Shown here piece by piece: positions 1-56,443 of a stretch of DNA of 56,443 bases. The stretch lies in IMG/VR virus record IMGVR_UViG_3300019884_000083, positions 1 to 56,443 of that record. One strand, written 5' to 3'. Within the stretch, counting starts at the first letter, position 1; every line of letters begins with the position of its first letter. Source of the stretch: a virus (lineage: Duplodnaviria; Caudoviricetes). Position numbers and translations under genes: made by a program. The notes under the pieces are model-generated. The model saw only the letters and a list, made by a program, of their open reading frames with translations. It had not been told where the DNA came from and ran no database searches.

Positions 1-689
1 TTGATCCGCATCCAGATCAGGATAGCTGTATCCGTACGGCGCTTTACGAATCCGGCCAAACTTCCGCCTGTAGGCATGTTAATGTATGTGCCTGACGTAA
101 CAGTGGTAGTCCCCGTCAACGTCGCAGCAGAGGTAAATGCAGAGCTAAAGGGAACTACTGCAGCACCCTGAACAGATAGGGTGCCGGTTACAATCATGTT
201 ATCGTCGGTCTTCAGAGTGTCTGCTGCGCTACGATACAGGGTCGTGTCCGGAGCGGAACTACCCGCCCCCCAGCTCATTAATCCTGCTGCATCCTGGATG
301 AAACGCGGATTAGCTTCCACGGCAACAGTCGAGCGCCACAGCTGAGTCGTACCAGCCGTGGCTCGAATATTAAACCCTTCACCATTAGTGTCAGTGCTAG
401 CATTCAGCAAATAAGGACCGGTAGCTGTCCGAGCAATCAGCAACGGTAGCCAATCCGCTACCGAAGCACTCCAAACGTAGGCACGACGGGTATCCGTCTC
501 AAAGATTTCCCTACCATCCCAGCGATTTACGCCAACCGGCCTTGTCCCGGAAGTGCATATGTGAAAATTTATTGCAGCATCAACCTTATCGGCATTGTCA
601 TTGATATCGGCGGTGACATTGATGAGATCTCCAGTAGTTGGGTTAGGATCAGGCTTCCTAAGACCCAACCTGGTTGTTGTGGTTGCCAT
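1..689 (-). CDS. Tail fibre / minor tail protein, N-terminal part (runs off the left edge)
   Basis: ATG at 689 with AGGAG RBS overlapping the upstream stop. Translates MATTTTRLGLRKPDPNPTTGDLINVTADINDNADKVDAA..., a typical actinophage tail-fibre N-terminus. No stop before position 1. Confidence 0.8.
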   Translation of the reverse strand, partial: MATTTTRLGLRKPDPNPTTGDLINVTADINDNADKVDAAINFHICTSGTRPVGVNRWDGREIFETDTRRAYVWSASVADWLPLLIARTATGPYLLNASTDTNGEGFNIRATAGTTQLWRSTVAVEANPRFIQDAAGLMSWGAGSSAPDTTLYRSAADTLKTDDNMIVTGTLSVQGAAVVPFSSAFTSAATLTGTTTVTSGTYINMPTGGSLAGFVKRRTDTAILIWMRI

Positions 690-697
690 GATTCTCC

Positions 698-3442
698 TCA
701 GTAGGGGATGACGACTACAGTTTGGCCATAGAACGAAACGGTGCCGAGATTGGCCGAATAATACAGATTGAACCTGTAGTTTCCCGGGACATTCGGGAAT
801 ATACTTGGATCGTCAAGCAATATGGCATTTCCAATGTTGAAAGTCCCTGGTACATAAGGAATCTGTGCATTCGGTGTGTTCCCGCCTAGGGTTGCGCCCG
901 CCACCGGTCCGTTGCCTGCGAATAAGGTCACAGCCCCCGTCTTTAGGTCTATAACTTCTACACTAAGTCCGCCCCAGCGCCAATCATAGGTTCCCACCGG
1001 ATTGTCCAATGTATGGCTAATCTCGCTTCCCAACAACAGGATTGCTCGTTTAGAAGTTCCGATCCGTGAAGTTACACCTAGCCCGTTGGGATCTGGCTGC
1101 CAATATTCTCCAACCGAAGTGTCCATAACGAGCGATCCGGAAGTGCTCCGGACAGCTTCCGTCCCGAAGGCAAGCGTAGTCAAGGAAACCAGCGCTCCGG
1201 TCTCATCCACCGCCTCTAGGCCATATCCACCGCTGACAAGCTCTCCGGCCCGAATCTGCGCGTTGCCACTAGAGTCATCCACACGAAGGCCGTACTTACC
1301 ATCCGGGAGAAGACCCATCCTGACAATGATCCGCCCGAGCGCATCTTTTACCTGAAACGTCCCCTGGTCTATGCTGACGATACCTCCGGTGCCAACCTCA
1401 ATCATCGCGGCAAGAACCGAATTTGCTGTTATGGTACCAGCAGTAAGCTTCGAAACGCTTAGGCTTGCAATCTGCGAATTGGTAATTAGTGGCGCCGTCA
1501 CACTGGTTGCAGCTGAGGCAGATGACTTGTTACCTGCACGATCAACCGCTACCACCTTAACAAACACTTGTTCAATCTGCGGGATAGTAAAAGTTCCAAT
1601 CGCCGCAATACCTTTCGACATCATGCCGATGTTTGCGGCGAGTTCTCCAACTTGGTTTGTCTCGTCCGGATAGAAGCTCGCTGAACCGCCTACATAGACG
1701 TTAAGCCGGGTAAGGTCTGGCTCCAAGTTGTAAGTACCCCCGGAAGCTCTGCCGAGCGTGTGGGTGACCTGGATCGTCAAAGGCCCACCGGCAACGGATG
1801 AGGGAGCGGCAGGAGTGCTCGGAGCAAACAAGTCCCCCACAGTAGTCTGGAACGAACTGACAGAAAAGTTCCCGAAGTGGGGCGGATATGCAGCATCCAC
1901 AGCCCGAATCTGAAACTCATAAGTCACACCAGGAGTCAACTCCAGAATCGTAGCCTCATTTATGCCCCAAGGGAATTGCATATATATCCATTCAGGGCTC
2001 GCCGAAACAGCCTCGCTAAGCGGTGCGCCCCAACGGTTCGCGCTTAACTGCCCCCAACGATAGATGTTGTGTACCGCACCCCACATAACGCTGTATCCGA
2101 TGACTTCTGAGACTCTGTAGCGAATCTCGTAGTAAGCACCATCAATGATCACTGAGGCATCGGTATTGAGCGGAGTGGACCAGCTAACACGAACCGCAGA
2201 CTTTGTGGTGCTAATTTCTGAAGCCTGATAGTTCCCGAAAGACCAGGAGGCGAATGCAGGAGAATCCGGAATGGTCGTGTCCGCCCCGGGGGAGGGCGGA
2301 AGGCTAGGCCGGAAGCTGATCGGCTCTGATGTAGCGAGCGACCGGGAAAGATCTCCAACCACAATAGTCGTATCCCCAGTTTCGCCAGCATAGTACGGGC
2401 TGAGATCAATCCATACTCCATTGCTACGTCTAAAAGCTATCGTCCATCCAGGCGGAATTGGCCATGTCATTTCGGCGACACGGAGCGCCATCGGATTGAT
2501 CGGCTGGCCCTCCCAGTAGACCTCCCGCGTATCGTCAAAGAATCCAACATCAGGGTCCCATACGTTTACGTAATCCCCAACGGCGACATCACCTTTGATA
2601 TCATACACACTAGTTGAAAGCGATACACTAGCCCGTTCAAGGGAGAAATGATTAAGGAGGAGCTGTGCACGTTGGGCCGCATTATCCGCTGAGGTATCGC
2701 TCTCGCTCACCACGCGAACCATTCGGACGTCTCCGCCGTGGAGGTGATTGTATGGGTTAGCAACAATATCTGCATCGCCAACCGCTATCTGTTCGCCCTC
2801 GCCCTCGGCCAGAAGCACTAGACGAGTAGTGAAATCCTCTGCATCCCTTCCCATTTCCATCCGGCCCGGAAGGGCTCGCTGCCGAAGGTCAGCCCCTCCA
2901 GTACGGCGCAGGATAATCGCTCTTGGATCTGTCACGTACAGCTGCGAAATTGTCCCGGCATCCAGAGTGGCATCGTTGTTTACCCGATACTCAGCCCCGA
3001 AGATTTCCGTTACATAGTCCAGAGCCTGCCGTGGCGTCTGCCACTGATGCTCGCCGGTATAGGTCCCGGCCACAGAGTTGATCGTGCCAGCGATTACAGA
3101 GCCACCCGGAGGAAGGAGGGCTGCGACCGAGGCGGCAAAGGTATCCGCGCTTAGGCTAACCGCTGTCTCGAAGACATCCCCCTTCCCGTCCTCATCGCCT
3201 AGCCAGAACGTCATGCCTGAGCCGCGAAGGAAGAAATCATCACCAGCAGTGCGACTTCGGTACACCCCAACATATCTGGCCGCATCCAGCAAATTGTCCC
3301 CATACTCGGCCGGACTGAACTTGTTGGGGATTATCGCAATGTGCCCAAAATATTCCAGCTGATCCAGAACAGCTTTGGGGGTTTCGTTATGTAGACGTAT
3401 CTCCCATGATCCAAGCGCCTGCCTTACCTCTGTCACTGTCAT
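698..3442 (-). CDS. Minor tail protein (Tal/baseplate-hub-like) with fibronectin-III-like segments
   Basis: 914 aa, second gene after the tape measure. FN3-like motifs LTPGVTYEFQIRAVD and FVKVVAVDRAGNKSSAS. Confidence 0.8.
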   Translation of the reverse strand: MTVTEVRQALGSWEIRLHNETPKAVLDQLEYFGHIAIIPNKFSPAEYGDNLLDAARYVGVYRSRTAGDDFFLRGSGMTFWLGDEDGKGDVFETAVSLSADTFAASVAALLPPGGSVIAGTINSVAGTYTGEHQWQTPRQALDYVTEIFGAEYRVNNDATLDAGTISQLYVTDPRAIILRRTGGADLRQRALPGRMEMGRDAEDFTTRLVLLAEGEGEQIAVGDADIVANPYNHLHGGDVRMVRVVSESDTSADNAAQRAQLLLNHFSLERASVSLSTSVYDIKGDVAVGDYVNVWDPDVGFFDDTREVYWEGQPINPMALRVAEMTWPIPPGWTIAFRRSNGVWIDLSPYYAGETGDTTIVVGDLSRSLATSEPISFRPSLPPSPGADTTIPDSPAFASWSFGNYQASEISTTKSAVRVSWSTPLNTDASVIIDGAYYEIRYRVSEVIGYSVMWGAVHNIYRWGQLSANRWGAPLSEAVSASPEWIYMQFPWGINEATILELTPGVTYEFQIRAVDAAYPPHFGNFSVSSFQTTVGDLFAPSTPAAPSSVAGGPLTIQVTHTLGRASGGTYNLEPDLTRLNVYVGGSASFYPDETNQVGELAANIGMMSKGIAAIGTFTIPQIEQVFVKVVAVDRAGNKSSASAATSVTAPLITNSQIASLSVSKLTAGTITANSVLAAMIEVGTGGIVSIDQGTFQVKDALGRIIVRMGLLPDGKYGLRVDDSSGNAQIRAGELVSGGYGLEAVDETGALVSLTTLAFGTEAVRSTSGSLVMDTSVGEYWQPDPNGLGVTSRIGTSKRAILLLGSEISHTLDNPVGTYDWRWGGLSVEVIDLKTGAVTLFAGNGPVAGATLGGNTPNAQIPYVPGTFNIGNAILLDDPSIFPNVPGNYRFNLYYSANLGTVSFYGQTVVVIPY

Positions 3443-4650
3443 CTATGCACCACCGTTGTCATCTCGGATACCGAACCAATGTACTGATCTCGCAGCACCG
3501 TTGCTGTATCACCAACACCGGCCGCGCCTCCTCCCACAACAGACCCTATGTAAACATCCAGCCCGGTCACCGCTGCCTTTGAGATCCCTCGGTTCGTAGT
3601 GTAGGTGACGGTCTTACTCGACCCAACAATGAAACGATTTCCATCAGCGTCATCCCCAGACGCTGCAACGTATCCCGTTGCAGTTTGATCGGAAGCTGTC
3701 TCTACAGTCTCGAGATAAGCGCCAAGCGTGGTTGAGACATCGGCCTGCACATAGACCTCGACCAGTCTCGCACCACGTCGGAGCGTCAGGTCGACATAGG
3801 TTCTACCGGGAGAGGCATTCCGCAGCAGACGTATCGTACAAAGCTCAGGGTCATTCCGGATCACCGACATTTGGTCAAAGATACCCAGAGAAGTTGTTGC
3901 TCCGCCTCTGGCGATGTGCCAGGCTTTCGCCTCCCACACCGTCCCGCCCCAAGAGGCGATAGACAGCATACCGTTAGCGGCCAACGGCGTCACACGCACA
4001 AGCCCGTTACTCAGCTCCCAACCGGTCGCGCTCGCCCTGAGTAGGGTGCCGTTACGTTCGAACCCGTCCGTCAGGATGCGTACTCTTCCACCGGCATATG
4101 AACTTACGGCGCAACCCCAACGCGGATTGATGTTCGGAGGGATAACCCGGTATATCGAAATGTTTCCGTCCTGAGACGTCCGTGTCATCGTGGAGCTAGG
4201 AATCGTGGACCCGGTGAAGTATGCATAATGCCCAATAGGTGGGGCATGCCAACGCTCACCAGTAAGCACGAAATTGTTGGAACGAATAGCAAAGCCTAGT
4301 CGACTCTCCAGGTCCACCGAGCTATCAGGACCAAACTTCTCCAGAATGAAACTACAGGCAATGTTTCGTATTTCACCAGGCCACTCGAGGAGTTCCGCCC
4401 CAACGTCCTTGACTTGGTAGTATCCATTCTGGTCTGTCTTATTCTGAAATATCACCGGAACTATCTGATCAGCTAACCCCAGGATGTCCTCTTGCGCTCG
4501 GCGCACCGCCGCGTCATCGTGTCCTTGCCATCCGACATAGTCCTGAACATCTATTTGAATCGTACGTTGTTTGGTTCCTGCATTGTTTTGCTCCGAAAGG
4601 GTGTATCGCTCGCTCAGGTACACCCTGCCCACTCGGGCCACGCCCCACAT
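3439..4650 (-). CDS. Minor tail protein (distal-tail position)
   Basis: 403 aa beta-rich protein directly after the tape measure, with overlapping start/stop at both ends. Confidence 0.75.
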   Translation of the reverse strand: MWGVARVGRVYLSERYTLSEQNNAGTKQRTIQIDVQDYVGWQGHDDAAVRRAQEDILGLADQIVPVIFQNKTDQNGYYQVKDVGAELLEWPGEIRNIACSFILEKFGPDSSVDLESRLGFAIRSNNFVLTGERWHAPPIGHYAYFTGSTIPSSTMTRTSQDGNISIYRVIPPNINPRWGCAVSSYAGGRVRILTDGFERNGTLLRASATGWELSNGLVRVTPLAANGMLSIASWGGTVWEAKAWHIARGGATTSLGIFDQMSVIRNDPELCTIRLLRNASPGRTYVDLTLRRGARLVEVYVQADVSTTLGAYLETVETASDQTATGYVAASGDDADGNRFIVGSSKTVTYTTNRGISKAAVTGLDVYIGSVVGGGAAGVGDTATVLRDQYIGSVSEMTTVVHR

Positions 4651-6914
4651 CAGCGATATCCCTTCTCATAGCGGTCCAACTCATTGTGAAGCCTAGCAAC
4701 AAAAGTCCTTGGCACGCTTGGGTCGGCCATATCCCATGTGCCGGTGATGTTTAGGTTCTGAATTGTTACTGCACTGTTGTTCCCAGCCTGTGCGGCTGCT
4801 GCGCTCGGTATCGCAACATTAATCGGTGCAATTCCGGCCTGCGCGGTGCTGACGCTTGTTGCGGCGTTTACCGGAAGCGATCCCACAGCCCCGGTCATCA
4901 TAGACTTCATAGCTTCACGGACTATCCTTGCCTTTCCGAGGATTCCAGACGCGAAGTCATCCACTAGGCGCTGCCCGCGCTTGAGGACATAGCCCTTACC
5001 GGACAACGGACCCTCTTCAGCCGGAGATCCCGGCATGAATCGGCCGATAGCGTTCACGAGTTGCCCGGCCGCATTCTTCACCTTTTGAATCATCGACAGG
5101 ATTCCGTCTATCAAGCCCTGCACAACGTCACGGCCCTTGTTGTATAGCAGAGCCCCAAGGTTCCCAAGCGCCTCATTGATTTTCCCGGGTATCTGCTTGA
5201 CGAAATTCACAGCTTCGGTCAGCCGTGATACCACTGCCTCTTTCATACGATTGAAGAAATTGGATACCATATCCACAATTGCTTTGATGAACTCAACATG
5301 GTTCTTTATCTGCTGAATGGCCCACTGTACGACGGCAACAATACCCTTCCAGACCAATTCTCCAACCATCAGCCAGAACTTGAAATAACCGACGATTAGA
5401 TCAATGAAGAATTTCACAATAGCCCAAAGCTGATCCCAGGCAGCCTTCAGCGAAGGAACAATTTTGTTCATGAACCAATCAGCAACTGCCGCTGCCGCCT
5501 TCTTGATCCAGCCCCACGCCGCCGCCCAAAGGTCTTGGAACCATGTAGTTTTGGTGGCGATTAGTATGATGATCCCGATAAGAATGATGATTGCCGTAAT
5601 GATTAGGCCGATCGGCGACGCAATGAAGGCAAGATTCAGCAGGCGCCAGACGACAATGAAAGCCTTGATAAAGTTGACGATTTTGATGATTGCTGCCATT
5701 GCTATCAGCACGGTAGAGGTCACCAAGGCAATGGTAACTATCGTAGATTTGGTGCTATCGCTCAGCCCGTTGAACCAGTTCGCTGCAGACTCAAGGGCTC
5801 TCGCAATTTTGGTGATGAACGGAAGGAGGATTGTGCCCAGGCTAATAGCCAGCGTTTCGGCCGAGCCCTTCAGCTTCTCAATAGCTCCAGCGGTATTGTC
5901 AAGACGAGCCGCAGCTACATCTGCCGCCGAAGTCTTCTGCATCGCTGCAGCCATCTCGTTAAAGCCCTCAGCGCCGGACTTCGTCAGGACTGCCGCCGCG
6001 CGGATGGCGTCCGACCCGAAGATAGTCTCCAGGGTCAGCTGCTTCTGCTCAGCGGTCATGCCCTTCGTTGCATTTTGTAGAATCCCCGAGATTTCAGCGA
6101 GCCCCTTAACATTCCCCTGCATATCAAAGAAAGCGCTGCTGCCGGACTTAGTCAAAAGCCCCAGCTCTTTGAAGAGAGCCCGTTGCTTGTCGGTGACCGG
6201 AATTAGGTTTGAGAGCATTGTCTTCAGCGACGTTCCTGCATCGCTTCCCTTGATGCCCTGTTGGCCCAGAAGGGCAATGGCCGTTGCGGTATCCTGGAAT
6301 GAAAGCCCGGCCAGATTAGCCACCGCGCCAACCTGCTTCAGGGACTGACCGAAGTCGCCCATTGAGATCGACGAGGAGTTGGCCGCTCCAGCGATTAGGT
6401 CTGCCACTCGAGGCAGGTCCTTAGCCGTGAGGCTGAACGCATTCATCGCGTCAGCAGCCAGCTCGGCAGCAGCCGGTAGCTCAACCCCACCCGCAGCCGC
6501 GAGGGACACAGTAGCGTCTGCCGCACCGGACATGATGTCCGTTACTGAGACGCCTGCTTTCGCAAGCTCCTCCATGGCCAGAGCGGCCTGCGTGGCACTA
6601 AAGCTCGTGTCCTTGCCTATCTGAAGCGCCTTCTGCCGCAGCAACTCCAATTCCGCCTTGGTGGCGCCGGAAACAGCTCCGATGGCACTGATCTGCTTTT
6701 CGAAGTCGATAGCAGTCTTAGCAGCTAAGCCAAGGCCAGCAGCGATCACCACCCCGGCTAGCGCCATCTTGTCGCCTGCCTGAGAGAAGCCTTGCGCTGC
6801 GCTGCGAGCCTTCCCTTCCGTACGCTCAAAGTCGTCAGCAGCAATCTTCAGGCCCTTGTCATCGTAATCAATGACAACGCGACCCTTGGCCGTGCCTAGA
6901 CTGTATTCAGCCAT
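4650..6914 (-). CDS. Tape measure protein (TP901-type core)
   Basis: 754 aa, Ala/Gly-rich. Motifs FSATQAALAMEELAKAG, GIKGSDAGTSLKTML and IFGSDAIRAA, plus a hydrophobic segment and Trp-periodic repeats. Confidence 0.95.
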   Translation of the reverse strand: MAEYSLGTAKGRVVIDYDDKGLKIAADDFERTEGKARSAAQGFSQAGDKMALAGVVIAAGLGLAAKTAIDFEKQISAIGAVSGATKAELELLRQKALQIGKDTSFSATQAALAMEELAKAGVSVTDIMSGAADATVSLAAAGGVELPAAAELAADAMNAFSLTAKDLPRVADLIAGAANSSSISMGDFGQSLKQVGAVANLAGLSFQDTATAIALLGQQGIKGSDAGTSLKTMLSNLIPVTDKQRALFKELGLLTKSGSSAFFDMQGNVKGLAEISGILQNATKGMTAEQKQLTLETIFGSDAIRAAAVLTKSGAEGFNEMAAAMQKTSAADVAAARLDNTAGAIEKLKGSAETLAISLGTILLPFITKIARALESAANWFNGLSDSTKSTIVTIALVTSTVLIAMAAIIKIVNFIKAFIVVWRLLNLAFIASPIGLIITAIIILIGIIILIATKTTWFQDLWAAAWGWIKKAAAAVADWFMNKIVPSLKAAWDQLWAIVKFFIDLIVGYFKFWLMVGELVWKGIVAVVQWAIQQIKNHVEFIKAIVDMVSNFFNRMKEAVVSRLTEAVNFVKQIPGKINEALGNLGALLYNKGRDVVQGLIDGILSMIQKVKNAAGQLVNAIGRFMPGSPAEEGPLSGKGYVLKRGQRLVDDFASGILGKARIVREAMKSMMTGAVGSLPVNAATSVSTAQAGIAPINVAIPSAAAAQAGNNSAVTIQNLNITGTWDMADPSVPRTFVARLHNELDRYEKGYR

Positions 6915-6921
6915 CTAAGGC

Positions 6922-7185
6922 TCACCTCCCTGGACCGGCAAAATCCCCTGCCCCTAGATACTTCTGGAAGACCATGTTACGTCTCATCGTCTTTGCCTTG
7001 GCGCTCTTGCCTCTTGCCTCCGCCTTCTCCAATTCATTCTCAAGATGGAGGCCAAAGATTGCGACCGCTCGATTGAAGTAATAGGCAGCTGGCTGCTCGT
7101 CGATCCCATACAGTTGGCTCGGAAGACAACCGTAGGTCTTAGCTAGCTGAAAAGCCGCCCAACAATTCTTGGGATTGCTGACGAA
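6922..7185 (-). CDS. Tail assembly chaperone, frameshift extension (gpGT-like)
   Basis: Open +1 frame with no upstream start of its own: FVSNPKNCWAAFQLAKTYGCLPSQLYGIDEQPAAYYFNRAVAIFGLHLENELEKAE...GPGR*. It begins at the TTT-CGT site 7186-7181 and stops at 6924-6922. Confidence 0.8.
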   Translation of the reverse strand, partial: FVSNPKNCWAAFQLAKTYGCLPSQLYGIDEQPAAYYFNRAVAIFGLHLENELEKAEARGKSAKAKTMRRNMVFQKYLGAGDFAGPGR

Positions 7186-7714
7186 AGCTTTTGAGGTCTG
7201 CCGTACCGCCTATCGACCATTGGAAGATGAACATCTTATCTTCCAGATCGACCATATCGGCGTATACAAGACCGACTTTGCGCGGCTTGTATACAGGCAC
7301 CCGGACTTCCTTGCCCCCCGGGGTCATCTTGGTCTCGAAGACCGGCCTTCCAGATTCCTTATCCAGCAAGGGTTCGTCCAGCCAAACCTTGGGGTCCTGA
7401 ACCACATGTGCAATGCAGCGGTCAACCATTTCCAGTCCCTGCATCAGCTTTTCAGGATCGACAGAAAGCGCCTGGACAGCTTCGGCCATCCTGCGCGGGT
7501 CCTTGGAATCGATATGCTCTGTCTGCACAAGACCGGTCAGCTGATCCATAGAATCCAATAGCCCGGCCTTAATCAGGCCCTGGGCACCCGGACGGATCGC
7601 CAGACAGGTGTTTCCGCTTGGCAATTCAATCTCAAAGCTCTTTGAGGTCAAGCCAAGTCCATAAGTCGGCTTGGACGCAGCCTTGGCTGCGGTCTTCCTA
7701 GTTGTCCCTGGCAT
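7139..7714 (-). CDS. Tail assembly chaperone (gpG-like)
   Basis: 191 aa between the major tail and tape measure genes. IELPSGNTC...RPG and DLEDKMFIFQW motifs. Confidence 0.85.
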   Translation of the reverse strand: MPGTTRKTAAKAASKPTYGLGLTSKSFEIELPSGNTCLAIRPGAQGLIKAGLLDSMDQLTGLVQTEHIDSKDPRRMAEAVQALSVDPEKLMQGLEMVDRCIAHVVQDPKVWLDEPLLDKESGRPVFETKMTPGGKEVRVPVYKPRKVGLVYADMVDLEDKMFIFQWSIGGTADLKSFRQQSQELLGGFSAS

Positions 7715-7741
7715 CCTAGTGCTCCTTTGGGTTGTTTTTAC

Positions 7742-8101
7742 TTAACTGACACGGAAAATTGTAGCCAACGATGCTGCGTTGGTCATATTGGCACTGTAGG
7801 TCCAGACGATGTTGCCGGAGCTGTTCCGGAAACGAGCCGCGTCAAGCACTAACTCACGAACCTCACCGGCCGGGACAGCTATGGTAACGTCCGGGTTGAA
7901 TGCCGTTGCCCCCGTTGGGGTAACGGCTGTAGGATCATCGACTACGATATTGGCAGGGGTGGCAGATCCGTTATTGAACCGCACCAGATAGCGGGCATTG
8001 AACTCCGCAGCGAACTGATCCCCGGCCGCCGTAATAACGTTGGTGGTAGGTGCCGCCGACGGGTTGACCACCGGCGTGTTGATATTGGTAAAGATCGCCA
8101 T
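7742..8101 (-). CDS. Small beta-rich virion protein, paralogue of 12676..13014
   Basis: 119 aa after the major tail gene with GGAGG RBS. Shares GD-x8-YLVRxNNG-x3-P-x5-D/N-DP with 12676..13014. Confidence 0.6.
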   Translation of the reverse strand: MAIFTNINTPVVNPSAAPTTNVITAAGDQFAAEFNARYLVRFNNGSATPANIVVDDPTAVTPTGATAFNPDVTIAVPAGEVRELVLDAARFRNSSGNIVWTYSANMTNAASLATIFRVS

Positions 8102-8113
8102 TGTTCAACCTCC

Positions 8114-8677
8114 TTACGGGAGTGGAGTTTCGGTTTCGTTCTGAACCCATTGCCAGATACGATTCAACGTGGTAGCCTCATTGCTCTTGTAGCCGAGGCC
8201 GGATGCGCCTGTCAGGAAGAACTGGCCATCGGCCATCTCGCCCTCCAGGTTGTCGGTCGCCTTCGCCCGATAGATCACGCACCAGAAGTCTCCACCGCTG
8301 TCACTGATCGACCGGCCCATGATCTTGAAATATGGGCGATTCGATTGCGCTGCAGTAGTTCCTACATACTTGGTGAGAGTCTTGATTTGGTTCGGAGCCA
8401 CGCCAGTAGTCTGAACCACGCCACCGTACATAGTGGCCACGGCCTCGAAGCTGACGCCTCCGCCCTCTAGCTCCCACTCAACGTTGGCTCCGGCGCCATG
8501 AGAAGCGACCAACGAGTCATCGCCACGCAAGTCTTCGAACTCCTCAGCCTCCGTAAAGCTCAATGTCCGAGCATTCGGAAGCTTCAGCGGCGATCCAAGG
8601 ATGGTCGCAGCCGCATCGGTATACGGAGTCAGCTTGATCTCACGCAGGCCGAACGGAAGCGCTGTAGGCATTGTCAT
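8114..8677 (-). CDS. Major tail protein
   Basis: 187 aa with LPFGLREIKLTPY, LSFTEAEEFEDLRGDD and RPYFKIMGRSISDSGGD. Position fits, GGAGG RBS. Confidence 0.85.
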   Translation of the reverse strand: MTMPTALPFGLREIKLTPYTDAAATILGSPLKLPNARTLSFTEAEEFEDLRGDDSLVASHGAGANVEWELEGGGVSFEAVATMYGGVVQTTGVAPNQIKTLTKYVGTTAAQSNRPYFKIMGRSISDSGGDFWCVIYRAKATDNLEGEMADGQFFLTGASGLGYKSNEATTLNRIWQWVQNETETPLP

Positions 8678-8879
8678 TTTCTTGCACCTCCCTAGTTACT
8701 TGTACCGGCACCGGATCACGGAACCGCTTTGTATTCAGCAATGCTCCTGTAAAGGCATCGAAGCGATGCAGGACCACAACTCCAGGTGCAGCGCCACAGA
8801 ATTTGGACGGACACTTAACCTCCAGCATTCCATCCTCAGTAAGCTCGCCAAACTTCTTCGACTCACACCTGAGTTCCAT
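8640..8879 (-). CDS. Small Cys/His (zinc-ribbon-like) hypothetical protein
   Basis: MELRC...EVKCPSKFCG...LHRF. Starts just after the previous stop and overlaps the major tail start. Confidence 0.6.
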   Translation of the reverse strand: MELRCESKKFGELTEDGMLEVKCPSKFCGAAPGVVVLHRFDAFTGALLNTKRFRDPVPVQVTREVQENDNAYSASVRPA

Positions 8880-8881
8880 AG

Positions 8882-9163
8882 CTACTCCGTCACCAGGCGC
8901 AGCCTCGGATCAGCCAAGATGTACAGGCTGAACTGTTGCTCTGTAAGAAAATCGAACACTTCACGTGGCACACGGAAGTTGTTTCCGGAATACCAATGCA
9001 CGAGCTTTCCGTCCTCGACATTCAGCTTTTCCCAGTCCAGAACAGTGATTGTTCGAACCTCGAAGTGATGCGCATCTGCATACTCCACGTACTCCACATG
9101 AGTCGGGACATCCTTCTCCGCCGCTTCGAGGGTTTCCTCTACTGGCTTTGCTCTCGCCATCAT
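8882..9163 (-). CDS. Hypothetical protein (head-tail region)
   Basis: 93 aa ORF with GAGG RBS in a tightly packed operon. Confidence 0.65.
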   Translation of the reverse strand: MMARAKPVEETLEAAEKDVPTHVEYVEYADAHHFEVRTITVLDWEKLNVEDGKLVHWYSGNNFRVPREVFDFLTEQQFSLYILADPRLRLVTE

Positions 9164-9172
9164 TGCCTCTTC

Positions 9173-9598
9173 TCATAATCCGCTAGCTACGATGGTAGTG
9201 TCCCAACTACGGGTCACTGCAGCATACGCAGAATCAAACAAGTCGTCCGAGGTATTCCCTTGCTCTAGCTGAGTTATCCAGCCGTTCGCCGAATATTGCA
9301 CGCCCTTGATAGGATACAGGATTTCCTTGCAGCGTTGGAGAATAAGGTCCACGTGTGTATAGTCCCGCTCCCGGTCATAAGCCCATATGAACAGTGGCCG
9401 ACGTCTCGATGTGGTATCCCGCCCTGGGGGCGGATCTTCAATCGACCAGCGAAGGATCACCCAGCGCTGCAGGTTCGCAGCTGGAGAGTCCGGCGCGTAC
9501 GTTCCGAAAAGAGAGGCAGCGTCAATCCCGTAACTGTTAAGGATCGGATCTACCCGCAGAGTTTCCCAGATATACTGCCGAAGATTGGCATATAGCAC
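9173..9598 (-). CDS. Tail terminator-like protein
   Basis: 141 aa with WVILRW...IWAYDRERDYTHVDLIL...SDDLFD. Synteny after the gp10-like gene. Confidence 0.7.
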   Translation of the reverse strand: MLYANLRQYIWETLRVDPILNSYGIDAASLFGTYAPDSPAANLQRWVILRWSIEDPPPGRDTTSRRRPLFIWAYDRERDYTHVDLILQRCKEILYPIKGVQYSANGWITQLEQGNTSDDLFDSAYAAVTRSWDTTIVASGL

Positions 9599-9617
9599 AG
9601 CCCTTACCCCCTCTCCA

Positions 9618-9992
9618 TCAGAGATGGCCCAGTCGAGCGAACAGCTTGTTCAGCGTTTGCATGACTTTCGGACCATACGCAATAAGGGTCGGGAACACGA
9701 TTGCGTACCGTCCCGCCCAGCGGATCTCAAGCCAGATCCCATAGGGTACACGATGTCCCAGCTCGATCCAATGCCGCTTGCCGGGCTCGTGACCGGCTGT
9801 AGCGAACAATCCACTACGTGCATTACCGGTCCGATCAGTCCAAGGCGCGGCAATCTTCATGTGCTCCTCTATCCGAGAATCCCAGTACTCAACAACCCCG
9901 GCCACACCCCGGTCAGTCCTCGCATCAAGCTCCTTTATGTTGCGTAGCAACGGCGTCATATCCAGCTCGAAGCTGAAGTCATTTTTCGCCAT
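9618..9992 (-). CDS. HK97 gp10-like neck/tail-completion protein
   Basis: Probable start MAKNDF at 9992. Motif APWTDRTGNARSGL...HRVPYGIWLEIRWAGRYAI. Confidence 0.75.
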   Translation of the reverse strand: MAKNDFSFELDMTPLLRNIKELDARTDRGVAGVVEYWDSRIEEHMKIAAPWTDRTGNARSGLFATAGHEPGKRHWIELGHRVPYGIWLEIRWAGRYAIVFPTLIAYGPKVMQTLNKLFARLGHL

Positions 9993-10356
9993 AGCGCACC
10001 ACCTGGGCCCGGACTTCATACGGGTTGCGGAATATGAGGTTTCCAACTTCATATCGAGTTTGCCCATCGATCCAGTAATCATACACACCGATTACGGCAT
10101 CAGGGTTCCCCAGCAATTGGAACTCAACCTTTCGCTGCTGTCCGTCGCCGGTCTGAACCGTGCCGGGCTCCGGGCCAGAAGTACGTGTCTGGTCGATGAG
10201 CCGGAAAGTCTGCTCCGGACGCGCAGGCTGATCTTGTAACGTTGAGCCGGAGCCGGAATTCACCCGGATACGAGGGACAAGCCGCAGAAGAATCGGATTG
10301 GCATCGATGAAAGCCTTGGTCTGCTTTATGTTCAGCCGAAGTTCATTTGGCTCCAT
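9979..10356 (-). CDS. Head-to-tail stopper-like protein
   Basis: 125 aa with TKAFIDANP...QTFRLI. Synteny between the adaptor and the gp10-like gene. Confidence 0.65.
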   Translation of the reverse strand: MEPNELRLNIKQTKAFIDANPILLRLVPRIRVNSGSGSTLQDQPARPEQTFRLIDQTRTSGPEPGTVQTGDGQQRKVEFQLLGNPDAVIGVYDYWIDGQTRYEVGNLIFRNPYEVRAQVVRYGEK

Positions 10357-10359
10357 GGA

Positions 10360-10677
10360 TCACCTCGACAGCTTATACACGCGGGTGTACCTCGGAGCAT
10401 CAGGCTCAACCCCACCGGATACCTGTCCACCGAAGAATTTCGCCATAGTAAGGGCCTGCTCGTAGATATCCCCCATCTTCCTGGAGCTTCCGCCCTCGGA
10501 GATATCAACAAGTTCAGCAGCAGAGGCAGACTTCTCGACCCAGACCTCATAAGCTGCCTTGTTGAGATCCCCTAAGGCCGTATCAATCCGAGTATCAAGG
10601 TCCGCATCGGTGTACAGATCAGGGGTCGGCTCGCCAATGAGCAAGCGGAGCCTTGCGATATCAATTACGGTGGCCAT
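10360..10677 (-). CDS. Head-to-tail adaptor
   Basis: Probable start MATVID with GGAGG RBS. Motif RLRLLIGE...YTDADL...AAYEVWVEKS...LVDISEGGSSRK. Confidence 0.7.
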   Translation of the reverse strand: MATVIDIARLRLLIGEPTPDLYTDADLDTRIDTALGDLNKAAYEVWVEKSASAAELVDISEGGSSRKMGDIYEQALTMAKFFGGQVSGGVEPDAPRYTRVYKLSR

Positions 10678-10692
10678 ATCTTCCTCCATTCA

Positions 10693-10736
10693 AAAGGCCG
10701 GTGGGCAAGCTCCTTATTTCCTACCCACCGGCCTTT
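10693..10736 (-). terminator. Intrinsic terminator after the capsid block
   Basis: AAAGGCCGGTGGG / CCCACCGGCCTTT 13-bp inverted repeat. The minus strand ends in TTTT. Confidence 0.75.
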
Positions 10737-10761
10737 CTCCTTCGCCCCCTGGAATGCTTCT

Positions 10762-11085
10762 CTAGCCCTCTTCGTCAGCCTCTGACTCGTCATCATCCCG
10801 CAACGCTGCGATCAGGCTGGCCTTCTTGGTGCCCGAAGGGCTGATCTCGGCCCCATCCTCGTTGCGCCGGTCGATTTCCTTCTGAAGCTCAGCAACGGTC
10901 CAATTGTCGTAACCGTCACCCTCTTCCTCATCATCCTCGACAAGCGCCTCGGTATCGTCCAGCTCCGCGTCACCCTCGGGATACCGCTCGTCCTGCTGCT
11001 TCACGCGAGACTCCTCGCCCCGCATCAGCAGATATTTGCGCTCTTCATCGGTCAATGGCCGATCGTTCGGAACCTTAATGCTCAT
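10762..11085 (-). CDS. Acidic protein with a C-terminal HeH/Rho-N-like motif
   Basis: YDNWTVAELQKEIDRRN...GTKKASLIAAL. Follows the major capsid gene. Confidence 0.65.
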   Translation of the reverse strand: MSIKVPNDRPLTDEERKYLLMRGEESRVKQQDERYPEGDAELDDTEALVEDDEEEGDGYDNWTVAELQKEIDRRNEDGAEISPSGTKKASLIAALRDDDESEADEEG

Positions 11086-11095
11086 TTCAGCCTCC

Positions 11096-12250
11096 TCACG
11101 CAGACCAGGCGTACTGTGCCGGAACCGCGTACGCCGCTGCGTTGAACATCACGGCGGCAGCGCCTCGCGGGCCAACGGCGGTGCCTAGACCGCGCACGTA
11201 GTACGAATCGATGAGCGGGTAGTTCTGTCGGTTACCCGGAAACAGCACCAGGCCACGGAAGGCCGGATTGGCATGCTCACGGATACCAACAATGTTGGTG
11301 TTGGTGGAACCGCCACGAGTAGCCACGGCGACGAAGTAACCAGCAGGGATGTTCCCGTGGGTCATAACCATATACTGGCCCCAAGTCCCCGAGACATCCA
11401 GCCCACCGAATTGATTGGGCGGAATACCGCTACCGACAAGCGTGAAGCCAGGCGGAAGCTGGAACACCAGGTTCTGGCCTGCGCTCGGAATGAAGTCGTA
11501 GACACTGTTCACGCCGCCGAACGTCACGCCGCGAGTGAACTGAGCAATGGTCGCGTTAGCGTCCGTCGCATTCATCAGGAACAGGATCTGGTACCCGTTC
11601 GCCCGGGTGTAGCCGTGGTGCTCGAGGTGAGTCGCTGCCGTCTGGAAGTCGCCCGGATCGAAGATGTGCGCCTGTGCGCTACCGGTCGCAAGGTAGTGCG
11701 TGTGCGTAGTCCCGTCGAAAGTGTTGCCCTGGAACGGCGGGATGTAGCTGCCGTCGGCGTTGTAAAGAGCCGTCACGACGTACTGCGCATTGTCGATCAT
11801 GGTGGATCGGTTAGCGTTGTTGAAGAGTGCCTTCATCACCAGCTTGAACTGGAGGTTGTTATCAGCCTCCATGACCTGGTTCTGAATCGCGTCCAACTGC
11901 GCGGTGCTCGCTCCGGCCGTCTGACTGGGTCCACCAGCCAGGAACTGGAACGTATAGCGCGCAGCCGTGTCATAGAACTTGAACGGGAAGGCACGAGCAA
12001 TCGGCTGGGGCGCTGGACGAATCCCAGTCGGCACACCGAACTCCGTTGCCTCTTCGAAGTCTTCCTGCCCCGGCTGAACAACGTCATCAATCGGCTGGGT
12101 CACCGTATAGGACAGAAGATCAATCAGTGGCTGCCGTTGCGCGTTAAAGAGCGCAAGAGCTTCATTGTACTGGCGCCAGATATCGTTGAGATCCTGCCCA
12201 TCCCTGGTACGGGTAAGGATATCAGCTGAGGTGTTGTAACCCTTTGACAT
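11096..12250 (-). CDS. Major capsid protein
   Basis: 384 aa with strong C/G-ending codon bias, located after the scaffold and decoration genes. DFEEATEFGVP and NYPLIDSYYVRGLGTAVGPRGAAAVM motifs. Confidence 0.9.
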   Translation of the reverse strand: MSKGYNTSADILTRTRDGQDLNDIWRQYNEALALFNAQRQPLIDLLSYTVTQPIDDVVQPGQEDFEEATEFGVPTGIRPAPQPIARAFPFKFYDTAARYTFQFLAGGPSQTAGASTAQLDAIQNQVMEADNNLQFKLVMKALFNNANRSTMIDNAQYVVTALYNADGSYIPPFQGNTFDGTTHTHYLATGSAQAHIFDPGDFQTAATHLEHHGYTRANGYQILFLMNATDANATIAQFTRGVTFGGVNSVYDFIPSAGQNLVFQLPPGFTLVGSGIPPNQFGGLDVSGTWGQYMVMTHGNIPAGYFVAVATRGGSTNTNIVGIREHANPAFRGLVLFPGNRQNYPLIDSYYVRGLGTAVGPRGAAAVMFNAAAYAVPAQYAWSA

Positions 12251-12267
12251 TTGCTATCTCACCCCTC

Positions 12268-12657
12268 TCAGGTGGTCGCCGGGTTGCAGTGGACGACGAG
12301 ACGGGTTGCCCGTGTCACAGTAATTCCCACGGGAACACCAGAACCTGCAGTATCGTCCACAGTCCCGTCCGCGTGCGCGAAGACCGGAAGGCCGAGCGTG
12401 AAGGCGGTTCCAGCCGTCTCGGTCGCTTCTTCGATCTCACCCCGGGTCATGACGTCAATCGGTTCCCCGGCGTCCATCGGACGCACCGGGCAAATCAGGC
12501 CACTAATGGCGGTCTGTGCGGCTCCACCGATCGCCGCACGGCCGTTGGTGTCGATCGATACCGCCTGAATTTTGCCGATATCACCAATAGCGATTGCCGC
12601 TGCCAGAGGCGCGCGGAATCCGCCAGTCTTGCCATCATACTTATCGAAACGTGCCAT
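12268..12657 (-). CDS. Capsid decoration / head cement protein
   Basis: 129 aa, MARFDKYDGKTGGFRAPLAA...AGEPIDVMTRGEI, immediately upstream of the capsid gene. Confidence 0.7.
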   Translation of the reverse strand: MARFDKYDGKTGGFRAPLAAAIAIGDIGKIQAVSIDTNGRAAIGGAAQTAISGLICPVRPMDAGEPIDVMTRGEIEEATETAGTAFTLGLPVFAHADGTVDDTAGSGVPVGITVTRATRLVVHCNPATT

Positions 12658-12675
12658 TGATTGGCTCCTCCTTCC

Positions 12676-13014
12676 TCAGTCCAGTGGTCCGTAAGCCTCA
12701 ACCGTAACCGTGGTCACGCCCGAATAGGTCAGTGCCACGTCCGCCGTTGGGGTCTTCCCATACAAGGGCCGCTTGAATGTGAAGACGCGCGCTGTCGCGT
12801 TGGTTATCGTGACATCGTCGTACTCCACAACTCCAGCGCCAGAAACGGGGTCATTGATATCCATCGTGATGGGGGCACCACCACCGTTATTGACCCGAAC
12901 GAGATAAGTCTTTCCGGGCTGCATCGGGATGACATCGCCACCACCCGAAGCGTTTGCCGGAGCTACCAAAGCACCGGTCGACCGACGAGGGTCAATCGGG
13001 GTAATTGTTGCCAT
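12676..13014 (-). CDS. Small beta-rich virion protein, paralogue of 7742..8101
   Basis: 112 aa with AGGAGG RBS and the shared GD...YLVRVNNG...P...DP motif. Confidence 0.6.
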   Translation of the reverse strand: MATITPIDPRRSTGALVAPANASGGGDVIPMQPGKTYLVRVNNGGGAPITMDINDPVSGAGVVEYDDVTITNATARVFTFKRPLYGKTPTADVALTYSGVTTVTVEAYGPLD

Positions 13015-13032
13015 TTTCTTTCACCTCCTGGA

Positions 13033-13692
13033 TTATCCGGGTCCTGCCACCCCACGAGTACGCAACGCAGGAAAGCGACTAGCCATCGCCTTGGAATCCG
13101 GCTTACCGTCACCTTGACGGCCACCAGTACCCGGCGCTCCAGTACTTCCCTTCGGCTCCTCAGGCTTGTCGGTGTCCAGGAGATAGGGGTGAGCCTTCGA
13201 CAGCGCTTCAAGCGCTGCCTCCAGATTCGTCACCTTACCATCCTCCAAAACCTCAACATTGGTGAGGTCTGCGAGCTTCAGAGCGGCGTCATTGTTCTTC
13301 CACTTATACTTGTTGTTTCCCAGGAAAGCATTTTCGATCCTCGACTGCTTCAACGCCGCCGTGGCCTCTTCCGCCCTCTTGGTTGCATCGGTCAGGTCCC
13401 GTTGAGCCTTCTCCAGAGCAGGGATGTCCTTGTCCTTCAGCTGCTTAAGCTCAGCCTCAAACCTCGCCCTGTTCTGATCGGCTGCCCGCATACGAGCCAT
13501 CAGTGCGTCGTATTCCGTTCGCGCCACTGTCGCGTTTGGATCCGGCGGCTGACCTTGCCCTTGACCAGGATCGGAACTCTGTCCGGCCGGATCGTTAGGG
13601 TCGACTGCGGGGGTTCCCTGCCCGGTGGCCGGATCGGCGCTCTGGCCTTCCGTGCCGGTGCCGCTCTGTGCACCCGGTCCAGGTTGTGTCAT
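13033..13692 (-). CDS. Scaffolding protein
   Basis: Q/P/G-rich N-terminus, coiled coil, then ALEALSKAHPYLL. Upstream of the capsid genes. Confidence 0.85.
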   Translation of the reverse strand: MTQPGPGAQSGTGTEGQSADPATGQGTPAVDPNDPAGQSSDPGQGQGQPPDPNATVARTEYDALMARMRAADQNRARFEAELKQLKDKDIPALEKAQRDLTDATKRAEEATAALKQSRIENAFLGNNKYKWKNNDAALKLADLTNVEVLEDGKVTNLEAALEALSKAHPYLLDTDKPEEPKGSTGAPGTGGRQGDGKPDSKAMASRFPALRTRGVAGPG

Positions 13693-13775
13693 GGAACTTG
13701 CCTCCGTATCTTAGCCCATTTTGACGACAAGTCTAGCGCATCTGTCTGCTCAATCCATCTGCGGCATAGCAACAA

Positions 13776-13946
13776 TCATTCTTTCGGACGCTCCATGCCT
13801 TTATTTACCATCCAGCGTGACCAAACGGCAAAGCGAGCGTCCTTTTCGTCAATCACATGCACACCGTCACCTATGACCCCTTCACTTTCAGCTGTAGCTG
13901 GAATCTCAATGTGATCGTGATCAACCCACCTCGGAACAGATCTCAC
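13776..13946 (-). CDS. Small protein coupled to the MuF fusion (candidate immunity protein)
   Basis: 56 aa, not in the ORF track. GTG start overlaps the MuF stop (GTGA): MRSVPRWVDHDHIEIPATAESEGVIGDGVHVIDEKDARFAVWSRWMVNKGMERPKE. Confidence 0.6.
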   Translation of the reverse strand: MRSVPRWVDHDHIEIPATAESEGVIGDGVHVIDEKDARFAVWSRWMVNKGMERPKE

Positions 13947-15652
13947 TTCCCAATCCTCTCAAACAAAGCAATAATTTCACGCAAAGCCTGTATCGTCCCT
14001 GCATCTAGAGTCCGCCTAACAGATTCTGCTTGTGAATCCGCAGGAACCCAACGCACATAGCCGATTGAGTTTGCAATATCATACATCATTGCAGTCTCTG
14101 ACGCTGCATTCCTCCTGGACAGACTCCAGGATGAAAAGAACTCAGCATATAGCTCAGAACGCCACCCCGAAGGGTTACCATCCGGGTGCATATAGGGGTT
14201 CACATCCAGAGTCTTGCTATCAGCCAAAACAGTTGCTTGCCTAGAGAATGTAGGGCTTTTACTGCTGGAATTGTAGTCAGATGCATCATCCAAGGCATGC
14301 CCAAACTCGTGATTAGCCAATGATGAGGCACCGTGGGGATTTCTGTTTTCATCCCCAATCAACAGCTGCCTCGACGTCGGCGAGTATGCCCCCGCAACAT
14401 TATCCCAGGTTTCCCCTTCCGGATAACCCCTAGGCCTGACACCGCGCAGCCTTGCAGATTCCGGGGAAAGATCAGGAACCGCACCCTTTCCTATGTATAT
14501 ACCAGAACTTACCCCTTGATTTGAAAAATGTCGTGCAACGATTCTGTGTGTGCTATCAGGAATCCGCCTCAATTGAAGTAGATGCTTATTTGTCTGCACG
14601 CCTAGGTTTAGCACGTGTAGGTTCGGTCCGTAAATTCCACGCAATTGCACCATAGCTTTCGTTGCAGGATCAGGCCCTGTAGCTTCTGGGGGCGACTGGG
14701 CCTTCTTCGCGGCAACTTTCTTGGGCTTAACCTTCTCCGGCTCTACTTTTGGCTTAGCCTGTGCCTGGCCCATCTTCTGCCTAAGGTATTGGTCGTACCT
14801 TCCTAATACCAATCCATCCAGGAACTCATCCTCGTCCGGTGATACCGGGGTGACAAAACAAAAACATTGCGGATGTGGCTTTCTCGGAGTATCGCCCTTG
14901 GGATAAACACCATCCCCCTTCGGCCCGCCCTGGGCTAGCCGGTCACAATCGTCCGCCTTCGGATGGCTTCGGCTTAAGTGCCACTTGACGCTGTCTATCC
15001 AGGGCTTTTCCTGCGCCTGGGCCACCGAGGTTGCATGGAATGCGTTGTTGATCTCCGTCCGGGCGAGCCGAAGCGCTGCGTACCTGATTCCGCCTGGGGT
15101 ATCTGGACGGAACCAATCTCTAGCCTCTCGGGCGAACTCTTGCGCTGATAGGCCGCGAAGCAAGGCGCTGTTTATGCGACGCTGAATCGTTCCGTTGGCC
15201 CGAACACTACTGTTGTATATTCTTTGCGACAAAGGCACCTGACTTACCATCATACGGGTGACGGCAACATCAATCGTTTGGTTAAGCCCTGAGATCAGAC
15301 TGGCTCGAAGCTGGCGGACTATCTCTCCCTGTCCAAACGAATCGAACAATGCGCCATCAATGGCACTCCCAAGATTCGTTGCCGCAAGTGCTGCCAACGT
15401 CCGACGCTCGGCAATGATATCACCCATTCGGCTGAAAATCTCAGCCTGTCTAGCTAGCAGATTTCGCTTAACGGTCTGCAATTGCTGCATGCGGACTAGG
15501 TCCCCTACCCGCCCCAGGGCCGGATCAATCCCCCGTAGCATCTGGTCGATGTCCCGGGCGGCACGCCTCAGCTCAGCAAGCACGTCCCTATCGGCCACCT
15601 GCTGGACTCTGGCATAGGCACGCACCCAATCTTGTGGCTGAGGCTCCGGCAT
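13943..15652 (-). CDS. MuF-like minor head protein fused to a C-terminal zincin metallopeptidase (anthrax-LF-like)
   Basis: N-half has RLARTEINNAFH, KWHLSRSHP..DDCD and PHPQCFC. A K/A/P-rich linker follows. C-half has GAYSP...HEFGHALD...Y...SELYAEFF. Confidence 0.85.
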   Translation of the reverse strand: MPEPQPQDWVRAYARVQQVADRDVLAELRRAARDIDQMLRGIDPALGRVGDLVRMQQLQTVKRNLLARQAEIFSRMGDIIAERRTLAALAATNLGSAIDGALFDSFGQGEIVRQLRASLISGLNQTIDVAVTRMMVSQVPLSQRIYNSSVRANGTIQRRINSALLRGLSAQEFAREARDWFRPDTPGGIRYAALRLARTEINNAFHATSVAQAQEKPWIDSVKWHLSRSHPKADDCDRLAQGGPKGDGVYPKGDTPRKPHPQCFCFVTPVSPDEDEFLDGLVLGRYDQYLRQKMGQAQAKPKVEPEKVKPKKVAAKKAQSPPEATGPDPATKAMVQLRGIYGPNLHVLNLGVQTNKHLLQLRRIPDSTHRIVARHFSNQGVSSGIYIGKGAVPDLSPESARLRGVRPRGYPEGETWDNVAGAYSPTSRQLLIGDENRNPHGASSLANHEFGHALDDASDYNSSSKSPTFSRQATVLADSKTLDVNPYMHPDGNPSGWRSELYAEFFSSWSLSRRNAASETAMMYDIANSIGYVRWVPADSQAESVRRTLDAGTIQALREIIALFERIGK

Positions 15653-17205
15653 TAGCCCTCAGCCCCAACGGCGCCCTCTCCTGCCGCCTCCTCGCCGAGT
15701 CTCTGGCCCGCTGCGTCCAAAAGCTGACCCTGTTCGGCGACAATCTGCTCCAGCATGTCGGAAGGAATGTTATATCCCAGCTTTTCCCGGATCAGCTGTT
15801 GTGCGTACTGGATGGAGATAATCTTGGCAGTAAGCATCTGCAGAATCTCACCGAGCGTCGCCACGCGATCAGTCGGTAGCGGATCGTCGAACGTAACCGA
15901 AAGAGTGATGCCTCCTGGGTCTAGCCCTTCATAGGCCGGAGCCCACTTGTTGACTATGTCGTAGAGCATCTGATCGATCTTGGTCTTCAGCTCCATCTCA
16001 GTCTCGATGTTCTTCGCCAGGATCGGAGCCATCTGGATAGCGAGCGCGATACCGCTTTCTGCCACCTTGACGTCCACAGAGCCCACCGCAACGTCTGGGG
16101 TGCCTGTCGTCTTGAGGGCTTGCCCCTCCAGCATCTCTATGTGGTCGAGAAGAGGCTTTACGGTGTCGATGCCCTTGACCCTGTCAAACTTGTCGTTCTC
16201 ACCCTCCAGCTCGATCACGCTAGCCGGGGCAATCACCCACTCGACTTCGTTTCCCTGGGTGTCTCGAGGCTTCCCGGAGGTCGTGACATAGACCCCAATC
16301 CCGGTCAGGGTAATCGTAATGTCCTCGTCGGTCGCGGTCTGAATGATACCGGCGAGCAGGGTCTCAATTCCTTGTATCTCGCTGATACCGAACGGGAGAT
16401 TTCCCTCTCGCTTGTTACGGAAATGGTACACGGGTAGGGAATCGATCGCCGGAGGGAGTGTAAACCCAGTCAGGAGCGCGCTACCGGTAAAGCGAGCTGG
16501 AGGGTCAACCGGCTCTAGGTCTTCCTCTGTCAGTGGAGCCCGGTCGTCCCAAGCGCTCTCTTCGAAGAATTCCAGCTTGGTCTCAATGGCTCCGGCCTCA
16601 GTCTTCCGATAGGACTGGCGCTGAGCTATGGGTTCCCCTTCATCGTCATCCACAACGGTAACGATGTAGCAGCCAACGATCCTGTTAATATCAACAGGGT
16701 CGACAATTGTAAAGTAATTGGAAGGATCCAGTTCCTCAACCCTAAGGCGAGTACCCTCCAGTTTGGTGTCATCGGCCAGAACGTGAAAGATACCATCCCC
16801 ACGGATCAGCATCCAGCGCTTCATAGAGATGAACTTGGAGAAGAACTCCTCACGGGTCGCGAAATCCTTCCACAGCTTCATCACACGCGCTACGACGTCA
16901 GGCGGAGCGGTTAGCTCCTGCCCATCCTCGCCTATTGACAACGGATTGGCCGTAATCGCTGGATTCTTGGCTAGGTAACGGTTTGTAGCCTCGATGACCG
17001 TACGGGCAGAAGGAACCCGGCGACGTGAGACCTCATCCCCATCATCATCACGCAGGACCGCTTCCCAAGCCTCTGCAACATTTCTGAACACATCCCAGTA
17101 TGTCCAATACGCAGTGACCCGGTCGGCGTCAGACTCATTCGTGATGTGGGTCGGCCTGGGACGCTGAAGCTCCAGGGCAGTTGAATATGGGCTGATCGCT
17201 GCCAT
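15652..17205 (-). CDS. Portal protein
   Basis: 517 aa after the terminase. IRGDGIFHV, PFGISEI, ESGIALAI and VTFDDPLP motifs. Confidence 0.9.
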   Translation of the reverse strand: MAAISPYSTALELQRPRPTHITNESDADRVTAYWTYWDVFRNVAEAWEAVLRDDDGDEVSRRRVPSARTVIEATNRYLAKNPAITANPLSIGEDGQELTAPPDVVARVMKLWKDFATREEFFSKFISMKRWMLIRGDGIFHVLADDTKLEGTRLRVEELDPSNYFTIVDPVDINRIVGCYIVTVVDDDEGEPIAQRQSYRKTEAGAIETKLEFFEESAWDDRAPLTEEDLEPVDPPARFTGSALLTGFTLPPAIDSLPVYHFRNKREGNLPFGISEIQGIETLLAGIIQTATDEDITITLTGIGVYVTTSGKPRDTQGNEVEWVIAPASVIELEGENDKFDRVKGIDTVKPLLDHIEMLEGQALKTTGTPDVAVGSVDVKVAESGIALAIQMAPILAKNIETEMELKTKIDQMLYDIVNKWAPAYEGLDPGGITLSVTFDDPLPTDRVATLGEILQMLTAKIISIQYAQQLIREKLGYNIPSDMLEQIVAEQGQLLDAAGQRLGEEAAGEGAVGAEG

Positions 17206-17208
17206 TTC

Positions 17209-18780
17209 TCACCTCTTCATCTTTGCCTTGCTTTGCCTGGCTGGACCAGCGTCCGCCCAGGGGCGGCCAAAGAATCCACTGTAGAAACGGCCCAACGCTT
17301 CAGGGGTGTGGTTGTCCACATCCATCGGTTTCTCTCGTGCCGACTTCCCGCGCTCACCGGCCTTCTCCGCCGTATCAGGATACCTGTACCCATCCCCTAT
17401 CTCCCGGATGGCATTCACACATCTAGGATGAATGGTGAGGGAGGGTCCTCCCAATCGAGGGTTCCACTTGAGCCCCCGGCGAATCCACTCAATCCGGCCT
17501 TCGAGCTCAATCGAGCCACGATTGTGGGGCTTGAGTTGGAGGAGATTAGCAAGCTCCTTAGTTCTGTCGGGCTCAGCGGGATCAGGGTAGAACGTTCGGA
17601 TAGTACGCGGCGCAAGACTTCTGCTCTTGATTTCAGCAGCAGCCTCTGCCGTCGTTTTGTTGACTTCGTAATATTCATCGAGTACATGCACGCGCTCACG
17701 GTGAGGATCCATCTGCAACAATAACCAAGCGAAAGGGTTTTGGAACCCATAGTCAACGCAGGCATACGTAGTCCAAGCAGGATTGTATTCCTGTGCTACT
17801 ACATGGATCTCCTCATCGAAATCCTTGAACACGCGGCCTACATACTCGGTAAAGAGCGCCGCAATCTCTTGGTTGAATAGTTCCTGGCTCATATCCAGGA
17901 ACATTGCCCAAATCTCAGCGTTTACGATCACCTCCCCCTCGCGGTCCGTATGCGTTAACTTCCCTGTAGAAGTTAGCGTCTGCTGGAAGTCCCGAACGAA
18001 TGTCATCCTGCCACTACGGGTCACGTTATTGTACAGCTGCAACAGATGATCAAGTTTGTGCTTACGGCGCCACTCGATAGCCTTGTTGAGGAATTCTTCA
18101 TCCGCCCCACCCGGGTAAACGTGGTGGTTGACCCAGGAGGGGGCTCTCCAGCTCTTCCAGTCAGCGCGCCGGTCGTCCAGGCCGGTCATGTAAAGGTCAT
18201 AGAACCAGTTCTTACCTTCGGGGGTGGAGTTGAACATAGACCAGCCGTCGAAGTCAGCTAGCGTGGGGCGAACGAACTTGTACCATGTACTAGGTCTCAT
18301 CTTCGCAGCCTCGGCCATGATCACTCCTGAGAGCCCTTCTCCCACGAGCGTCCCCGGGTACTTCGAAGACTTGGCGTATATCATGAGCTTCCGGCCGAAC
18401 ATGGATATCACCATGTCGCCGGACTCAGGGTTGTTGTAAGAGCCCGGATGATCGAACTCAAACCCAAGTCTTACAAGCTCATTCCAGACAACCCTGAATT
18501 CCTTCTCGCTGTCGGAGTACTCCGGTCCCACGATCCAGTACTCACGCCGCTGGTTTATCTCCTGCAACCGATCCGCTTGATACCATGTACGGAAGACCTC
18601 GGGGACGAGCCTCCGGCCTCCGGTCTGGCTCTTTCCGGCTCGACGTCCGAGAGCAATCACCTTGTTACGCGTAGGATCCAGCAGTATCTCGCGCTGGACC
18701 CTATGGGGCTGCCAACCGGAATGCTTCCATAGATGCCTGTAAAGCCTTACGGGGATTGGAGGAGTCGCCAGAACTGCCAT
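17209..18780 (-). CDS. terL: Terminase large subunit
   Basis: Walker A GRRAGKS, GEGLSGVIMAEAA, STPEGKNWFY. Nuclease motifs CVDYGFQNP, YPDPAEP and DNHTPEAL. Confidence 0.95.
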   Translation of the reverse strand: MAVLATPPIPVRLYRHLWKHSGWQPHRVQREILLDPTRNKVIALGRRAGKSQTGGRRLVPEVFRTWYQADRLQEINQRREYWIVGPEYSDSEKEFRVVWNELVRLGFEFDHPGSYNNPESGDMVISMFGRKLMIYAKSSKYPGTLVGEGLSGVIMAEAAKMRPSTWYKFVRPTLADFDGWSMFNSTPEGKNWFYDLYMTGLDDRRADWKSWRAPSWVNHHVYPGGADEEFLNKAIEWRRKHKLDHLLQLYNNVTRSGRMTFVRDFQQTLTSTGKLTHTDREGEVIVNAEIWAMFLDMSQELFNQEIAALFTEYVGRVFKDFDEEIHVVAQEYNPAWTTYACVDYGFQNPFAWLLLQMDPHRERVHVLDEYYEVNKTTAEAAAEIKSRSLAPRTIRTFYPDPAEPDRTKELANLLQLKPHNRGSIELEGRIEWIRRGLKWNPRLGGPSLTIHPRCVNAIREIGDGYRYPDTAEKAGERGKSAREKPMDVDNHTPEALGRFYSGFFGRPWADAGPARQSKAKMKR

Positions 18781-18794
18781 AGCTGCGTCCCCTC

Positions 18795-19079
18795 TCAGTC
18801 ATCAACACGGTCAGATTGTCCCCATCGTCCGGTACCCCGGACTAAATCAAGCCCCACGTCCAAAAGACCCCGGATAGTGTGATCCGGAATACTACCGCTC
18901 ATTAACGCCATTGGGTAGTTCGAAAGCTCTTTATCATCCCCGTTGACGTTGTGCATATGGATCATCATGACCCATCCGGTACACACGCCTTCAAACTTAT
19001 TTCTTTGCAGCCAATCTTCTACTGCTTCGTCTAGTTTCTTCTGGGATGTCTTCTCCTCCTCTGGAGTTGGTACCGTCAT
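18795..19079 (-). CDS. Hypothetical protein
   Basis: Probable start MTVPTPEEEK (94 aa). Overlaps the 3' end of the upstream gene in another frame. Confidence 0.6.
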   Translation of the reverse strand: MTVPTPEEEKTSQKKLDEAVEDWLQRNKFEGVCTGWVMMIHMHNVNGDDKELSNYPMALMSGSIPDHTIRGLLDVGLDLVRGTGRWGQSDRVDD

Positions 19080-19662
19080 CTTCGTCGTCCTCATCGTTAT
19101 TGGTGTTCTCGAACAGGTCCGCAAGCACCTTGAGATACCCGGGGTCCTTGATGTCGACCTCAACACCGCCCCGGACGCCCACACGGTCCATGATGGAGTT
19201 AATAGCAGTGATCCGATCCTTGTCCGCAGCCCCCTCGTTAAGCGCAATCTTGATCAGGTCGCCGGTAATCGCGTCCAATGCCGAAGCCATACGCTCAATC
19301 GCTGCCTTACGAACGCGCCCCACCCCACCGCCGTGCGTCAGGCACACCGTTGTGCCCTTCATAGGCCATTTCCAGCAAGGCCGGGTTAGCCGGACGTTGT
19401 TACGGTCCAACACATAGTCACCGTCAGCGTCCCGAAGATACGCCGTCCCGGCACAGCGCCGTCCGGAAGGTGGTAGCTTCCAAGGACTGTCGTCATCATC
19501 CTCCGCTCCCTCCCAACGAATCTTTGCAGGGAAAGGAATGTCTTCTTCCTGCTCCTTCAGGTCAATGATTGTCAGCCCACCGTTGCCCTCATTCTCCATC
19601 CATTTGAGATATGCAGCATCAGCCGGGGTATTACCGACTCCTCGTGTTTGACTTCGTGCCAT
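18997..19662 (-). CDS. Terminase small subunit-like protein
   Basis: RRCAG...RPCWKWPMKGTTVCLTHGGG motif, then the helical DRITAINSIMDRVG. Upstream of terL. Confidence 0.7.
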   Translation of the reverse strand: MARSQTRGVGNTPADAAYLKWMENEGNGGLTIIDLKEQEEDIPFPAKIRWEGAEDDDDSPWKLPPSGRRCAGTAYLRDADGDYVLDRNNVRLTRPCWKWPMKGTTVCLTHGGGVGRVRKAAIERMASALDAITGDLIKIALNEGAADKDRITAINSIMDRVGVRGGVEVDIKDPGYLKVLADLFENTNNDEDDEDDGTNSRGGEDIPEETRRSSRRLAAKK

Positions 19663-19685
19663 GGGAGTATGGTACCCGAACGCAA

Positions 19686-19721
19686 AGAGAGGACCCCATC
19701 GCCACAGTCCGGGTCCTCTCT
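19686..19721 (-). terminator. Intrinsic terminator upstream of the packaging operon
   Basis: AGAGAGGACCC / GGGTCCTCTCT inverted repeat, followed by TTGCGTT on the minus strand. Confidence 0.65.
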
Positions 19722-19762
19722 CGCACTACATGCATTCAGTTGTAGCTAGTGTTTAGCCGGAA

Positions 19763-19897
19763 TTACCGACCCTCACGACGCTGGCGGTCAGCCTCAGCCT
19801 CACGCGCGGCCTCAGCCTCGCGCTCAACCTCAGCCTGGCGCTCTGCCTCAGCAGGATCCACCGAAGACATGTTCGGGTCCATAGGCTCGGACGTCAT
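19763..19897 (-). CDS. Small charged (E/A/R-repeat) protein
   Basis: 44 aa MTSEPMDPNMSSVDPAEAERQAEVEREAEAAREAEADRQRREGR, with GAGGAGGTG RBS. Confidence 0.6.
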   Translation of the reverse strand: MTSEPMDPNMSSVDPAEAERQAEVEREAEAAREAEADRQRREGR

Positions 19898-19918
19898 ACC
19901 TTTGTTCACCTCCTCAAT

Positions 19919-20080
19919 TCATTTCCATACTATATTGTCCCCGGACTTTTTGCGCTTATAATGTCCCGGGTGCAATCTTGTGAAATTTCCGTTACCGTGC
20001 CTGACAATACCGTCCCATTCGAACGGAGCTGTAATCTTCACTCCGCTTAACGGCCCACCAACGGCTTTGCCCTCTATCAT
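19919..20080 (-). CDS. Small hypothetical protein
   Basis: 53 aa MIEGKAVGGPLSGVKITAPFEWDG..., ATGA overlap with the upstream ORF. Confidence 0.5.
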   Translation of the reverse strand: MIEGKAVGGPLSGVKITAPFEWDGIVRHGNGNFTRLHPGHYKRKKSGDNIVWK

Positions 20081-20193
20081 TTCTTGCTCTTTGCGACCTT
20101 AGTCGAAGTCTCCGTGGCCGGACGGGAATGCTTCCGCTTGAACGGGTTCCCGAGTTCCTGCACCACCGCATCGTAAATTGGTGTATCGCTCAT
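20077..20193 (-). CDS. Small hypothetical protein
   Basis: 38 aa MSDTPIYDAVVQELGNPFKRK..., with a purine-rich RBS. Confidence 0.5.
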   Translation of the reverse strand: MSDTPIYDAVVQELGNPFKRKHSRPATETSTKVAKSKK

Positions 20194-20214
20194 TTCCCTT
20201 CCCCTTCCCTGAAA

Positions 20215-20257
20215 AGATGAGCCGGTACCTTCACAGCGCGTGCGTACCGGCTCATCT
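20215..20257 (-). terminator. Intrinsic terminator
   Basis: 14-bp perfect inverted repeat AGATGAGCCGGTAC / GTACCGGCTCATCT, followed by TTTC on the minus strand. Confidence 0.7.
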
Positions 20258-20343
20258 CTCGCGAGTGACGAAGCAACAGACCGCTTTAGGTCACCGGTCG
20301 CATAGCTGCTCCTTCCGTTAAGGAACCTCCCTGCTAAACGGGG

Positions 20344-20370
20344 ACCTTACCGGAAGCTAGAAAATTGGCG
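20344..20370 (-). promoter_or_regulatory. Putative promoter CGCCAATTTT-N11-TAAGGT
   Basis: The same CGCCAATTTT box occurs at 43418-43427, there followed by N10-TAGGAT. Confidence 0.45.
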
Positions 20371-20775
20371 CTAGTCTTGAATCCAAGCCTTTATGTCGCC
20401 CAAAAGTTCGCGCTCCGGAACTGCAACCGTTCTTCCGTATTGTGTCGTACCAACAACATAGCCCACCTTGCTGCTTGATACGTATCCCGGGCAACTATTG
20501 CATCGCTCGCCCATCATGCGGCCGTGATCACATCTCGCTGCAGACTTGAGCAGAGCACGCCACTTCTCCTCCTCGCGAGCATCCCGCTCGCCGGAGTACT
20601 TCGCCACAATGTGCACGTGGTCAGCTCCGTCGGGTATACGACCAGGCTCCGGGGCAAGGGGGAGCGCTCCTATCGAGATTCCCTCGGTCTTGTTAACAAT
20701 CCGGCACTGGCTCAGTCCCATATTGCAAAACACCAGCTTCCATGGCATCATATCGAACTGGAAGCTGGTATTCAC
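20371..20775 (-). CDS. Hypothetical protein with Cys/His motif
   Basis: Probable GTG start overlapping the upstream stop. RCDHGRMMGERCNSCPG. Confidence 0.55.
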   Translation of the reverse strand: MNTSFQFDMMPWKLVFCNMGLSQCRIVNKTEGISIGALPLAPEPGRIPDGADHVHIVAKYSGERDAREEEKWRALLKSAARCDHGRMMGERCNSCPGYVSSSKVGYVVGTTQYGRTVAVPERELLGDIKAWIQD

Positions 20776-20975
20776 AGAGCGGCCTTGCGACGACGTGGGG
20801 TCAGCGACGTAACCAGGAGATTGCCGACGATGAACAGAATCAGCAGCCCCACCAAAGGAAGCGCCTCGGAGTACCCGCCCCAGCGGGATATTCGGTCGCC
20901 AAGCGCCGACAGCAAAACCAGAACGCCCATGATTGGCGCCATTACACCGAAGATTCGAAGCGCAATCTTTTCCAT
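20772..20975 (-). CDS. Small two-TM membrane protein
   Basis: Start MEKIAL with GAGG RBS and two hydrophobic stretches. Confidence 0.6.
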   Translation of the reverse strand: MEKIALRIFGVMAPIMGVLVLLSALGDRISRWGGYSEALPLVGLLILFIVGNLLVTSLTPRRRKAAL

Positions 20976-21151
20976 CGTAAGCCTCCTCTCGAGAACAACA
21001 ATGATCAGATGGTACTCCATGGATCTGGCATTTAGACCTCTTTGTGTGCAGTTTTATCGGATATCCGACTGTTGCTGGAACCGGCCACCGGTTCAAGACA
21101 CATCCGCACGGGGAGCAGAGCAAGCTATCCCGGTGGCCGGTCGGCGCTATT

Positions 21152-21409
21152 CTAGCGCGCCCATTTCCCTTCCCACGTCGACACACCATTCGGAGGCGTT
21201 GGTACCGTCGAAGGATCGTCGCATTGAGAAGCCCAGAGCCCGATCCCGATGGAAATCAGAACCAAAAGGATGATCCTTCCGGGGCTGAACAGTTTGTTTT
21301 TCAACTCTTGGTCCACCTTCTCCACATAAGCCAGAGGCCGCCGATAATTGCCCCTGCCCCGAGTAACGGCAGTACAACTAGTAGAAATATTTCCCATGTC
21401 ATGCTGCAA
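21152..21409 (-). CDS. Small membrane protein (true start probably downstream)
   Basis: TM segment IILLVLISIGIGLWA. Confidence 0.4.
   Translation of the reverse strand: MQHDMGNISTSCTAVTRGRGNYRRPLAYVEKVDQELKNKLFSPGRIILLVLISIGIGLWASQCDDPSTVPTPPNGVSTWEGKWAR
21301..21402 (-). CDS. Single-TM microprotein
   Basis: 33 aa MTWEIFLLVVLPLLGAGAIIGGLWLMWRRWTKS. Confidence 0.5.
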   Translation of the reverse strand: MTWEIFLLVVLPLLGAGAIIGGLWLMWRRWTKS

Positions 21410-21435
21410 CTCTACCCGGTTGTACAGCCCTGCCG

Positions 21436-21816
21436 CTAGTCAACATACCGAAGGAGCCCGAGTTCAATTCCGCGTTCTACAGTAATGCAGAAGCTACCAC
21501 ACTCGCCCGGCTGATCGATCCACCATGTGTCCTCGAGCCCACAGGCGGAAACGACCTCATGCTGACCGATAACTGTTTCTGCATATATTCCACCAAGTAT
21601 TCTGCAGATGTGCAGATCGCAGGCTAGCATCCCGTGAAATTGCTCTGGATTATCGCCGCGACAGCGGACATGCCAGCGAGAAGGTTGATTGCAGTCGTTT
21701 GCAGGATCATCGTCCTTCTCGGGGTTGTAGCCACAACCTGAAGATCCAGAGCGGTCTTTCACGCTCGGGTCTAGCCCGATTTCAGCCTCAACCTCTTCAA
21801 CAGTACGCTCCGTCAT
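21436..21816 (-). CDS. Cys/His-rich hypothetical protein
   Basis: Start MTERTV with GAGG RBS and ATGA overlap. CGY...CNQ...WHVRC...ACDLH...C...C. Confidence 0.6.
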   Translation of the reverse strand: MTERTVEEVEAEIGLDPSVKDRSGSSGCGYNPEKDDDPANDCNQPSRWHVRCRGDNPEQFHGMLACDLHICRILGGIYAETVIGQHEVVSACGLEDTWWIDQPGECGSFCITVERGIELGLLRYVD

Positions 21817-21977
21817 CGTGTCCTCGCCGGACTGGACGGAATCTCTTTCCATTCTGCATTCAGGGGCTGGCTCACCCTGAGATAGCACAGCAGTCCGGCG
21901 AGGACGATGATCACAACGATCCCCACGATGACGCGCTTGCTGACTCGCGGCTTGCCTGACTCAGCTCGATGCACCAT
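21813..21977 (-). CDS. Single-TM microprotein
   Basis: 54 aa containing VIVGIVVIIVLAGLLCYL. Its stop overlaps the next start. Confidence 0.5.
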   Translation of the reverse strand: MVHRAESGKPRVSKRVIVGIVVIIVLAGLLCYLRVSQPLNAEWKEIPSSPARTR

Positions 21978-22368
21978 CTTGCCCCGTCCTGAAAGCTAGA
22001 AGATCTGCTGCCATTTTATCCACAGTATCCCGACGCATCTGGTGGATTGAGTCCCAGGGCAGCTTGCACCGGGTACATCTTCCGTTCACGTTCTCCCCGC
22101 TGCCCCAGTCAACCGCAGCAAACTCAAGGTCTTTCCGTAGCTCGTCCCAGTTGATGTCGCCACAGAAGGTACAGACACCAATCGCTAGCGGCTCTCCACC
22201 TTTCACCCTGAACTTCCAGAAATGCTCGCACTTCGCAGGATCTACTGGCCCCGGTTCGCGCTCCAACATCCCAGCAGTATCACGAATATCACCACTCCGA
22301 GCGCAAACCAGAACCTCAGCCTCAGACTCATTTCCATCTCCCATAGTAAATTCCTCCTGAATCTTCAT
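21961..22368 (-). CDS. Hypothetical protein with CxxC motifs
   Basis: CEHFW...CTFCG...CTRC. Confidence 0.55.
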   Translation of the reverse strand: MKIQEEFTMGDGNESEAEVLVCARSGDIRDTAGMLEREPGPVDPAKCEHFWKFRVKGGEPLAIGVCTFCGDINWDELRKDLEFAAVDWGSGENVNGRCTRCKLPWDSIHQMRRDTVDKMAADLLAFRTGQDGASS

Positions 22369-22460
22369 TTACGCCACCACACCCCAATCATCGCTCCGAG
22401 CAACCAGGCTGAGGTGATACCAAGGCTTATCCAGAATAGGTACTCCAATACCGGGTGCAT
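22365..22460 (-). CDS. Single-TM microprotein
   Basis: 31 aa MHPVLEYLFWISLGITSAWLLGAMIGVWWRK, ATGA overlap with the next gene. Confidence 0.45.
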   Translation of the reverse strand: MHPVLEYLFWISLGITSAWLLGAMIGVWWRK

Positions 22461-22471
22461 GCATAATCAGC

Positions 22472-22594
22472 TCAGACACTAATCGAGCCTACAGAGCGCG
22501 GCTTCCCGGTCCGCTCCTCAGCATCCTTCATCATTCCCCAAGCCACCAGCCCCAGAAGGGCACAGAGAACAAGAATCAATACCGTCCGCATCAT
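22472..22594 (-). CDS. Single-TM microprotein
   Basis: 40 aa MMRTVLILVLCALLGLVAWGMMKD..., ATGA overlap with the upstream gene. Confidence 0.5.
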   Translation of the reverse strand: MMRTVLILVLCALLGLVAWGMMKDAEERTGKPRSVGSISV

Positions 22595-22845
22595 TGCTCA
22601 CCTCGATCCGCAATGAAAGCGCGCGCCAGAACGTCGTATCCCATTTGATCATCGTCATCGGTAAGTGGCTCGAGCCTCCCCTCATTTCCCCACTCGAGGT
22701 GGTATCCCTTTTTGTCCAGCCACTCCAAGAACTCCGAAGCGATGTGTGCAGCAATTTCCGGCTTTACATCCTGGGATATCTTGTCCACAAACTCAAATCT
22801 GATCATCTGAACCCTCCCTTTCTGCTTTAGTTGGCGATTACCCAT
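22591..22845 (-). CDS. Hypothetical protein
   Basis: Operon-packed ORF. Likely start at MIRFEF, downstream of a GGGAGG RBS. Confidence 0.6.
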   Translation of the reverse strand: MGNRQLKQKGRVQMIRFEFVDKISQDVKPEIAAHIASEFLEWLDKKGYHLEWGNEGRLEPLTDDDDQMGYDVLARAFIADRGEQ

Positions 22846-23228
22846 GCACCTACTCGATCGCCGATGGCGGGATTTTGCTTGTCGTCCGTTACATCTGCAC
22901 CATCAACTTTAAGCGAACAGCCGAGGAACTTCACTCCGGTTCCCGCCTTCAGGTAGGCCATCACCTCGAAACGCTCGCCCGACTTAGCGGGGTAGGAACG
23001 CGCGAACGGCGAGACAGTCTCTTTCCCGTGATGCAGCGGGTCTGGTCTCAACGAGGACATTACGATGATCTCGACCATAATCGGTGGCGTGGCCGGGGTC
23101 CAGAGCACTGCCACCGATACAAGTCTTCCCCTCTCACCGGTATCGCCCGGAAAACGGATCACCCCGGCTACGAACAGTACTGCAACGATACCAGCTAGCG
23201 TTACATAGATCTTAATTGTCCTAAGCAC
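22827..23228 (-). CDS. Membrane-anchored MmpS-like beta protein
   Basis: N-terminal TM, then SPFARSY...LGCSLKVDG, resembling the MmpS PW...IxCxIxVDG pattern. Confidence 0.5.
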   Translation of the reverse strand: MLRTIKIYVTLAGIVAVLFVAGVIRFPGDTGERGRLVSVAVLWTPATPPIMVEIIVMSSLRPDPLHHGKETVSPFARSYPAKSGERFEVMAYLKAGTGVKFLGCSLKVDGADVTDDKQNPAIGDRVGAWVIAN

Positions 23229-23261
23229 AGAGTTAGGTTACTGCCTCGTCCTTTGTTGCCG

Positions 23262-23450
23262 CTAACTGTCTCCCGTCCGATATTTGCGCATCGCCGGAGG
23301 AAGGTCATCCAGGATCTGCCTGCACAACGCAGCCATAGCCCTTCCCGCTCCGGGGGTTGGTGAACATCCACAATCCCCACGAGCGATCAAATCTTGCAGT
23401 AGTATCTCTGTAGTCGCGAGCGCTAGACGTGGCTCCTGGCACTGATTCAT
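23262..23450 (-). CDS. Hypothetical protein
   Basis: 62 aa minus-strand ORF filling the gap between genes. Confidence 0.5.
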   Translation of the reverse strand: MNQCQEPRLALATTEILLQDLIARGDCGCSPTPGAGRAMAALCRQILDDLPPAMRKYRTGDS

Positions 23451-23513
23451 CTCATCGTTGGCGCGCTACCGCGCCCCAGTCAATTTCATCGGGTCTTATG
23501 AGCTTGGACTCTT

Positions 23514-24047
23514 TCATTGCACCGCCTTCTTCAGCTCTGCGTCCGCGTCGGCTTGGTTCGCTGTCCGGCGCTCCAAAGTTTCCCTCAGGTCCACTATTGA
23601 TCTCTTAGTGTCCGCTAGCCGCTTCAGGTCTGCCTCCGGAGGCTTGCCGCCCGAGGCTCGTATCCGAGCCAGCGACTCCTCCAGATGTGGCAGGAGGGCC
23701 AGCGTAGCGAAGAGTGCTTGTTCTGTTACGGTAGTCAGCTTCTGATTGACAAGCGAGTGGATAACCTTCCCCTGTTCGTCAATCTTGTCAAGTCTCACAG
23801 CAGTTCTCTCGTCAGCTTCAGCAGCGAGCCTCGCAACCTCATCGGTGCGGACTATGCTCGCCTTCTGCGCCGCTAACAACAAAGCAGCAGCTTCAGCAGC
23901 CTTTGCAGCGACAGCGTCCTGCCGTGCGTAGTCCTGTTCCTTGCCTTGACGAATCTGTCGTGCGTTCATCCAAGTCGTTAACAACGCACCACCCGCGACG
24001 ATTACCGCCGTCAACAGAGTCGTCAGTCCTAGCCATATTGGATCCAT
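23514..24047 (-). CDS. Membrane protein with coiled coil
   Basis: N-terminal TM WLGLTTLLTAVIVAGGALL, Ala-rich helices, IHSLVN motif, GAGGG RBS. Confidence 0.7.
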   Translation of the reverse strand: MDPIWLGLTTLLTAVIVAGGALLTTWMNARQIRQGKEQDYARQDAVAAKAAEAAALLLAAQKASIVRTDEVARLAAEADERTAVRLDKIDEQGKVIHSLVNQKLTTVTEQALFATLALLPHLEESLARIRASGGKPPEADLKRLADTKRSIVDLRETLERRTANQADADAELKKAVQ

Positions 24048-24086
24048 ATCACCCCTCGATGCAAATAGTTCCGTCTGACAGCTGCA

Positions 24087-24326
24087 TCACGGCTCCACCG
24101 TTCCCTTTGCTGTCTTCTTGTCTTTCCACCCATATGGCTTCGGCCGAGGAACAGCATACAGATCTGTCTCCTGAATCGGCGTTGCAGGATCCATCGGATT
24201 CGATGCATACAACTCCATCAACATATCATCATTGCTGACTGCACGATCCTTGCGAACCTCCTCATCCAACAATCCCTCTCCACCACCAAATTCAGTATGT
24301 CCGGCTGGTGCTTTCTTATATGGCAT
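24087..24326 (-). CDS. Hypothetical protein
   Basis: Probable start MPYKKAP with GGAG RBS, first gene after the origin-like region. Confidence 0.55.
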   Translation of the reverse strand: MPYKKAPAGHTEFGGGEGLLDEEVRKDRAVSNDDMLMELYASNPMDPATPIQETDLYAVPRPKPYGWKDKKTAKGTVEP

Positions 24327-24407
24327 AACTGCAGATCTCCATCCGTTGTTGTTCACTTCAAAAACTGCAATTCTGATGTACAATTTCTCATGTGCAATTT
24401 AGCAAGA

Positions 24408-24690
24408 TCGCGTAACCGGGTTCATGAAACTTAGTAGGTACCTATACGGAACGCGTCGCGTAAGTTACGTCAGTTACGTATGCATACGCTTCTACCAGGT
24501 ATTTCTTATTTCTCTTTCTATACTCTTACTAATATTTACTCTAACCTAGTTACGTATACCTTAATATATGTTTCTACCTGCAGAAACAGCGTAACTGGGT
24601 CGCCATTTCAACGCAGCGACGTCCGAGTTGCGACCCAGTTACACCCAGTTACACCAATTAACAGCCGTACCTGGGTCGCGTAACCGGGTT
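24408..24690. repeat. Probable replication origin (iterons plus AT-rich tract)
   Basis: 15-bp direct repeat TCGCGTAACCGGGTT at 24408 and 24676. 13-bp inverted repeat GTAACTGGGTCGC/GCGACCCAGTTAC at 24591/24630. Tandem ACCCAGTTAC x2, several AGTTAC copies, AT-rich core ~24500-24575. Directly downstream of the primase-helicase. Confidence 0.7.
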
Positions 24691-27142
24691 AGGACCCGCT
24701 AAAAATGCGCTCGTATTCAGAATTTATCCGCAATCCGCGACGCACCCAAGTTGGCTTTCCGTCGACTCTTTTCTGCACTTTCGCAAGTCCTCTGCCAGTC
24801 AGGAATGTACCAAATTTGGTGTCGGATTCAACACGAACACCCTTTGTGTTGGCCCAGTGTTTGTACACTTGATAGAGCTGTGAAGGAGTACACCAGGCAT
24901 TCTCTTCCACAACTGCAATATCCCACAAAGCCCGGTCGAAGTCCGACAGTTCGTTCAGGAACCTCTCTCTTGCCGTGAGGGCTCCTGCCGGTATGCTCAG
25001 GTCCGGATTATCCGCAAACGCGGTCCAGCCGTCGAGCGCCCAGGAGAGCACCGCCTTGCGGTTGTCTCCATTCATCAGCCGGTCCCGGAGCGAGCTATCT
25101 TCCTTCGCCTCGGGCATTACCACATCCCAAGGCACCACAACCAAACGCCGCAATACCGCAGCATCCGCACCCTCTATAGTGGGCGGGTTGTTGACGAAGA
25201 TCCATGGCGTGAACGCGGGCACGATCTCCACAAACTCATTCGAGCGCATCCCCCTCGCCTTCATCGGAGCCCCACCAGTGATCCGCTTTACCTGGTCACC
25301 ATGTAAGTGCCAGGCGGCACTGGTCTCCTCGCTCATGACGATCCGTTTCCGGAGCGCGCCCATAATGTCGGGGCGAGGCTTATCATCTTGGTTGTCGCGG
25401 TAGATAGTCATGTTGACGATCCCCGCGTAGTCGCCCAACGATGCTCGTAGAGCCTCCATGAACGTCGTCTTACCGGTCGAGGACACCCCTAGATTGGCCA
25501 CGAACAGCCTTTTATGGTTGGACCCATACAGGGAGTACCCCACGAGCCGCTGCAGCCAGGAGCGCACCTCCTCGTCTGGCTGCATCTTATTCAGGAACCG
25601 GGTCCACTCGCGGGTCCGGAACCCCTCCACGTACTCCGCCCCTAGACGCATAGTTACCCGATGCTCCGGTAAGGCCGGAGTTACCGCCACACCCGGGTTC
25701 GGCTTAAGCACTACCCGCCCTAGGCGCGCGGGGTCAGCGTCGAAGGCCGATAGGGATTCCGTCATACCGGACAAGTCTTTACAGACATCCACCATTGCGC
25801 GGAGCTTACCTACATTCTCGCTCGCGCGGGCGAACTTCTTAAGCTCTGCAAACTCTTTAGGATCTTCCTCGGCTAGGAATTCAGCCTCCTCGGCTACTGC
25901 GCGGGCTACAGCTATCGCACGCCGGTTAACCGTTCCGTTCCGGTCAGTAGTCCAGCGGCCCTCTTCAGGATTCCATATATACCAACCAACCCCGTCAACG
26001 TACAGCTGCTCGCCTAGGTGCGCCATAGCCATTCTCTCAGCATTTCCGGCGTCAGTCCTTGCGTAGCTGAGGTGGGTACTTCCCGTACGGGAACGCTCAG
26101 CGCTACTGCTGGATTCATTCAGCAGTGAACAAAGATCCGCAGTATCGGGTTCGCCCTCAGCAGCAACCTTCTGCACGCCCCGGACGACAACCCTGGCCCA
26201 TTCCTCAGCAGCCAGACGTTCGCTACTCCGGCGCGCTACAGCCTTGACAAAGACCTTGCGGAGCTTCGCGAGCGCCTTCTCCACCCCGGAGTGTCCGGCG
26301 TGGGCATCCCCAATAACTGCCCAGGCTCCGTTCCGGCCTTCGTCGTGTGTACCCCCATCGTCACTGGCCTGTCGTATCTGGCGCTCGTACTTGGCTAGCG
26401 TTGCGCGCATGGTAGCGCACATGGCCGGGCCGTTCCGGTCGCTGAGCCAGAGCCTGACGTCGTCCGGGTCTAAGTCGGCTGCCGTGCGCTCCTCCCAGCG
26501 CTTCCCGGAGGTAAGCCCCTCCACCCAGCTAGCGGGCAGTTCGGGCAGCTGATCGACGTCCGGGAACTCATCCGGGGAAAGAAGCCCCTCCGCGCAGCCG
26601 ACATCCTCGGTCGCCTCGGCGAGGGAGGCATCTTCCACGTACCAGCCATAGGTCTCGCCGGTCTTGTCGTGGATGGAAGGGCTAACGATTGCATAACGAT
26701 GGTCCCAGCGGATAAGCTCCACGCCGCCCCCTTGCGGGAGCTTGCCGGGCCAGGCGAGCCCTGCGGGTATTTTGTAGAGGCGAATGCCTGAACCGTCTGT
26801 ACGCGAAGAGGTGTACCAGGTGGGCGGAAGCGGACCCCAACTTTCTTTGGCCTTATCGAAGGTAGTCCGTCCGGCCTTGCCCTCATACATATCAACATCT
26901 ATCCCGAGCACAACCGGGGGTAGCCGGAGCCCGATGTTACCGTTGGCAGCGACCCAGGATAGCTTGCCCGCGCTAGCCGAGACCCCTTTCAACCAGCGGC
27001 GTAGCGTTAGCTCATCGACATCCTTGCCATTCGCTCCTGTGTAACCATCGACCGGAGGAAACTTGCTCTTCGCCGGGAACGGGACCGGCGACCAACCAGC
27101 TTCTAGGTAGGATTGCGCAGCGAGCGAATAAGGCCCAGTCAC
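24689..27142 (-). CDS. Bifunctional primase-polymerase / SF3 (D5-like) helicase
   Basis: N-terminal Prim-Pol motifs YLEAGWSPVP, NIGLRL...GIDVD. C-terminal TDAGNAER, Walker A GVSSTGKTT, VKRITGG and DAAVLRRLVVVPW. Confidence 0.92.
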   Translation of the reverse strand: MTGPYSLAAQSYLEAGWSPVPFPAKSKFPPVDGYTGANGKDVDELTLRRWLKGVSASAGKLSWVAANGNIGLRLPPVVLGIDVDMYEGKAGRTTFDKAKESWGPLPPTWYTSSRTDGSGIRLYKIPAGLAWPGKLPQGGGVELIRWDHRYAIVSPSIHDKTGETYGWYVEDASLAEATEDVGCAEGLLSPDEFPDVDQLPELPASWVEGLTSGKRWEERTAADLDPDDVRLWLSDRNGPAMCATMRATLAKYERQIRQASDDGGTHDEGRNGAWAVIGDAHAGHSGVEKALAKLRKVFVKAVARRSSERLAAEEWARVVVRGVQKVAAEGEPDTADLCSLLNESSSSAERSRTGSTHLSYARTDAGNAERMAMAHLGEQLYVDGVGWYIWNPEEGRWTTDRNGTVNRRAIAVARAVAEEAEFLAEEDPKEFAELKKFARASENVGKLRAMVDVCKDLSGMTESLSAFDADPARLGRVVLKPNPGVAVTPALPEHRVTMRLGAEYVEGFRTREWTRFLNKMQPDEEVRSWLQRLVGYSLYGSNHKRLFVANLGVSSTGKTTFMEALRASLGDYAGIVNMTIYRDNQDDKPRPDIMGALRKRIVMSEETSAAWHLHGDQVKRITGGAPMKARGMRSNEFVEIVPAFTPWIFVNNPPTIEGADAAVLRRLVVVPWDVVMPEAKEDSSLRDRLMNGDNRKAVLSWALDGWTAFADNPDLSIPAGALTARERFLNELSDFDRALWDIAVVEENAWCTPSQLYQVYKHWANTKGVRVESDTKFGTFLTGRGLAKVQKRVDGKPTWVRRGLRINSEYERIFSGS

Positions 27143-27294
27143 GCCTCTGCCTTCGACGCGTAACCGGCCTCAATCAACTCGCGCACGACGTCAGCCTCTT
27201 TAATACCAGGACGTATCTTCTCCCTGATCCACTTCTTGATATTTGGGTCCACCTGTGTTTGTACTTTTGGGCCTATTGGGCGACGCGGCATCAT
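27139..27294 (-). CDS. Small DNA-binding protein (ribbon-helix-helix-like)
   Basis: MMPRRPIGPKVQTQVDPNIKKWI...EADVVRELIEAG, a beta-alpha-alpha pattern. Overlaps the primase start. Confidence 0.6.
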   Translation of the reverse strand: MMPRRPIGPKVQTQVDPNIKKWIREKIRPGIKEADVVRELIEAGYASKAEA

Positions 27295-27323
27295 TAGCTC
27301 CATTCCGATCGAATTAAAGAATC

Positions 27324-27920
27324 CTACTCTCCGGCCTCTTTGAGCCCGTGCGCCTTGAGGTTCTTGAAGAAAGTAAGCGTATGCTTCAGTGCCGCGCGTG
27401 CATCTTTCTTTCCAACGGTAGGTCCATATAGGCCCCAACGCTTTAGCCGTTCGTCGTCAACCGTCGAGAAGGCTAGGGAGGCGGATTGCTTTGGAAGCAA
27501 AAGGGATGACCGGCCGGTTACGTACATACGATCCTCGAAACGCGAAGTAACGCGGACCGGCGCGAGGAGTTCCCGGCCCATGGTGAACTTGCGTAGGATG
27601 AAGTCCTCAAGCCCAATGCCGTCAAGGTTTCCGTCCCAGGCATCAGCCAGTTCAGCCATCTGGTCGATGACTTGATCTTCGGAGCCTAGGAACTCGCCGG
27701 TGGACCAGGCCACGATATTGTTGAGGACTCTGTACTTTTCGGACGCAAGCGCCACCCGCCACACGGACATCAGGGCCCATCCGGTAGTCATCCCGGGATC
27801 AAACCAAAGCGCCGTATAAACTCCGGCGCGGTCAACGTCGAAGTCTTCCGGAGAGACCGGAGCCGGTCTGCCCATTTGGACTTTGACCGGCTCCACCCAG
27901 GAATCAAATTCATCTAACAT
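27324..27920 (-). CDS. RuvC-like Holliday junction resolvase
   Basis: LWFDPGMTTGWA, IGLEDFILR and DARAALKH acidic RNase H-fold motifs. Confidence 0.75.
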   Translation of the reverse strand: MLDEFDSWVEPVKVQMGRPAPVSPEDFDVDRAGVYTALWFDPGMTTGWALMSVWRVALASEKYRVLNNIVAWSTGEFLGSEDQVIDQMAELADAWDGNLDGIGLEDFILRKFTMGRELLAPVRVTSRFEDRMYVTGRSSLLLPKQSASLAFSTVDDERLKRWGLYGPTVGKKDARAALKHTLTFFKNLKAHGLKEAGE

Positions 27921-27934
27921 GGCGCATACCCATT

Positions 27935-28333
27935 TCAGCCCTCGCAGTTGTGAACGTAAGAGCCCGCAGGATTCTTCTGCATTCCGGCCCCACAGAGCAT
28001 GCAGGCGAACCTTTCCGGAGTCGTGGGATACTTAGGCTCTAGGCTGGTTATCCAGTCCCAGTCCACCCCGATCAGCTTGGCGTACTCTTTCGCTCCTTGC
28101 GCGGGGAGGGGATCTCCGAGCACTGCCATGGACAGTAGGTGCAACAGAACAGAATGCACGCCACATATGGGAATGTAACCTCCGGGGACAGCTGTCTGAA
28201 TCAAGGCTGACTGGGCACAATCAGCCGCGCCACAGTACCTGGCGGATATTTGTTTGCTAGAAAGAATTTCCAGGCTGAGCCCACCGAACTCTGAAGGATG
28301 GGTCTTGATGATCTCGGAATCGTTAACTCGCAT
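27935..28333 (-). CDS. Cys-rich hypothetical protein
   Basis: Start MRVNDS. CGAADC...ICGVH...CMLCG...HNC. Confidence 0.55.
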   Translation of the reverse strand: MRVNDSEIIKTHPSEFGGLSLEILSSKQISARYCGAADCAQSALIQTAVPGGYIPICGVHSVLLHLLSMAVLGDPLPAQGAKEYAKLIGVDWDWITSLEPKYPTTPERFACMLCGAGMQKNPAGSYVHNCEG

Positions 28334-28580
28334 TAGGCAACTCCCAAGCTTGGTATGCCTCAAAGGATTCCATGCGCATCTGGATTCCGCCTACCTCTAG
28401 CCTGCCCTCGGAGGAAGTCTCCAGTTTAGAGAGCGCACTATCTACCGTCTCTAACAGCTGCTGCGCGAGGGCATCCGCCTTAGCTTTGTCGGCCGGGAGG
28501 GCACCGGTCGCGATCAGGACCCAGCCGTGTACCGGTTCGCCGCGCTCCTCGCGAATCTCTGCCAATGTCTTCAGCTTCAT
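28323..28580 (-). CDS. Hypothetical protein
   Basis: 85 aa with GAGGT RBS. Confidence 0.6.
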   Translation of the reverse strand: MKLKTLAEIREERGEPVHGWVLIATGALPADKAKADALAQQLLETVDSALSKLETSSEGRLEVGGIQMRMESFEAYQAWELPNAS

Positions 28581-28583
28581 GGC

Positions 28584-28721
28584 CTACCTCATACCTTTGG
28601 AGGAGCACCACAAGAGTATAGCCACGGCAATGCCTGTAGCACCGAGCACATATATCCAGCCGACGTCGAACAGTGAAGTATTGGAGGTGATCTTAGAAAG
28701 ATCCCATATCAGATCATCCAT
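28584..28721 (-). CDS. Single-TM microprotein
   Basis: 45 aa containing WIYVLGATGIAVAILLWC. Confidence 0.45.
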   Translation of the reverse strand: MDDLIWDLSKITSNTSLFDVGWIYVLGATGIAVAILLWCSSKGMR

Positions 28722-28778
28722 CAGAATTCATTACCGTGCTTGTGTTCTCGTGTATCTTCATGGCCAATTCATTCAAGG

Positions 28779-28928
28779 TCATAGTCCCACCAATTTCAGA
28801 GCGATTCCGATAAGGGGCAATAGGATGCAAAGGAGAACCACTGCACCCCCCGATGCTACGACGAATCCGGTTCCCCGATTGAAGGGGGAGTCCAACTCTT
28901 CAGCAGAGTGCAGTGGCTCGAATTCCAT
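28779..28928 (-). CDS. Single-TM microprotein
   Basis: 49 aa containing FVVASGGAVVLLCILLPLIGIALKLVGL. Confidence 0.45.
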   Translation of the reverse strand: MEFEPLHSAEELDSPFNRGTGFVVASGGAVVLLCILLPLIGIALKLVGL

Positions 28929-28930
28929 TG

Positions 28931-29641
28931 TCAGCAGGGCCGATGTGGCCTGGCGGAAGGCTTGGCGTTGTGGACGATAGTCCCCGGTGGAAGGAACTCA
29001 ATCCCTTCCTGCGTGAGTCCATGGATCAGGTATAGGATGTCGCCCCAAAAAGTACCGAGGTATTCCTGCACAGCGGCGATCTTGTTAAGTGCTGTACCCA
29101 GCTCATTCCCCTCAGCAATGATACTTTCGGCGATCTTGCTAAGCTGCTTCGGATCTCCAGCTTCCGCCTCAGCCTGGAGCGCGTACAGCCGGACACACGC
29201 CACCATCATGCTGGCCTGTACCTCTTCAGGAACTCGGTCCCATTCCGGCAGGCCAGGAGATATCGATCCTCGAACGACTTCGTGCCAAGTCTTCACGAAA
29301 TTGTCTGGCCTGAGGAATTCCCGCAGCCGTGTAGCTCGGTTGCTAGACTCCGCAATAGCAACAGACGCAGCCTTCCTTGACTCCTCGGCGTGTGCCGTAA
29401 CCTCATCCACCATTTCGGCCCGCTTACGAACGTCAACAACACGCTCGAAAGCTCGGGTCCAAAACTCATGCCCCTGCTTGATATCTCCGATCAGATCCCA
29501 CAGACCCTCTGCCGCCGAGAGGCAAGCGGTAAGCTGCTGCAGCTGCAGGGCCAAATCGTTTTTAAGCCGTGCATTTTCGGCAGCTAACTCATCCCAATTG
29601 AGCTTTCTTCCTGCATCCACTGTCATTTGCTTACCCTCCAA
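28931..29641 (-). CDS. Hypothetical helical protein
   Basis: 236 aa ORF, probable start MTVDAG with GGAGGG RBS. Confidence 0.65.
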   Translation of the reverse strand: MEGKQMTVDAGRKLNWDELAAENARLKNDLALQLQQLTACLSAAEGLWDLIGDIKQGHEFWTRAFERVVDVRKRAEMVDEVTAHAEESRKAASVAIAESSNRATRLREFLRPDNFVKTWHEVVRGSISPGLPEWDRVPEEVQASMMVACVRLYALQAEAEAGDPKQLSKIAESIIAEGNELGTALNKIAAVQEYLGTFWGDILYLIHGLTQEGIEFLPPGTIVHNAKPSARPHRPC

Positions 29642-29728
29642 CGAATAGTCTGTATCCAGCGACGCAAAGCGTGCCGCCGATGAAGATTAGGGCAATGACT
29701 AAGCCGGAAACCTTTGCCTGACTTAGCT

Positions 29729-30973
29729 TCACTTTCCGATCCTGAACTTGGGATCAGGCAGGAACACCCGATTAGACTGCTTGGCCCAGGGGAAGTCGCA
29801 TTGCCCCTCAACACTTTCCCATCCCTGGAATGTGCACTTGCGTTCGGTCGAACCCTGCCCGCTGCATTGCCAGCAAGTCACGATACGCCATACTCCGTCC
29901 GGGTTCCGGGACTCAGCCTCGTAGATAGCCACTTCGCTAAGGTCGGATGCTATCCCATCCTGCCAGACCTTTCCGGAACCCTTGCAGCGAAAGCAGAGCG
30001 CACCCTTCTCGCAGCTGATCTTCACGTACGGCTCGAGGAACGGGTGAGCCTCAACGAGAAGCTTCCCCATCCGGCGCATGACCCCAACCATTTCCCACAT
30101 GAACATCGAGCAAGCACGGTAGGCGTAGACATTCAGGAACTCCCGCAACGAATACTCGCAGATGATGAAATTCGTTGTACCCTCAGGAAGAATGAAACGA
30201 GCGTCCTGATAGGACACCCCTGCATCGCAGGCAGCCTTGTACGCTTCCCACGCAGCAATCTGTGCCGTTTCCCACTTAAGCAAAACCTCCAGTGCCGCCT
30301 CGCTTCGCCCGCCGTCCGGATTCACAATACTCTCGGGCCAGCGGACGTTAGGCTTGTCGCCGTACCAGGTTGCCCGTTGGGACTGCTGATGGAACGCTGC
30401 CTTCCGGCTACGCACGAGTTGATGAGTCAGGGCACGAGAAGCGCCGATCACCTGGAATACCACGACCTGAGACTCTAGGGCCGACTGGAGTCCGCCCCGC
30501 ATCATCTCCTCCCAGCCGTCCTGCCGTGGGTTAGGATGCGCATCGTAGGCTAGGCCGGTAGTCGCCCGTAGTGTTCGTGATAGAACGTTCTTCAGGCTTT
30601 CCTCGTTGACCCCCTGGATCAGCCGAACGTCGAGCCCGTCAAGCCCCACAAGAATTCTGCCCTCGTCGTAGGGCGAATTGTGGCTGCCGTCGTTGGTCGC
30701 GTGCCGATTGAAGGCGTGGTCCTTTAGGAAAGCAGGCTTGGGCGGGTGCGCCTCCAGGTAGTTCCGAGAGTAAATGGGGGCCTGATCCCAGGCTTCAGTC
30801 GCGTCGTCACTAGGCTGAAGGTACTCCCGGTTAGCCCGGTGCTCTTCCAGCCAATCTGGTTCGTCTCTCAACTTATCTCCTAACAATACAAGGGAAATCG
30901 TTGCAATCCCAAGAATCACCGAGAAGATCCCGCAGCCCAATATCAGCATGACCGGGTCGATTCCTGAGATCAT
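29729..30973 (-). CDS. thyX: ThyX-like flavin-dependent thymidylate synthase with N-terminal TM extension and CxxCxGxG zinc-finger insertion
   Basis: ALESQVVVFQVIGASRALTHQLVRSRKAAFHQQSQR and QDARFILPEG. CFRCKGSG...CWQCSGQG. N-terminal hydrophobic helix. Confidence 0.8.
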   Translation of the reverse strand: MISGIDPVMLILGCGIFSVILGIATISLVLLGDKLRDEPDWLEEHRANREYLQPSDDATEAWDQAPIYSRNYLEAHPPKPAFLKDHAFNRHATNDGSHNSPYDEGRILVGLDGLDVRLIQGVNEESLKNVLSRTLRATTGLAYDAHPNPRQDGWEEMMRGGLQSALESQVVVFQVIGASRALTHQLVRSRKAAFHQQSQRATWYGDKPNVRWPESIVNPDGGRSEAALEVLLKWETAQIAAWEAYKAACDAGVSYQDARFILPEGTTNFIICEYSLREFLNVYAYRACSMFMWEMVGVMRRMGKLLVEAHPFLEPYVKISCEKGALCFRCKGSGKVWQDGIASDLSEVAIYEAESRNPDGVWRIVTCWQCSGQGSTERKCTFQGWESVEGQCDFPWAKQSNRVFLPDPKFRIGK

Positions 30974-31335
30974 TACGCAGGCATGTGCTCACAGGAGCCG
31001 CTACCCAGAAGCTGCGGGCAGTGTTCCTTCAAGTGCCGAGTTAGGCGATCGATAGAATCCCGCTGGTTCTTCAAGCGGTCATCGATCGACGTAAAGAATT
31101 GCGCATCTATAATGTGTGCGTGGAGGTTGAATTCCCACGGGTTTTCCTGCATTTTGTCGGGAACCCAGAGGACACCGTTGTCCAACTGGATCTTCCAGCG
31201 GGCCTGACGCCCATCCGGATTGATGCCGTCCAGGAACATACGAGTCCCCTTGGGCGGAGAGAACACTGCATCGCCGTCAATCGCCATGTGGTCAAATCTA
31301 TCCGATCGGATTCGGCTGCCGCTAGTCCGGCTCAA
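30973..31335 (-). CDS. Hypothetical protein
   Basis: 120 aa packed between dnaE and thyX. Confidence 0.55.
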   Translation of the reverse strand: MSRTSGSRIRSDRFDHMAIDGDAVFSPPKGTRMFLDGINPDGRQARWKIQLDNGVLWVPDKMQENPWEFNLHAHIIDAQFFTSIDDRLKNQRDSIDRLTRHLKEHCPQLLGSGSCEHMPA

Positions 31336-34300
31336 TCACCACAAGCTCTTTTGCATACAGGCTAGCACCGAAAGAGTTCTGTGACTTACGAGCCCAGACC
31401 CATATCACGTCGAGCCCCAGCCGTATCCTCTCTAGGCCAGCCTTAAACCGTGGGTAGTCCTGCCGTTTGATACGAACGTACACATCCTCATCCCCGTCAT
31501 CGCCACAGTGTAGAACGCAGGATGTCGGAAGGTCCGGCCTCCACATTTCGGCCTTGATCTCTTCGGGGCTCCGTCCGGAACGCGCTCGCTCATCCTCAAC
31601 GTAGTCCTTTAGTTCCCTGAGTCGAACCATCCCGATCCAGATAACATCAGTATCCCCAGGCAAATCCAGAATGCCATCGCTACGAATCGTAGGCTCGAAC
31701 AAGGGTATCCTTCCCGCCCGCAGGTCCGCACGCACCGAGTCAAGCGAACGCTCGACCACCCGGAGCCCAAACGGGTCGTCCCCCTCAATCTGATCCCGCA
31801 TATTCTCTAGAGTCTTCGGGCCGATCCCGTTCACATTCAGCAGATCATCGGCACAACGAATCTCGTTGCGCTCCATATACTTTACAATCTCCTGCGCCTT
31901 CGATGGGCCGACCCCGTTGAGGGAGAGCCAACCCGCAGCAATCTCCGTCTCGCTCACTACGGTCCAGTTAAGCCCAGAGAGCCCAGGCTTCACGCCCTGC
32001 ACCTTGATACCGTGTTTCTCGGCATCCTTGATCAGTCGAGGCCACTTCTCCTTCTTGATCTTCTGCAACTGAGCGGTGTAGAAGGCAGCAGCATGGTGCA
32101 CCTTGAAGTACATACACCAATACCCGATTATGGTATAGGACAGCGAGTGTGAGTAAACGAACGCGTAGGAGGCTGAGGTTACGACCCGCTCCCAGACCTT
32201 CATAGCCGTCTCGCGGGTAACACCGTGAAGCTTGATTGCGTTATCCGCGAAGGCTTCTGCCGAGGTATTGAACTGAGCCTCGCCGAGCTTCTGCGAGATG
32301 ATACGACGGATCTCATGAACCCTTTGGACTGACAGTCCGCCAAAATCGGCTAGAGCATGGAGGATCTGCTCTTGATAGATTATCTGTCCTCGGGTTCCCT
32401 TTGCGATTCTATCAATGATCGGATGTACTCGAGTAGGCTCGCGGCGTCCATGCTTGACTCCGATGTATTCAGCGGTCGTCCCAGAAAATAAAGGCCCAGG
32501 ACGGCTGAGCGCGTTAATGTCGATGAGATCGAGAAAGTTATCTGGCTGGACATCCCGACATACGAGTCTGGTCGCACGGCCTTCGAATTGGAATACTCCG
32601 ACAACATCGGCCCTCCTAAAAGCTGCGATAGTCTCAGAATCATCGTACGGAAGCGCATACAATTCATCCAGGCTCATCCCTATCAAGCCTAGGATAGTGT
32701 TGATAGTTCCCATGGTTGAGAGTCCAAGGAGATCAAACTTCATAAGCCCCAAGTATTCTGCGTCATACTTGTTGACTGATACGGCGGTTAGCTTCGGCGC
32801 TCCTTCCCCGGCCGCCTTGTCCTCCCGGGTGTACATTGCGCAGACTTCACTGATCGGCTGATCCGAGATTACGAGCCCGGCCGCATGGACCGACATGCCT
32901 TTGTAGTTACCCTCCAAGCGAATCGCCTGATTCAGGTCAGGATGCCGGTCTAACACAGCCTTGGCCGAAGGGAACATTTCGAAGGTATCCACCAGCGAAG
33001 CGTCAGCCCGCGAGTCCCCACCCGAGCGCTCAACGATGACGTTCTTTACAATTTCGATATCCATCTTAGGGATTCGGTACACACGAGCGACATCGTCCAG
33101 ACTGTTCTTGCCCTTGTACTTCGTAAAGGTCCCTATGTTGGCGACGTTAGCTGCGCCGAACTTACGTACGGCGTATTCCCTGACTTCCCAACGCCTAGAG
33201 TCATCAAAGTCCGTGTCGATATCAGGAAGGTCAACACGAGTCGGGTCCACGAACCGAGAGAAGTCCGTAAGCGGGAACTGAAGCGGGTCAGGCTCCGTAA
33301 TCCGGAGGAGATAGCAAACCACTGAAGCAGCTGAGGATCCACGGCCCGGACCAACAGCGATCCCGCGAGACTTGGCGAACTTGATGAGGTCAGAGGCTAA
33401 GAGGAAATAGCTCTCGAAACCCTTCTCCAGGACCCGATCCATTTCCATCTTTATCTGCATCTCGTACTGCTCCCGATGCTCGATCATGCGTCGGTTACCT
33501 TGCGCTACCCGGTATCGCCACCCCTCCCGCAACCAGTCCCAAAGCGCAGCAATAGGATCCACTACCGGGTAGCGAAACCTCTGCGCCTTCGGTAGCTCTA
33601 CATTGCAGCGTTCGCCTATCTCAATGGTTGAACGACAGGCTTCTCGAGCTGCGGCTTCACCGAGTCCCGTTCCTAGCATTGCCTTGTACACGGCCTTGTC
33701 ACTGAGCGGAGTGTAGTCAGGTACGTCGTATTCCCACGAAGATAGTTGCTGCGCAATCGTATTGGTCCCGCGTCCTGCAGCGTGCAGCAACGCCCGTAGC
33801 TCGCTATCGCCGGGTTGAACGGTATGAACGTCCGCCGTCGCCACGAGAGGAATCCCGAGCTTCTTGCCCAGCTTTTCGAAGGCCGGGTTAAGGACTCGCG
33901 TCCGGGCTAGCTCCGGGAACATCTGCGTCTCGAGGTAGAACCGGTCCCCAAGAAGCTCTTTCATCTTCAGGGCATATCGCACAGCCCGATTCCAGCTGGC
34001 TTCCTCTTCGGGAATGTCCTTCCCGCCCAGGAGAGAACACGAGAGCAACGAGTCGCTACAGCCGGAAAGGACTATCAACCCCTCGTTATGCGCCTGCAGC
34101 ATCGAGCCCGAAACAGTCGGCCAGCGGTAGAAGCTCTCCCAGGATTCCGTGGCAATCCTGTTGAGGTTCCTATAACCCTCGTCGTTCATTGCCAGGATTG
34201 TCAGGTGGAACTTCCTCGGGGAGTCCGGCCGGAGCGCGGTATAAGCCTCAAGCCCAAACAGCGGCTTCACGCCGTACTTCTTGGCAGCCTTCTCCAGGCC

Positions 34301-34444
34301 GACGTGTCCCGAGACATTGCCGTGATCCGTAATAGCGAGAGCGGACATACCTAGCTCGGCAGCCCGCTTCATGTGGTCCTCGGGAGTCCCGTGCCCATCC
34401 TGGTAAGAGAACGTTGTGTGGTGATGGGTCGAGACGAACTTCAC
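31322..34444 (-). CDS. dnaE: DNA polymerase III alpha subunit (DnaE-like, with PHP domain)
   Basis: Probable GTG start VKFVSTHHHTTFS. PHP motifs TDHG, GLEAY and ATADVH. GPGRGSSAAS, catalytic PDIDTDFDD, HAAGLVI, KFDLLGL and GVFQFE. Confidence 0.95.
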   Translation of the reverse strand: MKFVSTHHHTTFSYQDGHGTPEDHMKRAAELGMSALAITDHGNVSGHVGLEKAAKKYGVKPLFGLEAYTALRPDSPRKFHLTILAMNDEGYRNLNRIATESWESFYRWPTVSGSMLQAHNEGLIVLSGCSDSLLSCSLLGGKDIPEEEASWNRAVRYALKMKELLGDRFYLETQMFPELARTRVLNPAFEKLGKKLGIPLVATADVHTVQPGDSELRALLHAAGRGTNTIAQQLSSWEYDVPDYTPLSDKAVYKAMLGTGLGEAAAREACRSTIEIGERCNVELPKAQRFRYPVVDPIAALWDWLREGWRYRVAQGNRRMIEHREQYEMQIKMEMDRVLEKGFESYFLLASDLIKFAKSRGIAVGPGRGSSAASVVCYLLRITEPDPLQFPLTDFSRFVDPTRVDLPDIDTDFDDSRRWEVREYAVRKFGAANVANIGTFTKYKGKNSLDDVARVYRIPKMDIEIVKNVIVERSGGDSRADASLVDTFEMFPSAKAVLDRHPDLNQAIRLEGNYKGMSVHAAGLVISDQPISEVCAMYTREDKAAGEGAPKLTAVSVNKYDAEYLGLMKFDLLGLSTMGTINTILGLIGMSLDELYALPYDDSETIAAFRRADVVGVFQFEGRATRLVCRDVQPDNFLDLIDINALSRPGPLFSGTTAEYIGVKHGRREPTRVHPIIDRIAKGTRGQIIYQEQILHALADFGGLSVQRVHEIRRIISQKLGEAQFNTSAEAFADNAIKLHGVTRETAMKVWERVVTSASYAFVYSHSLSYTIIGYWCMYFKVHHAAAFYTAQLQKIKKEKWPRLIKDAEKHGIKVQGVKPGLSGLNWTVVSETEIAAGWLSLNGVGPSKAQEIVKYMERNEIRCADDLLNVNGIGPKTLENMRDQIEGDDPFGLRVVERSLDSVRADLRAGRIPLFEPTIRSDGILDLPGDTDVIWIGMVRLRELKDYVEDERARSGRSPEEIKAEMWRPDLPTSCVLHCGDDGDEDVYVRIKRQDYPRFKAGLERIRLGLDVIWVWARKSQNSFGASLYAKELVVIEPD

Positions 34445-34530
34445 GGCTTGGCCGCCGCTAGCATTAGCACTATGAAGTAACAAATTACTCCAAGAATTGC
34501 TAGGTGCCACCACTCAATCTTGATCTTCAA
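34441..34530 (-). CDS. Single-TM microprotein
   Basis: TTG start with AGGAGG RBS: MKIKIEWWHLAILGVICYFIVLMLAAAKP. GTGA overlap with dnaE. Confidence 0.45.
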   Translation of the reverse strand: MKIKIEWWHLAILGVICYFIVLMLAAAKP

Positions 34531-34748
34531 TTGCTGAACCTCCTAAAGTGTATCCAAACACAGCACCAGGGGGTGTTGACAGCGAACCCATTTATGTTAC
34601 GCCAGGAAACTTCCGTCTTGAGGAGAAGCTTCCCTCCCGGACCGGCATGACTCCATACCGGAGTCCAAAGACGGAACATGTATGTAGTTCGTAGATATAT
34701 GAACACCACGCCGCCCAGCAGCGTCATGTGCCTCTCGCCCCTTGTCAT
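34527..34748 (-). CDS. Hypothetical protein
   Basis: 73 aa, ATGA overlap with dcd. Confidence 0.5.
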   Translation of the reverse strand: MTRGERHMTLLGGVVFIYLRTTYMFRLWTPVWSHAGPGGKLLLKTEVSWRNINGFAVNTPWCCVWIHFRRFSN

Positions 34749-35245
34749 TGGTTCCTCGCCGGGGTGGGGCCTTTCTGGAACTGATACCTAGAATGCAGCT
34801 CTGGATTGCCATAGGTTCGTTCTGGAGTAGTGCTAAGTGCGTCAAAGGTGACCTGGCAGATGAGCATTCCCTTGCAGAGCCATATCATTCGATCGCTCAT
34901 ATTGTACATCTCTAGGGTAAGCTGACCGGAGAATCCCGGATCAACAAGTCCGGCTGCGTGAACGATCAGCCCCTCCCTGGCACGGGTAGACTTCCCGTGC
35001 ACCTGTGCGACTATGTTACGGGACAAGGTGATCGTCTCGATAGTCGAGCCTAAGATGAACTGACCTGATCCAATCCCATAGCCTCCACCAGTCAGCATGT
35101 CGCTAGGGAAACCTTTGTCGAGTATGGAATCTAGCCTAAGGTCAATGCTTACCGGCTGGAACTGCCAGGGATACATATCCGCTGAGCTATCAATCCGGAT
35201 ATCTCCAGCTTCGATCATCCTGCGGATCGTAATATCAGAAAGCAT
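34745..35245 (-). CDS. dcd: dCTP deaminase
   Basis: MLSDITI, QPVSIDLRL, GKSTRAREGL, AGLVDPGFSGQLTLE, ICQVTF and YQFQKG. Confidence 0.9.
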   Translation of the reverse strand: MLSDITIRRMIEAGDIRIDSSADMYPWQFQPVSIDLRLDSILDKGFPSDMLTGGGYGIGSGQFILGSTIETITLSRNIVAQVHGKSTRAREGLIVHAAGLVDPGFSGQLTLEMYNMSDRMIWLCKGMLICQVTFDALSTTPERTYGNPELHSRYQFQKGPTPARNQ

Positions 35246-35465
35246 TCTTGTCCTCGCAGCCACAAGTCAGTGTATGCCGATTACCGTGCGTTCCGTTCGG
35301 CCCCAAAGGACGTTGCCGATCAATCTCATCAATCATGCGCTGCAAACGTTCGACATGGATTTGGTCCGCTACTGATGATTGTCCGATAGCCGTCATCGCA
35401 ACACAAAGCGTCTCGCGAACCATCTTCAGGGTACCGCGCAGGTCGACGAAGTACAAGCTAGCCAT
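35235..35465 (-). CDS. Hypothetical protein
   Basis: Probable start MASLY with GGAG RBS. C-terminal RPLGPNGTHGNRHTLTCGCE. Confidence 0.6.
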   Translation of the reverse strand: MASLYFVDLRGTLKMVRETLCVAMTAIGQSSVADQIHVERLQRMIDEIDRQRPLGPNGTHGNRHTLTCGCEDKNAF

Positions 35466-35808
35466 TCTCTCCACGCTCCGCCCAGTTGAGCATTTCCCGG
35501 AGCGCTGCTTGCGCCAGAATCGCGTTGTGTAGCCGGTTGGCCTCGTCACGATGCCAGGCGTGCTTCTTGATGAGGTCTGTAAGAGTCCAACTCTCCTCGA
35601 GCGCCTTACGTAGGGCGAAATCCTCTACCATACCGTTCAACTTCAGGAGCCTATCCCTTTGGTGCTCTTCAATTTCTGGCTTCTTAGCGGCCCACTTGTC
35701 GGCGGTCTCATCAGCGATCCGCATAGAACGCTGGGCGCGCACCGACCATTCGAGAATCTGGCTCGAGCTGACCAAGCTAGCCCGAAGGTTTCCTGATCCT
35801 ATTCCCAT
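35458..35808 (-). CDS. Hypothetical helical protein
   Basis: Probable start MGIGSG with AAGGAG RBS. Confidence 0.6.
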   Translation of the reverse strand: MGIGSGNLRASLVSSSQILEWSVRAQRSMRIADETADKWAAKKPEIEEHQRDRLLKLNGMVEDFALRKALEESWTLTDLIKKHAWHRDEANRLHNAILAQAALREMLNWAERGENG

Positions 35809-36431
35809 CGCAACTCCTTCTTCATCGTGAGTATCTGTTCTGACATGCTCTCCCACTGTCGCTCCATGGTCGGCTGCATCTGTGGACTGCGAAGTCCGTA
35901 GGCCGGATGGTACTGGTAAGAAATCCAGACCCCCTTCGCTCGAGTCTCATAAATCTCACCACGATGCATACGGAAAGCGTGAGCGTTGATCACGTCTGCC
36001 GCTACGGAGCCAACAGCCACAATCAATCGGGGTCGCCCGATCAGCTTCCACTCACGCCGAAGGTATGGCCGAGCGGCCATCTGCTCGCCCATGGTTGGTG
36101 TGCGGTTCCCGGGTGGCCGGTACTTGATCGCATTCGTTAGCCAGACGTTCGGATCGATCTCGTATCCCACCAACGCCGAACGGCTAGGTTTCGCGTACAG
36201 ACCGGCGATAGCCATGAGCTGATGCAGGACCTGCCCGCTAGCCCCACAGAATGGCTCCCTACGCGCGTTCTCTGTGGCACCTGGGGCCTCGCCCACAACC
36301 ATGGCTAAAGGCCGGGAGGCTCCAATTCCGGGCACCAGATGTGTGCCCGGAGTCCTGAGGTAGGCAAATGTGGAGTCCTGCTCGATCTCCTCCCAGAAGT
36401 CGATCAGTCCGGCCTCGTCCACCCTACCCAT
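35799..36431 (-). CDS. Uracil-DNA glycosylase, family 4-like
   Basis: VGEAPGATE, PFCGASG, WLTNAIKYRPPGNRTP and YHPAYGLR. Confidence 0.9.
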   Translation of the reverse strand: MGRVDEAGLIDFWEEIEQDSTFAYLRTPGTHLVPGIGASRPLAMVVGEAPGATENARREPFCGASGQVLHQLMAIAGLYAKPSRSALVGYEIDPNVWLTNAIKYRPPGNRTPTMGEQMAARPYLRREWKLIGRPRLIVAVGSVAADVINAHAFRMHRGEIYETRAKGVWISYQYHPAYGLRSPQMQPTMERQWESMSEQILTMKKELRWE

Positions 36432-36876
36432 TGTCTCCACCGATTAGGGTATTCGGAGACTGTCGCGGCACGATACCGCTACGCTTGGCGGCATGCTTGA
36501 GGGGTCCGGTGCCCTTCAAAGGAAGCTCGTCATCCAAATCCTCATCATCCTCGTCGAAGTCCACGCCGTGCTGTTGCGTCCACTTGTCGTAAGAGCCCTC
36601 TTCCCGGTCCAGGTCCAGCAGCAGGAGAAGCCCGTGTGCCACGATCTCTTTCACGATGGTGCGCTGATCTTCGCGCCACTTTTCTTCGGCATGGCTGTTC
36701 TCTCCAGGCCACATCAAGGTCTTCAGCTTGCGCGCCTTGCGATAAAGGCTGACGAACTCCCCGAGTGCGCCGAGGTCTCGCGGCTGCTGGTACTCCTTCG
36801 CCCATTTATCGAAATCGGCACGAAGCTCATACATCAACTTGCGAGCTATATAATCCCGTTCGTTCTTGTCCGTCAT
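36424..36876 (-). CDS. MazG-like / nucleotide-modification-associated all-alpha protein
   Basis: FDKWAKEY...LGALGEFVSLYRKARKLK.LMW...IVKEIVAHGLLLL resembles phage Nmad1/MazG-like proteins. Context supports it. Confidence 0.55.
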   Translation of the reverse strand: MTDKNERDYIARKLMYELRADFDKWAKEYQQPRDLGALGEFVSLYRKARKLKTLMWPGENSHAEEKWREDQRTIVKEIVAHGLLLLLDLDREEGSYDKWTQQHGVDFDEDDEDLDDELPLKGTGPLKHAAKRSGIVPRQSPNTLIGGDNG

Positions 36877-37502
36877 GAATTTCCCTTCCGAGCATTGATC
36901 CGGTCTCGAGCTACCTCAAGCATTTCGAAGCAAGAGAACACCCGCCCTTGGAGCTCATCCTCGTTGTAGTGTCGGTTATACGGCTGATCCCTTACATACG
37001 TGGCGAAACCATGTGATATCGATTCGTCGCATTGTTCCGGAAGGTCATCAAACACCGCCAGCACCCGATCCCCGGCCTGCCGAGCTAATTCAGCATACTT
37101 GTCCTCCCCAAAGAGGACGGCGTCATAGTGAATCTTGTTACGGCGTAGCCATTCACGCGTATCAGGGTCGATGTTGTCGAGCCGTAGATAAGGGCGGGTA
37201 GTACAGATCCAGACCTCTGCACCGATTTGACTGATACCCTCGGTAAGTCCGGTTACCCCGTCATAAGCAGGCATCCAGCGCTTCAACCCGCCCTGGCGGA
37301 AGGCAAGCTTGCATTCTTGATACACCGAGTGATCGACACCCATCCACTGGGACAAACGCTTGCCCGGGTTGATGTCCTTGGGATTCGGCATCGGCATGCC
37401 AATCCATAGCTCGGCAAACTCCAGGAAATGCTTGTGGTAGTCCGCTAAGGTTCCGTCGATATCGACTGCAAATACAGGGATTCCGTGGCCGTTCGTCCTC
37501 AT
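36873..37502 (-). CDS. HAD-superfamily 5'(3')-nucleotidase-like protein
   Basis: AVDIDGTLAD, ICTTRP, K, VFDDLP and QPYN motifs. Confidence 0.85.
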   Translation of the reverse strand: MRTNGHGIPVFAVDIDGTLADYHKHFLEFAELWIGMPMPNPKDINPGKRLSQWMGVDHSVYQECKLAFRQGGLKRWMPAYDGVTGLTEGISQIGAEVWICTTRPYLRLDNIDPDTREWLRRNKIHYDAVLFGEDKYAELARQAGDRVLAVFDDLPEQCDESISHGFATYVRDQPYNRHYNEDELQGRVFSCFEMLEVARDRINARKGNS

Positions 37503-37915
37503 GCGGTGGCCTCCGGAGAGCACAAGCAGTTGCGGCAGCCGTGAAAGGTCTCGGGCTCAGGCGGGAATGAAACCATCATGCGCATCTCGTTGATAAGATG
37601 CCAAACGTCATAAGCCGCACGTTGAAAGGAAACTCGCTCGTCCTGCAACCGAGTGACCAGGTGCCACACCTTTGGGGTGTAGCGCCATCCCCGGTTGTCA
37701 CGGTGCTTTCCCGGCCGATCCGCTATCCACTCGGTGTCGTCATTCTGCCCGAGAATGTGCCAGACGCTACGCTGGTTCTCACCGGTCATGTGATGGCTGA
37801 CGGCATTCAGGGACATCTTACGCCGCATACGCTGCATCGATACCCAGTCTTTTGCATCAACAAGAGCATCAACTGACACGCGGACTGCCCTCATCAATTG
37901 TCGCAACATAAACAT
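37499..37915 (-). CDS. Hypothetical protein
   Basis: 138 aa, coupled to both neighbours. Confidence 0.55.
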   Translation of the reverse strand: MFMLRQLMRAVRVSVDALVDAKDWVSMQRMRRKMSLNAVSHHMTGENQRSVWHILGQNDDTEWIADRPGKHRDNRGWRYTPKVWHLVTRLQDERVSFQRAAYDVWHLINEMRMMVSFPPEPETFHGCRNCLCSPEATA

Positions 37916-38715
37916 CAGTAAACCTCCATGATCTCCGAATAGGCTTGATGCGAAAGCACGCCCTTGGTCCAGGTGCCGTAACGCCCGGCGCGCATGAATG
38001 ACTTGTTATCAGTCCAGCAATCGCAGTTGGTGCCGATTGGTTTCTCAATCGCGGCAATATTTTCGATAGGAGGCTTGGCCCCATCCGGCCATTCGGCTGT
38101 TTTGTAGCCAAACACATTGCTGGCCCGATACCAACCCCGCTCCTGCGTCCCATTGCAGATTACTGTCCAGGGGTCAACGTTGACAGGACAGAATATACCG
38201 CGCTCGGGCGCGTCTCCCACTGCCCAAACCTGTTGCGACTTAAACTGATGCATCCCGATCATATCCGCACACATCTGGCTTGCCGGGATAGTCGATACGA
38301 CGATATCGAAGTTGCGCAGGATATCCGACATCATGCTAGGGTGAACCTTCAAGTTGGTTATGCGATCGGCATACAGGCCCCACGCCTTGTAGTAAGCCTG
38401 CCGAATGTCGTAGGCCATATGGGACTTCGGAAGCTTGACCGGAGAGGTGAGTGCGGCCTCAACCTTACCGCCGTAGACTTTGGAGGCGTACTCTTCTGGC
38501 GTTCCCCAAAGATGATAGGATATCCGATGTCCATCCCCATCCGTCAGGCCGGGAATGGGCTCGTGAAGATACTGTGCCCCGAACATCTCGCTACGGCGTC
38601 TCCGGCTGATAATGGTTATCTTGGGAAACCCGAGTTTCGCGAAAGCATGTACGGCGAAAAGGCCGGTAGGACCGCATCCTAGGACGGCAACCCGAGCAGA
38701 CTTACGAAACAACAT
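37915..38715 (-). CDS. FAD/NAD-binding oxidoreductase (UDP-galactopyranose-mutase-like architecture)
   Basis: Rossmann VAVLGCGPTGL, FGAQYLH, DIVVSTIP and C-terminal AGRYGTW. Confidence 0.8.
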   Translation of the reverse strand: MLFRKSARVAVLGCGPTGLFAVHAFAKLGFPKITIISRRRRSEMFGAQYLHEPIPGLTDGDGHRISYHLWGTPEEYASKVYGGKVEAALTSPVKLPKSHMAYDIRQAYYKAWGLYADRITNLKVHPSMMSDILRNFDIVVSTIPASQMCADMIGMHQFKSQQVWAVGDAPERGIFCPVNVDPWTVICNGTQERGWYRASNVFGYKTAEWPDGAKPPIENIAAIEKPIGTNCDCWTDNKSFMRAGRYGTWTKGVLSHQAYSEIMEVY

Positions 38716-39256
38716 CCTGTCGCTCCTTCCAGCGCCGCATAGCTTCCTTGCGGATTGCGTTCTGATCGGGATCGGATGGACTGTCCAGAATCGCTAGGCA
38801 CCAAGACAAAGTAGATGCCTCGACACGAGCGGAGACCATGTCTTCAAAGGCCAGAGCCTTCAGCCCGTCCGTCCGTTGATCTAGCGCAGCCCACATCTTC
38901 TCCCGTGCGTTCGGACCGCCGTTGTCTTCACCGAGGGTAACCACACCCTGTTTCCCCGGGCAGTCGGCTTGGTGCGTAGGTGGCTGGAGACACGTACAGC
39001 GGGACATCTGCTTCCAACCGGGTAGCACTCTCACTGTTCCCCTTTCCCATCCCTTCCAAAGGTATCCGGCGTGTGCATGATCCGGACTGTCTGGCTTTGC
39101 TCTATGTAACCAATAGTCGTGGTACACGTCCCAGGTTCGCCGAGAAGCAAAGCGCCGGTGCCCCTCGGTAAAGACCATTGCGAGATCTTCAGGATGTTGT
39201 TCCTCTAGGTGTTTTATCAGTTCATCATCATTGTATTCGATTACGATCGGAAACAC
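38702..39256 (-). CDS. Hypothetical protein
   Basis: Probable GTG start after the terminator. HLEEQH...YHDYWLH...H...CTC...H...C metal-binding pattern. Confidence 0.55.
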   Translation of the reverse strand: MFPIVIEYNDDELIKHLEEQHPEDLAMVFTEGHRRFASRRTWDVYHDYWLHRAKPDSPDHAHAGYLWKGWERGTVRVLPGWKQMSRCTCLQPPTHQADCPGKQGVVTLGEDNGGPNAREKMWAALDQRTDGLKALAFEDMVSARVEASTLSWCLAILDSPSDPDQNAIRKEAMRRWKERQDVVS

Positions 39257-39286
39257 TAGCCTACCCCCTGTAACCCTGCTGCGGAA

Positions 39287-39317
39287 AGAGGGGACAACCA
39301 AACCGGCTGTCCCCTCT
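39287..39317 (-). terminator. Intrinsic terminator after SSB
   Basis: AGAGGGGACA / TGTCCCCTCT inverted repeat, followed by TTCC on the minus strand. Confidence 0.65.
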
Positions 39318-39340
39318 GAGTTTATCTTCCGATGCCGATG

Positions 39341-40120
39341 CTAAAACGGGGGTTCGTCGTCATCGCTGTCGTCATCATCCTCGGCATCTTCATCCCGAGT
39401 GCGACGTTTCGGTGCAGCCTTCTTCACGGCTTTCTTGGCTGCCTTGCGGGACGGAGGCGTCTCCTCCTCGTCGTCATCGCTGTCGTCATCTTCTTCGTCA
39501 TCTTCTTCGTCTTCATCCGGTTCCGGCTCAACACGACCCTTCGGCTTGCCCTTGGCGGCACGCTTCGCTGGGCGCTCCTCTTCCTCGTCCTCTTCGTAAT
39601 CCTCATCCTCAGCGCTGGCGCTCGAGTCCTCTGGAATCGGCCAGTACCCGCCAATCACCTTACGAGAAGAACCGTTCTGGTCCATGTCGTCGACGATTGA
39701 AGCCATCACATACTGCTTCTTGTTATGGACCCACCGCCCAATTTTGGCAATCTCAACCGACCCACGGGCGTTCGGCTCGCCTGCAGTAATCGTCCGCTCC
39801 GCAAAATCCGCACCGGTCACGCCGATTGCATCGGTGAATCTCACCACACGGAACTGACTCCCCTCAGTCACTACGATGTAGTCGGTAAGGAAGTATCCCT
39901 TGTACTTCTTCTCCTCGGGCCGCGACTGGCGCGGAGTCAGCTCCAGCCCAACTATCAGCTGGGCATAGCCACCCGAGGACTTGCCCTTACGAAGCACCTT
40001 GATCTTCCAGCAATAGACACCGTTCGGGACAGCAGGCCCGGTATAGGGCTCGAAGCCATCCCGTTCAGTGCGATCGAGGCTAGCACCGGTAATTCCGCCG
40101 CCCCATCTCACTTTCCCCAT
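39341..40120 (-). CDS. Single-stranded DNA-binding protein (DUF669-like) with long acidic tail
   Basis: FEPYTGPAVPNGVY...beta core, D/E/K-rich tail ending DDEPPF. Follows the AAA ATPase. Confidence 0.75.
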   Translation of the reverse strand: MGKVRWGGGITGASLDRTERDGFEPYTGPAVPNGVYCWKIKVLRKGKSSGGYAQLIVGLELTPRQSRPEEKKYKGYFLTDYIVVTEGSQFRVVRFTDAIGVTGADFAERTITAGEPNARGSVEIAKIGRWVHNKKQYVMASIVDDMDQNGSSRKVIGGYWPIPEDSSASAEDEDYEEDEEEERPAKRAAKGKPKGRVEPEPDEDEEDDEEDDDSDDDEEETPPSRKAAKKAVKKAAPKRRTRDEDAEDDDDSDDDEPPF

Positions 40121-40122
40121 TC

Positions 40123-40980
40123 TTACTCCTTTGTTTCCTCTGGACCTATCATGTCCATGAGCTCAAACATGTTGGTGTCATCGGTATAACGACCGAAGGC
40201 GTCAAACTGATCCTTCGCGAAATATACTGTATCCGTCTTAGGGTCCACCGATTGCTGCCAGAGGATTCTTCTAACCTCTGTGGGTTTCCCGGCGCGTTTC
40301 ACGGTACGCTTGCGCATGAATCCGACAGCGTGCATCAGTCCGCTGACGTAGTTGGAGAGTCCTCCGCCCTGCTTCTGGAACTCTGGCATTACCCGGACGT
40401 CCCCCGCGTCATCGTCCATCCGCATCGCATGCGCCGTAACAAGAACATTGACCGGAAGGTCTACAAGCCGGGATATAGCCGAGATCATGAAGTTCTGGGT
40501 GTTGAAATAGTCCGGCTTGTCGGGTAGGTTACGGTGCGTTCTGGAAGCCGGGTTGTGGTCGAAGGCTTCCGCTGCAAAGTTCAGCCGTACCTTCTTGTCT
40601 AGGGTGCTGGCCCCATCAAGGATAATCCACTGATGTTTCCTGTAACCCCCACCCTCCAGCCAGTCCAGCGCAGCCAACATGGTGGAGCTATTGGGGATCG
40701 TCCGAACCTTTCTCTTGCCAAGGTCTAGGTCCCAACGTGGCTTCGCAGCGCTGATGTACCCGGGCTCACAGGCCAGCCAGAGCGAGTTGGGGCAGCTACC
40801 CGCTACTACAGTCTTTCCGCAACCGGAATCTCCATACAGCAGCATGTTCTTGCTCTCGCAGTCTCCATCCAACTCCTGAATAGCGTTCGCGAAATCGTTG
40901 GAGGTTACCACATGAAGGTCTGTCTTGGCGCCTTGCCGCCCTTGGGCTTTAGCCGACCCTGGGATTACCTTACCGGCCAT
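40123..40980 (-). CDS. AAA_24 / Sak4-like RecA-fold ATPase (recombinase)
   Basis: LLYGDSGCGKT, WIILDG, NVLVTAH and AKDQF. Confidence 0.85.
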   Translation of the reverse strand: MAGKVIPGSAKAQGRQGAKTDLHVVTSNDFANAIQELDGDCESKNMLLYGDSGCGKTVVAGSCPNSLWLACEPGYISAAKPRWDLDLGKRKVRTIPNSSTMLAALDWLEGGGYRKHQWIILDGASTLDKKVRLNFAAEAFDHNPASRTHRNLPDKPDYFNTQNFMISAISRLVDLPVNVLVTAHAMRMDDDAGDVRVMPEFQKQGGGLSNYVSGLMHAVGFMRKRTVKRAGKPTEVRRILWQQSVDPKTDTVYFAKDQFDAFGRYTDDTNMFELMDMIGPEETKE

Positions 40981-41368
40981 CAGGGTTCCAGTTCGGCTCG
41001 AGCTGTGCCTTGGTCCTCAAGTCTTCCCACAACTTAGCAACCGTCTTAGGACCGAAACTTCCCACCTTCAGCAGGTCCTTGTACTTGGCATCCACGACGT
41101 CCCATACCGTACCGTATCCGCTGCTGCTAAGTGCTTCAACCTGCCTTTGGGTACAGATCTCCTTATCCAACAGCAAGCTTACCGGTAGCTCCTTCAGCAT
41201 CGCCTTGCGCTTGATGTCCCAAAGCATCTTCCTGAACCACGACGGCTGACCAGTCTTCTTCCGACGTGACTCACCTCGAAGAACCGCTTGCCGCCGTAAG
41301 CTTCTCGTTGAGTAAGCCTTGCCCTGCTGAACGTTCTCCACCTCGGATGGTCTGCTATAGTGTTTCAC
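40970..41368 (-). CDS. Protein with RNA polymerase alpha-CTD / HhH-like C-terminal domain
   Basis: ICTQRQVEALSSSGYGTVWDVVDAKYKDLLKVGSFGPKTVAKL. Confidence 0.6.
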   Translation of the reverse strand: MKHYSRPSEVENVQQGKAYSTRSLRRQAVLRGESRRKKTGQPSWFRKMLWDIKRKAMLKELPVSLLLDKEICTQRQVEALSSSGYGTVWDVVDAKYKDLLKVGSFGPKTVAKLWEDLRTKAQLEPNWNPDGR

Positions 41369-41379
41369 GCTTCCCCTCC

Positions 41380-42534
41380 CTAGAACTCAAAAGTTGCTAT
41401 CTCGTCTGTACTCTTTCGGTGAGCAGCATATGGATCCTCAGTCGTATACGCAATATTACGAAGGTCTTTCCAGTTGCCGCTAGCCTCGTGCAGGGTACAG
41501 ATGTCATAGAAATTGCAGAAACGCTCACAGCTCCAATGCGTCGTCTTGGTGATGGGTAGCTCCCCGCGTCGGGCTTTCTCCATGACCACAAGATCATCCT
41601 GGATCCGCTTCAGCTGACTCAGTTGCTCCGCTCGAGTACGCGGCACGAAATGCCTCAAGTACAAAGGGGCGGGCTGAGCCTTCGAACGCTCACCGAGGAC
41701 AACAATATTCTGACCCAACTTTCGATATCCTTCAACAAGATTTTCAAGCTGTGGAAGGGTGAACTTCTTGAACTCCGGCTCATCTCCTTGATATCCCAGC
41801 ACTCTTCCATAGTCAACCTTAGTCGGCTTGTTGCAGGCGTAGCCTTTCTCGTCCACCGGCCGGAGGTCGGGCAGCCCCTTACGCAGGAAGTTGTATGTGA
41901 TGCCCTTGAAGTGGTCTGTCTTGTTTATCAGGCCCGCCTTGAGAAGCGTCTGCCGCGCGGTTGCGAAGTATGGTCCGGCCTGATCGTCCAGCTTCAGGTG
42001 ACCGGTGCGGATACTCTTCGCGGTCTTGTGCTCGCCGAGGTAGATCCAGCCGCTAGCAAGGTCTCTGTAGGCAAGGTCATAGGTGCCGACATACCGGGCC
42101 AGATAGCTCCGTACCTCTTCCGGCCAGTAATCCGGGAAGGGTATGTTGAAGCTAAAGGTTTTCTCTGGGCTCAGTACTTCCCATCCCTCGTCAGCACCAT
42201 AACGATCCACATACCCGTCAAGCATTGCAGTTCCAAGTTCACGAAGGTCTGCATACTTAGCCCGCTCCTCGTCGGTCGCCTCAACCGTCTTGAAGAAACG
42301 CCTCTCTTCAGTAGAGTACAGGCTTTGGAATGTCTCGGTCGGATGCGGTCCGCGCTTAAGGCCGGGACGATACCAGGCGGCCAAAGAAACATGGACAAGC
42401 TCGCCGAACCAAAGTGCATCACTGACTCGTTTCGGACGGAGCCCCCGACGATAAGCCTGGTACCAAGCCCACATGCAGCGCTTGAATAATTGCCTCTCGG
42501 AACCTCTGACCTCGGGTACCTTAGTAAGATCCAT
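41380..42534 (-). CDS. Cas4-family / PD-(D/E)xK exonuclease
   Basis: Start MDLTK. SERQLFKRC, ALWFGELVH, GTYDL...EHKTAK and C-terminal CERFCNFYDIC. Confidence 0.85.
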   Translation of the reverse strand: MDLTKVPEVRGSERQLFKRCMWAWYQAYRRGLRPKRVSDALWFGELVHVSLAAWYRPGLKRGPHPTETFQSLYSTEERRFFKTVEATDEERAKYADLRELGTAMLDGYVDRYGADEGWEVLSPEKTFSFNIPFPDYWPEEVRSYLARYVGTYDLAYRDLASGWIYLGEHKTAKSIRTGHLKLDDQAGPYFATARQTLLKAGLINKTDHFKGITYNFLRKGLPDLRPVDEKGYACNKPTKVDYGRVLGYQGDEPEFKKFTLPQLENLVEGYRKLGQNIVVLGERSKAQPAPLYLRHFVPRTRAEQLSQLKRIQDDLVVMEKARRGELPITKTTHWSCERFCNFYDICTLHEASGNWKDLRNIAYTTEDPYAAHRKSTDEIATFEF

Positions 42535-42567
42535 AGCCTCTCCCGGTGCTCTCACTCACCATTCGGT

Positions 42568-42658
42568 GGCTGGGCCGCTGTAGGACGACCCAACCTCCTA
42601 GGCAGTTCTTGACTTCTCCGGACGCCTACAGACGTTTATCGGTCTTGTGTCTCTGCCT
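42568..42658 (-). ncRNA. Predicted pseudoknotted/kissing-loop RNA downstream of tRNA-like element 1
   Basis: AGGCAG/CUGCCU stem encloses CUGUAGG. This is complementary to CCUACAG in the loop of the 10-bp hairpin GGUUGGGUCG/CGGCCCAGCC. The G-U pairs work only on the minus strand. Confidence 0.45.
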
Positions 42659-42660
42659 CG

Positions 42661-42732
42661 TGGGGTGGGCAGGAATCGAACCTGCTACCGACGTCCCTGC
42701 AGCGTCAGCTCTATCCGATGAGCTACCACCCC
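42661..42732 (-). tRNA. tRNA-like RNA 1 (atypical anticodon arm; Cys-GCA in a 9-nt loop, or undetermined)
   Basis: GGGGTGG TA GCTC ATCGGATA GAGC TGACG CTGCAGGGA CGTCG GTA GCAGG TTCGATT CCTGC CCACCCC A. No encoded CCA. Confidence 0.75.
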
Positions 42733-42880
42733 CAAGCACCGGCCTAACCCCTTACCGGCACACGAACCCCACTGCCTAACAGCCTACTTCGGCCCGCCTG
42801 CTTGGACCAGCAACCTCTTCGGCTATTGTTCGCTTCCGCACTCTCCTTCTAGCCCTTCCATCGTGGGGGAAGGGTTGGGC

Positions 42881-43363
42881 TTAGAAGGGAGCTTCCTCCT
42901 CGTCGCCATCGACAACCGGCGCCGGACGGCGCTTGTTACGGGTGGCGGGAGAAGTCTTCTTGGCAGTAGCCTTCTTGGGTGCCGGAGCCTCTTCCTCGTC
43001 CTCTTCCTCAACCTCTTCGGCCACCTTGGCCACCTTCTTGGCGGTGGCCTTCTTAGTGGTGGCCTTCGCCGGGGCAGCCGCCTTTGCAGCCTTCTTGGCC
43101 TTAGGAGTCTCCTCCTCGACACCCTGCTCACGCTCGACCCGGCGCTGCTCCAGAACCTCCTGGTTCTCAGCCGAAGCTTGGAAGATCATCCGCATAGCCG
43201 TAGCCAGCCGCACACCCTCGTTGAACGCATCCTCCTTGGTCTTTGCCCGGCTGGGGTCGAATCCCACCGCATCCTTCAGCCAGGCCGCGAAACGCTCCTG
43301 AAGGTCCGTCGGGGTCTTGTCGAGGTAGGACGACAGGTCCACCTCAGAAACGTCTCGTGCCAC
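42881..43363 (-). CDS. DNA-binding-like protein with K/A-rich and acidic tail
   Basis: YLDKTPTDLQERFAAWLKDAVGF...FQASAENQ, AKKA repeats, ends DEEEAPF. Strong codon bias and its own promoter candidate. Confidence 0.7.
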   Translation of the reverse strand: MARDVSEVDLSSYLDKTPTDLQERFAAWLKDAVGFDPSRAKTKEDAFNEGVRLATAMRMIFQASAENQEVLEQRRVEREQGVEEETPKAKKAAKAAAPAKATTKKATAKKVAKVAEEVEEEDEEEAPAPKKATAKKTSPATRNKRRPAPVVDGDEEEAPF

Positions 43364-43401
43364 TGTCTTTCTCCCTTTTTGTTTTCGTTGTCAACTAGTT
43401 G

Positions 43402-43427
43402 ATCCTAGCTGGACTTTAAAATTGGCG
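43402..43427 (-). promoter_or_regulatory. Putative promoter CGCCAATTTT-N10-TAGGAT
   Basis: TANNNT -10 with the upstream box shared with 20361-20370. Confidence 0.5.
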
Positions 43428-43432
43428 AAAGC

Positions 43433-43612
43433 TTATCGCCTTACCCGTATGGAACGGAGTCTTGTACCCTGTCTCTTTTTAGCACCCTGCAACACCTTTT
43501 GCTGAATCTCTTCTAGCTTCGACTGCCGACCACGTTCACGACGAACACCAAGGTTCCATGCAAACACTGCCACCAGGGAAACCATTGCTAGAATCAAAAG
43601 TGCTTCAGCCAT
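43433..43612 (-). CDS. Single-TM small protein
   Basis: 59 aa MAEALLILAMVSLVAVFAWNLG..., GGAG RBS. Confidence 0.5.
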   Translation of the reverse strand: MAEALLILAMVSLVAVFAWNLGVRRERGRQSKLEEIQQKVLQGAKKRQGTRLRSIRVRR

Positions 43613-45551
43613 TTGTTAGCTCCAACACTTTGCGGAAGTACTCTACTCCACGGCGCTTGTCAAGAAGTCGACGTCCTGCAACAGAACGGTCTGCATTCAC
43701 CAGCGAGATTCCAACATCAACAGAATCCAACGAGCGAAGATAGTGGTACATAACCGGACGAGGTTTGGATACCCGGTGAATCCGATCCTCCAGCTGTATC
43801 ATGGTGTCCGGGTCAGCCTCATCCAGAATCACCATATAATCAGCGGAATCGATGGTAATTGCGGTGCCGCCTGCCTTGATATTCAAGAACATCACGTGTG
43901 GCGACTTCGAGCCTACCGGCTGGTTGAAGGCATCAATGATGGCTCCGCGCTTGGCGCCAACCTGTTCTCCGGTCAGCATACACCCCATCCCGCCCTGGGC
44001 AGCCTTGAGGGCAAAGGAAAACATACGCAAGAGCCTTGTGTAACGGCTGGCAATGATAACCTTGCCGGTGGGCTCGTCCGGAATCCCAAGGCTCTCCAGG
44101 AACTCCTCCACCCAATCAAATTTGTTGGAAGGCAAGGAGGGCGTGAAGTCGCCCTTCTCGTCAAACGCTCCGTAGGCACTGGCGAACTGCTGCATTCGAG
44201 TTATCTCAGCGAGCGTCCCCACTGCGTCAAGGTGGCCATTAGCTAGCTTCGCGGAACCCTCCTGGGCTATCTGCTTGTGGGCCTTGACCTGCGCTGGAGT
44301 CATGGGTAGCCATACCCCCACCGGCGAATTCTCATCGCTCGGGTACAACGGAGTCCCCACATACGCTTTGGGCGGGAGATCTGGCGCCACCTCAGCCTTG
44401 GTGCGCCGGAGCATGATCCCGCTGAGTTCATTCCAAAGCAGTCTCTCGCGGTCGCCACGCAGCTTTCCTACCTCATACCCGGAGTAACCACCCAACTCCC
44501 AATACTGGGCAATCCAGCGCCACTTTCCGGTGTAGACCTTCGGCCGGAGCCAGTTGAGTAGCCCCCACAGCTGGACTGGCTTCGACCGGGCTGGGGTACC
44601 GGAGGAGGCCACACGTAGACCACCCTCTCGCACACGTAGAAGCTCTAACCCTCGGCGACGCTGGGTAGGGGTACCACTCCGCACTACAAGGCTCTCGTGG
44701 CACTCGTCGACCACTACGGCGCCCCACTCGATTTCGAACAGCTGGGGGAAGGTGTGGTCATTCCGGATCTTGGTGTTCTTGGTCTTCGGATGATCGCATC
44801 CTAGGACACTAGTTGGCTTCTTGGTATAGGGGGTTTCCTCCCCGCACTCTACACAAACCCAGAAGGTCTTGGTGAGGACCGCCTCAGGATGGACCGACAC
44901 CAATGTGTGTTCGAGGGTAAAGCCTTTCGCCCCAGCGAGGTTCTGCCGGTAAACCTCGGCTAGGCCGGTCAGCAACGCCTCACGAGTCTTTCGGCCCTCG
45001 GGCAGCTCTAGCACGCTCATCCAGGGCACCCAGCGCGCCGTCTCTCGGGGCCAGACGGTAGTGGCAGCGGTCTTGGGAGAGACGACCAGATATGGCCCCG
45101 GCAATCCACTCTCCACCAAAGCAGCCAGTACCTCCAGGGTCTTCCCGAGGCCAGGATCGTCTGCCAGAATGGTCTCTCGTCCGTCGAGCATGAACCGTGC
45201 GCCTCGCGACTGGTACCGGCGAGCCTCGGTCACGGCCTTGTAAAGCGCCGGAGCACGCTCCTTCAGCCGGGGTAGCTCCACCGCTTCGCCAAGTTTGTTG
45301 AGATGGGACAATTGCTGGCGTCTGGTAGCCTCTTCCCGATACCACTCGGAAAGCGCTTTCCGAACTTTTAGCTGCGGCCCGAACTCCATCCGCAGGCAAA
45401 GACAGCTCTCGATGGTCAACGGGAAGGTCCAGGCGTTAGCCCGCTTACTCCAGTAGTGCCCACTCACCCGCTTGCAGGCTGTGACCGTGCGCGGGTCGTA
45501 CGGCGAGTGCAGATGGATCTTAGTACCCACCAGGTCAATCTCGATCTCCAT
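43605..45551 (-). CDS. SNF2-family DNA helicase
   Basis: ILADDPGLGKT, VVDECH, SSGTP, MLRRTK, IIASRYT and QLEDRIHR. Insert CVECGE...CDH. Confidence 0.92.
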   Translation of the reverse strand: MEIEIDLVGTKIHLHSPYDPRTVTACKRVSGHYWSKRANAWTFPLTIESCLCLRMEFGPQLKVRKALSEWYREEATRRQQLSHLNKLGEAVELPRLKERAPALYKAVTEARRYQSRGARFMLDGRETILADDPGLGKTLEVLAALVESGLPGPYLVVSPKTAATTVWPRETARWVPWMSVLELPEGRKTREALLTGLAEVYRQNLAGAKGFTLEHTLVSVHPEAVLTKTFWVCVECGEETPYTKKPTSVLGCDHPKTKNTKIRNDHTFPQLFEIEWGAVVVDECHESLVVRSGTPTQRRRGLELLRVREGGLRVASSGTPARSKPVQLWGLLNWLRPKVYTGKWRWIAQYWELGGYSGYEVGKLRGDRERLLWNELSGIMLRRTKAEVAPDLPPKAYVGTPLYPSDENSPVGVWLPMTPAQVKAHKQIAQEGSAKLANGHLDAVGTLAEITRMQQFASAYGAFDEKGDFTPSLPSNKFDWVEEFLESLGIPDEPTGKVIIASRYTRLLRMFSFALKAAQGGMGCMLTGEQVGAKRGAIIDAFNQPVGSKSPHVMFLNIKAGGTAITIDSADYMVILDEADPDTMIQLEDRIHRVSKPRPVMYHYLRSLDSVDVGISLVNADRSVAGRRLLDKRRGVEYFRKVLELTNG

Positions 45552-45629
45552 GTTTCCTGAGCCCTCCTGATCCCTAACCGGATTCCCCAGCCCTCGACGC
45601 CCCCCTTCGCCGAGAGCCAGAGGACCAGG

Positions 45630-45776
45630 TCAGCGACCGTTACGGTTACGGTTCTTCCAGCCCTTCCAAAGAGTCCAGACGATTGCGATTGCCAGGACAC
45701 CAAAGACCAGGATTAAGGCGATCGGCTCTACAGGGCGATACTCTAACGGGGGCTGCTGGGATAGATACTGGAGCAT
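45630..45776 (-). CDS. Single-TM microprotein
   Basis: 48 aa containing IALILVFGVLAIAIVWTLW, directly after an AGUGAGAG hairpin. Confidence 0.55.
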   Translation of the reverse strand: MLQYLSQQPPLEYRPVEPIALILVFGVLAIAIVWTLWKGWKNRNRNGR

Positions 45777-45781
45777 GCTAC

Positions 45782-45836
45782 ACCTCTCTCACTTAGGTTC
45801 AACTTCTAACTACAATCCTACCTTACGAAGCTGCAG
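45782..45836 (-). promoter_or_regulatory. Early promoter cassette: CTGCAG, GG-TAGGAT (-10), AGTGAGAG hairpin
   Basis: CTGCAG at 45831-36, -10 at 45815-20, loop at 45786-93 with ACCT/AGGT stem. Confidence 0.6.
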
Positions 45837-45846
45837 ACGGAAAGGA

Positions 45847-45880
45847 AGGAGGGGGAGGACTCTCACCCCCTCCCCCTCCT
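45847..45880 (-). terminator. Intrinsic terminator with GGTGAGAG loop
   Basis: AGGAGGGGGAGG / CCTCCCCCTCCT stem, followed by TCCTTT on the minus strand. Confidence 0.7.
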
Positions 45881-45886
45881 CAAGTC

Positions 45887-46444
45887 TCAGGCCACCCGGA
45901 GCTTCCGGACCGGTGCCTTCACCTTCGCGGCTGCCCGGCGTGCCCGCTCCTTCTCGTTCCGCTCCGCGCGCTTCGCAGCTTCCTCCGCCTCGAGGGCCAG
46001 CTGGATCTTCACAGCTTCCTCTGCTGCCTTCGCGGCCTTCAGCTCAGCTGCCGCCCGCAGATCCACTTCGCGGCCTTCGATCTGGTCCTTCAGCCACTCG
46101 GCAAGGACGAAGCAGCTCACCAGCGCCACTCCGAAGAGGACACCATAGAGGCTATTCGCGGCAATCACGTTCATCGTCAGGCTAAAAGCGCCCATCACAC
46201 ACTGGAGTATGAAGCCAATCTTGTTGGTCCGCTTGCTAAAGTCATCACTCCGCATCACCATTCCGATGATGGCCAGTCCGTCGATCATGAACGGAGCGGC
46301 AAGGGCCTCCACACCCTGCCCGCCCAGCTTCTCAGCAGCTGTCACGATGTGAGCGAAGCTACCGGCGAGAGCGCCGACGAAGTACGCCTTCACGATCGTC
46401 TTGACGATCCGGACCTTCTTGCTGGGCTTCTGGATCTCGTTCAT
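45887..46444 (-). CDS. Four-TM membrane protein with coiled-coil tail (DUF2637-like)
   Basis: Start MNEIQ. GSFAHI...APFMIDGLAI...SLTMNV, then an A/E/K/R tail. Upstream GG-TACAGT -10 at 46489-94. Confidence 0.7.
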   Translation of the reverse strand: MNEIQKPSKKVRIVKTIVKAYFVGALAGSFAHIVTAAEKLGGQGVEALAAPFMIDGLAIIGMVMRSDDFSKRTNKIGFILQCVMGAFSLTMNVIAANSLYGVLFGVALVSCFVLAEWLKDQIEGREVDLRAAAELKAAKAAEEAVKIQLALEAEEAAKRAERNEKERARRAAAKVKAPVRKLRVA

Positions 46445-46769
46445 CTCGGGTTTCCCTTCCCTATCCCCATCTTGCCCTTCCATCAACAACTGTACCCTAT
46501 GCAGATGGAACTGCAAAACAGAAATGGGAAGTTTTTCAAGATTCTTTTGTCAATTCAATTCTTTTACGGAAAGCGCTTTCCCATCCTAATCCCATCGATA
46601 CGATGACCCCACACGAGCAGCGCTTTCTTCCCTTTGATGGCTTATTCAATTCCCAGTTCCCATCCTCCGGATGGGCGCATATCCGGGACTTCACAGCCGC
46701 TCCCCCAGTGCCCATCCAAGGAACACTGCAACGGCGATCAGCACCGTAACCAGGAACCTTAGCATGAAG

Positions 46770-47051
46770 TTACGCATCCGTACCCTCTTCCCAATTCTTT
46801 TGTTCTGCAGATACGTCCGAAAAGAATTTGCTATCATACTTTTGGTTAGATTCTTCGGCAATCCGGTTTTCATCGGTCGTCCCCATCGAGTGCGCGATGT
46901 CCGCCCCCAGCCGGGTTCCATCGGTAGAGAAGCGGAGGCAGGGCTCGCCACCCTGCCCCCACTGGCATGACGGGTCATGCTCGTGCTTCACTTGTGCTTC
47001 CTCATATTCCATAGGGTCAGCCAGATAAGCCCTCCTACGACCAGAACGCAA
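46770..47051 (-). CDS. Hypothetical protein
   Basis: HEHDPSCQWGQGGEPC...AHSM. Probable start MEYEE. Confidence 0.5.
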   Translation of the reverse strand: MRSGRRRAYLADPMEYEEAQVKHEHDPSCQWGQGGEPCLRFSTDGTRLGADIAHSMGTTDENRIAEESNQKYDSKFFSDVSAEQKNWEEGTDA

Positions 47052-47150
47052 ACAGCAAGCCCGGGAAGATTAAGTTCCCGAGACATAGCTCCAATATCAC
47101 CCATTATGCCGAAACCTCCCAACAATTACGCCACGGATCGTACTTGTGTT

Positions 47151-47261
47151 TCATTTGCGTCGCTCCGAGTCCAGCATGCACAGGGCGATAAACGCCAGCA
47201 AAAACAGGGCAACATACCCAAGATCAGAAAGATCCAGTTCTCCAGGTGGCAGGGCCTTCAT
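47151..47261 (-). CDS. Single-TM microprotein
   Basis: 36 aa MKALPPGELDLSDLGYVALFLLAFIALCMLDSERRK. Overlaps the upstream stop. Confidence 0.45.
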   Translation of the reverse strand: MKALPPGELDLSDLGYVALFLLAFIALCMLDSERRK

Positions 47262-48244
47262 CAAGACATAACCTCTTCCAACTTTGGCCCTTTCTTGCCG
47301 CCGCTACCAACCTTAGTAAGGGCAGAGAGCCTGAAGGCACGAAAACCAGTTTGGGGGCAACAAAACCAAAGCACGCGTTCGCCGCTCTGGGACTCTCGAA
47401 GCTCGACCGGCTGACGTCCTCCCGGGACCCCAACGATAGCCGATTCCTCGGTCTCCCGGTACTGGTTGTGCCAGGCCACAGCCTTACCTACTAGGGCTGC
47501 TAGCACCTCCTCATCAGTCGCTAGATTTACGTCGAAAGGCAGTCGGGAACGCTTCGGCTCCGTGGCGCGCTTGCGGAAGTATCGATTGTTGGAAACCTTA
47601 TCCAGTTCCCTGATGCCCTCTTCCGGCTTGCGGGCTGCATACTGCTTGACGGCGCTGGCATTCCGGAGCTTGATGGTGCGATCGGCAATCGTGTACGACG
47701 GCATAGGTTCAATCGTAAGCACACCCTTAGTCCACGAGATCCACAGAACCTCATCTCCCCGCTTCCCGGTAAGCTCCCACACGTCCTCGGTGCTCTCCGT
47801 GCCCTCTGCAAGGATTAGCAAGGTGCTCCAGCCGTGCTGCGTCATCGCCTCGCAGACCGGTGCAGCCTTCGCGCAGGACTTGGAATCCTCTGGCAGCTTA
47901 TCAACCGCGTCCTCCGCCGCGCGCTTCTGCCGCTTCTTCTCCTGTGCGACTGCGATCCGGTCCTCACGGGTCTCCGTCGCCTCGGCACGCGACTCGCGCT
48001 CCTTCCGGAGGATGACCTCCAGGAGCTTGCCCTTTGGGCAATCGTTCGCGGACTTCTGTCCGAACCTCTCCAGCAGTGCCTTGCGCAGCTGTGGCTGGTT
48101 CATCTGACCGTACCTCTGCGCGTACTCCGGCACATCAACCTTCTCCACGCCGCCCTTGGGCGGGAGCGGAGTCTTCTGCGCGTGTTTGGTACGCTTCTCC
48201 GCAGCAGCTTTGCGGAGTCCTGCCTTGTTAGCCGTGGTAGTCAT
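47261..48244 (-). CDS. Hypothetical basic protein with C-terminal WYL/SH3-like motif
   Basis: 327 aa with a K-rich N-terminus. C-terminal RVLWFCCPQTGFRAFRLSALTKV. Confidence 0.6.
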   Translation of the reverse strand: MTTTANKAGLRKAAAEKRTKHAQKTPLPPKGGVEKVDVPEYAQRYGQMNQPQLRKALLERFGQKSANDCPKGKLLEVILRKERESRAEATETREDRIAVAQEKKRQKRAAEDAVDKLPEDSKSCAKAAPVCEAMTQHGWSTLLILAEGTESTEDVWELTGKRGDEVLWISWTKGVLTIEPMPSYTIADRTIKLRNASAVKQYAARKPEEGIRELDKVSNNRYFRKRATEPKRSRLPFDVNLATDEEVLAALVGKAVAWHNQYRETEESAIVGVPGGRQPVELRESQSGERVLWFCCPQTGFRAFRLSALTKVGSGGKKGPKLEEVMS

Positions 48245-48265
48245 TCCCCTTGCCCCTTCTCTCTT

Positions 48266-48355
48266 TTAGCCGATCCAAATCCATGCGATCCGAACTGCAG
48301 CGGCCAGCAATACCATTACCGTCACGCCCCAAGTGGACTCAAAGATCTTTCCCAT
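48266..48355 (-). CDS. Single-TM microprotein
   Basis: 29 aa MGKIFESTWGVTVMVLLAAAVRIAWIWIG, GGGAGG RBS. Confidence 0.45.
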   Translation of the reverse strand: MGKIFESTWGVTVMVLLAAAVRIAWIWIG

Positions 48356-48435
48356 TACCCTCCCCCTTCTCTCCTTCCGCAATCTAAGTCCCCTGGGCGG
48401 TGCCGGTCCCCCGTACCCGGCGCCACCCTCCGGCC

Positions 48436-48546
48436 TCAGAACTTGACGAAGAAGCCCTCAATCCCGCCCGGCGTGACTGCGGCCGTGATAGCTGCGAGGA
48501 TGTACGCCACCAGGATGGCGCAAAAGATAGCCATAGCCTTCTTCAT
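48436..48546 (-). CDS. Single-TM microprotein
   Basis: 36 aa MKKAMAIFCAILVAYILAAITAAVTPGGIEGFFVKF, GGGGAG RBS. Confidence 0.55.
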   Translation of the reverse strand: MKKAMAIFCAILVAYILAAITAAVTPGGIEGFFVKF

Positions 48547-48562
48547 TTTTCTCCCCTTTCCC

Positions 48563-48766
48563 TTACTGGTTGATGTCCACTGATGGAACGTCTACACTAG
48601 GATCCTGAAGCCAGTCCACGAAAGCGTGCCCCGGACCGCTGTCCAGCCACCAGATAAACCCCAGAATGGAGCCTATACCGAATAGCAACGACCATCCCTT
48701 CTTCCCAGCTTTCCCGGCGATTATTGAACACACCGCCGCAAGTACGATGATGATGAATATCCCCAT
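48563..48766 (-). CDS. Two-TM small membrane protein
   Basis: Start MGIFII, two hydrophobic segments. Confidence 0.6.
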   Translation of the reverse strand: MGIFIIIVLAAVCSIIAGKAGKKGWSLLFGIGSILGFIWWLDSGPGHAFVDWLQDPSVDVPSVDINQ

Positions 48767-48853
48767 CGATTCCCTTCCTAGCCACCCCACCCTGAGGTGC
48801 CTGGGCGTGGCTCCGAGCTACCCGCACCATAGCTCGGCTCCCGCCCCCCGGCC

Positions 48854-49012
48854 TCAGTTCACCAGAGAGGAAAAGAATCCACCTACCCCCTCCGAAACGG
48901 CAACAGCCGTATTCCCTAGTGTCCTAGCAACCTCTGCAGCCATATCTGACCGGAAAGCCACGAAAAACACCAGAAAGGCAATGATGCCCCACGTAAGGAT
49001 TTTCTTAAGCAT
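48854..49012 (-). CDS. Small membrane protein
   Basis: 52 aa MLKKILTWGIIAFLVFFVAFRSDMAAEVARTLGNTAVAVSEGVGGFFSSLVN. Confidence 0.6.
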   Translation of the reverse strand: MLKKILTWGIIAFLVFFVAFRSDMAAEVARTLGNTAVAVSEGVGGFFSSLVN

Positions 49013-49040
49013 TTCCCTTACCCCCTCAACAATAGTTGGA

Positions 49041-49259
49041 TTATTCAGTTCCGCCCAGGGTCTGGTGGAACCAGACCAGGAACTTATCCACCAAATCGGC
49101 CGGGCCGCTCACCTCAGCCCGGGGGTGCCCGTTCCCGTCCAGCCCCTCAAGGACTCGACTGGCTAGGCCGGGGAATCCCTCAACGGTCTCGGCCAAAGCC
49201 TCCTCCGCAGTCTCGCCCGGGTAGACCACGAAGCTAATCTCTGCGGTCTTCTCGCTCAT
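49041..49259 (-). CDS. Hypothetical protein
   Basis: 72 aa with GGAG RBS directly after an AGUGAGAG hairpin. Confidence 0.65.
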   Translation of the reverse strand: MSEKTAEISFVVYPGETAEEALAETVEGFPGLASRVLEGLDGNGHPRAEVSGPADLVDKFLVWFHQTLGGTE

Positions 49260-49356
49260 CTCCAGCCCCTCTCACTAGGCTAACTGCAGGAAACTCTACT
49301 CCAGCAGCAATCAAGAACGGAAGAGAGAGGGGCCAAAAACCCTCCCCTATTCACTT

Positions 49357-49488
49357 TCACTTGGAGATCTCGGCAGAGTACTCATCTTCCTCGGCCCAGC
49401 AGGCGTCCCACTCGGCGTCAGTCTCGTGGTGACCGTAGCACATCTCGCACTGCTCGTCGATCTGCTCGTAACGCTTCTCGTTTCCCAT
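49357..49488 (-). CDS. Small acidic Cys/His protein
   Basis: 43 aa MGNEKRYEQIDEQCEMCYGHHETDAEWDACWAEEDEYSAEISK, after a -10 (TAATAT at 49530-35) and an AGUGAGAG hairpin. Confidence 0.55.
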   Translation of the reverse strand: MGNEKRYEQIDEQCEMCYGHHETDAEWDACWAEEDEYSAEISK

Positions 49489-49586
49489 TTCTTAGCCTCT
49501 CTCACTAGGCTTTCCCTTACCTGACAACAATATTACCCTAAGATGGGGGCTTACGTCTACAAAAATCTTGGGGGAGGGCCGAAGCC

Positions 49587-50264
49587 CTACTTGGAGTAGA
49601 TCAAGCGAAGTGCCTCCGCCACGTTCCGCACCTTGGAGGATTTACCGTTCTTGGTGAACCGAGCCTCAGCGTAATCGTAGCGACCTTCAGCATCCCAGGC
49701 GAGATGGAGCGTAGCGTGCCCGAGGTCAATATCCAGTATCGCCGCACCCAGTCCCAGGATCTGTAGCTTAGCGCGCTTCTCGCCTACGTTCGCCGCACGA
49801 AGGACAACATGAGCCTTAAGCTCGCCCGGTGCCCGGAGCGGCACGTTGATCTTCTGACCCTTCCGGCTGATGCGCTCGCCGGTCGTGGCGGTGCGGGTCT
49901 TGGCGACCTTCAGCGCCTCGTTCAACTCCGGGTGGCAAATCCAGCATCCATCCTGCTCAAGCCGGATTGCATCAAGGATCATCCCGCGCAGTTCTGCACT
50001 CTTGTGCTTCGCGGCGTTCTTGATCCCGGCCTTCGGAGCGAGCTTCCGCAGCTCCACAGCCCCGGTCACGAAGACCTTGGCGCCGGTACGGTCACGGGTA
50101 AACTCATTGACCTTCGCCCCAAGCACGGTCAGCACGTCATGCGCTCCGTCGCTGTGCGTGTTCTCCCATCCGCCCTCCACGTAGCACGGCATGCAGGCGT
50201 CCTGGATACCGGCGTTCGGGTCTTCCGGGCGATTGTTGCAGATGTTGCAGATCTTCTTGGCCAT
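49587..50264 (-). CDS. Zinc-binding hypothetical protein
   Basis: Start MAKKICNIC. CMPC...WENTHSD...H...CWICHP. Confidence 0.7.
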   Translation of the reverse strand: MAKKICNICNNRPEDPNAGIQDACMPCYVEGGWENTHSDGAHDVLTVLGAKVNEFTRDRTGAKVFVTGAVELRKLAPKAGIKNAAKHKSAELRGMILDAIRLEQDGCWICHPELNEALKVAKTRTATTGERISRKGQKINVPLRAPGELKAHVVLRAANVGEKRAKLQILGLGAAILDIDLGHATLHLAWDAEGRYDYAEARFTKNGKSSKVRNVAEALRLIYSK

Positions 50265-50568
50265 TTCCCTCACCGCTCTCACTCGGTCGGTCTTGCTTAC
50301 AACTACATCCTACCCCATCATTCTGCAGATGGCGACTCGATTGCAAAGATTTTTTCCCAAACCTCTCCGCCAGCAGAAAAGAAAGATAGAGAGCAAAGAA
50401 GCTAATTCCCCAAGCAGATATCCCGCTCTGTGCGGTCTGCCATCCAAACCAGATCCAGCCTAGCTGCGCGAAGATACCAACCCGGTATCCTAGGCTGGGG
50501 CGGTACCTCATCAAAGCTACGGTCAACAATCCTAGGATGGTGAGTCCCCACGGCACCAATTGTATCAT
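50137..50568 (-). CDS. Small multi-TM membrane protein (3' extent uncertain)
   Basis: Start MIQLVPWG with GGGGAG RBS and three hydrophobic segments. The frame then runs through the next promoter. Confidence 0.45.
   Translation of the reverse strand: MIQLVPWGLTILGLLTVALMRYRPSLGYRVGIFAQLGWIWFGWQTAQSGISAWGISFFALYLSFLLAERFGKKSLQSSRHLQNDGVGCSCKQDRPSESGEGNGQEDLQHLQQSPGRPERRYPGRLHAVLRGGRMGEHAQRRSA
50272..50328 (-). promoter_or_regulatory. Early promoter cassette (near-duplicate of 52090-52136)
   Basis: CTGCAG at 50323-28, GGGG-TAGGAT at 50307-12, GTAG..TTGTAAGCAA, ACCG-AGTGAGAG-CGGT hairpin. Confidence 0.65.
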
Positions 50569-50641
50569 ATCGATTCTCCCCAGGCTCTCACGCGGCAGCG
50601 AGCGCCCACGACTCAAAGTCTATGAGCGCCCACGCCTTCCT

Positions 50642-51691
50642 TTAGTTGCCTAGTGCGATGGCGGTCCCACTAGGGCTTCCGGGCTCGTACGGTGCCTCGA
50701 CTCGCCGTGCGGGCTCGGTAGTTCTTTCAATCTGGATCTTATCGGCTGCCGCCCGGCCAGCTGCAGATCCACGAACTGCTGCCTCTGAATTATGGCGTCG
50801 ATCATATGCATCTTGGTCGGCCTTGGTCCACTTGCGCTCCTTTGGCTTCGGCAGGTTGCCAACATCCTCTCGGAAGCGCTCCGCAGCTACCCGGCGAGCA
50901 TCGGGGTGAGCATCGGGGAAACGGTCCCAGAACGCTTCCTTCACCCGGTCTTCGCGGCCCTTCAGAACCAAAGCACCACCCTGGGAATCCACGGCGTCTC
51001 GAGCGGTCCGCAGACGTTCCGCAAACCGATAGCCAAAGAACTCCGCGTACTTCTCGCGGTATACGATTTTGTTGATGCCCTTTCCGGCCACGATTGGATC
51101 CTCGTCACGCTCACGGCAGGCTGCAGCGTAAAGCTTTCCCACCCGTGCGTGCGCGCTATGACCGGCCCTACCAAGATCAGATCCCCATAGCAGGAAAGCG
51201 ATACGATTCCGCTCTAGGCCAGAGTTGCGGAGTCGATACACATTCTCTTGATCTGACAGATCTGGATTCACTTTTGGCTCGAGCTGGCCTACCATCGTCA
51301 TCCAAGCCGACTGGTACAGCCCCTCAACAAGTCGAATATCCGACGCGTACCCAACGGCCGTCACGAAAATGTCGTCCCCCACAAGCTTCGACCGATAGAG
51401 CACTCCGAAGTGGTTGCAGGCCCATCCCCAAAGTCGCAGATGCTCCTGGTAAAATTGGGAAGCGTACGTGCTGACCTTGATGTCGCGAACTACTGGCAGA
51501 ATGGAGCTCGAGTCTTGGGCGATAAGGGATTCTTCGGCCAGCTGATACTTGCGCCTAAGCTCCTCCGCCTTCGTGTGGAGGGATGCTGCTTCCTCGGGGA
51601 ACTCGGTGCTCTCAGCCTTCGCTAGCAAGCCACGGATACGTGCTGCCATTTTCTCCAGCGTCTCGGCGCTGAAGCTCGCGCTCTCACTCAC
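50642..51691 (-). CDS. DUF2786-domain protein
   Basis: RIRGLLAKAESTEFPEEAASLHTKAEELRRKYQL N-terminal motif, VGYASDI and GRAAAD. Confidence 0.75.
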   Translation of the reverse strand: MSESASFSAETLEKMAARIRGLLAKAESTEFPEEAASLHTKAEELRRKYQLAEESLIAQDSSSILPVVRDIKVSTYASQFYQEHLRLWGWACNHFGVLYRSKLVGDDIFVTAVGYASDIRLVEGLYQSAWMTMVGQLEPKVNPDLSDQENVYRLRNSGLERNRIAFLLWGSDLGRAGHSAHARVGKLYAAACRERDEDPIVAGKGINKIVYREKYAEFFGYRFAERLRTARDAVDSQGGALVLKGREDRVKEAFWDRFPDAHPDARRVAAERFREDVGNLPKPKERKWTKADQDAYDRRHNSEAAVRGSAAGRAAADKIQIERTTEPARRVEAPYEPGSPSGTAIALGN

Positions 51692-51718
51692 GAGTCTTCC
51701 CTTCTCTTGAGGCTATAG

Positions 51719-51797
51719 CGGACGGGCTTTCCTCCCCAACACCCGGATGCGAGACGAGATGGCTTGCGACCATCCCCGCAACGCTGGTACCCGTCCG
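51719..51797 (-). ncRNA. Predicted long irregular hairpin RNA downstream of tRNA-like element 2
   Basis: Nested stems CGGACGGG/CCCGUCCG, CCAGCG/UGUUGG, UGCG/CGCA and GGGAUGG/CCAUCUC, capped by a C-GCAA-G tetraloop. Confidence 0.4.
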
Positions 51798-51809
51798 GTT
51801 GGTCCTCCG

Positions 51810-51881
51810 CTCCCCTGCTAGGTATCGAACCTAGCTCCTGCCCTCGGCCGAGGAAGCAGGCGAGCCCATGCTCACAGGGGA
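51810..51881 (-). ncRNA. tRNA-like RNA 2 (no anticodon loop)
   Basis: TCCCCTG T GAGC ATGG GCTC G CCTGC TTCCTCGGCCGAGG GCAGG AG CTAGG TTCGATA CCTAG CAGGGGA G. Perfect acceptor and T arms, minimal D arm. Confidence 0.7.
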
Positions 51882-51927
51882 ATCAGGCCGGGGGAACTTC
51901 TTCGAGCGGTCCGCACCCGGCTTTCAT

Positions 51928-52080
51928 TCAGTTCTTGGCCTCGACGTCGCCACCCCAAGCGTCCTCACCAGCGGTGTTCAGCTCAGCAATGCGATTCTCG
52001 TAAGAAGCCTCGCTCAGATATACCCCATCCAGGTTAGCATCGCCATCGCGAGTACCCGTCCAAACAACCCATACCTTCAT
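51928..52080 (-). CDS. Small hypothetical protein
   Basis: 50 aa MKVWVVWTGTRDGDANLDGVYLSEASYENR..., AAGGA RBS directly after an AGUGAGAG hairpin. Confidence 0.6.
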   Translation of the reverse strand: MKVWVVWTGTRDGDANLDGVYLSEASYENRIAELNTAGEDAWGGDVEAKN

Positions 52081-52089
52081 TTTCCTTCT

Positions 52090-52136
52090 CCGCTCTCACT
52101 CGGTTGCTTACAATCTACATACTACCCCAACTGCAG
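52090..52136 (-). promoter_or_regulatory. Early promoter cassette
   Basis: CTGCAG at 52131-36, GGGG-TAGTAT at 52119-24, CCG-AGTGAGAG-CGG hairpin. Confidence 0.65.
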
Positions 52137-52161
52137 TCGGAAGGGAAGCCCAACTCCAAAA

Positions 52162-52572
52162 TTATCCCTCGCAGATCAGGCTACCTGCGCCTTGCAGTTC
52201 TTTCTGGGTACCCCTCCGAGCTGGCCGGTCCACTCGACACTTAAGGTTTCCCTTATTCGGCATCTTCGACATCATCGGTTGGTTAAAGCGCGCCACCACG
52301 ACGGCTCCGCGAGGAACGATGAAGGTCATGATCCAAGGAGAGGTCACCAGCTCATCCTCCCAGATCATCGCGCCCTCGGCAAAGACCTTCACGTTGATCG
52401 GATAGGTCCCGCGCTCCGGGTAAAACTGCGCGTGAACCGTTACATTTTCGTTAACATCACTTCTTGGGTCCGGACGTCCCCACTCGTCGTATCCACCGAA
52501 AGCGATTGCGGCCACCACGACCACAATCGCTATCGTCCAGAATCCGACTTTTACCGGGGTCAGCAGATTCAT
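52162..52572 (-). CDS. Membrane-anchored MmpS-like beta protein
   Basis: Start MNLLTP (ATGA overlap). TM helix, then TSPWIMTF...LKCRVD...LIC. Confidence 0.5.
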   Translation of the reverse strand: MNLLTPVKVGFWTIAIVVVVAAIAFGGYDEWGRPDPRSDVNENVTVHAQFYPERGTYPINVKVFAEGAMIWEDELVTSPWIMTFIVPRGAVVVARFNQPMMSKMPNKGNLKCRVDRPARRGTQKELQGAGSLICEG

Positions 52573-53186
52573 GCCCAGTTTACCTTCTTTGCACATACCG
52601 GTCCCATAGCGCGCTCGATACTCTCCTCGCGAGTAAGGGTCAGACCGCAACGGACGCAAACCCCATAGAGGGCACCATATTGCTTGGCCTCCTCGAGAGT
52701 CATCCGCATCGAAGCGGTCAACCTACGAAGCGGAGCCTTCCCCATATAGATGAAATCCGCCTTTACCTCAATCTCCTTGCCCCGGCTGATCTTTGTGTAC
52801 GGATCGGCCAGCATGACGAGCTTCTTCGTCACCTGCTGATTGGCACCGTGAACAGTGTGATAGACCTTGAAGATTTCACCCGTTTGGGGGATTCTGTACA
52901 CTCCGTCTTCAGTGACCGGACTCGTCACACTGCAGGGGGTTGGCTCGTTCTCCCAACGGTCCCGGGCAGCCCCAAAAGAAAGGGCTCCGGTCCGCACCTC
53001 GTGGGCCTCTTGTGCCCGAGCGTCCTCATATCCGCGCTCCTCGAAGAAACGCTCAGTCGCTCGCTCGGCCTCATGCTCCTGCCGGTTACCGGCCTCATCG
53101 GCATAGCATCGCCGAACTTCATCAACACTGCTGTGCCGGTCGTGACAACTGCCGCACTTGATGCTTGGCCTGGTCATCGTACTCAT
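52569..53186 (-). CDS. Zinc-finger protein (C-terminal DUF6011-like)
   Basis: CGSCHDRH...C, EDGVYR...IFKV and GVCVRCGLTLTREESIERAMGPVC. GAGGAGG RBS. Confidence 0.7.
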   Translation of the reverse strand: MSTMTRPSIKCGSCHDRHSSVDEVRRCYADEAGNRQEHEAERATERFFEERGYEDARAQEAHEVRTGALSFGAARDRWENEPTPCSVTSPVTEDGVYRIPQTGEIFKVYHTVHGANQQVTKKLVMLADPYTKISRGKEIEVKADFIYMGKAPLRRLTASMRMTLEEAKQYGALYGVCVRCGLTLTREESIERAMGPVCAKKVNWA

Positions 53187-53197
53187 CGGGCACCTCC

Positions 53198-53249
53198 TCG
53201 GTTCTCTCACTCACCCGAACAGCACCAATCTTACGCCATGAATCTGCAG
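53198..53249 (-). promoter_or_regulatory. First early promoter cassette
   Basis: CTGCAG at 53244-49, TAAGAT at 53228-33, AGTGAGAG at 53204-11 within a TCGG/CCGA stem. Confidence 0.6.
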
Positions 53250-53259
53250 AAGGAAAGGG

Positions 53260-53296
53260 AGCAGCCCGGCCGGGTGAGAGTCCGGTCCGGGCTGCT
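53260..53296 (-). terminator. Terminator ending the late/lysis operon
   Basis: AGCAGCCCGG(A)CCGG / CCGGCCGGGCTGCT stem, loop ACTCTCAC on the minus strand, followed by CCCTTTCCTT. Confidence 0.65.
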
Positions 53297-53389
53297 AGGG
53301 GAGGGTGAATGCGCTGGAAGGGCGCCTACCCAAATCTTCTGCGTTTACCTTCGGCTAGGTACAAAGCTACGCCAGTCAGGAAACTGCCG

Positions 53390-53785
53390 CTAGTAGGGCT
53401 GCTTCCCCGGATTTCCCCCGGTCGTAACCTTGTGACCGAGCACGCCCGTTTGATGGGCGTCTCCTGCCGGAGAGACCTGGCCCCGACTAAGCAACATCAA
53501 CACGCTCACCGCCAGAGCGTTCAGTCCGGCGAGGACTTCCTGGCTAAGGTCAAGCCCGTAGGCCGCCAGGAGCGTCGCGATGACAGTGAAGAGGTGCGTA
53601 AAAACGGTAGGCGCGATGGGCCGGGTAAACCACGCGGTGATGGCTCCGGCGATGGCATTGACCACTACCATCCATAAGGCGGCCTGCTCGGCGGTGAGCC
53701 AGTCGAGCTGGAACCCGACCACGAGCGTTAGCACGGATTGGACTACCGCGAGTATCAGTGCGGGTTCCCTGCCGAATGCCCTCAT
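53390..53785 (-). CDS. Holin
   Basis: 131 aa with 4 TM segments. FGREPALILA...RGQVSP pattern, located in the lysis cassette. Confidence 0.75.
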   Translation of the reverse strand: MRAFGREPALILAVVQSVLTLVVGFQLDWLTAEQAALWMVVVNAIAGAITAWFTRPIAPTVFTHLFTVIATLLAAYGLDLSQEVLAGLNALAVSVLMLLSRGQVSPAGDAHQTGVLGHKVTTGGNPGKQPY

Positions 53786-53840
53786 GTTCTATCTCCTTCT
53801 TTTGTTGGAACTTTCCTTCCTGTGAAGTCTAACGGGGCCA

Positions 53841-54158
53841 TCACTTTCGTGTGCTGTCCTCCGTGCGTTCTCTATAGGAAAGGTAGACCAAACGTGGCAT
53901 CCAGACGGTAATGCCCACCAAAGATGTGTACAACAAAAGGATTACGATATCACGGCCCGCCCAAGGGCCTAGAAGTCGGCTCGTGAATATCAAAAGAAAC
54001 AAGGTCCCCAGGTTCATCCCGAGAACCATCATGAACCAACCGTGCTCTGTCTTGGGCCATCCCCGCTTCTGTTTCCACCAGTACCACAGACAGAATGACA
54101 CGCAACCGATTGCACCGATAGCAGTCTCTGCCCATGTGATCTTCTCTATCACGCTCAT
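53841..54158 (-). CDS. Three-TM membrane protein (lysis cassette)
   Basis: Three hydrophobic segments, W.KTEHGWFMM, ATGA overlap. Confidence 0.7.
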   Translation of the reverse strand: MSVIEKITWAETAIGAIGCVSFCLWYWWKQKRGWPKTEHGWFMMVLGMNLGTLFLLIFTSRLLGPWAGRDIVILLLYTSLVGITVWMPRLVYLSYRERTEDSTRK

Positions 54159-54340
54159 CGATAGCCCCCAAGCGCACGCCTGATATCTTCGCCCAGGTGA
54201 TTCTTGGACACCATAGCTTTGGTTTTCTTCGTAATGGTATCCAATTTCAAATCGTCCTTTTTAATTTCCTGCAGCTTCTTTCGCGCCTCCAGAGTTTCCT
54301 GCGAAGGCTGACGTCGATTCCATGGCCATTTCCACTTCAT
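54155..54340 (-). CDS. Small hypothetical protein (lysis cassette)
   Basis: MKWKWPW...NHLGEDIRRALGG, ATGA overlaps on both sides. Confidence 0.65.
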   Translation of the reverse strand: MKWKWPWNRRQPSQETLEARKKLQEIKKDDLKLDTITKKTKAMVSKNHLGEDIRRALGGYR

Positions 54341-54585
54341 GATTTGGCCGCCTCTTGTCGTATCCCCTCAAGGGCCTTGACCACAAGGGCATTGTTATCT
54401 AAGGCTTTATCGAACTGCTGATCACGCTTCCGAAGCGATTCCTGGAGCAAAGCAATCTGCTCCTTGTAATCCGCAATACGTTGGTTGTGCATCCATCTCG
54501 GAATCAACAACCCGAATCCGACCATGAGCACGAACAAGAGCAGTACCCCATATGGGGTCAACTCCGAGATGGGCACACCTAGCAC
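54337..54585 (-). CDS. Membrane protein with coiled coil (lysis cassette)
   Basis: TM helix, GLLIPR, then a coiled coil. AGGAG RBS. Confidence 0.7.
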   Translation of the reverse strand: MLGVPISELTPYGVLLLFVLMVGFGLLIPRWMHNQRIADYKEQIALLQESLRKRDQQFDKALDNNALVVKALEGIRQEAAKS

Positions 54586-54631
54586 TTTGCTCTCCTGTTA
54601 GGGTCATAAAATCCCGTTGAGGCAACACATG

Positions 54632-55411
54632 TTAACCCCCCGGAGGTGGCGTAGCGCCGTCCAGGCTTCCGAGCACCCTACGCACCGCCTGTTCCGTAGC
54701 CTTCTCAGCCATTTCCTCTAAACGCGGCTCTAAAGCGGCCATAAGCGCACCAATATCCACCGGTGCCGGACCACTAATTGCTTTTACCTCAGAAAGAATC
54801 TCCTTGATCGTCTGCACCGCCCAGTTCGGCTTACCCTTCTCGGGCCCACCGCGCATGGTGTCGAAGCCGTGCGACAGGGCCTCGATGCGCCACGCCATGT
54901 AGTCGATGTCAACAGCGGCGTCTGCCATGAAGTCTCCCTCGAAAAAGCGCCGGAAGGGTCCGGTTTTGTCGCGGCCCTCGGCGTCACGGAAATAGCTAAC
55001 ATGTGTATGGGTCAAGTGTGACGAATCGCCGGTTGAGCGTTTACTTAGCCGGTCCCAACGCTTGACGGAAACGCCGTCCAGAGTGTAGATGATGGACCGG
55101 ATGTCCTGTGTGTCCGGCGCCTGCGCCTGGCACTGGCCGACAAGCCATTTATTGAGCTCGCGCAAGCGCGCGAACATGCCGATGTCGATTGCAGCGGCAG
55201 CATTTGTCTGGTGTGAACTGTCACGAACAGACTCGTTCCAACTATAATCTGCAGTTTGACCATCCCTGATACGGCGATCGTCCCAACCATGGTGATATCC
55301 GCCATCGTGAGCTTCGTTGCCCACGATACCCATTGCCCGGAAATCAGTAATCCCAGTCTGCGGCATCAAATATTCGCGCAGTTCAAGCAAGCGCTTAGGG
55401 GCGTACGTCAT
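54632..55411 (-). CDS. Endolysin (M15/LAS-type Zn peptidase-like)
   Basis: Start MTYAP (ATGA overlap). GIVG..AH..GYH, AAAIDI and SHLTHTHVSYFRD. Upstream of the holin. Confidence 0.75.
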   Translation of the reverse strand: MTYAPKRLLELREYLMPQTGITDFRAMGIVGNEAHDGGYHHGWDDRRIRDGQTADYSWNESVRDSSHQTNAAAAIDIGMFARLRELNKWLVGQCQAQAPDTQDIRSIIYTLDGVSVKRWDRLSKRSTGDSSHLTHTHVSYFRDAEGRDKTGPFRRFFEGDFMADAAVDIDYMAWRIEALSHGFDTMRGGPEKGKPNWAVQTIKEILSEVKAISGPAPVDIGALMAALEPRLEEMAEKATEQAVRRVLGSLDGATPPPGG

Positions 55412-56205
55412 AACACACCCCAACAAGGGACGGTAACCAAGCCCCAGGGCTTGGTTCTTGGCGCCGGACGATCAGACACCCAGGGCCACAAACCACCAGG
55501 TTGTTGAGTAAGAAACCACGACATTCCCACATAGCCCTCCCCACTGGGATGTAAGCCGTCAGCCAGCCAAATAGGGCTGATGATCCCGTTGTGCACAATA
55601 TGAACCGAATCTCCATACGGAGCAACAATTACGGGCAGCATTGAATTAAACTCCTGCGCGGTAACGCTCGCACGCGCGAGGTCAGCATTCGTCCCGCCAT
55701 CGGGCGGGATGATCTCGCTAGCGATAATGCGGATGGTAGGGCTCTGTGCTCGCGCTGCGTCAAGCAATAGCGCATAGTCAGCAGCCATTTGAACAGCGCT
55801 CTTCCACCCGGACGTGGACGTAGCATCATTCACACCGATGCGGAGAATCAGGATATCAGCGGGATTGACCGCCAGATATCCCCTGATTTTCCCGGTCAGA
55901 CCGACAATGGTCTCGCCACCCAGTCCTTGATGTCGATTCCAAGGCGCACCACAAGAGCTGGCCCAACTACCCACAAAATGGACGTCAACGCCGCCGACAC
56001 GTGAGAGCCAATCGCCGAGAACCTGACGATCCCCATAGTGTGAACCGTCACCGCACGCAACTGGCTGCCCCGAAGCGGTACTGTCGCCTACGAACATGAT
56101 GCGAACAGATCCAGTTAATGGCTGAAGTTTTTGCCGTGCCACACCTTTCTCAGCGCCCATAAGAAGCATGGCGACCAGAATAACAGGTATGACCATTCTT
56201 TTCAT
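55408..56205 (-). CDS. SGNH/GDSL hydrolase with N-terminal signal peptide
   Basis: MKRMVIPVILVAMLLMGA signal, then FVGDST (block I), G (block II), IGVND (block III) and DGLHP (block V). Confidence 0.88.
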   Translation of the reverse strand: MKRMVIPVILVAMLLMGAEKGVARQKLQPLTGSVRIMFVGDSTASGQPVACGDGSHYGDRQVLGDWLSRVGGVDVHFVGSWASSCGAPWNRHQGLGGETIVGLTGKIRGYLAVNPADILILRIGVNDATSTSGWKSAVQMAADYALLLDAARAQSPTIRIIASEIIPPDGGTNADLARASVTAQEFNSMLPVIVAPYGDSVHIVHNGIISPIWLADGLHPSGEGYVGMSWFLTQQPGGLWPWVSDRPAPRTKPWGLVTVPCWGVL

Positions 56206-56443
56206 AGCCCCTCCACGGCAAGCATTGAAAACCAATCTGATGCTGTTAGTGTACCCGCACCTCCGCTACGACGCCAACGCCCCTGAAGGGTGTAGGTCCC
56301 GGCAGGAACTCCCGGAGGGATACGAACGAAACTGCCGGAAGGCAGCCACTTATTTGCATCGGTAGCCACAACGCCGTCTGCATCGTAGTCAGTGCCATTC
56401 ACCAGAACCCCAAACCGCCCAAAGGTATTGGTGGAAGTGCTGT
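56202..56443 (-). CDS. Tail fibre / minor tail protein, C-terminal part (enters from the right edge)
   Basis: Frame open to the edge: STSTNTFGRFGVLVNGTDYD...GVPAGTYTLQGRWRRSGGAGTL...; stop overlaps the SGNH start. Confidence 0.7.
   Translation of the reverse strand, partial: STSTNTFGRFGVLVNGTDYDADGVVATDANKWLPSGSFVRIPPGVPAGTYTLQGRWRRSGGAGTLTASDWFSMLAVEGL

What the first reader, a model, noticed from the sequence alone, without database searches (positions are those of the whole stretch)
42543..53217. Eight RNA hairpins with an invariant AGUGAGAG loop and compensating stems at early-gene 5' ends: candidate boxB-like or translational-operator system
Seen: on the transcribed (minus) strand AGTGAGAG occurs at 42549, 45786, 49269, 49499, 50276, 51681, 52093 and 53204, all within ~11 kb. 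I did not notice it elsewhere. The flanks differ in sequence yet pair: GGTG/CACC, ACCT/AGGT, AGCCT/GGGCT, AGCCT/AGGCT, ACCG/CGGT, CTCGTG/CGCGAG, CCG/CGG and TCGG/CCGA (this last one interrupted). The G-U pairs work only on the minus strand. Six copies lie between a TANNNT -10 box and the RBS, and the 51681 copy buries the predicted GTG start codon. Known: lambda boxB/nut and HK022 put are promoter-proximal RNA hairpins, and cluster K mycobacteriophage start-associated sequences are linear repeats. Inference: a loop-specific RNA-binding protein or RNA polymerase contact coordinates early expression (antitermination, 5' stabilisation or translational control).
Basis: partly seen in the sequence, partly recalled or inferred. 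Interest (0 to 1): 0.88.

Follow-up and report, generated by a model that had tools for sequence, protein, structure and literature searches.

The report
Phage leader hairpins with antisense partner
An uncultured soil phage puts the same small RNA hairpin just before the start codon of eight early genes, and it also carries one strong hairpin whose tip is the exact mirror of that tag, so a single small RNA may switch all these genes together.

Summary
AGTGAGAG occurs 9 times, all on the transcribed (minus) strand. Eight copies are hairpin loops with different, pairing stems; the ninth (39028) is coding and unpaired. Two relatives at 60-70% protein identity carry 16 more copies. On all 24, the three inner pairs are paired in 21-23 of 23 distinct rows, with 2-5 pair types each.

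The hairpins track start codons rather than promoters. An ATG lies 8-17 nt after the loop in 20 of 24, while by my reading 9 lack a -10 box.

The new result is a partner. One strong hairpin (window 53260-53296, -30 kcal/mol), just after the lysis genes, shows CUCUCAC in its loop, the complement of the conserved core GUGAGAG. Four relatives keep this loop on different stems. A further relative has GCGAGA leader loops and a UCUCGC partner loop. Phages with other leader motifs carry matching complements.

Best reading (about 0.55): a roughly 105-nt phage RNA pairs loop-to-loop with the early leaders and controls their translation.

No expression data exist, and one prediction I made failed. A lambda-type boxB role is not supported.

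This scan has noted similar mirror-hairpin layouts on other phage DNA. I found no publication of the idea.

The parts
53197..53219 (-). Leader hairpin 1. Loop AGUGAGAG at 53204-53211, stem UCGG/CCGA or GGU/ACC. TAAGAT box at 53228-53233. ATG at 53186 of a DUF6011 protein (52569-53186).
52090..52103 (-). Leader hairpin 2. Loop at 52093-52100, stem CCG/CGG. TAGTAT box at 52119-52124. ATG at 52080 of a 50-aa ORF.
51671..51699 (-). Leader hairpin 3. Loop at 51681-51688, stem CUCGUG/CGCGAG plus outer pairs. No -10 box seen. ATG at 51649 (31 nt after the loop) of a DUF2786 protein (50642-51649).
50272..50287 (-). Leader hairpin 4. Loop at 50276-50283, stem ACCG/CGGU. TAGGAT box at 50307-50312. ATG at 50264 of a 225-aa cysteine-rich protein (49587-50264).
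49494..49511 (-). Leader hairpin 5. Loop at 49499-49506, stem AGCCU/AGGCU. TAATAT box at 49530-49535. ATG at 49488 of a 43-aa ORF.
49262..49283 (-). Leader hairpin 6. Loop at 49269-49276, stem UUAGCCU/GGGCUGG with G-U pairs. TAGAGT box at 49293-49298. ATG at 49259 of a 72-aa ORF.
45777..45803 (-). Leader hairpin 7. Loop A+AGUGAGAG (motif at 45786-45793), stem ACCU/AGGU. TAGGAT box at 45815-45820. ATG at 45776 of a 48-aa ORF that heads the helicase block (43605-45551).
42544..42561 (-). Leader hairpin 8. Loop at 42549-42556, stem UGGUG/CACCG. No -10 box seen; it lies after tRNA-Leu (42660-42732). ATG at 42534 of a Cas4/RecB-type exonuclease (41380-42534).
45846..45881 (-). Terminator-like hairpin (14-bp stem, -29.3 kcal/mol) whose 8-nt loop is GGUGAGAG, the same 7-nt core in the sense direction. 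Orthologous hairpins in G001 (loop AGUGAGAG) and G002 (GGUGAGAG).
53260..53296 (-). Anti-loop hairpin. 14 pairs with one bulge, -30 kcal/mol, z -6.1. Loop ACUCUCAC, with CUCUCAC at 53274-53280, the exact complement of the leader-loop core GUGAGAG. It lies between the last lysis-module gene and the first early promoter.
53249..53357 (-). Putative anti-loop RNA of about 105 nt. The ends are inferred from the promoter-like box and the hairpin, not observed. It holds pyrimidine-rich stretches (CCCUUCC, CCCUCCCC) 5' of the hairpin.
   Evidence: inference
53364..53392 (-). Promoter-like element of the anti-loop RNA. TAGCGGCA box at 53385-53392 (its TAG is the stop codon of the 131-aa gene), a 17-nt spacer, then TAGCTT at 53364-53369. 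One of 6 sense-strand TAGCGGCA boxes in the window (0 antisense).
39028..39035 (-). Ninth exact AGTGAGAG. It is inside a coding frame, has no stem, and is not counted as a member.

Best explanation
The eight hairpins are start-codon-associated tags in the 5' leaders of early genes of an uncultured actinophage-like virus.

Anatomy of the tag: the stem is free to vary and serves only to present the loop. The invariant loop core GUGAGAG is the target of a phage-encoded RNA.

The partner RNA: I infer it to be about 105 nt long (window about 53357-53249, minus strand). It would start at a promoter-like TAGCGGCA-N17-TAnnnT element that overlaps the stop codon of the last lysis-module gene. This promoter-like class also precedes replication and later genes but none of the tagged early genes. 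The RNA ends in a very stable hairpin whose 8-nt loop, A+CUCUCAC, mirrors the leader loops, which are A+GUGAGAG.

Proposed action: loop-loop (kissing) pairing of 7 bp takes place 4-13 nt upstream of the Shine-Dalgarno sequence or overlapping it. This puts a bulky RNA inside the 30S landing zone. It probably shuts down translation, and perhaps stability, of all tagged early messages together once the partner RNA accumulates. That would be an RNA-made early-to-late switch.

Shown: the hairpins, their covariation, their tie to ATG codons, the complementary hairpin with its conservation and co-variation, and the conserved promoter-like box.

Inferred: that the partner is transcribed as a separate RNA, that the two RNAs pair in the cell, and the sign (repression) and timing of the effect.
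For: 1. One reader for many sites. All 8 loop positions are invariant in 24 of 24 copies from three phages whose adjacent protein is only 60-69% identical, while the stems differ. A model built on these 24 finds 4 further copies at E <= 4e-4 in two sequences not used to build it (L043, L052), all on the transcribed strand.

2. The core is 7 nt. The G002 ortholog of copy 1 has UGUGAGAG, and terminator loops have GGUGAGAG.

3. The exact complement CUCUCAC sits in the loop of one strong hairpin at the same place in W, G001, G002, L052 and G004. That place is after the last late gene and before the first early promoter. The stems differ, energies are -29 to -32 kcal/mol for the four folded (W, G001, G002, L052), z -5.3 to -7.3, and the loops are ACUCUCAC, AUCUCUCAC, AAACUCUCAC and ACUCUCAC; the G004 hairpin, also ACUCUCAC, was folded only in a script. 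The chance of the complement falling in any hairpin loop with a stem of 8 bp or more is about 0.01-0.04 per genome.

4. Co-variation in L049. All 4 leader loops read GCGAGA, and its boundary hairpin loop reads AUCUCGCAA. So U-A has become C-G.

5. A second contact. In L049 and G004 the same putative RNA also holds a 10-nt complement of the Shine-Dalgarno-containing leader motif (CGUUCCCUUC against GAAGGGAACG; GGUCCCUUCG against CGAAGGGACC). It lies 5' of the anti-loop, as antiparallel pairing requires.

6. A prediction made before looking held. G005 has ...UUCG and G006 has ...UUCA in that stretch. The base before GAAGGGACC is C in 7 of 10 leaders in G005 (T in 1). In G006 it is T in 7 of 11 and C in 0. 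Fisher p = 0.0014.

7. Unrelated leader motifs have their own mirror hairpins. L053 has GGGACACGAC (9 copies) and GUCGUGUCCC in two hairpins just upstream. L051 has GAGAUGGGGA (about 10 copies) and UCCCCAUCUC in one hairpin.

8. A TAGC(G/C)G-16..18-TAnnnT element stands upstream of the anti-loop hairpin in all six genomes examined. TAGCGGCA occurs 6 times in sense and 0 in antisense in the window, against 0.86 expected. Five of the six have TAnnnT at 17-18 nt, and none precedes a tagged leader.

9. Position. The ATG lies 8-17 nt after the loop in 20 of 24 copies, and all 20 starts are ATG.
Against: No transcript data exist. Only soil DNA runs hold this sequence, so the partner RNA, its ends and any pairing are unobserved.

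The helix is short: 7 bp here and only 5-6 bp in G005/G006.

One prediction failed. From the G005/G006 anti-loop CUCUCAA I expected UUGAGAG leader loops. The transcribed strand has 0 TTGAGAG. The leaders there read AGAGAG or GAGAGAG, which pair with UCUCUC only in a register shifted by one, or as 5 bp in the old register.

No mirror was found in several relatives. L047 has UGAAGUU loops and none in 20.6 kb, and L046 has only a weak AACUUC candidate. None was found in the G003/L055/L058/L060 type or in the 8-kb L061.

In L052, three copies (10424, 15709, 19214) have no clear stem.

The hairpin may simply be the terminator of the late operon. The downstream tract is C/U-rich with only 3-4 consecutive U.

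Most stem differences lie between sites in one genome. Orthologous sites in different phages usually keep the same stem, so the number of independent compensatory events is smaller than the cell counts suggest.

The W, G001, G002 and L052 genomes are related, so their shared loop is not four independent observations.
Confidence: 0.55

Rival explanations
1. A loop-specific RNA-binding protein, from the phage or the host, reads the AGUGAGAG loop and controls translation or stability of the early messages. On this view the CUCUCAC hairpin is unrelated, or acts as a competitor.
For: An invariant 8-nt loop on a free stem is the classic look of a protein operator. The first loop base A is also conserved in 24 of 24 copies although it lies outside the 7-nt complement. 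The copies in L052 without stems would suit a single-strand binder.
Against: This does not explain why the exact complement is kept in one strong hairpin loop in five genomes. It also does not explain why that loop changes with the leaders in L049, or why unrelated leader motifs also have mirror hairpins. No RNA-binding domain was seen in the 40 window proteins scanned, although most small early proteins matched no family at all.
Confidence: 0.2
2. The hairpin acts in cis without a specific partner. It could be a 5' stabiliser, or a ribosome standby or extended Shine-Dalgarno element. The purine-rich loop GAGAG could touch the pyrimidine-rich 3' end of 16S rRNA.
For: With a -10 box 16-23 nt upstream, the hairpin starts within a few bases of the inferred 5' end of the transcript. 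In copies with only 8-10 nt to the ATG, the loop end plus the 3' arm (GAGAG-AGG, GAGAG-GGG) is the only Shine-Dalgarno-like sequence. GGUGAGAG also occurs unpaired as part of ribosome sites in G002.
Against: A stabiliser or standby site needs no invariant 8-mer. AGUG has no pairing partner in the canonical 16S 3' end (recalled, not tested against the unknown host). By my reading, nine copies are not at a 5' end. The mirror hairpin remains unexplained.
Confidence: 0.1
3. It is a DNA-level site: an asymmetric operator of the L5 stoperator type, or a DNA hairpin, read by a DNA-binding protein. The reversed copy in the boundary hairpin would be one more site.
For: All copies share one orientation relative to transcription, as stoperators do. 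One reversed copy exists.
Against: Stems of unrelated sequence pair in 21-23 of 23 rows, and 7 cells use G-U, which is A-C on the other strand. A duplex-DNA reader gives no reason for that, or for the reversed copy to sit exactly in a hairpin loop in five genomes. No phage RNA polymerase or other large enzyme that might read DNA hairpins was found among the large ORFs.
Confidence: 0.05
4. It is a boxB/nut- or put-like signal that modifies RNA polymerase so that it reads through the terminators between early cassettes.
For: Terminator-like hairpins do separate the early cassettes. One of them carries the same loop core. UGAGAG could hold a GAGA (GNRA-type) tetraloop closed by U-G (my reading).
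Against: There are 8-10 copies per genome. The tie is to the ATG (20 of 24) and not to promoters (9 of 24 lack a -10 box). The loop is 8 nt. No N-like or Q-like protein was recognised. The mirror hairpin is unexplained.
Confidence: 0.05

Closest known systems
[quoted passage not shown]
   Same: A phage-private motif repeated 10-19 times in one orientation. It occurs only before non-structural genes, a few bases upstream of mostly ATG start codons, often behind a repeated promoter, with an unknown reader ('either RNA or protein', PMC3203893). Cluster K1 phages have one unexplained copy in the opposite orientation. In Anaya I found it (GGCCTCCTATCCC at 59870) in a 385-nt non-coding gap, in a predicted hairpin loop.
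   Different: Here the conserved part is the loop of a hairpin whose stem covaries, 8-17 nt before the ATG, and the Shine-Dalgarno sequence itself varies. SAS is a linear 13-mer that contains the Shine-Dalgarno sequence, and the authors saw no support for RNA pairing in ESAS repeats. There is no sequence similarity. Relatives of the window (L049, G004-G006) combine both: a loop hairpin plus a SAS-like motif.
Antisense RNAs that start pairing by loop-loop kissing: plasmid R1 CopA/CopT, ColE1 RNA I/RNA II, phage P1/P7 c4 RNA, P4 CI RNA, P22 sar (recalled from general knowledge; no paper read here)
   Same: A stable hairpin presents a short complementary loop to a hairpin loop in the target leader next to the ribosome site. 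The partner loops co-vary between relatives. The control is of phage gene expression.
   Different: The known cases act on one or two sites, usually transcribed from the opposite strand of the same locus or processed from the same leader. Here one RNA, encoded elsewhere on the same strand, would address 8-10 separate messages through a shared tag, that is, a regulon. Transcription and pairing are not shown.
Lambdoid nut boxB hairpins bound by N (recalled)
   Same: A small leader hairpin with a conserved purine-rich loop on the early transcripts of a phage.
   Different: boxB is a 5-nt GNRA-like loop, one per early operon, promoter-proximal, and acts on RNA polymerase. Here the loop is 8 nt, there are 8-10 copies, and the tie is to start codons, also where no promoter is seen.
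PeSL (promoter-early stem-loop) cassettes of T4-type phages RB49 and phi1 (PMC2839356, abstract read)
   Same: Repeated small cassettes of promoter plus stem-loop flank small accessory early genes. The window's early region has the same terminator-promoter-gene modular look.
   Different: PeSL stem-loops are effective terminators and recombination substrates. The hairpins here are weak (-2.6 to -13 kcal/mol), lie after the promoter and next to the ribosome site, and have an invariant loop.
T4 RegA translational repressor and RegB endoribonuclease (recalled)
   Same: The logic is the same: one phage factor turns off many early messages at their ribosome sites as infection proceeds.
   Different: Those factors are proteins that act on unstructured sequence. 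Here the candidate factor is an RNA and the target is a presented loop.

Membership tests
Lambda-type nut/boxB antitermination site | Hairpin with a 5-nt GNRA-like loop | tested here: not met
   The loop is 8 nt (9 or 13 nt in two copies) in the folds and in the consensus structure.
Lambda-type nut/boxB antitermination site | One site per early operon, just downstream of the promoter | tested here: not met
   8 copies within 11 kb. 14 of 24 copies follow a TAnnnT box, 9 do not, and 1 is a terminator loop (my reading). The ATG lies 8-17 nt after the loop in 20 of 24.
Lambda-type nut/boxB antitermination site | N-type protein with an arginine-rich motif, and a boxA partner sequence | not tested
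   No family match of that kind among the 40 window proteins scanned. boxA was not searched for.
Start-associated sequences (Cluster K type) | Repeated asymmetric motif in one orientation, just upstream of start codons of non-structural genes, with ATG preferred | tested here: met
   9 of 9 copies on one strand. 8 of 8 hairpin copies precede an ATG by 9-31 nt in the early, replication and recombination region. All 20 close starts in three phages are ATG.
Start-associated sequences (Cluster K type) | Linear 13-bp motif that contains the Shine-Dalgarno core and matches GGGATAGGAGCCC | tested here: not met
   The conserved part is an 8-nt hairpin loop without that sequence. The Shine-Dalgarno sequences downstream differ between copies.
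Start-associated sequences (Cluster K type) | A single copy in the opposite orientation, not at a gene start (noted for K1 phages in PMC3203893) | tested here: met
   CUCUCAC lies in the loop of the hairpin at 53260-53296, which is non-coding. The Anaya counterpart was checked.
Kissing-loop antisense RNA control | Complementary sequences exposed in hairpin loops of regulator and target | tested here: met
   Leader loops are A+GUGAGAG and the partner loop is A+CUCUCAC: 7 contiguous Watson-Crick pairs.
Kissing-loop antisense RNA control | Regulator and target co-vary between relatives | tested here: inconclusive
   For: L049 has GCGAGA with UCUCGC. The SAS flank is C with G in G004/G005 and U with A in G006. 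Different motif pairs occur in L053 and L051. Against: the predicted UUGAGAG is absent in G005/G006, which keep only 5-6 bp. No mirror was found in L047 or the G003 type.
Kissing-loop antisense RNA control | The target site overlaps or abuts the ribosome binding site | tested here: met
   The loop ends 8-17 nt before the ATG in 20 of 24 copies.
Kissing-loop antisense RNA control | The regulator is transcribed and binds the target | not testable with these tools
   No RNA run holds the sequence. Only a conserved promoter-like box argues for transcription.
L5-type stoperators (DNA sites) | Duplex-DNA recognition with no requirement for flanking pairing | tested here: not met
   Flanks covary to keep pairing, and 7 cells use G-U.
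Any Rfam family | Match to a curated covariance model | tested here: not met
   Only the tRNA matched in the whole window at gathering score. There was no match at E <= 1 in 51600-53420.

The most novel reading that the evidence does not exclude
Start-associated tags of actinophages are addresses for a phage-encoded master RNA. The tags include the SAS of Cluster K mycobacteriophages, unexplained since 2011. One small RNA, made from a later promoter class, carries the mirror of the tag in a hairpin loop and sometimes a second mirror of the Shine-Dalgarno motif. By kissing all tagged leaders at once it turns the early gene set off. This would be a widespread RNA-only temporal switch in which tag and mirror co-evolve as a private code in each phage lineage.
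Probability: 0.4. Interest if true: 0.9.

Novelty: new variant of a known kind. Interest (0 to 1): 0.8.

Why it matters
Repeated motifs in front of early genes of actinobacteriophages have been catalogued since 2011 without a known reader. Papers from 2024 and 2025 still call their role ill-defined.

This locus gives an unusually clean case. The loop is invariant, the stems covary, and there is a single conserved hairpin with the mirror loop. The mirror changes together with the tag in related phages.

If the pairing is real, it names the missing reader as an RNA and gives a simple mechanism for shutting off early genes. It also gives a rule for finding such regulators in any phage genome: look for the one reversed copy of the tag inside a strong hairpin.

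It further suggests a direct experiment in cultured Cluster K phages grown on Mycobacterium smegmatis.

Orthogonal tag and mirror pairs could serve as compact translation switches for engineering in Actinobacteria.

Tried and rejected
**Searches that found nothing**
- No RNA holder is listed for the sequence. The search returned 3 soil DNA runs, one of them probably the source sample, so expression could not be examined.
- Near-identity search of 42000-54000 against 50,697 phage records: no match.
- tblastn of the 225-aa early protein against the same records: no match.
- The nearest cultured relatives are distant: exonuclease 43% to Microbacterium phages, helicase 37% to Cluster D mycobacteriophages.
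- Rfam: nothing except the tRNA.
- Earlier notes of this scan for this genome or for look-alike stretches: none.

**Scans with limited yield**
- Exact-pattern scans of IMG/VR with two conserved hairpin-plus-flank strings found only the two relatives already known.
- The A2 protein scan of IMG/VR added one genome.
- The sigma-70 consensus scan was uninformative for these promoters, which have only a -10 box.
- Two crude hairpin enumerations were too noisy to use. I replaced them with a stricter count, which misses bulged stems such as the window's own anti-loop hairpin.

**Negative results**
- The prediction of UUGAGAG leader loops in G005/G006 failed.
- No mirror was found for the UGAAGUU loops of L047, and only a weak candidate in L046.
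- No mirror was found for the UACCCGGGAGGG leaders of G003, L055, L058 and L060, or in the 8-kb L061.

**Readings considered and dropped**
- The plus-strand ORF 53309-53677 as a reverse gene led by the reversed motif. It is not conserved in G001. The minus-strand 131-aa frame shows third-position changes between the three phages (my reading; proteins).
- The CGUGAGAG variant at 50585-50591. It folds into a stem and was not counted.
- The local fold around the Anaya anti-SAS is no better than shuffles (z 0.4), so the Cluster K parallel is only a lead.
- An N4-type DNA-hairpin promoter. No large polymerase was found among the ORFs scanned, and Shine-Dalgarno sequences lie between hairpin and ATG.

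Supplementary files of the papers were not available. The SAS site tables for other Cluster K phages are held there.

Full report
**What the window is.** The window is a whole IMG/VR virus record of 56,443 bp, estimated 86% complete. By a simple longest-ORF tiling, 66 of 87 chosen frames are on the minus strand. The few long plus-strand frames I tested have no family match. No integrase was seen.

Read along the minus strand, the order of genes is:
- a lysis module: GDSL lipase 55408-56235, holin family 53841-54158, and a 131-aa membrane protein 53390-53785;
- a run of small early cassettes;
- helicase (43605-45551), tRNA-Leu (42660-42732) and a Cas4/RecB-type exonuclease (41380-42534);
- DNA polymerase III alpha, primase and ThyX;
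- virion genes, including the tape-measure type protein at 4650-6914.

The nearest cultured phages are distant actinophages (43% and 37% identity). An actinobacterial host is therefore likely but not shown.

**The observation.** AGTGAGAG occurs 9 times on the minus strand and never on the plus strand. Shuffles give a mean of 2.18, and 0 of 100 reach 9. Eight copies lie at the listed places. The ninth (39028) is inside a gene and has no stem.

Each of the eight is flanked by a short inverted repeat of different sequence. Single folds give the expected loop in 7 of 8. The 53204 copy prefers UCGG/CCGA with a 13-nt loop. Energies are only -2.6 to -13 kcal/mol, so these stems are marginal on their own.

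**Relatives and covariation.** A scan with the helicase found two complete relatives, G001 and G002, and a distant one, G003. The adjacent 225-aa early protein is 60-69% identical between the window, G001 and G002.

G001 has 10 exact copies and G002 has 7, each set on one strand. G003 has one, in a gene.

I aligned 24 hairpin copies (8 + 9 + 7), leaving out the stemless coding copies of the window, G001 and G003. All eight loop positions are invariant.
- Pairs 8-21 and 9-20 are formed in 23 of 23 distinct rows, with 2 and 5 pair types.
- Pair 10-19 is formed in 21 of 23, and pair 7-22 in 18 of 23.
- The covariation score is 0.72, against 0.22 for shuffled partners (0 of 500 reach it) and 0.05-0.16 for slid partners.
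- RNAalifold gives the same 4-bp stem and 8-nt loop.
- Seven cells of the inner pairs are G-U, so the fold belongs to the transcribed strand.

One caveat applies. Most stem differences are between sites. Orthologous sites in different phages often share a stem.

A covariance model built on the 24 copies finds nothing else below E = 0.5 in the four genomes. In sequences it was not built from, it finds two copies in L043 and two in L052 at E <= 4e-4, all on the transcribed strand.

**What the hairpins are attached to.** An ATG that opens a frame of at least 30 codons lies 8-17 nt after the loop in 20 of 24 copies. All 20 starts are ATG.

The exceptions are:
- the hairpin before the DUF2786 gene (31 nt in the window, 43 nt in G001, and none found near the record end in G002);
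- one G001 copy that is the loop of a terminator-like hairpin.

By my reading, 14 copies follow a TAnnnT box, which lies 16-23 nt upstream of the loop in the window. Nine do not: they follow a stop codon, a terminator-like hairpin, a tRNA or a tRNA-like piece.

The hairpin is therefore start-associated, not promoter-associated. This speaks against a nut/boxB or put-like role.

The GTG inside the 51681 loop is not the start. In G001 it opens only 53 codons.

**The partner.** The G002 ortholog of copy 1 has UGUGAGAG. A 14-bp terminator-like hairpin upstream of the helicase block has GGUGAGAG in the window (45846-45881) and G002, and AGUGAGAG in G001. The conserved core is thus the 7-mer GUGAGAG.

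Its complement CTCTCAC occurs on the transcribed strand 3, 2 and 2 times in the window, G001 and G002. One occurrence in each sits at the same place: the loop of a strong hairpin between the 131-aa gene and the first early promoter.

In the window this hairpin is 53260-53296. It has 14 pairs with one bulge, -30 kcal/mol, z -6.1, and the loop ACUCUCAC. The stems differ between phages while the seven loop letters do not.

A metagenome scan with the 225-aa protein gave 20 loci.
- L052 (35% identity) has GUGAGAG leaders and a hairpin of -32.1 kcal/mol with the loop ACUCUCAC, 238 nt before its first leader.
- G004/L064 (31%) has GGUGAGAG and AGAGAG leader loops and a long hairpin with the loop ACUCUCAC.

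A stricter count estimates the chance that a given complement falls in the loop of any hairpin with a stem of 8 bp or more at 0.01-0.04 per genome. That count misses bulged stems, including the window's own.

The minus-strand 131-aa frame is the real gene there. Its C-terminal codons differ at third positions between the three phages, and the opposite-strand ORF is not kept in G001. So the reversed motif is not the leader of a reverse gene.

**Co-variation of tag and mirror.**
- L049 (30%) has four leader hairpins with variable stems and the loop (C/U/A)GCGAGA. Its boundary hairpin (-27.2 kcal/mol) has the loop AUCUCGCAA. The U-A pair of the window type has become C-G.
- L049 and G004 also carry a linear Shine-Dalgarno-containing motif after the hairpin (ACGAAGGGAACGA; CGAAGGGACC). 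Both have a 10-nt exact complement of it about 40-66 nt upstream of the anti-loop, in the order that antiparallel pairing needs.
- A pattern scan brought in G005 and G006. Their anti-loop reads CUCUCAA, and their second stretch reads GGUCCCUUCG in G005 and GGUCCCUUCA in G006.

Before looking at their leaders I made two predictions.
- The first, UUGAGAG leader loops, failed. There are 0 TTGAGAG on the transcribed strand. The leaders read AGAGAG or GAGAGAG, which match UCUCUC in a register shifted by one (6 bp), or 5 bp in the old register.
- The second held. The base before GAAGGGACC is C in 7 of 8 leaders in G004 and 7 of 10 in G005. In G006 it is T in 7 of 11 and C in 0 of 11. Fisher p = 0.0014 for C against T between G005 and G006.

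More distant loci use quite different leader motifs.
- L053 has ...GGGACACGAC (9 copies) and two hairpins just upstream that contain GUCGUGUCCC.
- L051 has GAGAUGGGGA (about 10 leader copies) and one hairpin that contains UCCCCAUCUC.

Negative cases are L047 and L046 (UGAAGUU loops, with no mirror or only a weak one), the G003/L055/L058/L060 type, and the short L061.

**Is the mirror a separate RNA?** Upstream of the anti-loop hairpin, all six genomes examined have TAGC(G/C)G, then 16-18 nt, then TAnnnT. In the window this is TAGCGGCA at 53385-53392, whose TAG is the stop codon of the 131-aa gene, and TAGCTT at 53364-53369.

TAGCGGCA occurs 6 times in sense and 0 in antisense in the window, against 0.86 expected. 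Five of the six have TAnnnT at 17-18 nt, against about 1.1 such combinations in shuffles.

These boxes stand before replication and later genes. One is followed by an ATG 7 nt after the -10 box, as in leaderless messages. None precedes a tagged leader.

I therefore infer a second, later promoter class. One member of it would drive an RNA of about 105 nt that ends in the anti-loop hairpin. This is inference only. The sigma-70 scan was uninformative, and no RNA data exist.

**Mechanism proposed.** Both loops have the form 5'-A plus seven complementary bases. As I recall, this is a geometry seen in known kissing complexes. The target loop ends 8-17 nt before the ATG, inside the region a 30S subunit covers.

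Binding of a roughly 105-nt RNA with a 14-bp stem there should block initiation. In some lineages a second contact on the Shine-Dalgarno motif would help. If the RNA is made from the later promoter class, the result would be shut-off of the tagged early genes as infection proceeds.

The sign and timing are not shown. Activation or an effect on decay cannot be excluded. The sense-oriented terminator loop with the same core (45846-45881) would also be a target, and its role is open.

**Comparison with what is known.** The closest described thing is the start-associated sequence system of Cluster K mycobacteriophages and the similar motif of Cluster EF Microbacterium phages. Their function is still called ill-defined or unclear (passages read).

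[quoted passage not shown] In Anaya I found 16 forward sites with two or fewer mismatches and one reversed site at 59870, in a 385-nt non-coding gap. It lies in the 10-nt loop of a predicted hairpin. The local fold is no better than shuffles, so this is a lead only.

The mechanism resembles kissing-loop antisense control (CopA/CopT, RNA I/RNA II, P1 c4, P4 CI; recalled). It differs in addressing many messages through a shared tag. PeSL cassettes share only the modular promoter plus stem-loop layout (abstract read).

Four full-text searches found no paper that proposes an antisense RNA for such tags. Supplements could not be read.

Earlier notes of this scan describe mirror hairpins of ribosome-site tags, and invariant-loop leader hairpins, in other phages. 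They are AI notes and not independent evidence. One of them is marked as partly fallen. I had checked Anaya before seeing the note that mentions Cluster K.

**Verdict.** The idea of a shared trans-acting reader is supported, while the boxB analogy is not. The best-supported reader is an RNA encoded 50 nt upstream of the first tagged cassette. I rate this a new variant of known kinds (start-associated tags; kissing-loop antisense control). Interest is high, because it offers a testable answer to an open question in actinophage biology.

Noticed in passing
window 51650-51940 (minus strand): A stretch of about 290 nt without a gene, upstream of leader hairpin 3. It contains a tRNA-like T-arm and acceptor end (CTAGGTTCGATACCTAG CAGGGGA). 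G002 has a similar piece, and several distant relatives have a T-arm-like piece directly before a leader motif (L055 11409, L058 4354, G003 35034 and 59229). ARAGORN and Rfam call no tRNA there.
   Followed up: partly
window minus-strand positions rc 3052, 14962, 20440, 25120, 33180, 35006 (for example window 53385-53392 and 31317-31324): A TAGCGGCA box, 6 in sense and 0 in antisense. Five have TAnnnT at 17-18 nt. This looks like a second promoter-like class, in front of replication and later genes, with orthologous sites in G001 and G002. One is followed by an ATG 7 nt after the -10 box (leaderless type).
   Followed up: partly
L046, L047, L049, L051, L053, L061, L064, L102, L103, G003: Each related lineage has its own leader tag between a TAnnnT box and the ATG. 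The tags are UGAAGUU-loop hairpins plus CAAGGGGA, GCGAGA-loop hairpins plus ACGAAGGGAACGA, AGAGAUGGGGAUCUC, UGCAAGGGACACGAC, CGACAGCCGGGAGGC, and CAACUACCCGGGAGGGU. Several place the Shine-Dalgarno sequence in a small hairpin loop (GCC-GGGA-GGC, ACCC-GGGA-GGGU, GAGAU-GGGG-AUCUC).
   Followed up: partly
window 45846-45881 (minus); G001 rc 50384; G002 4909: The terminator-like hairpin before the helicase-block promoter carries the leader-loop core in the sense direction ((A/G)GUGAGAG) in all three phages. Its role is unexplained. It could be a further target or a decoy.
   Followed up: partly
window, early promoters (for example 53240-53245, 52131-52136, 50322-50327, 45831-45836): CTGCAG recurs 6-10 nt upstream of several early TAnnnT boxes, preceded by a C/T-rich tract (tccctttcc) that follows the preceding terminator-like hairpin. 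The spacing is not that of a -35 box.
   Followed up: no
L065+L066 (Mycobacterium phage Anaya) 59682-60066: The single reversed SAS of this Cluster K1 phage (59870) lies in a 385-nt non-coding gap between gp96 and gp97, which begins with a strong terminator-like hairpin. It sits in the 10-nt loop of a predicted hairpin.
   Followed up: partly
G001 rc 47128 and 47394: Two neighbouring leader hairpins share 20 identical upstream bases (agggtaatcaacagaagcct). This looks like a recent local duplication of a leader cassette in front of two different small ORFs.
   Followed up: no
window 40970-41368 (minus): A 132-aa protein with weak matches, below the curated cut-offs, to helix-hairpin-helix and RNA polymerase alpha C-terminal domain models. 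It lies just downstream of one TAGCGGCA box.
   Followed up: no
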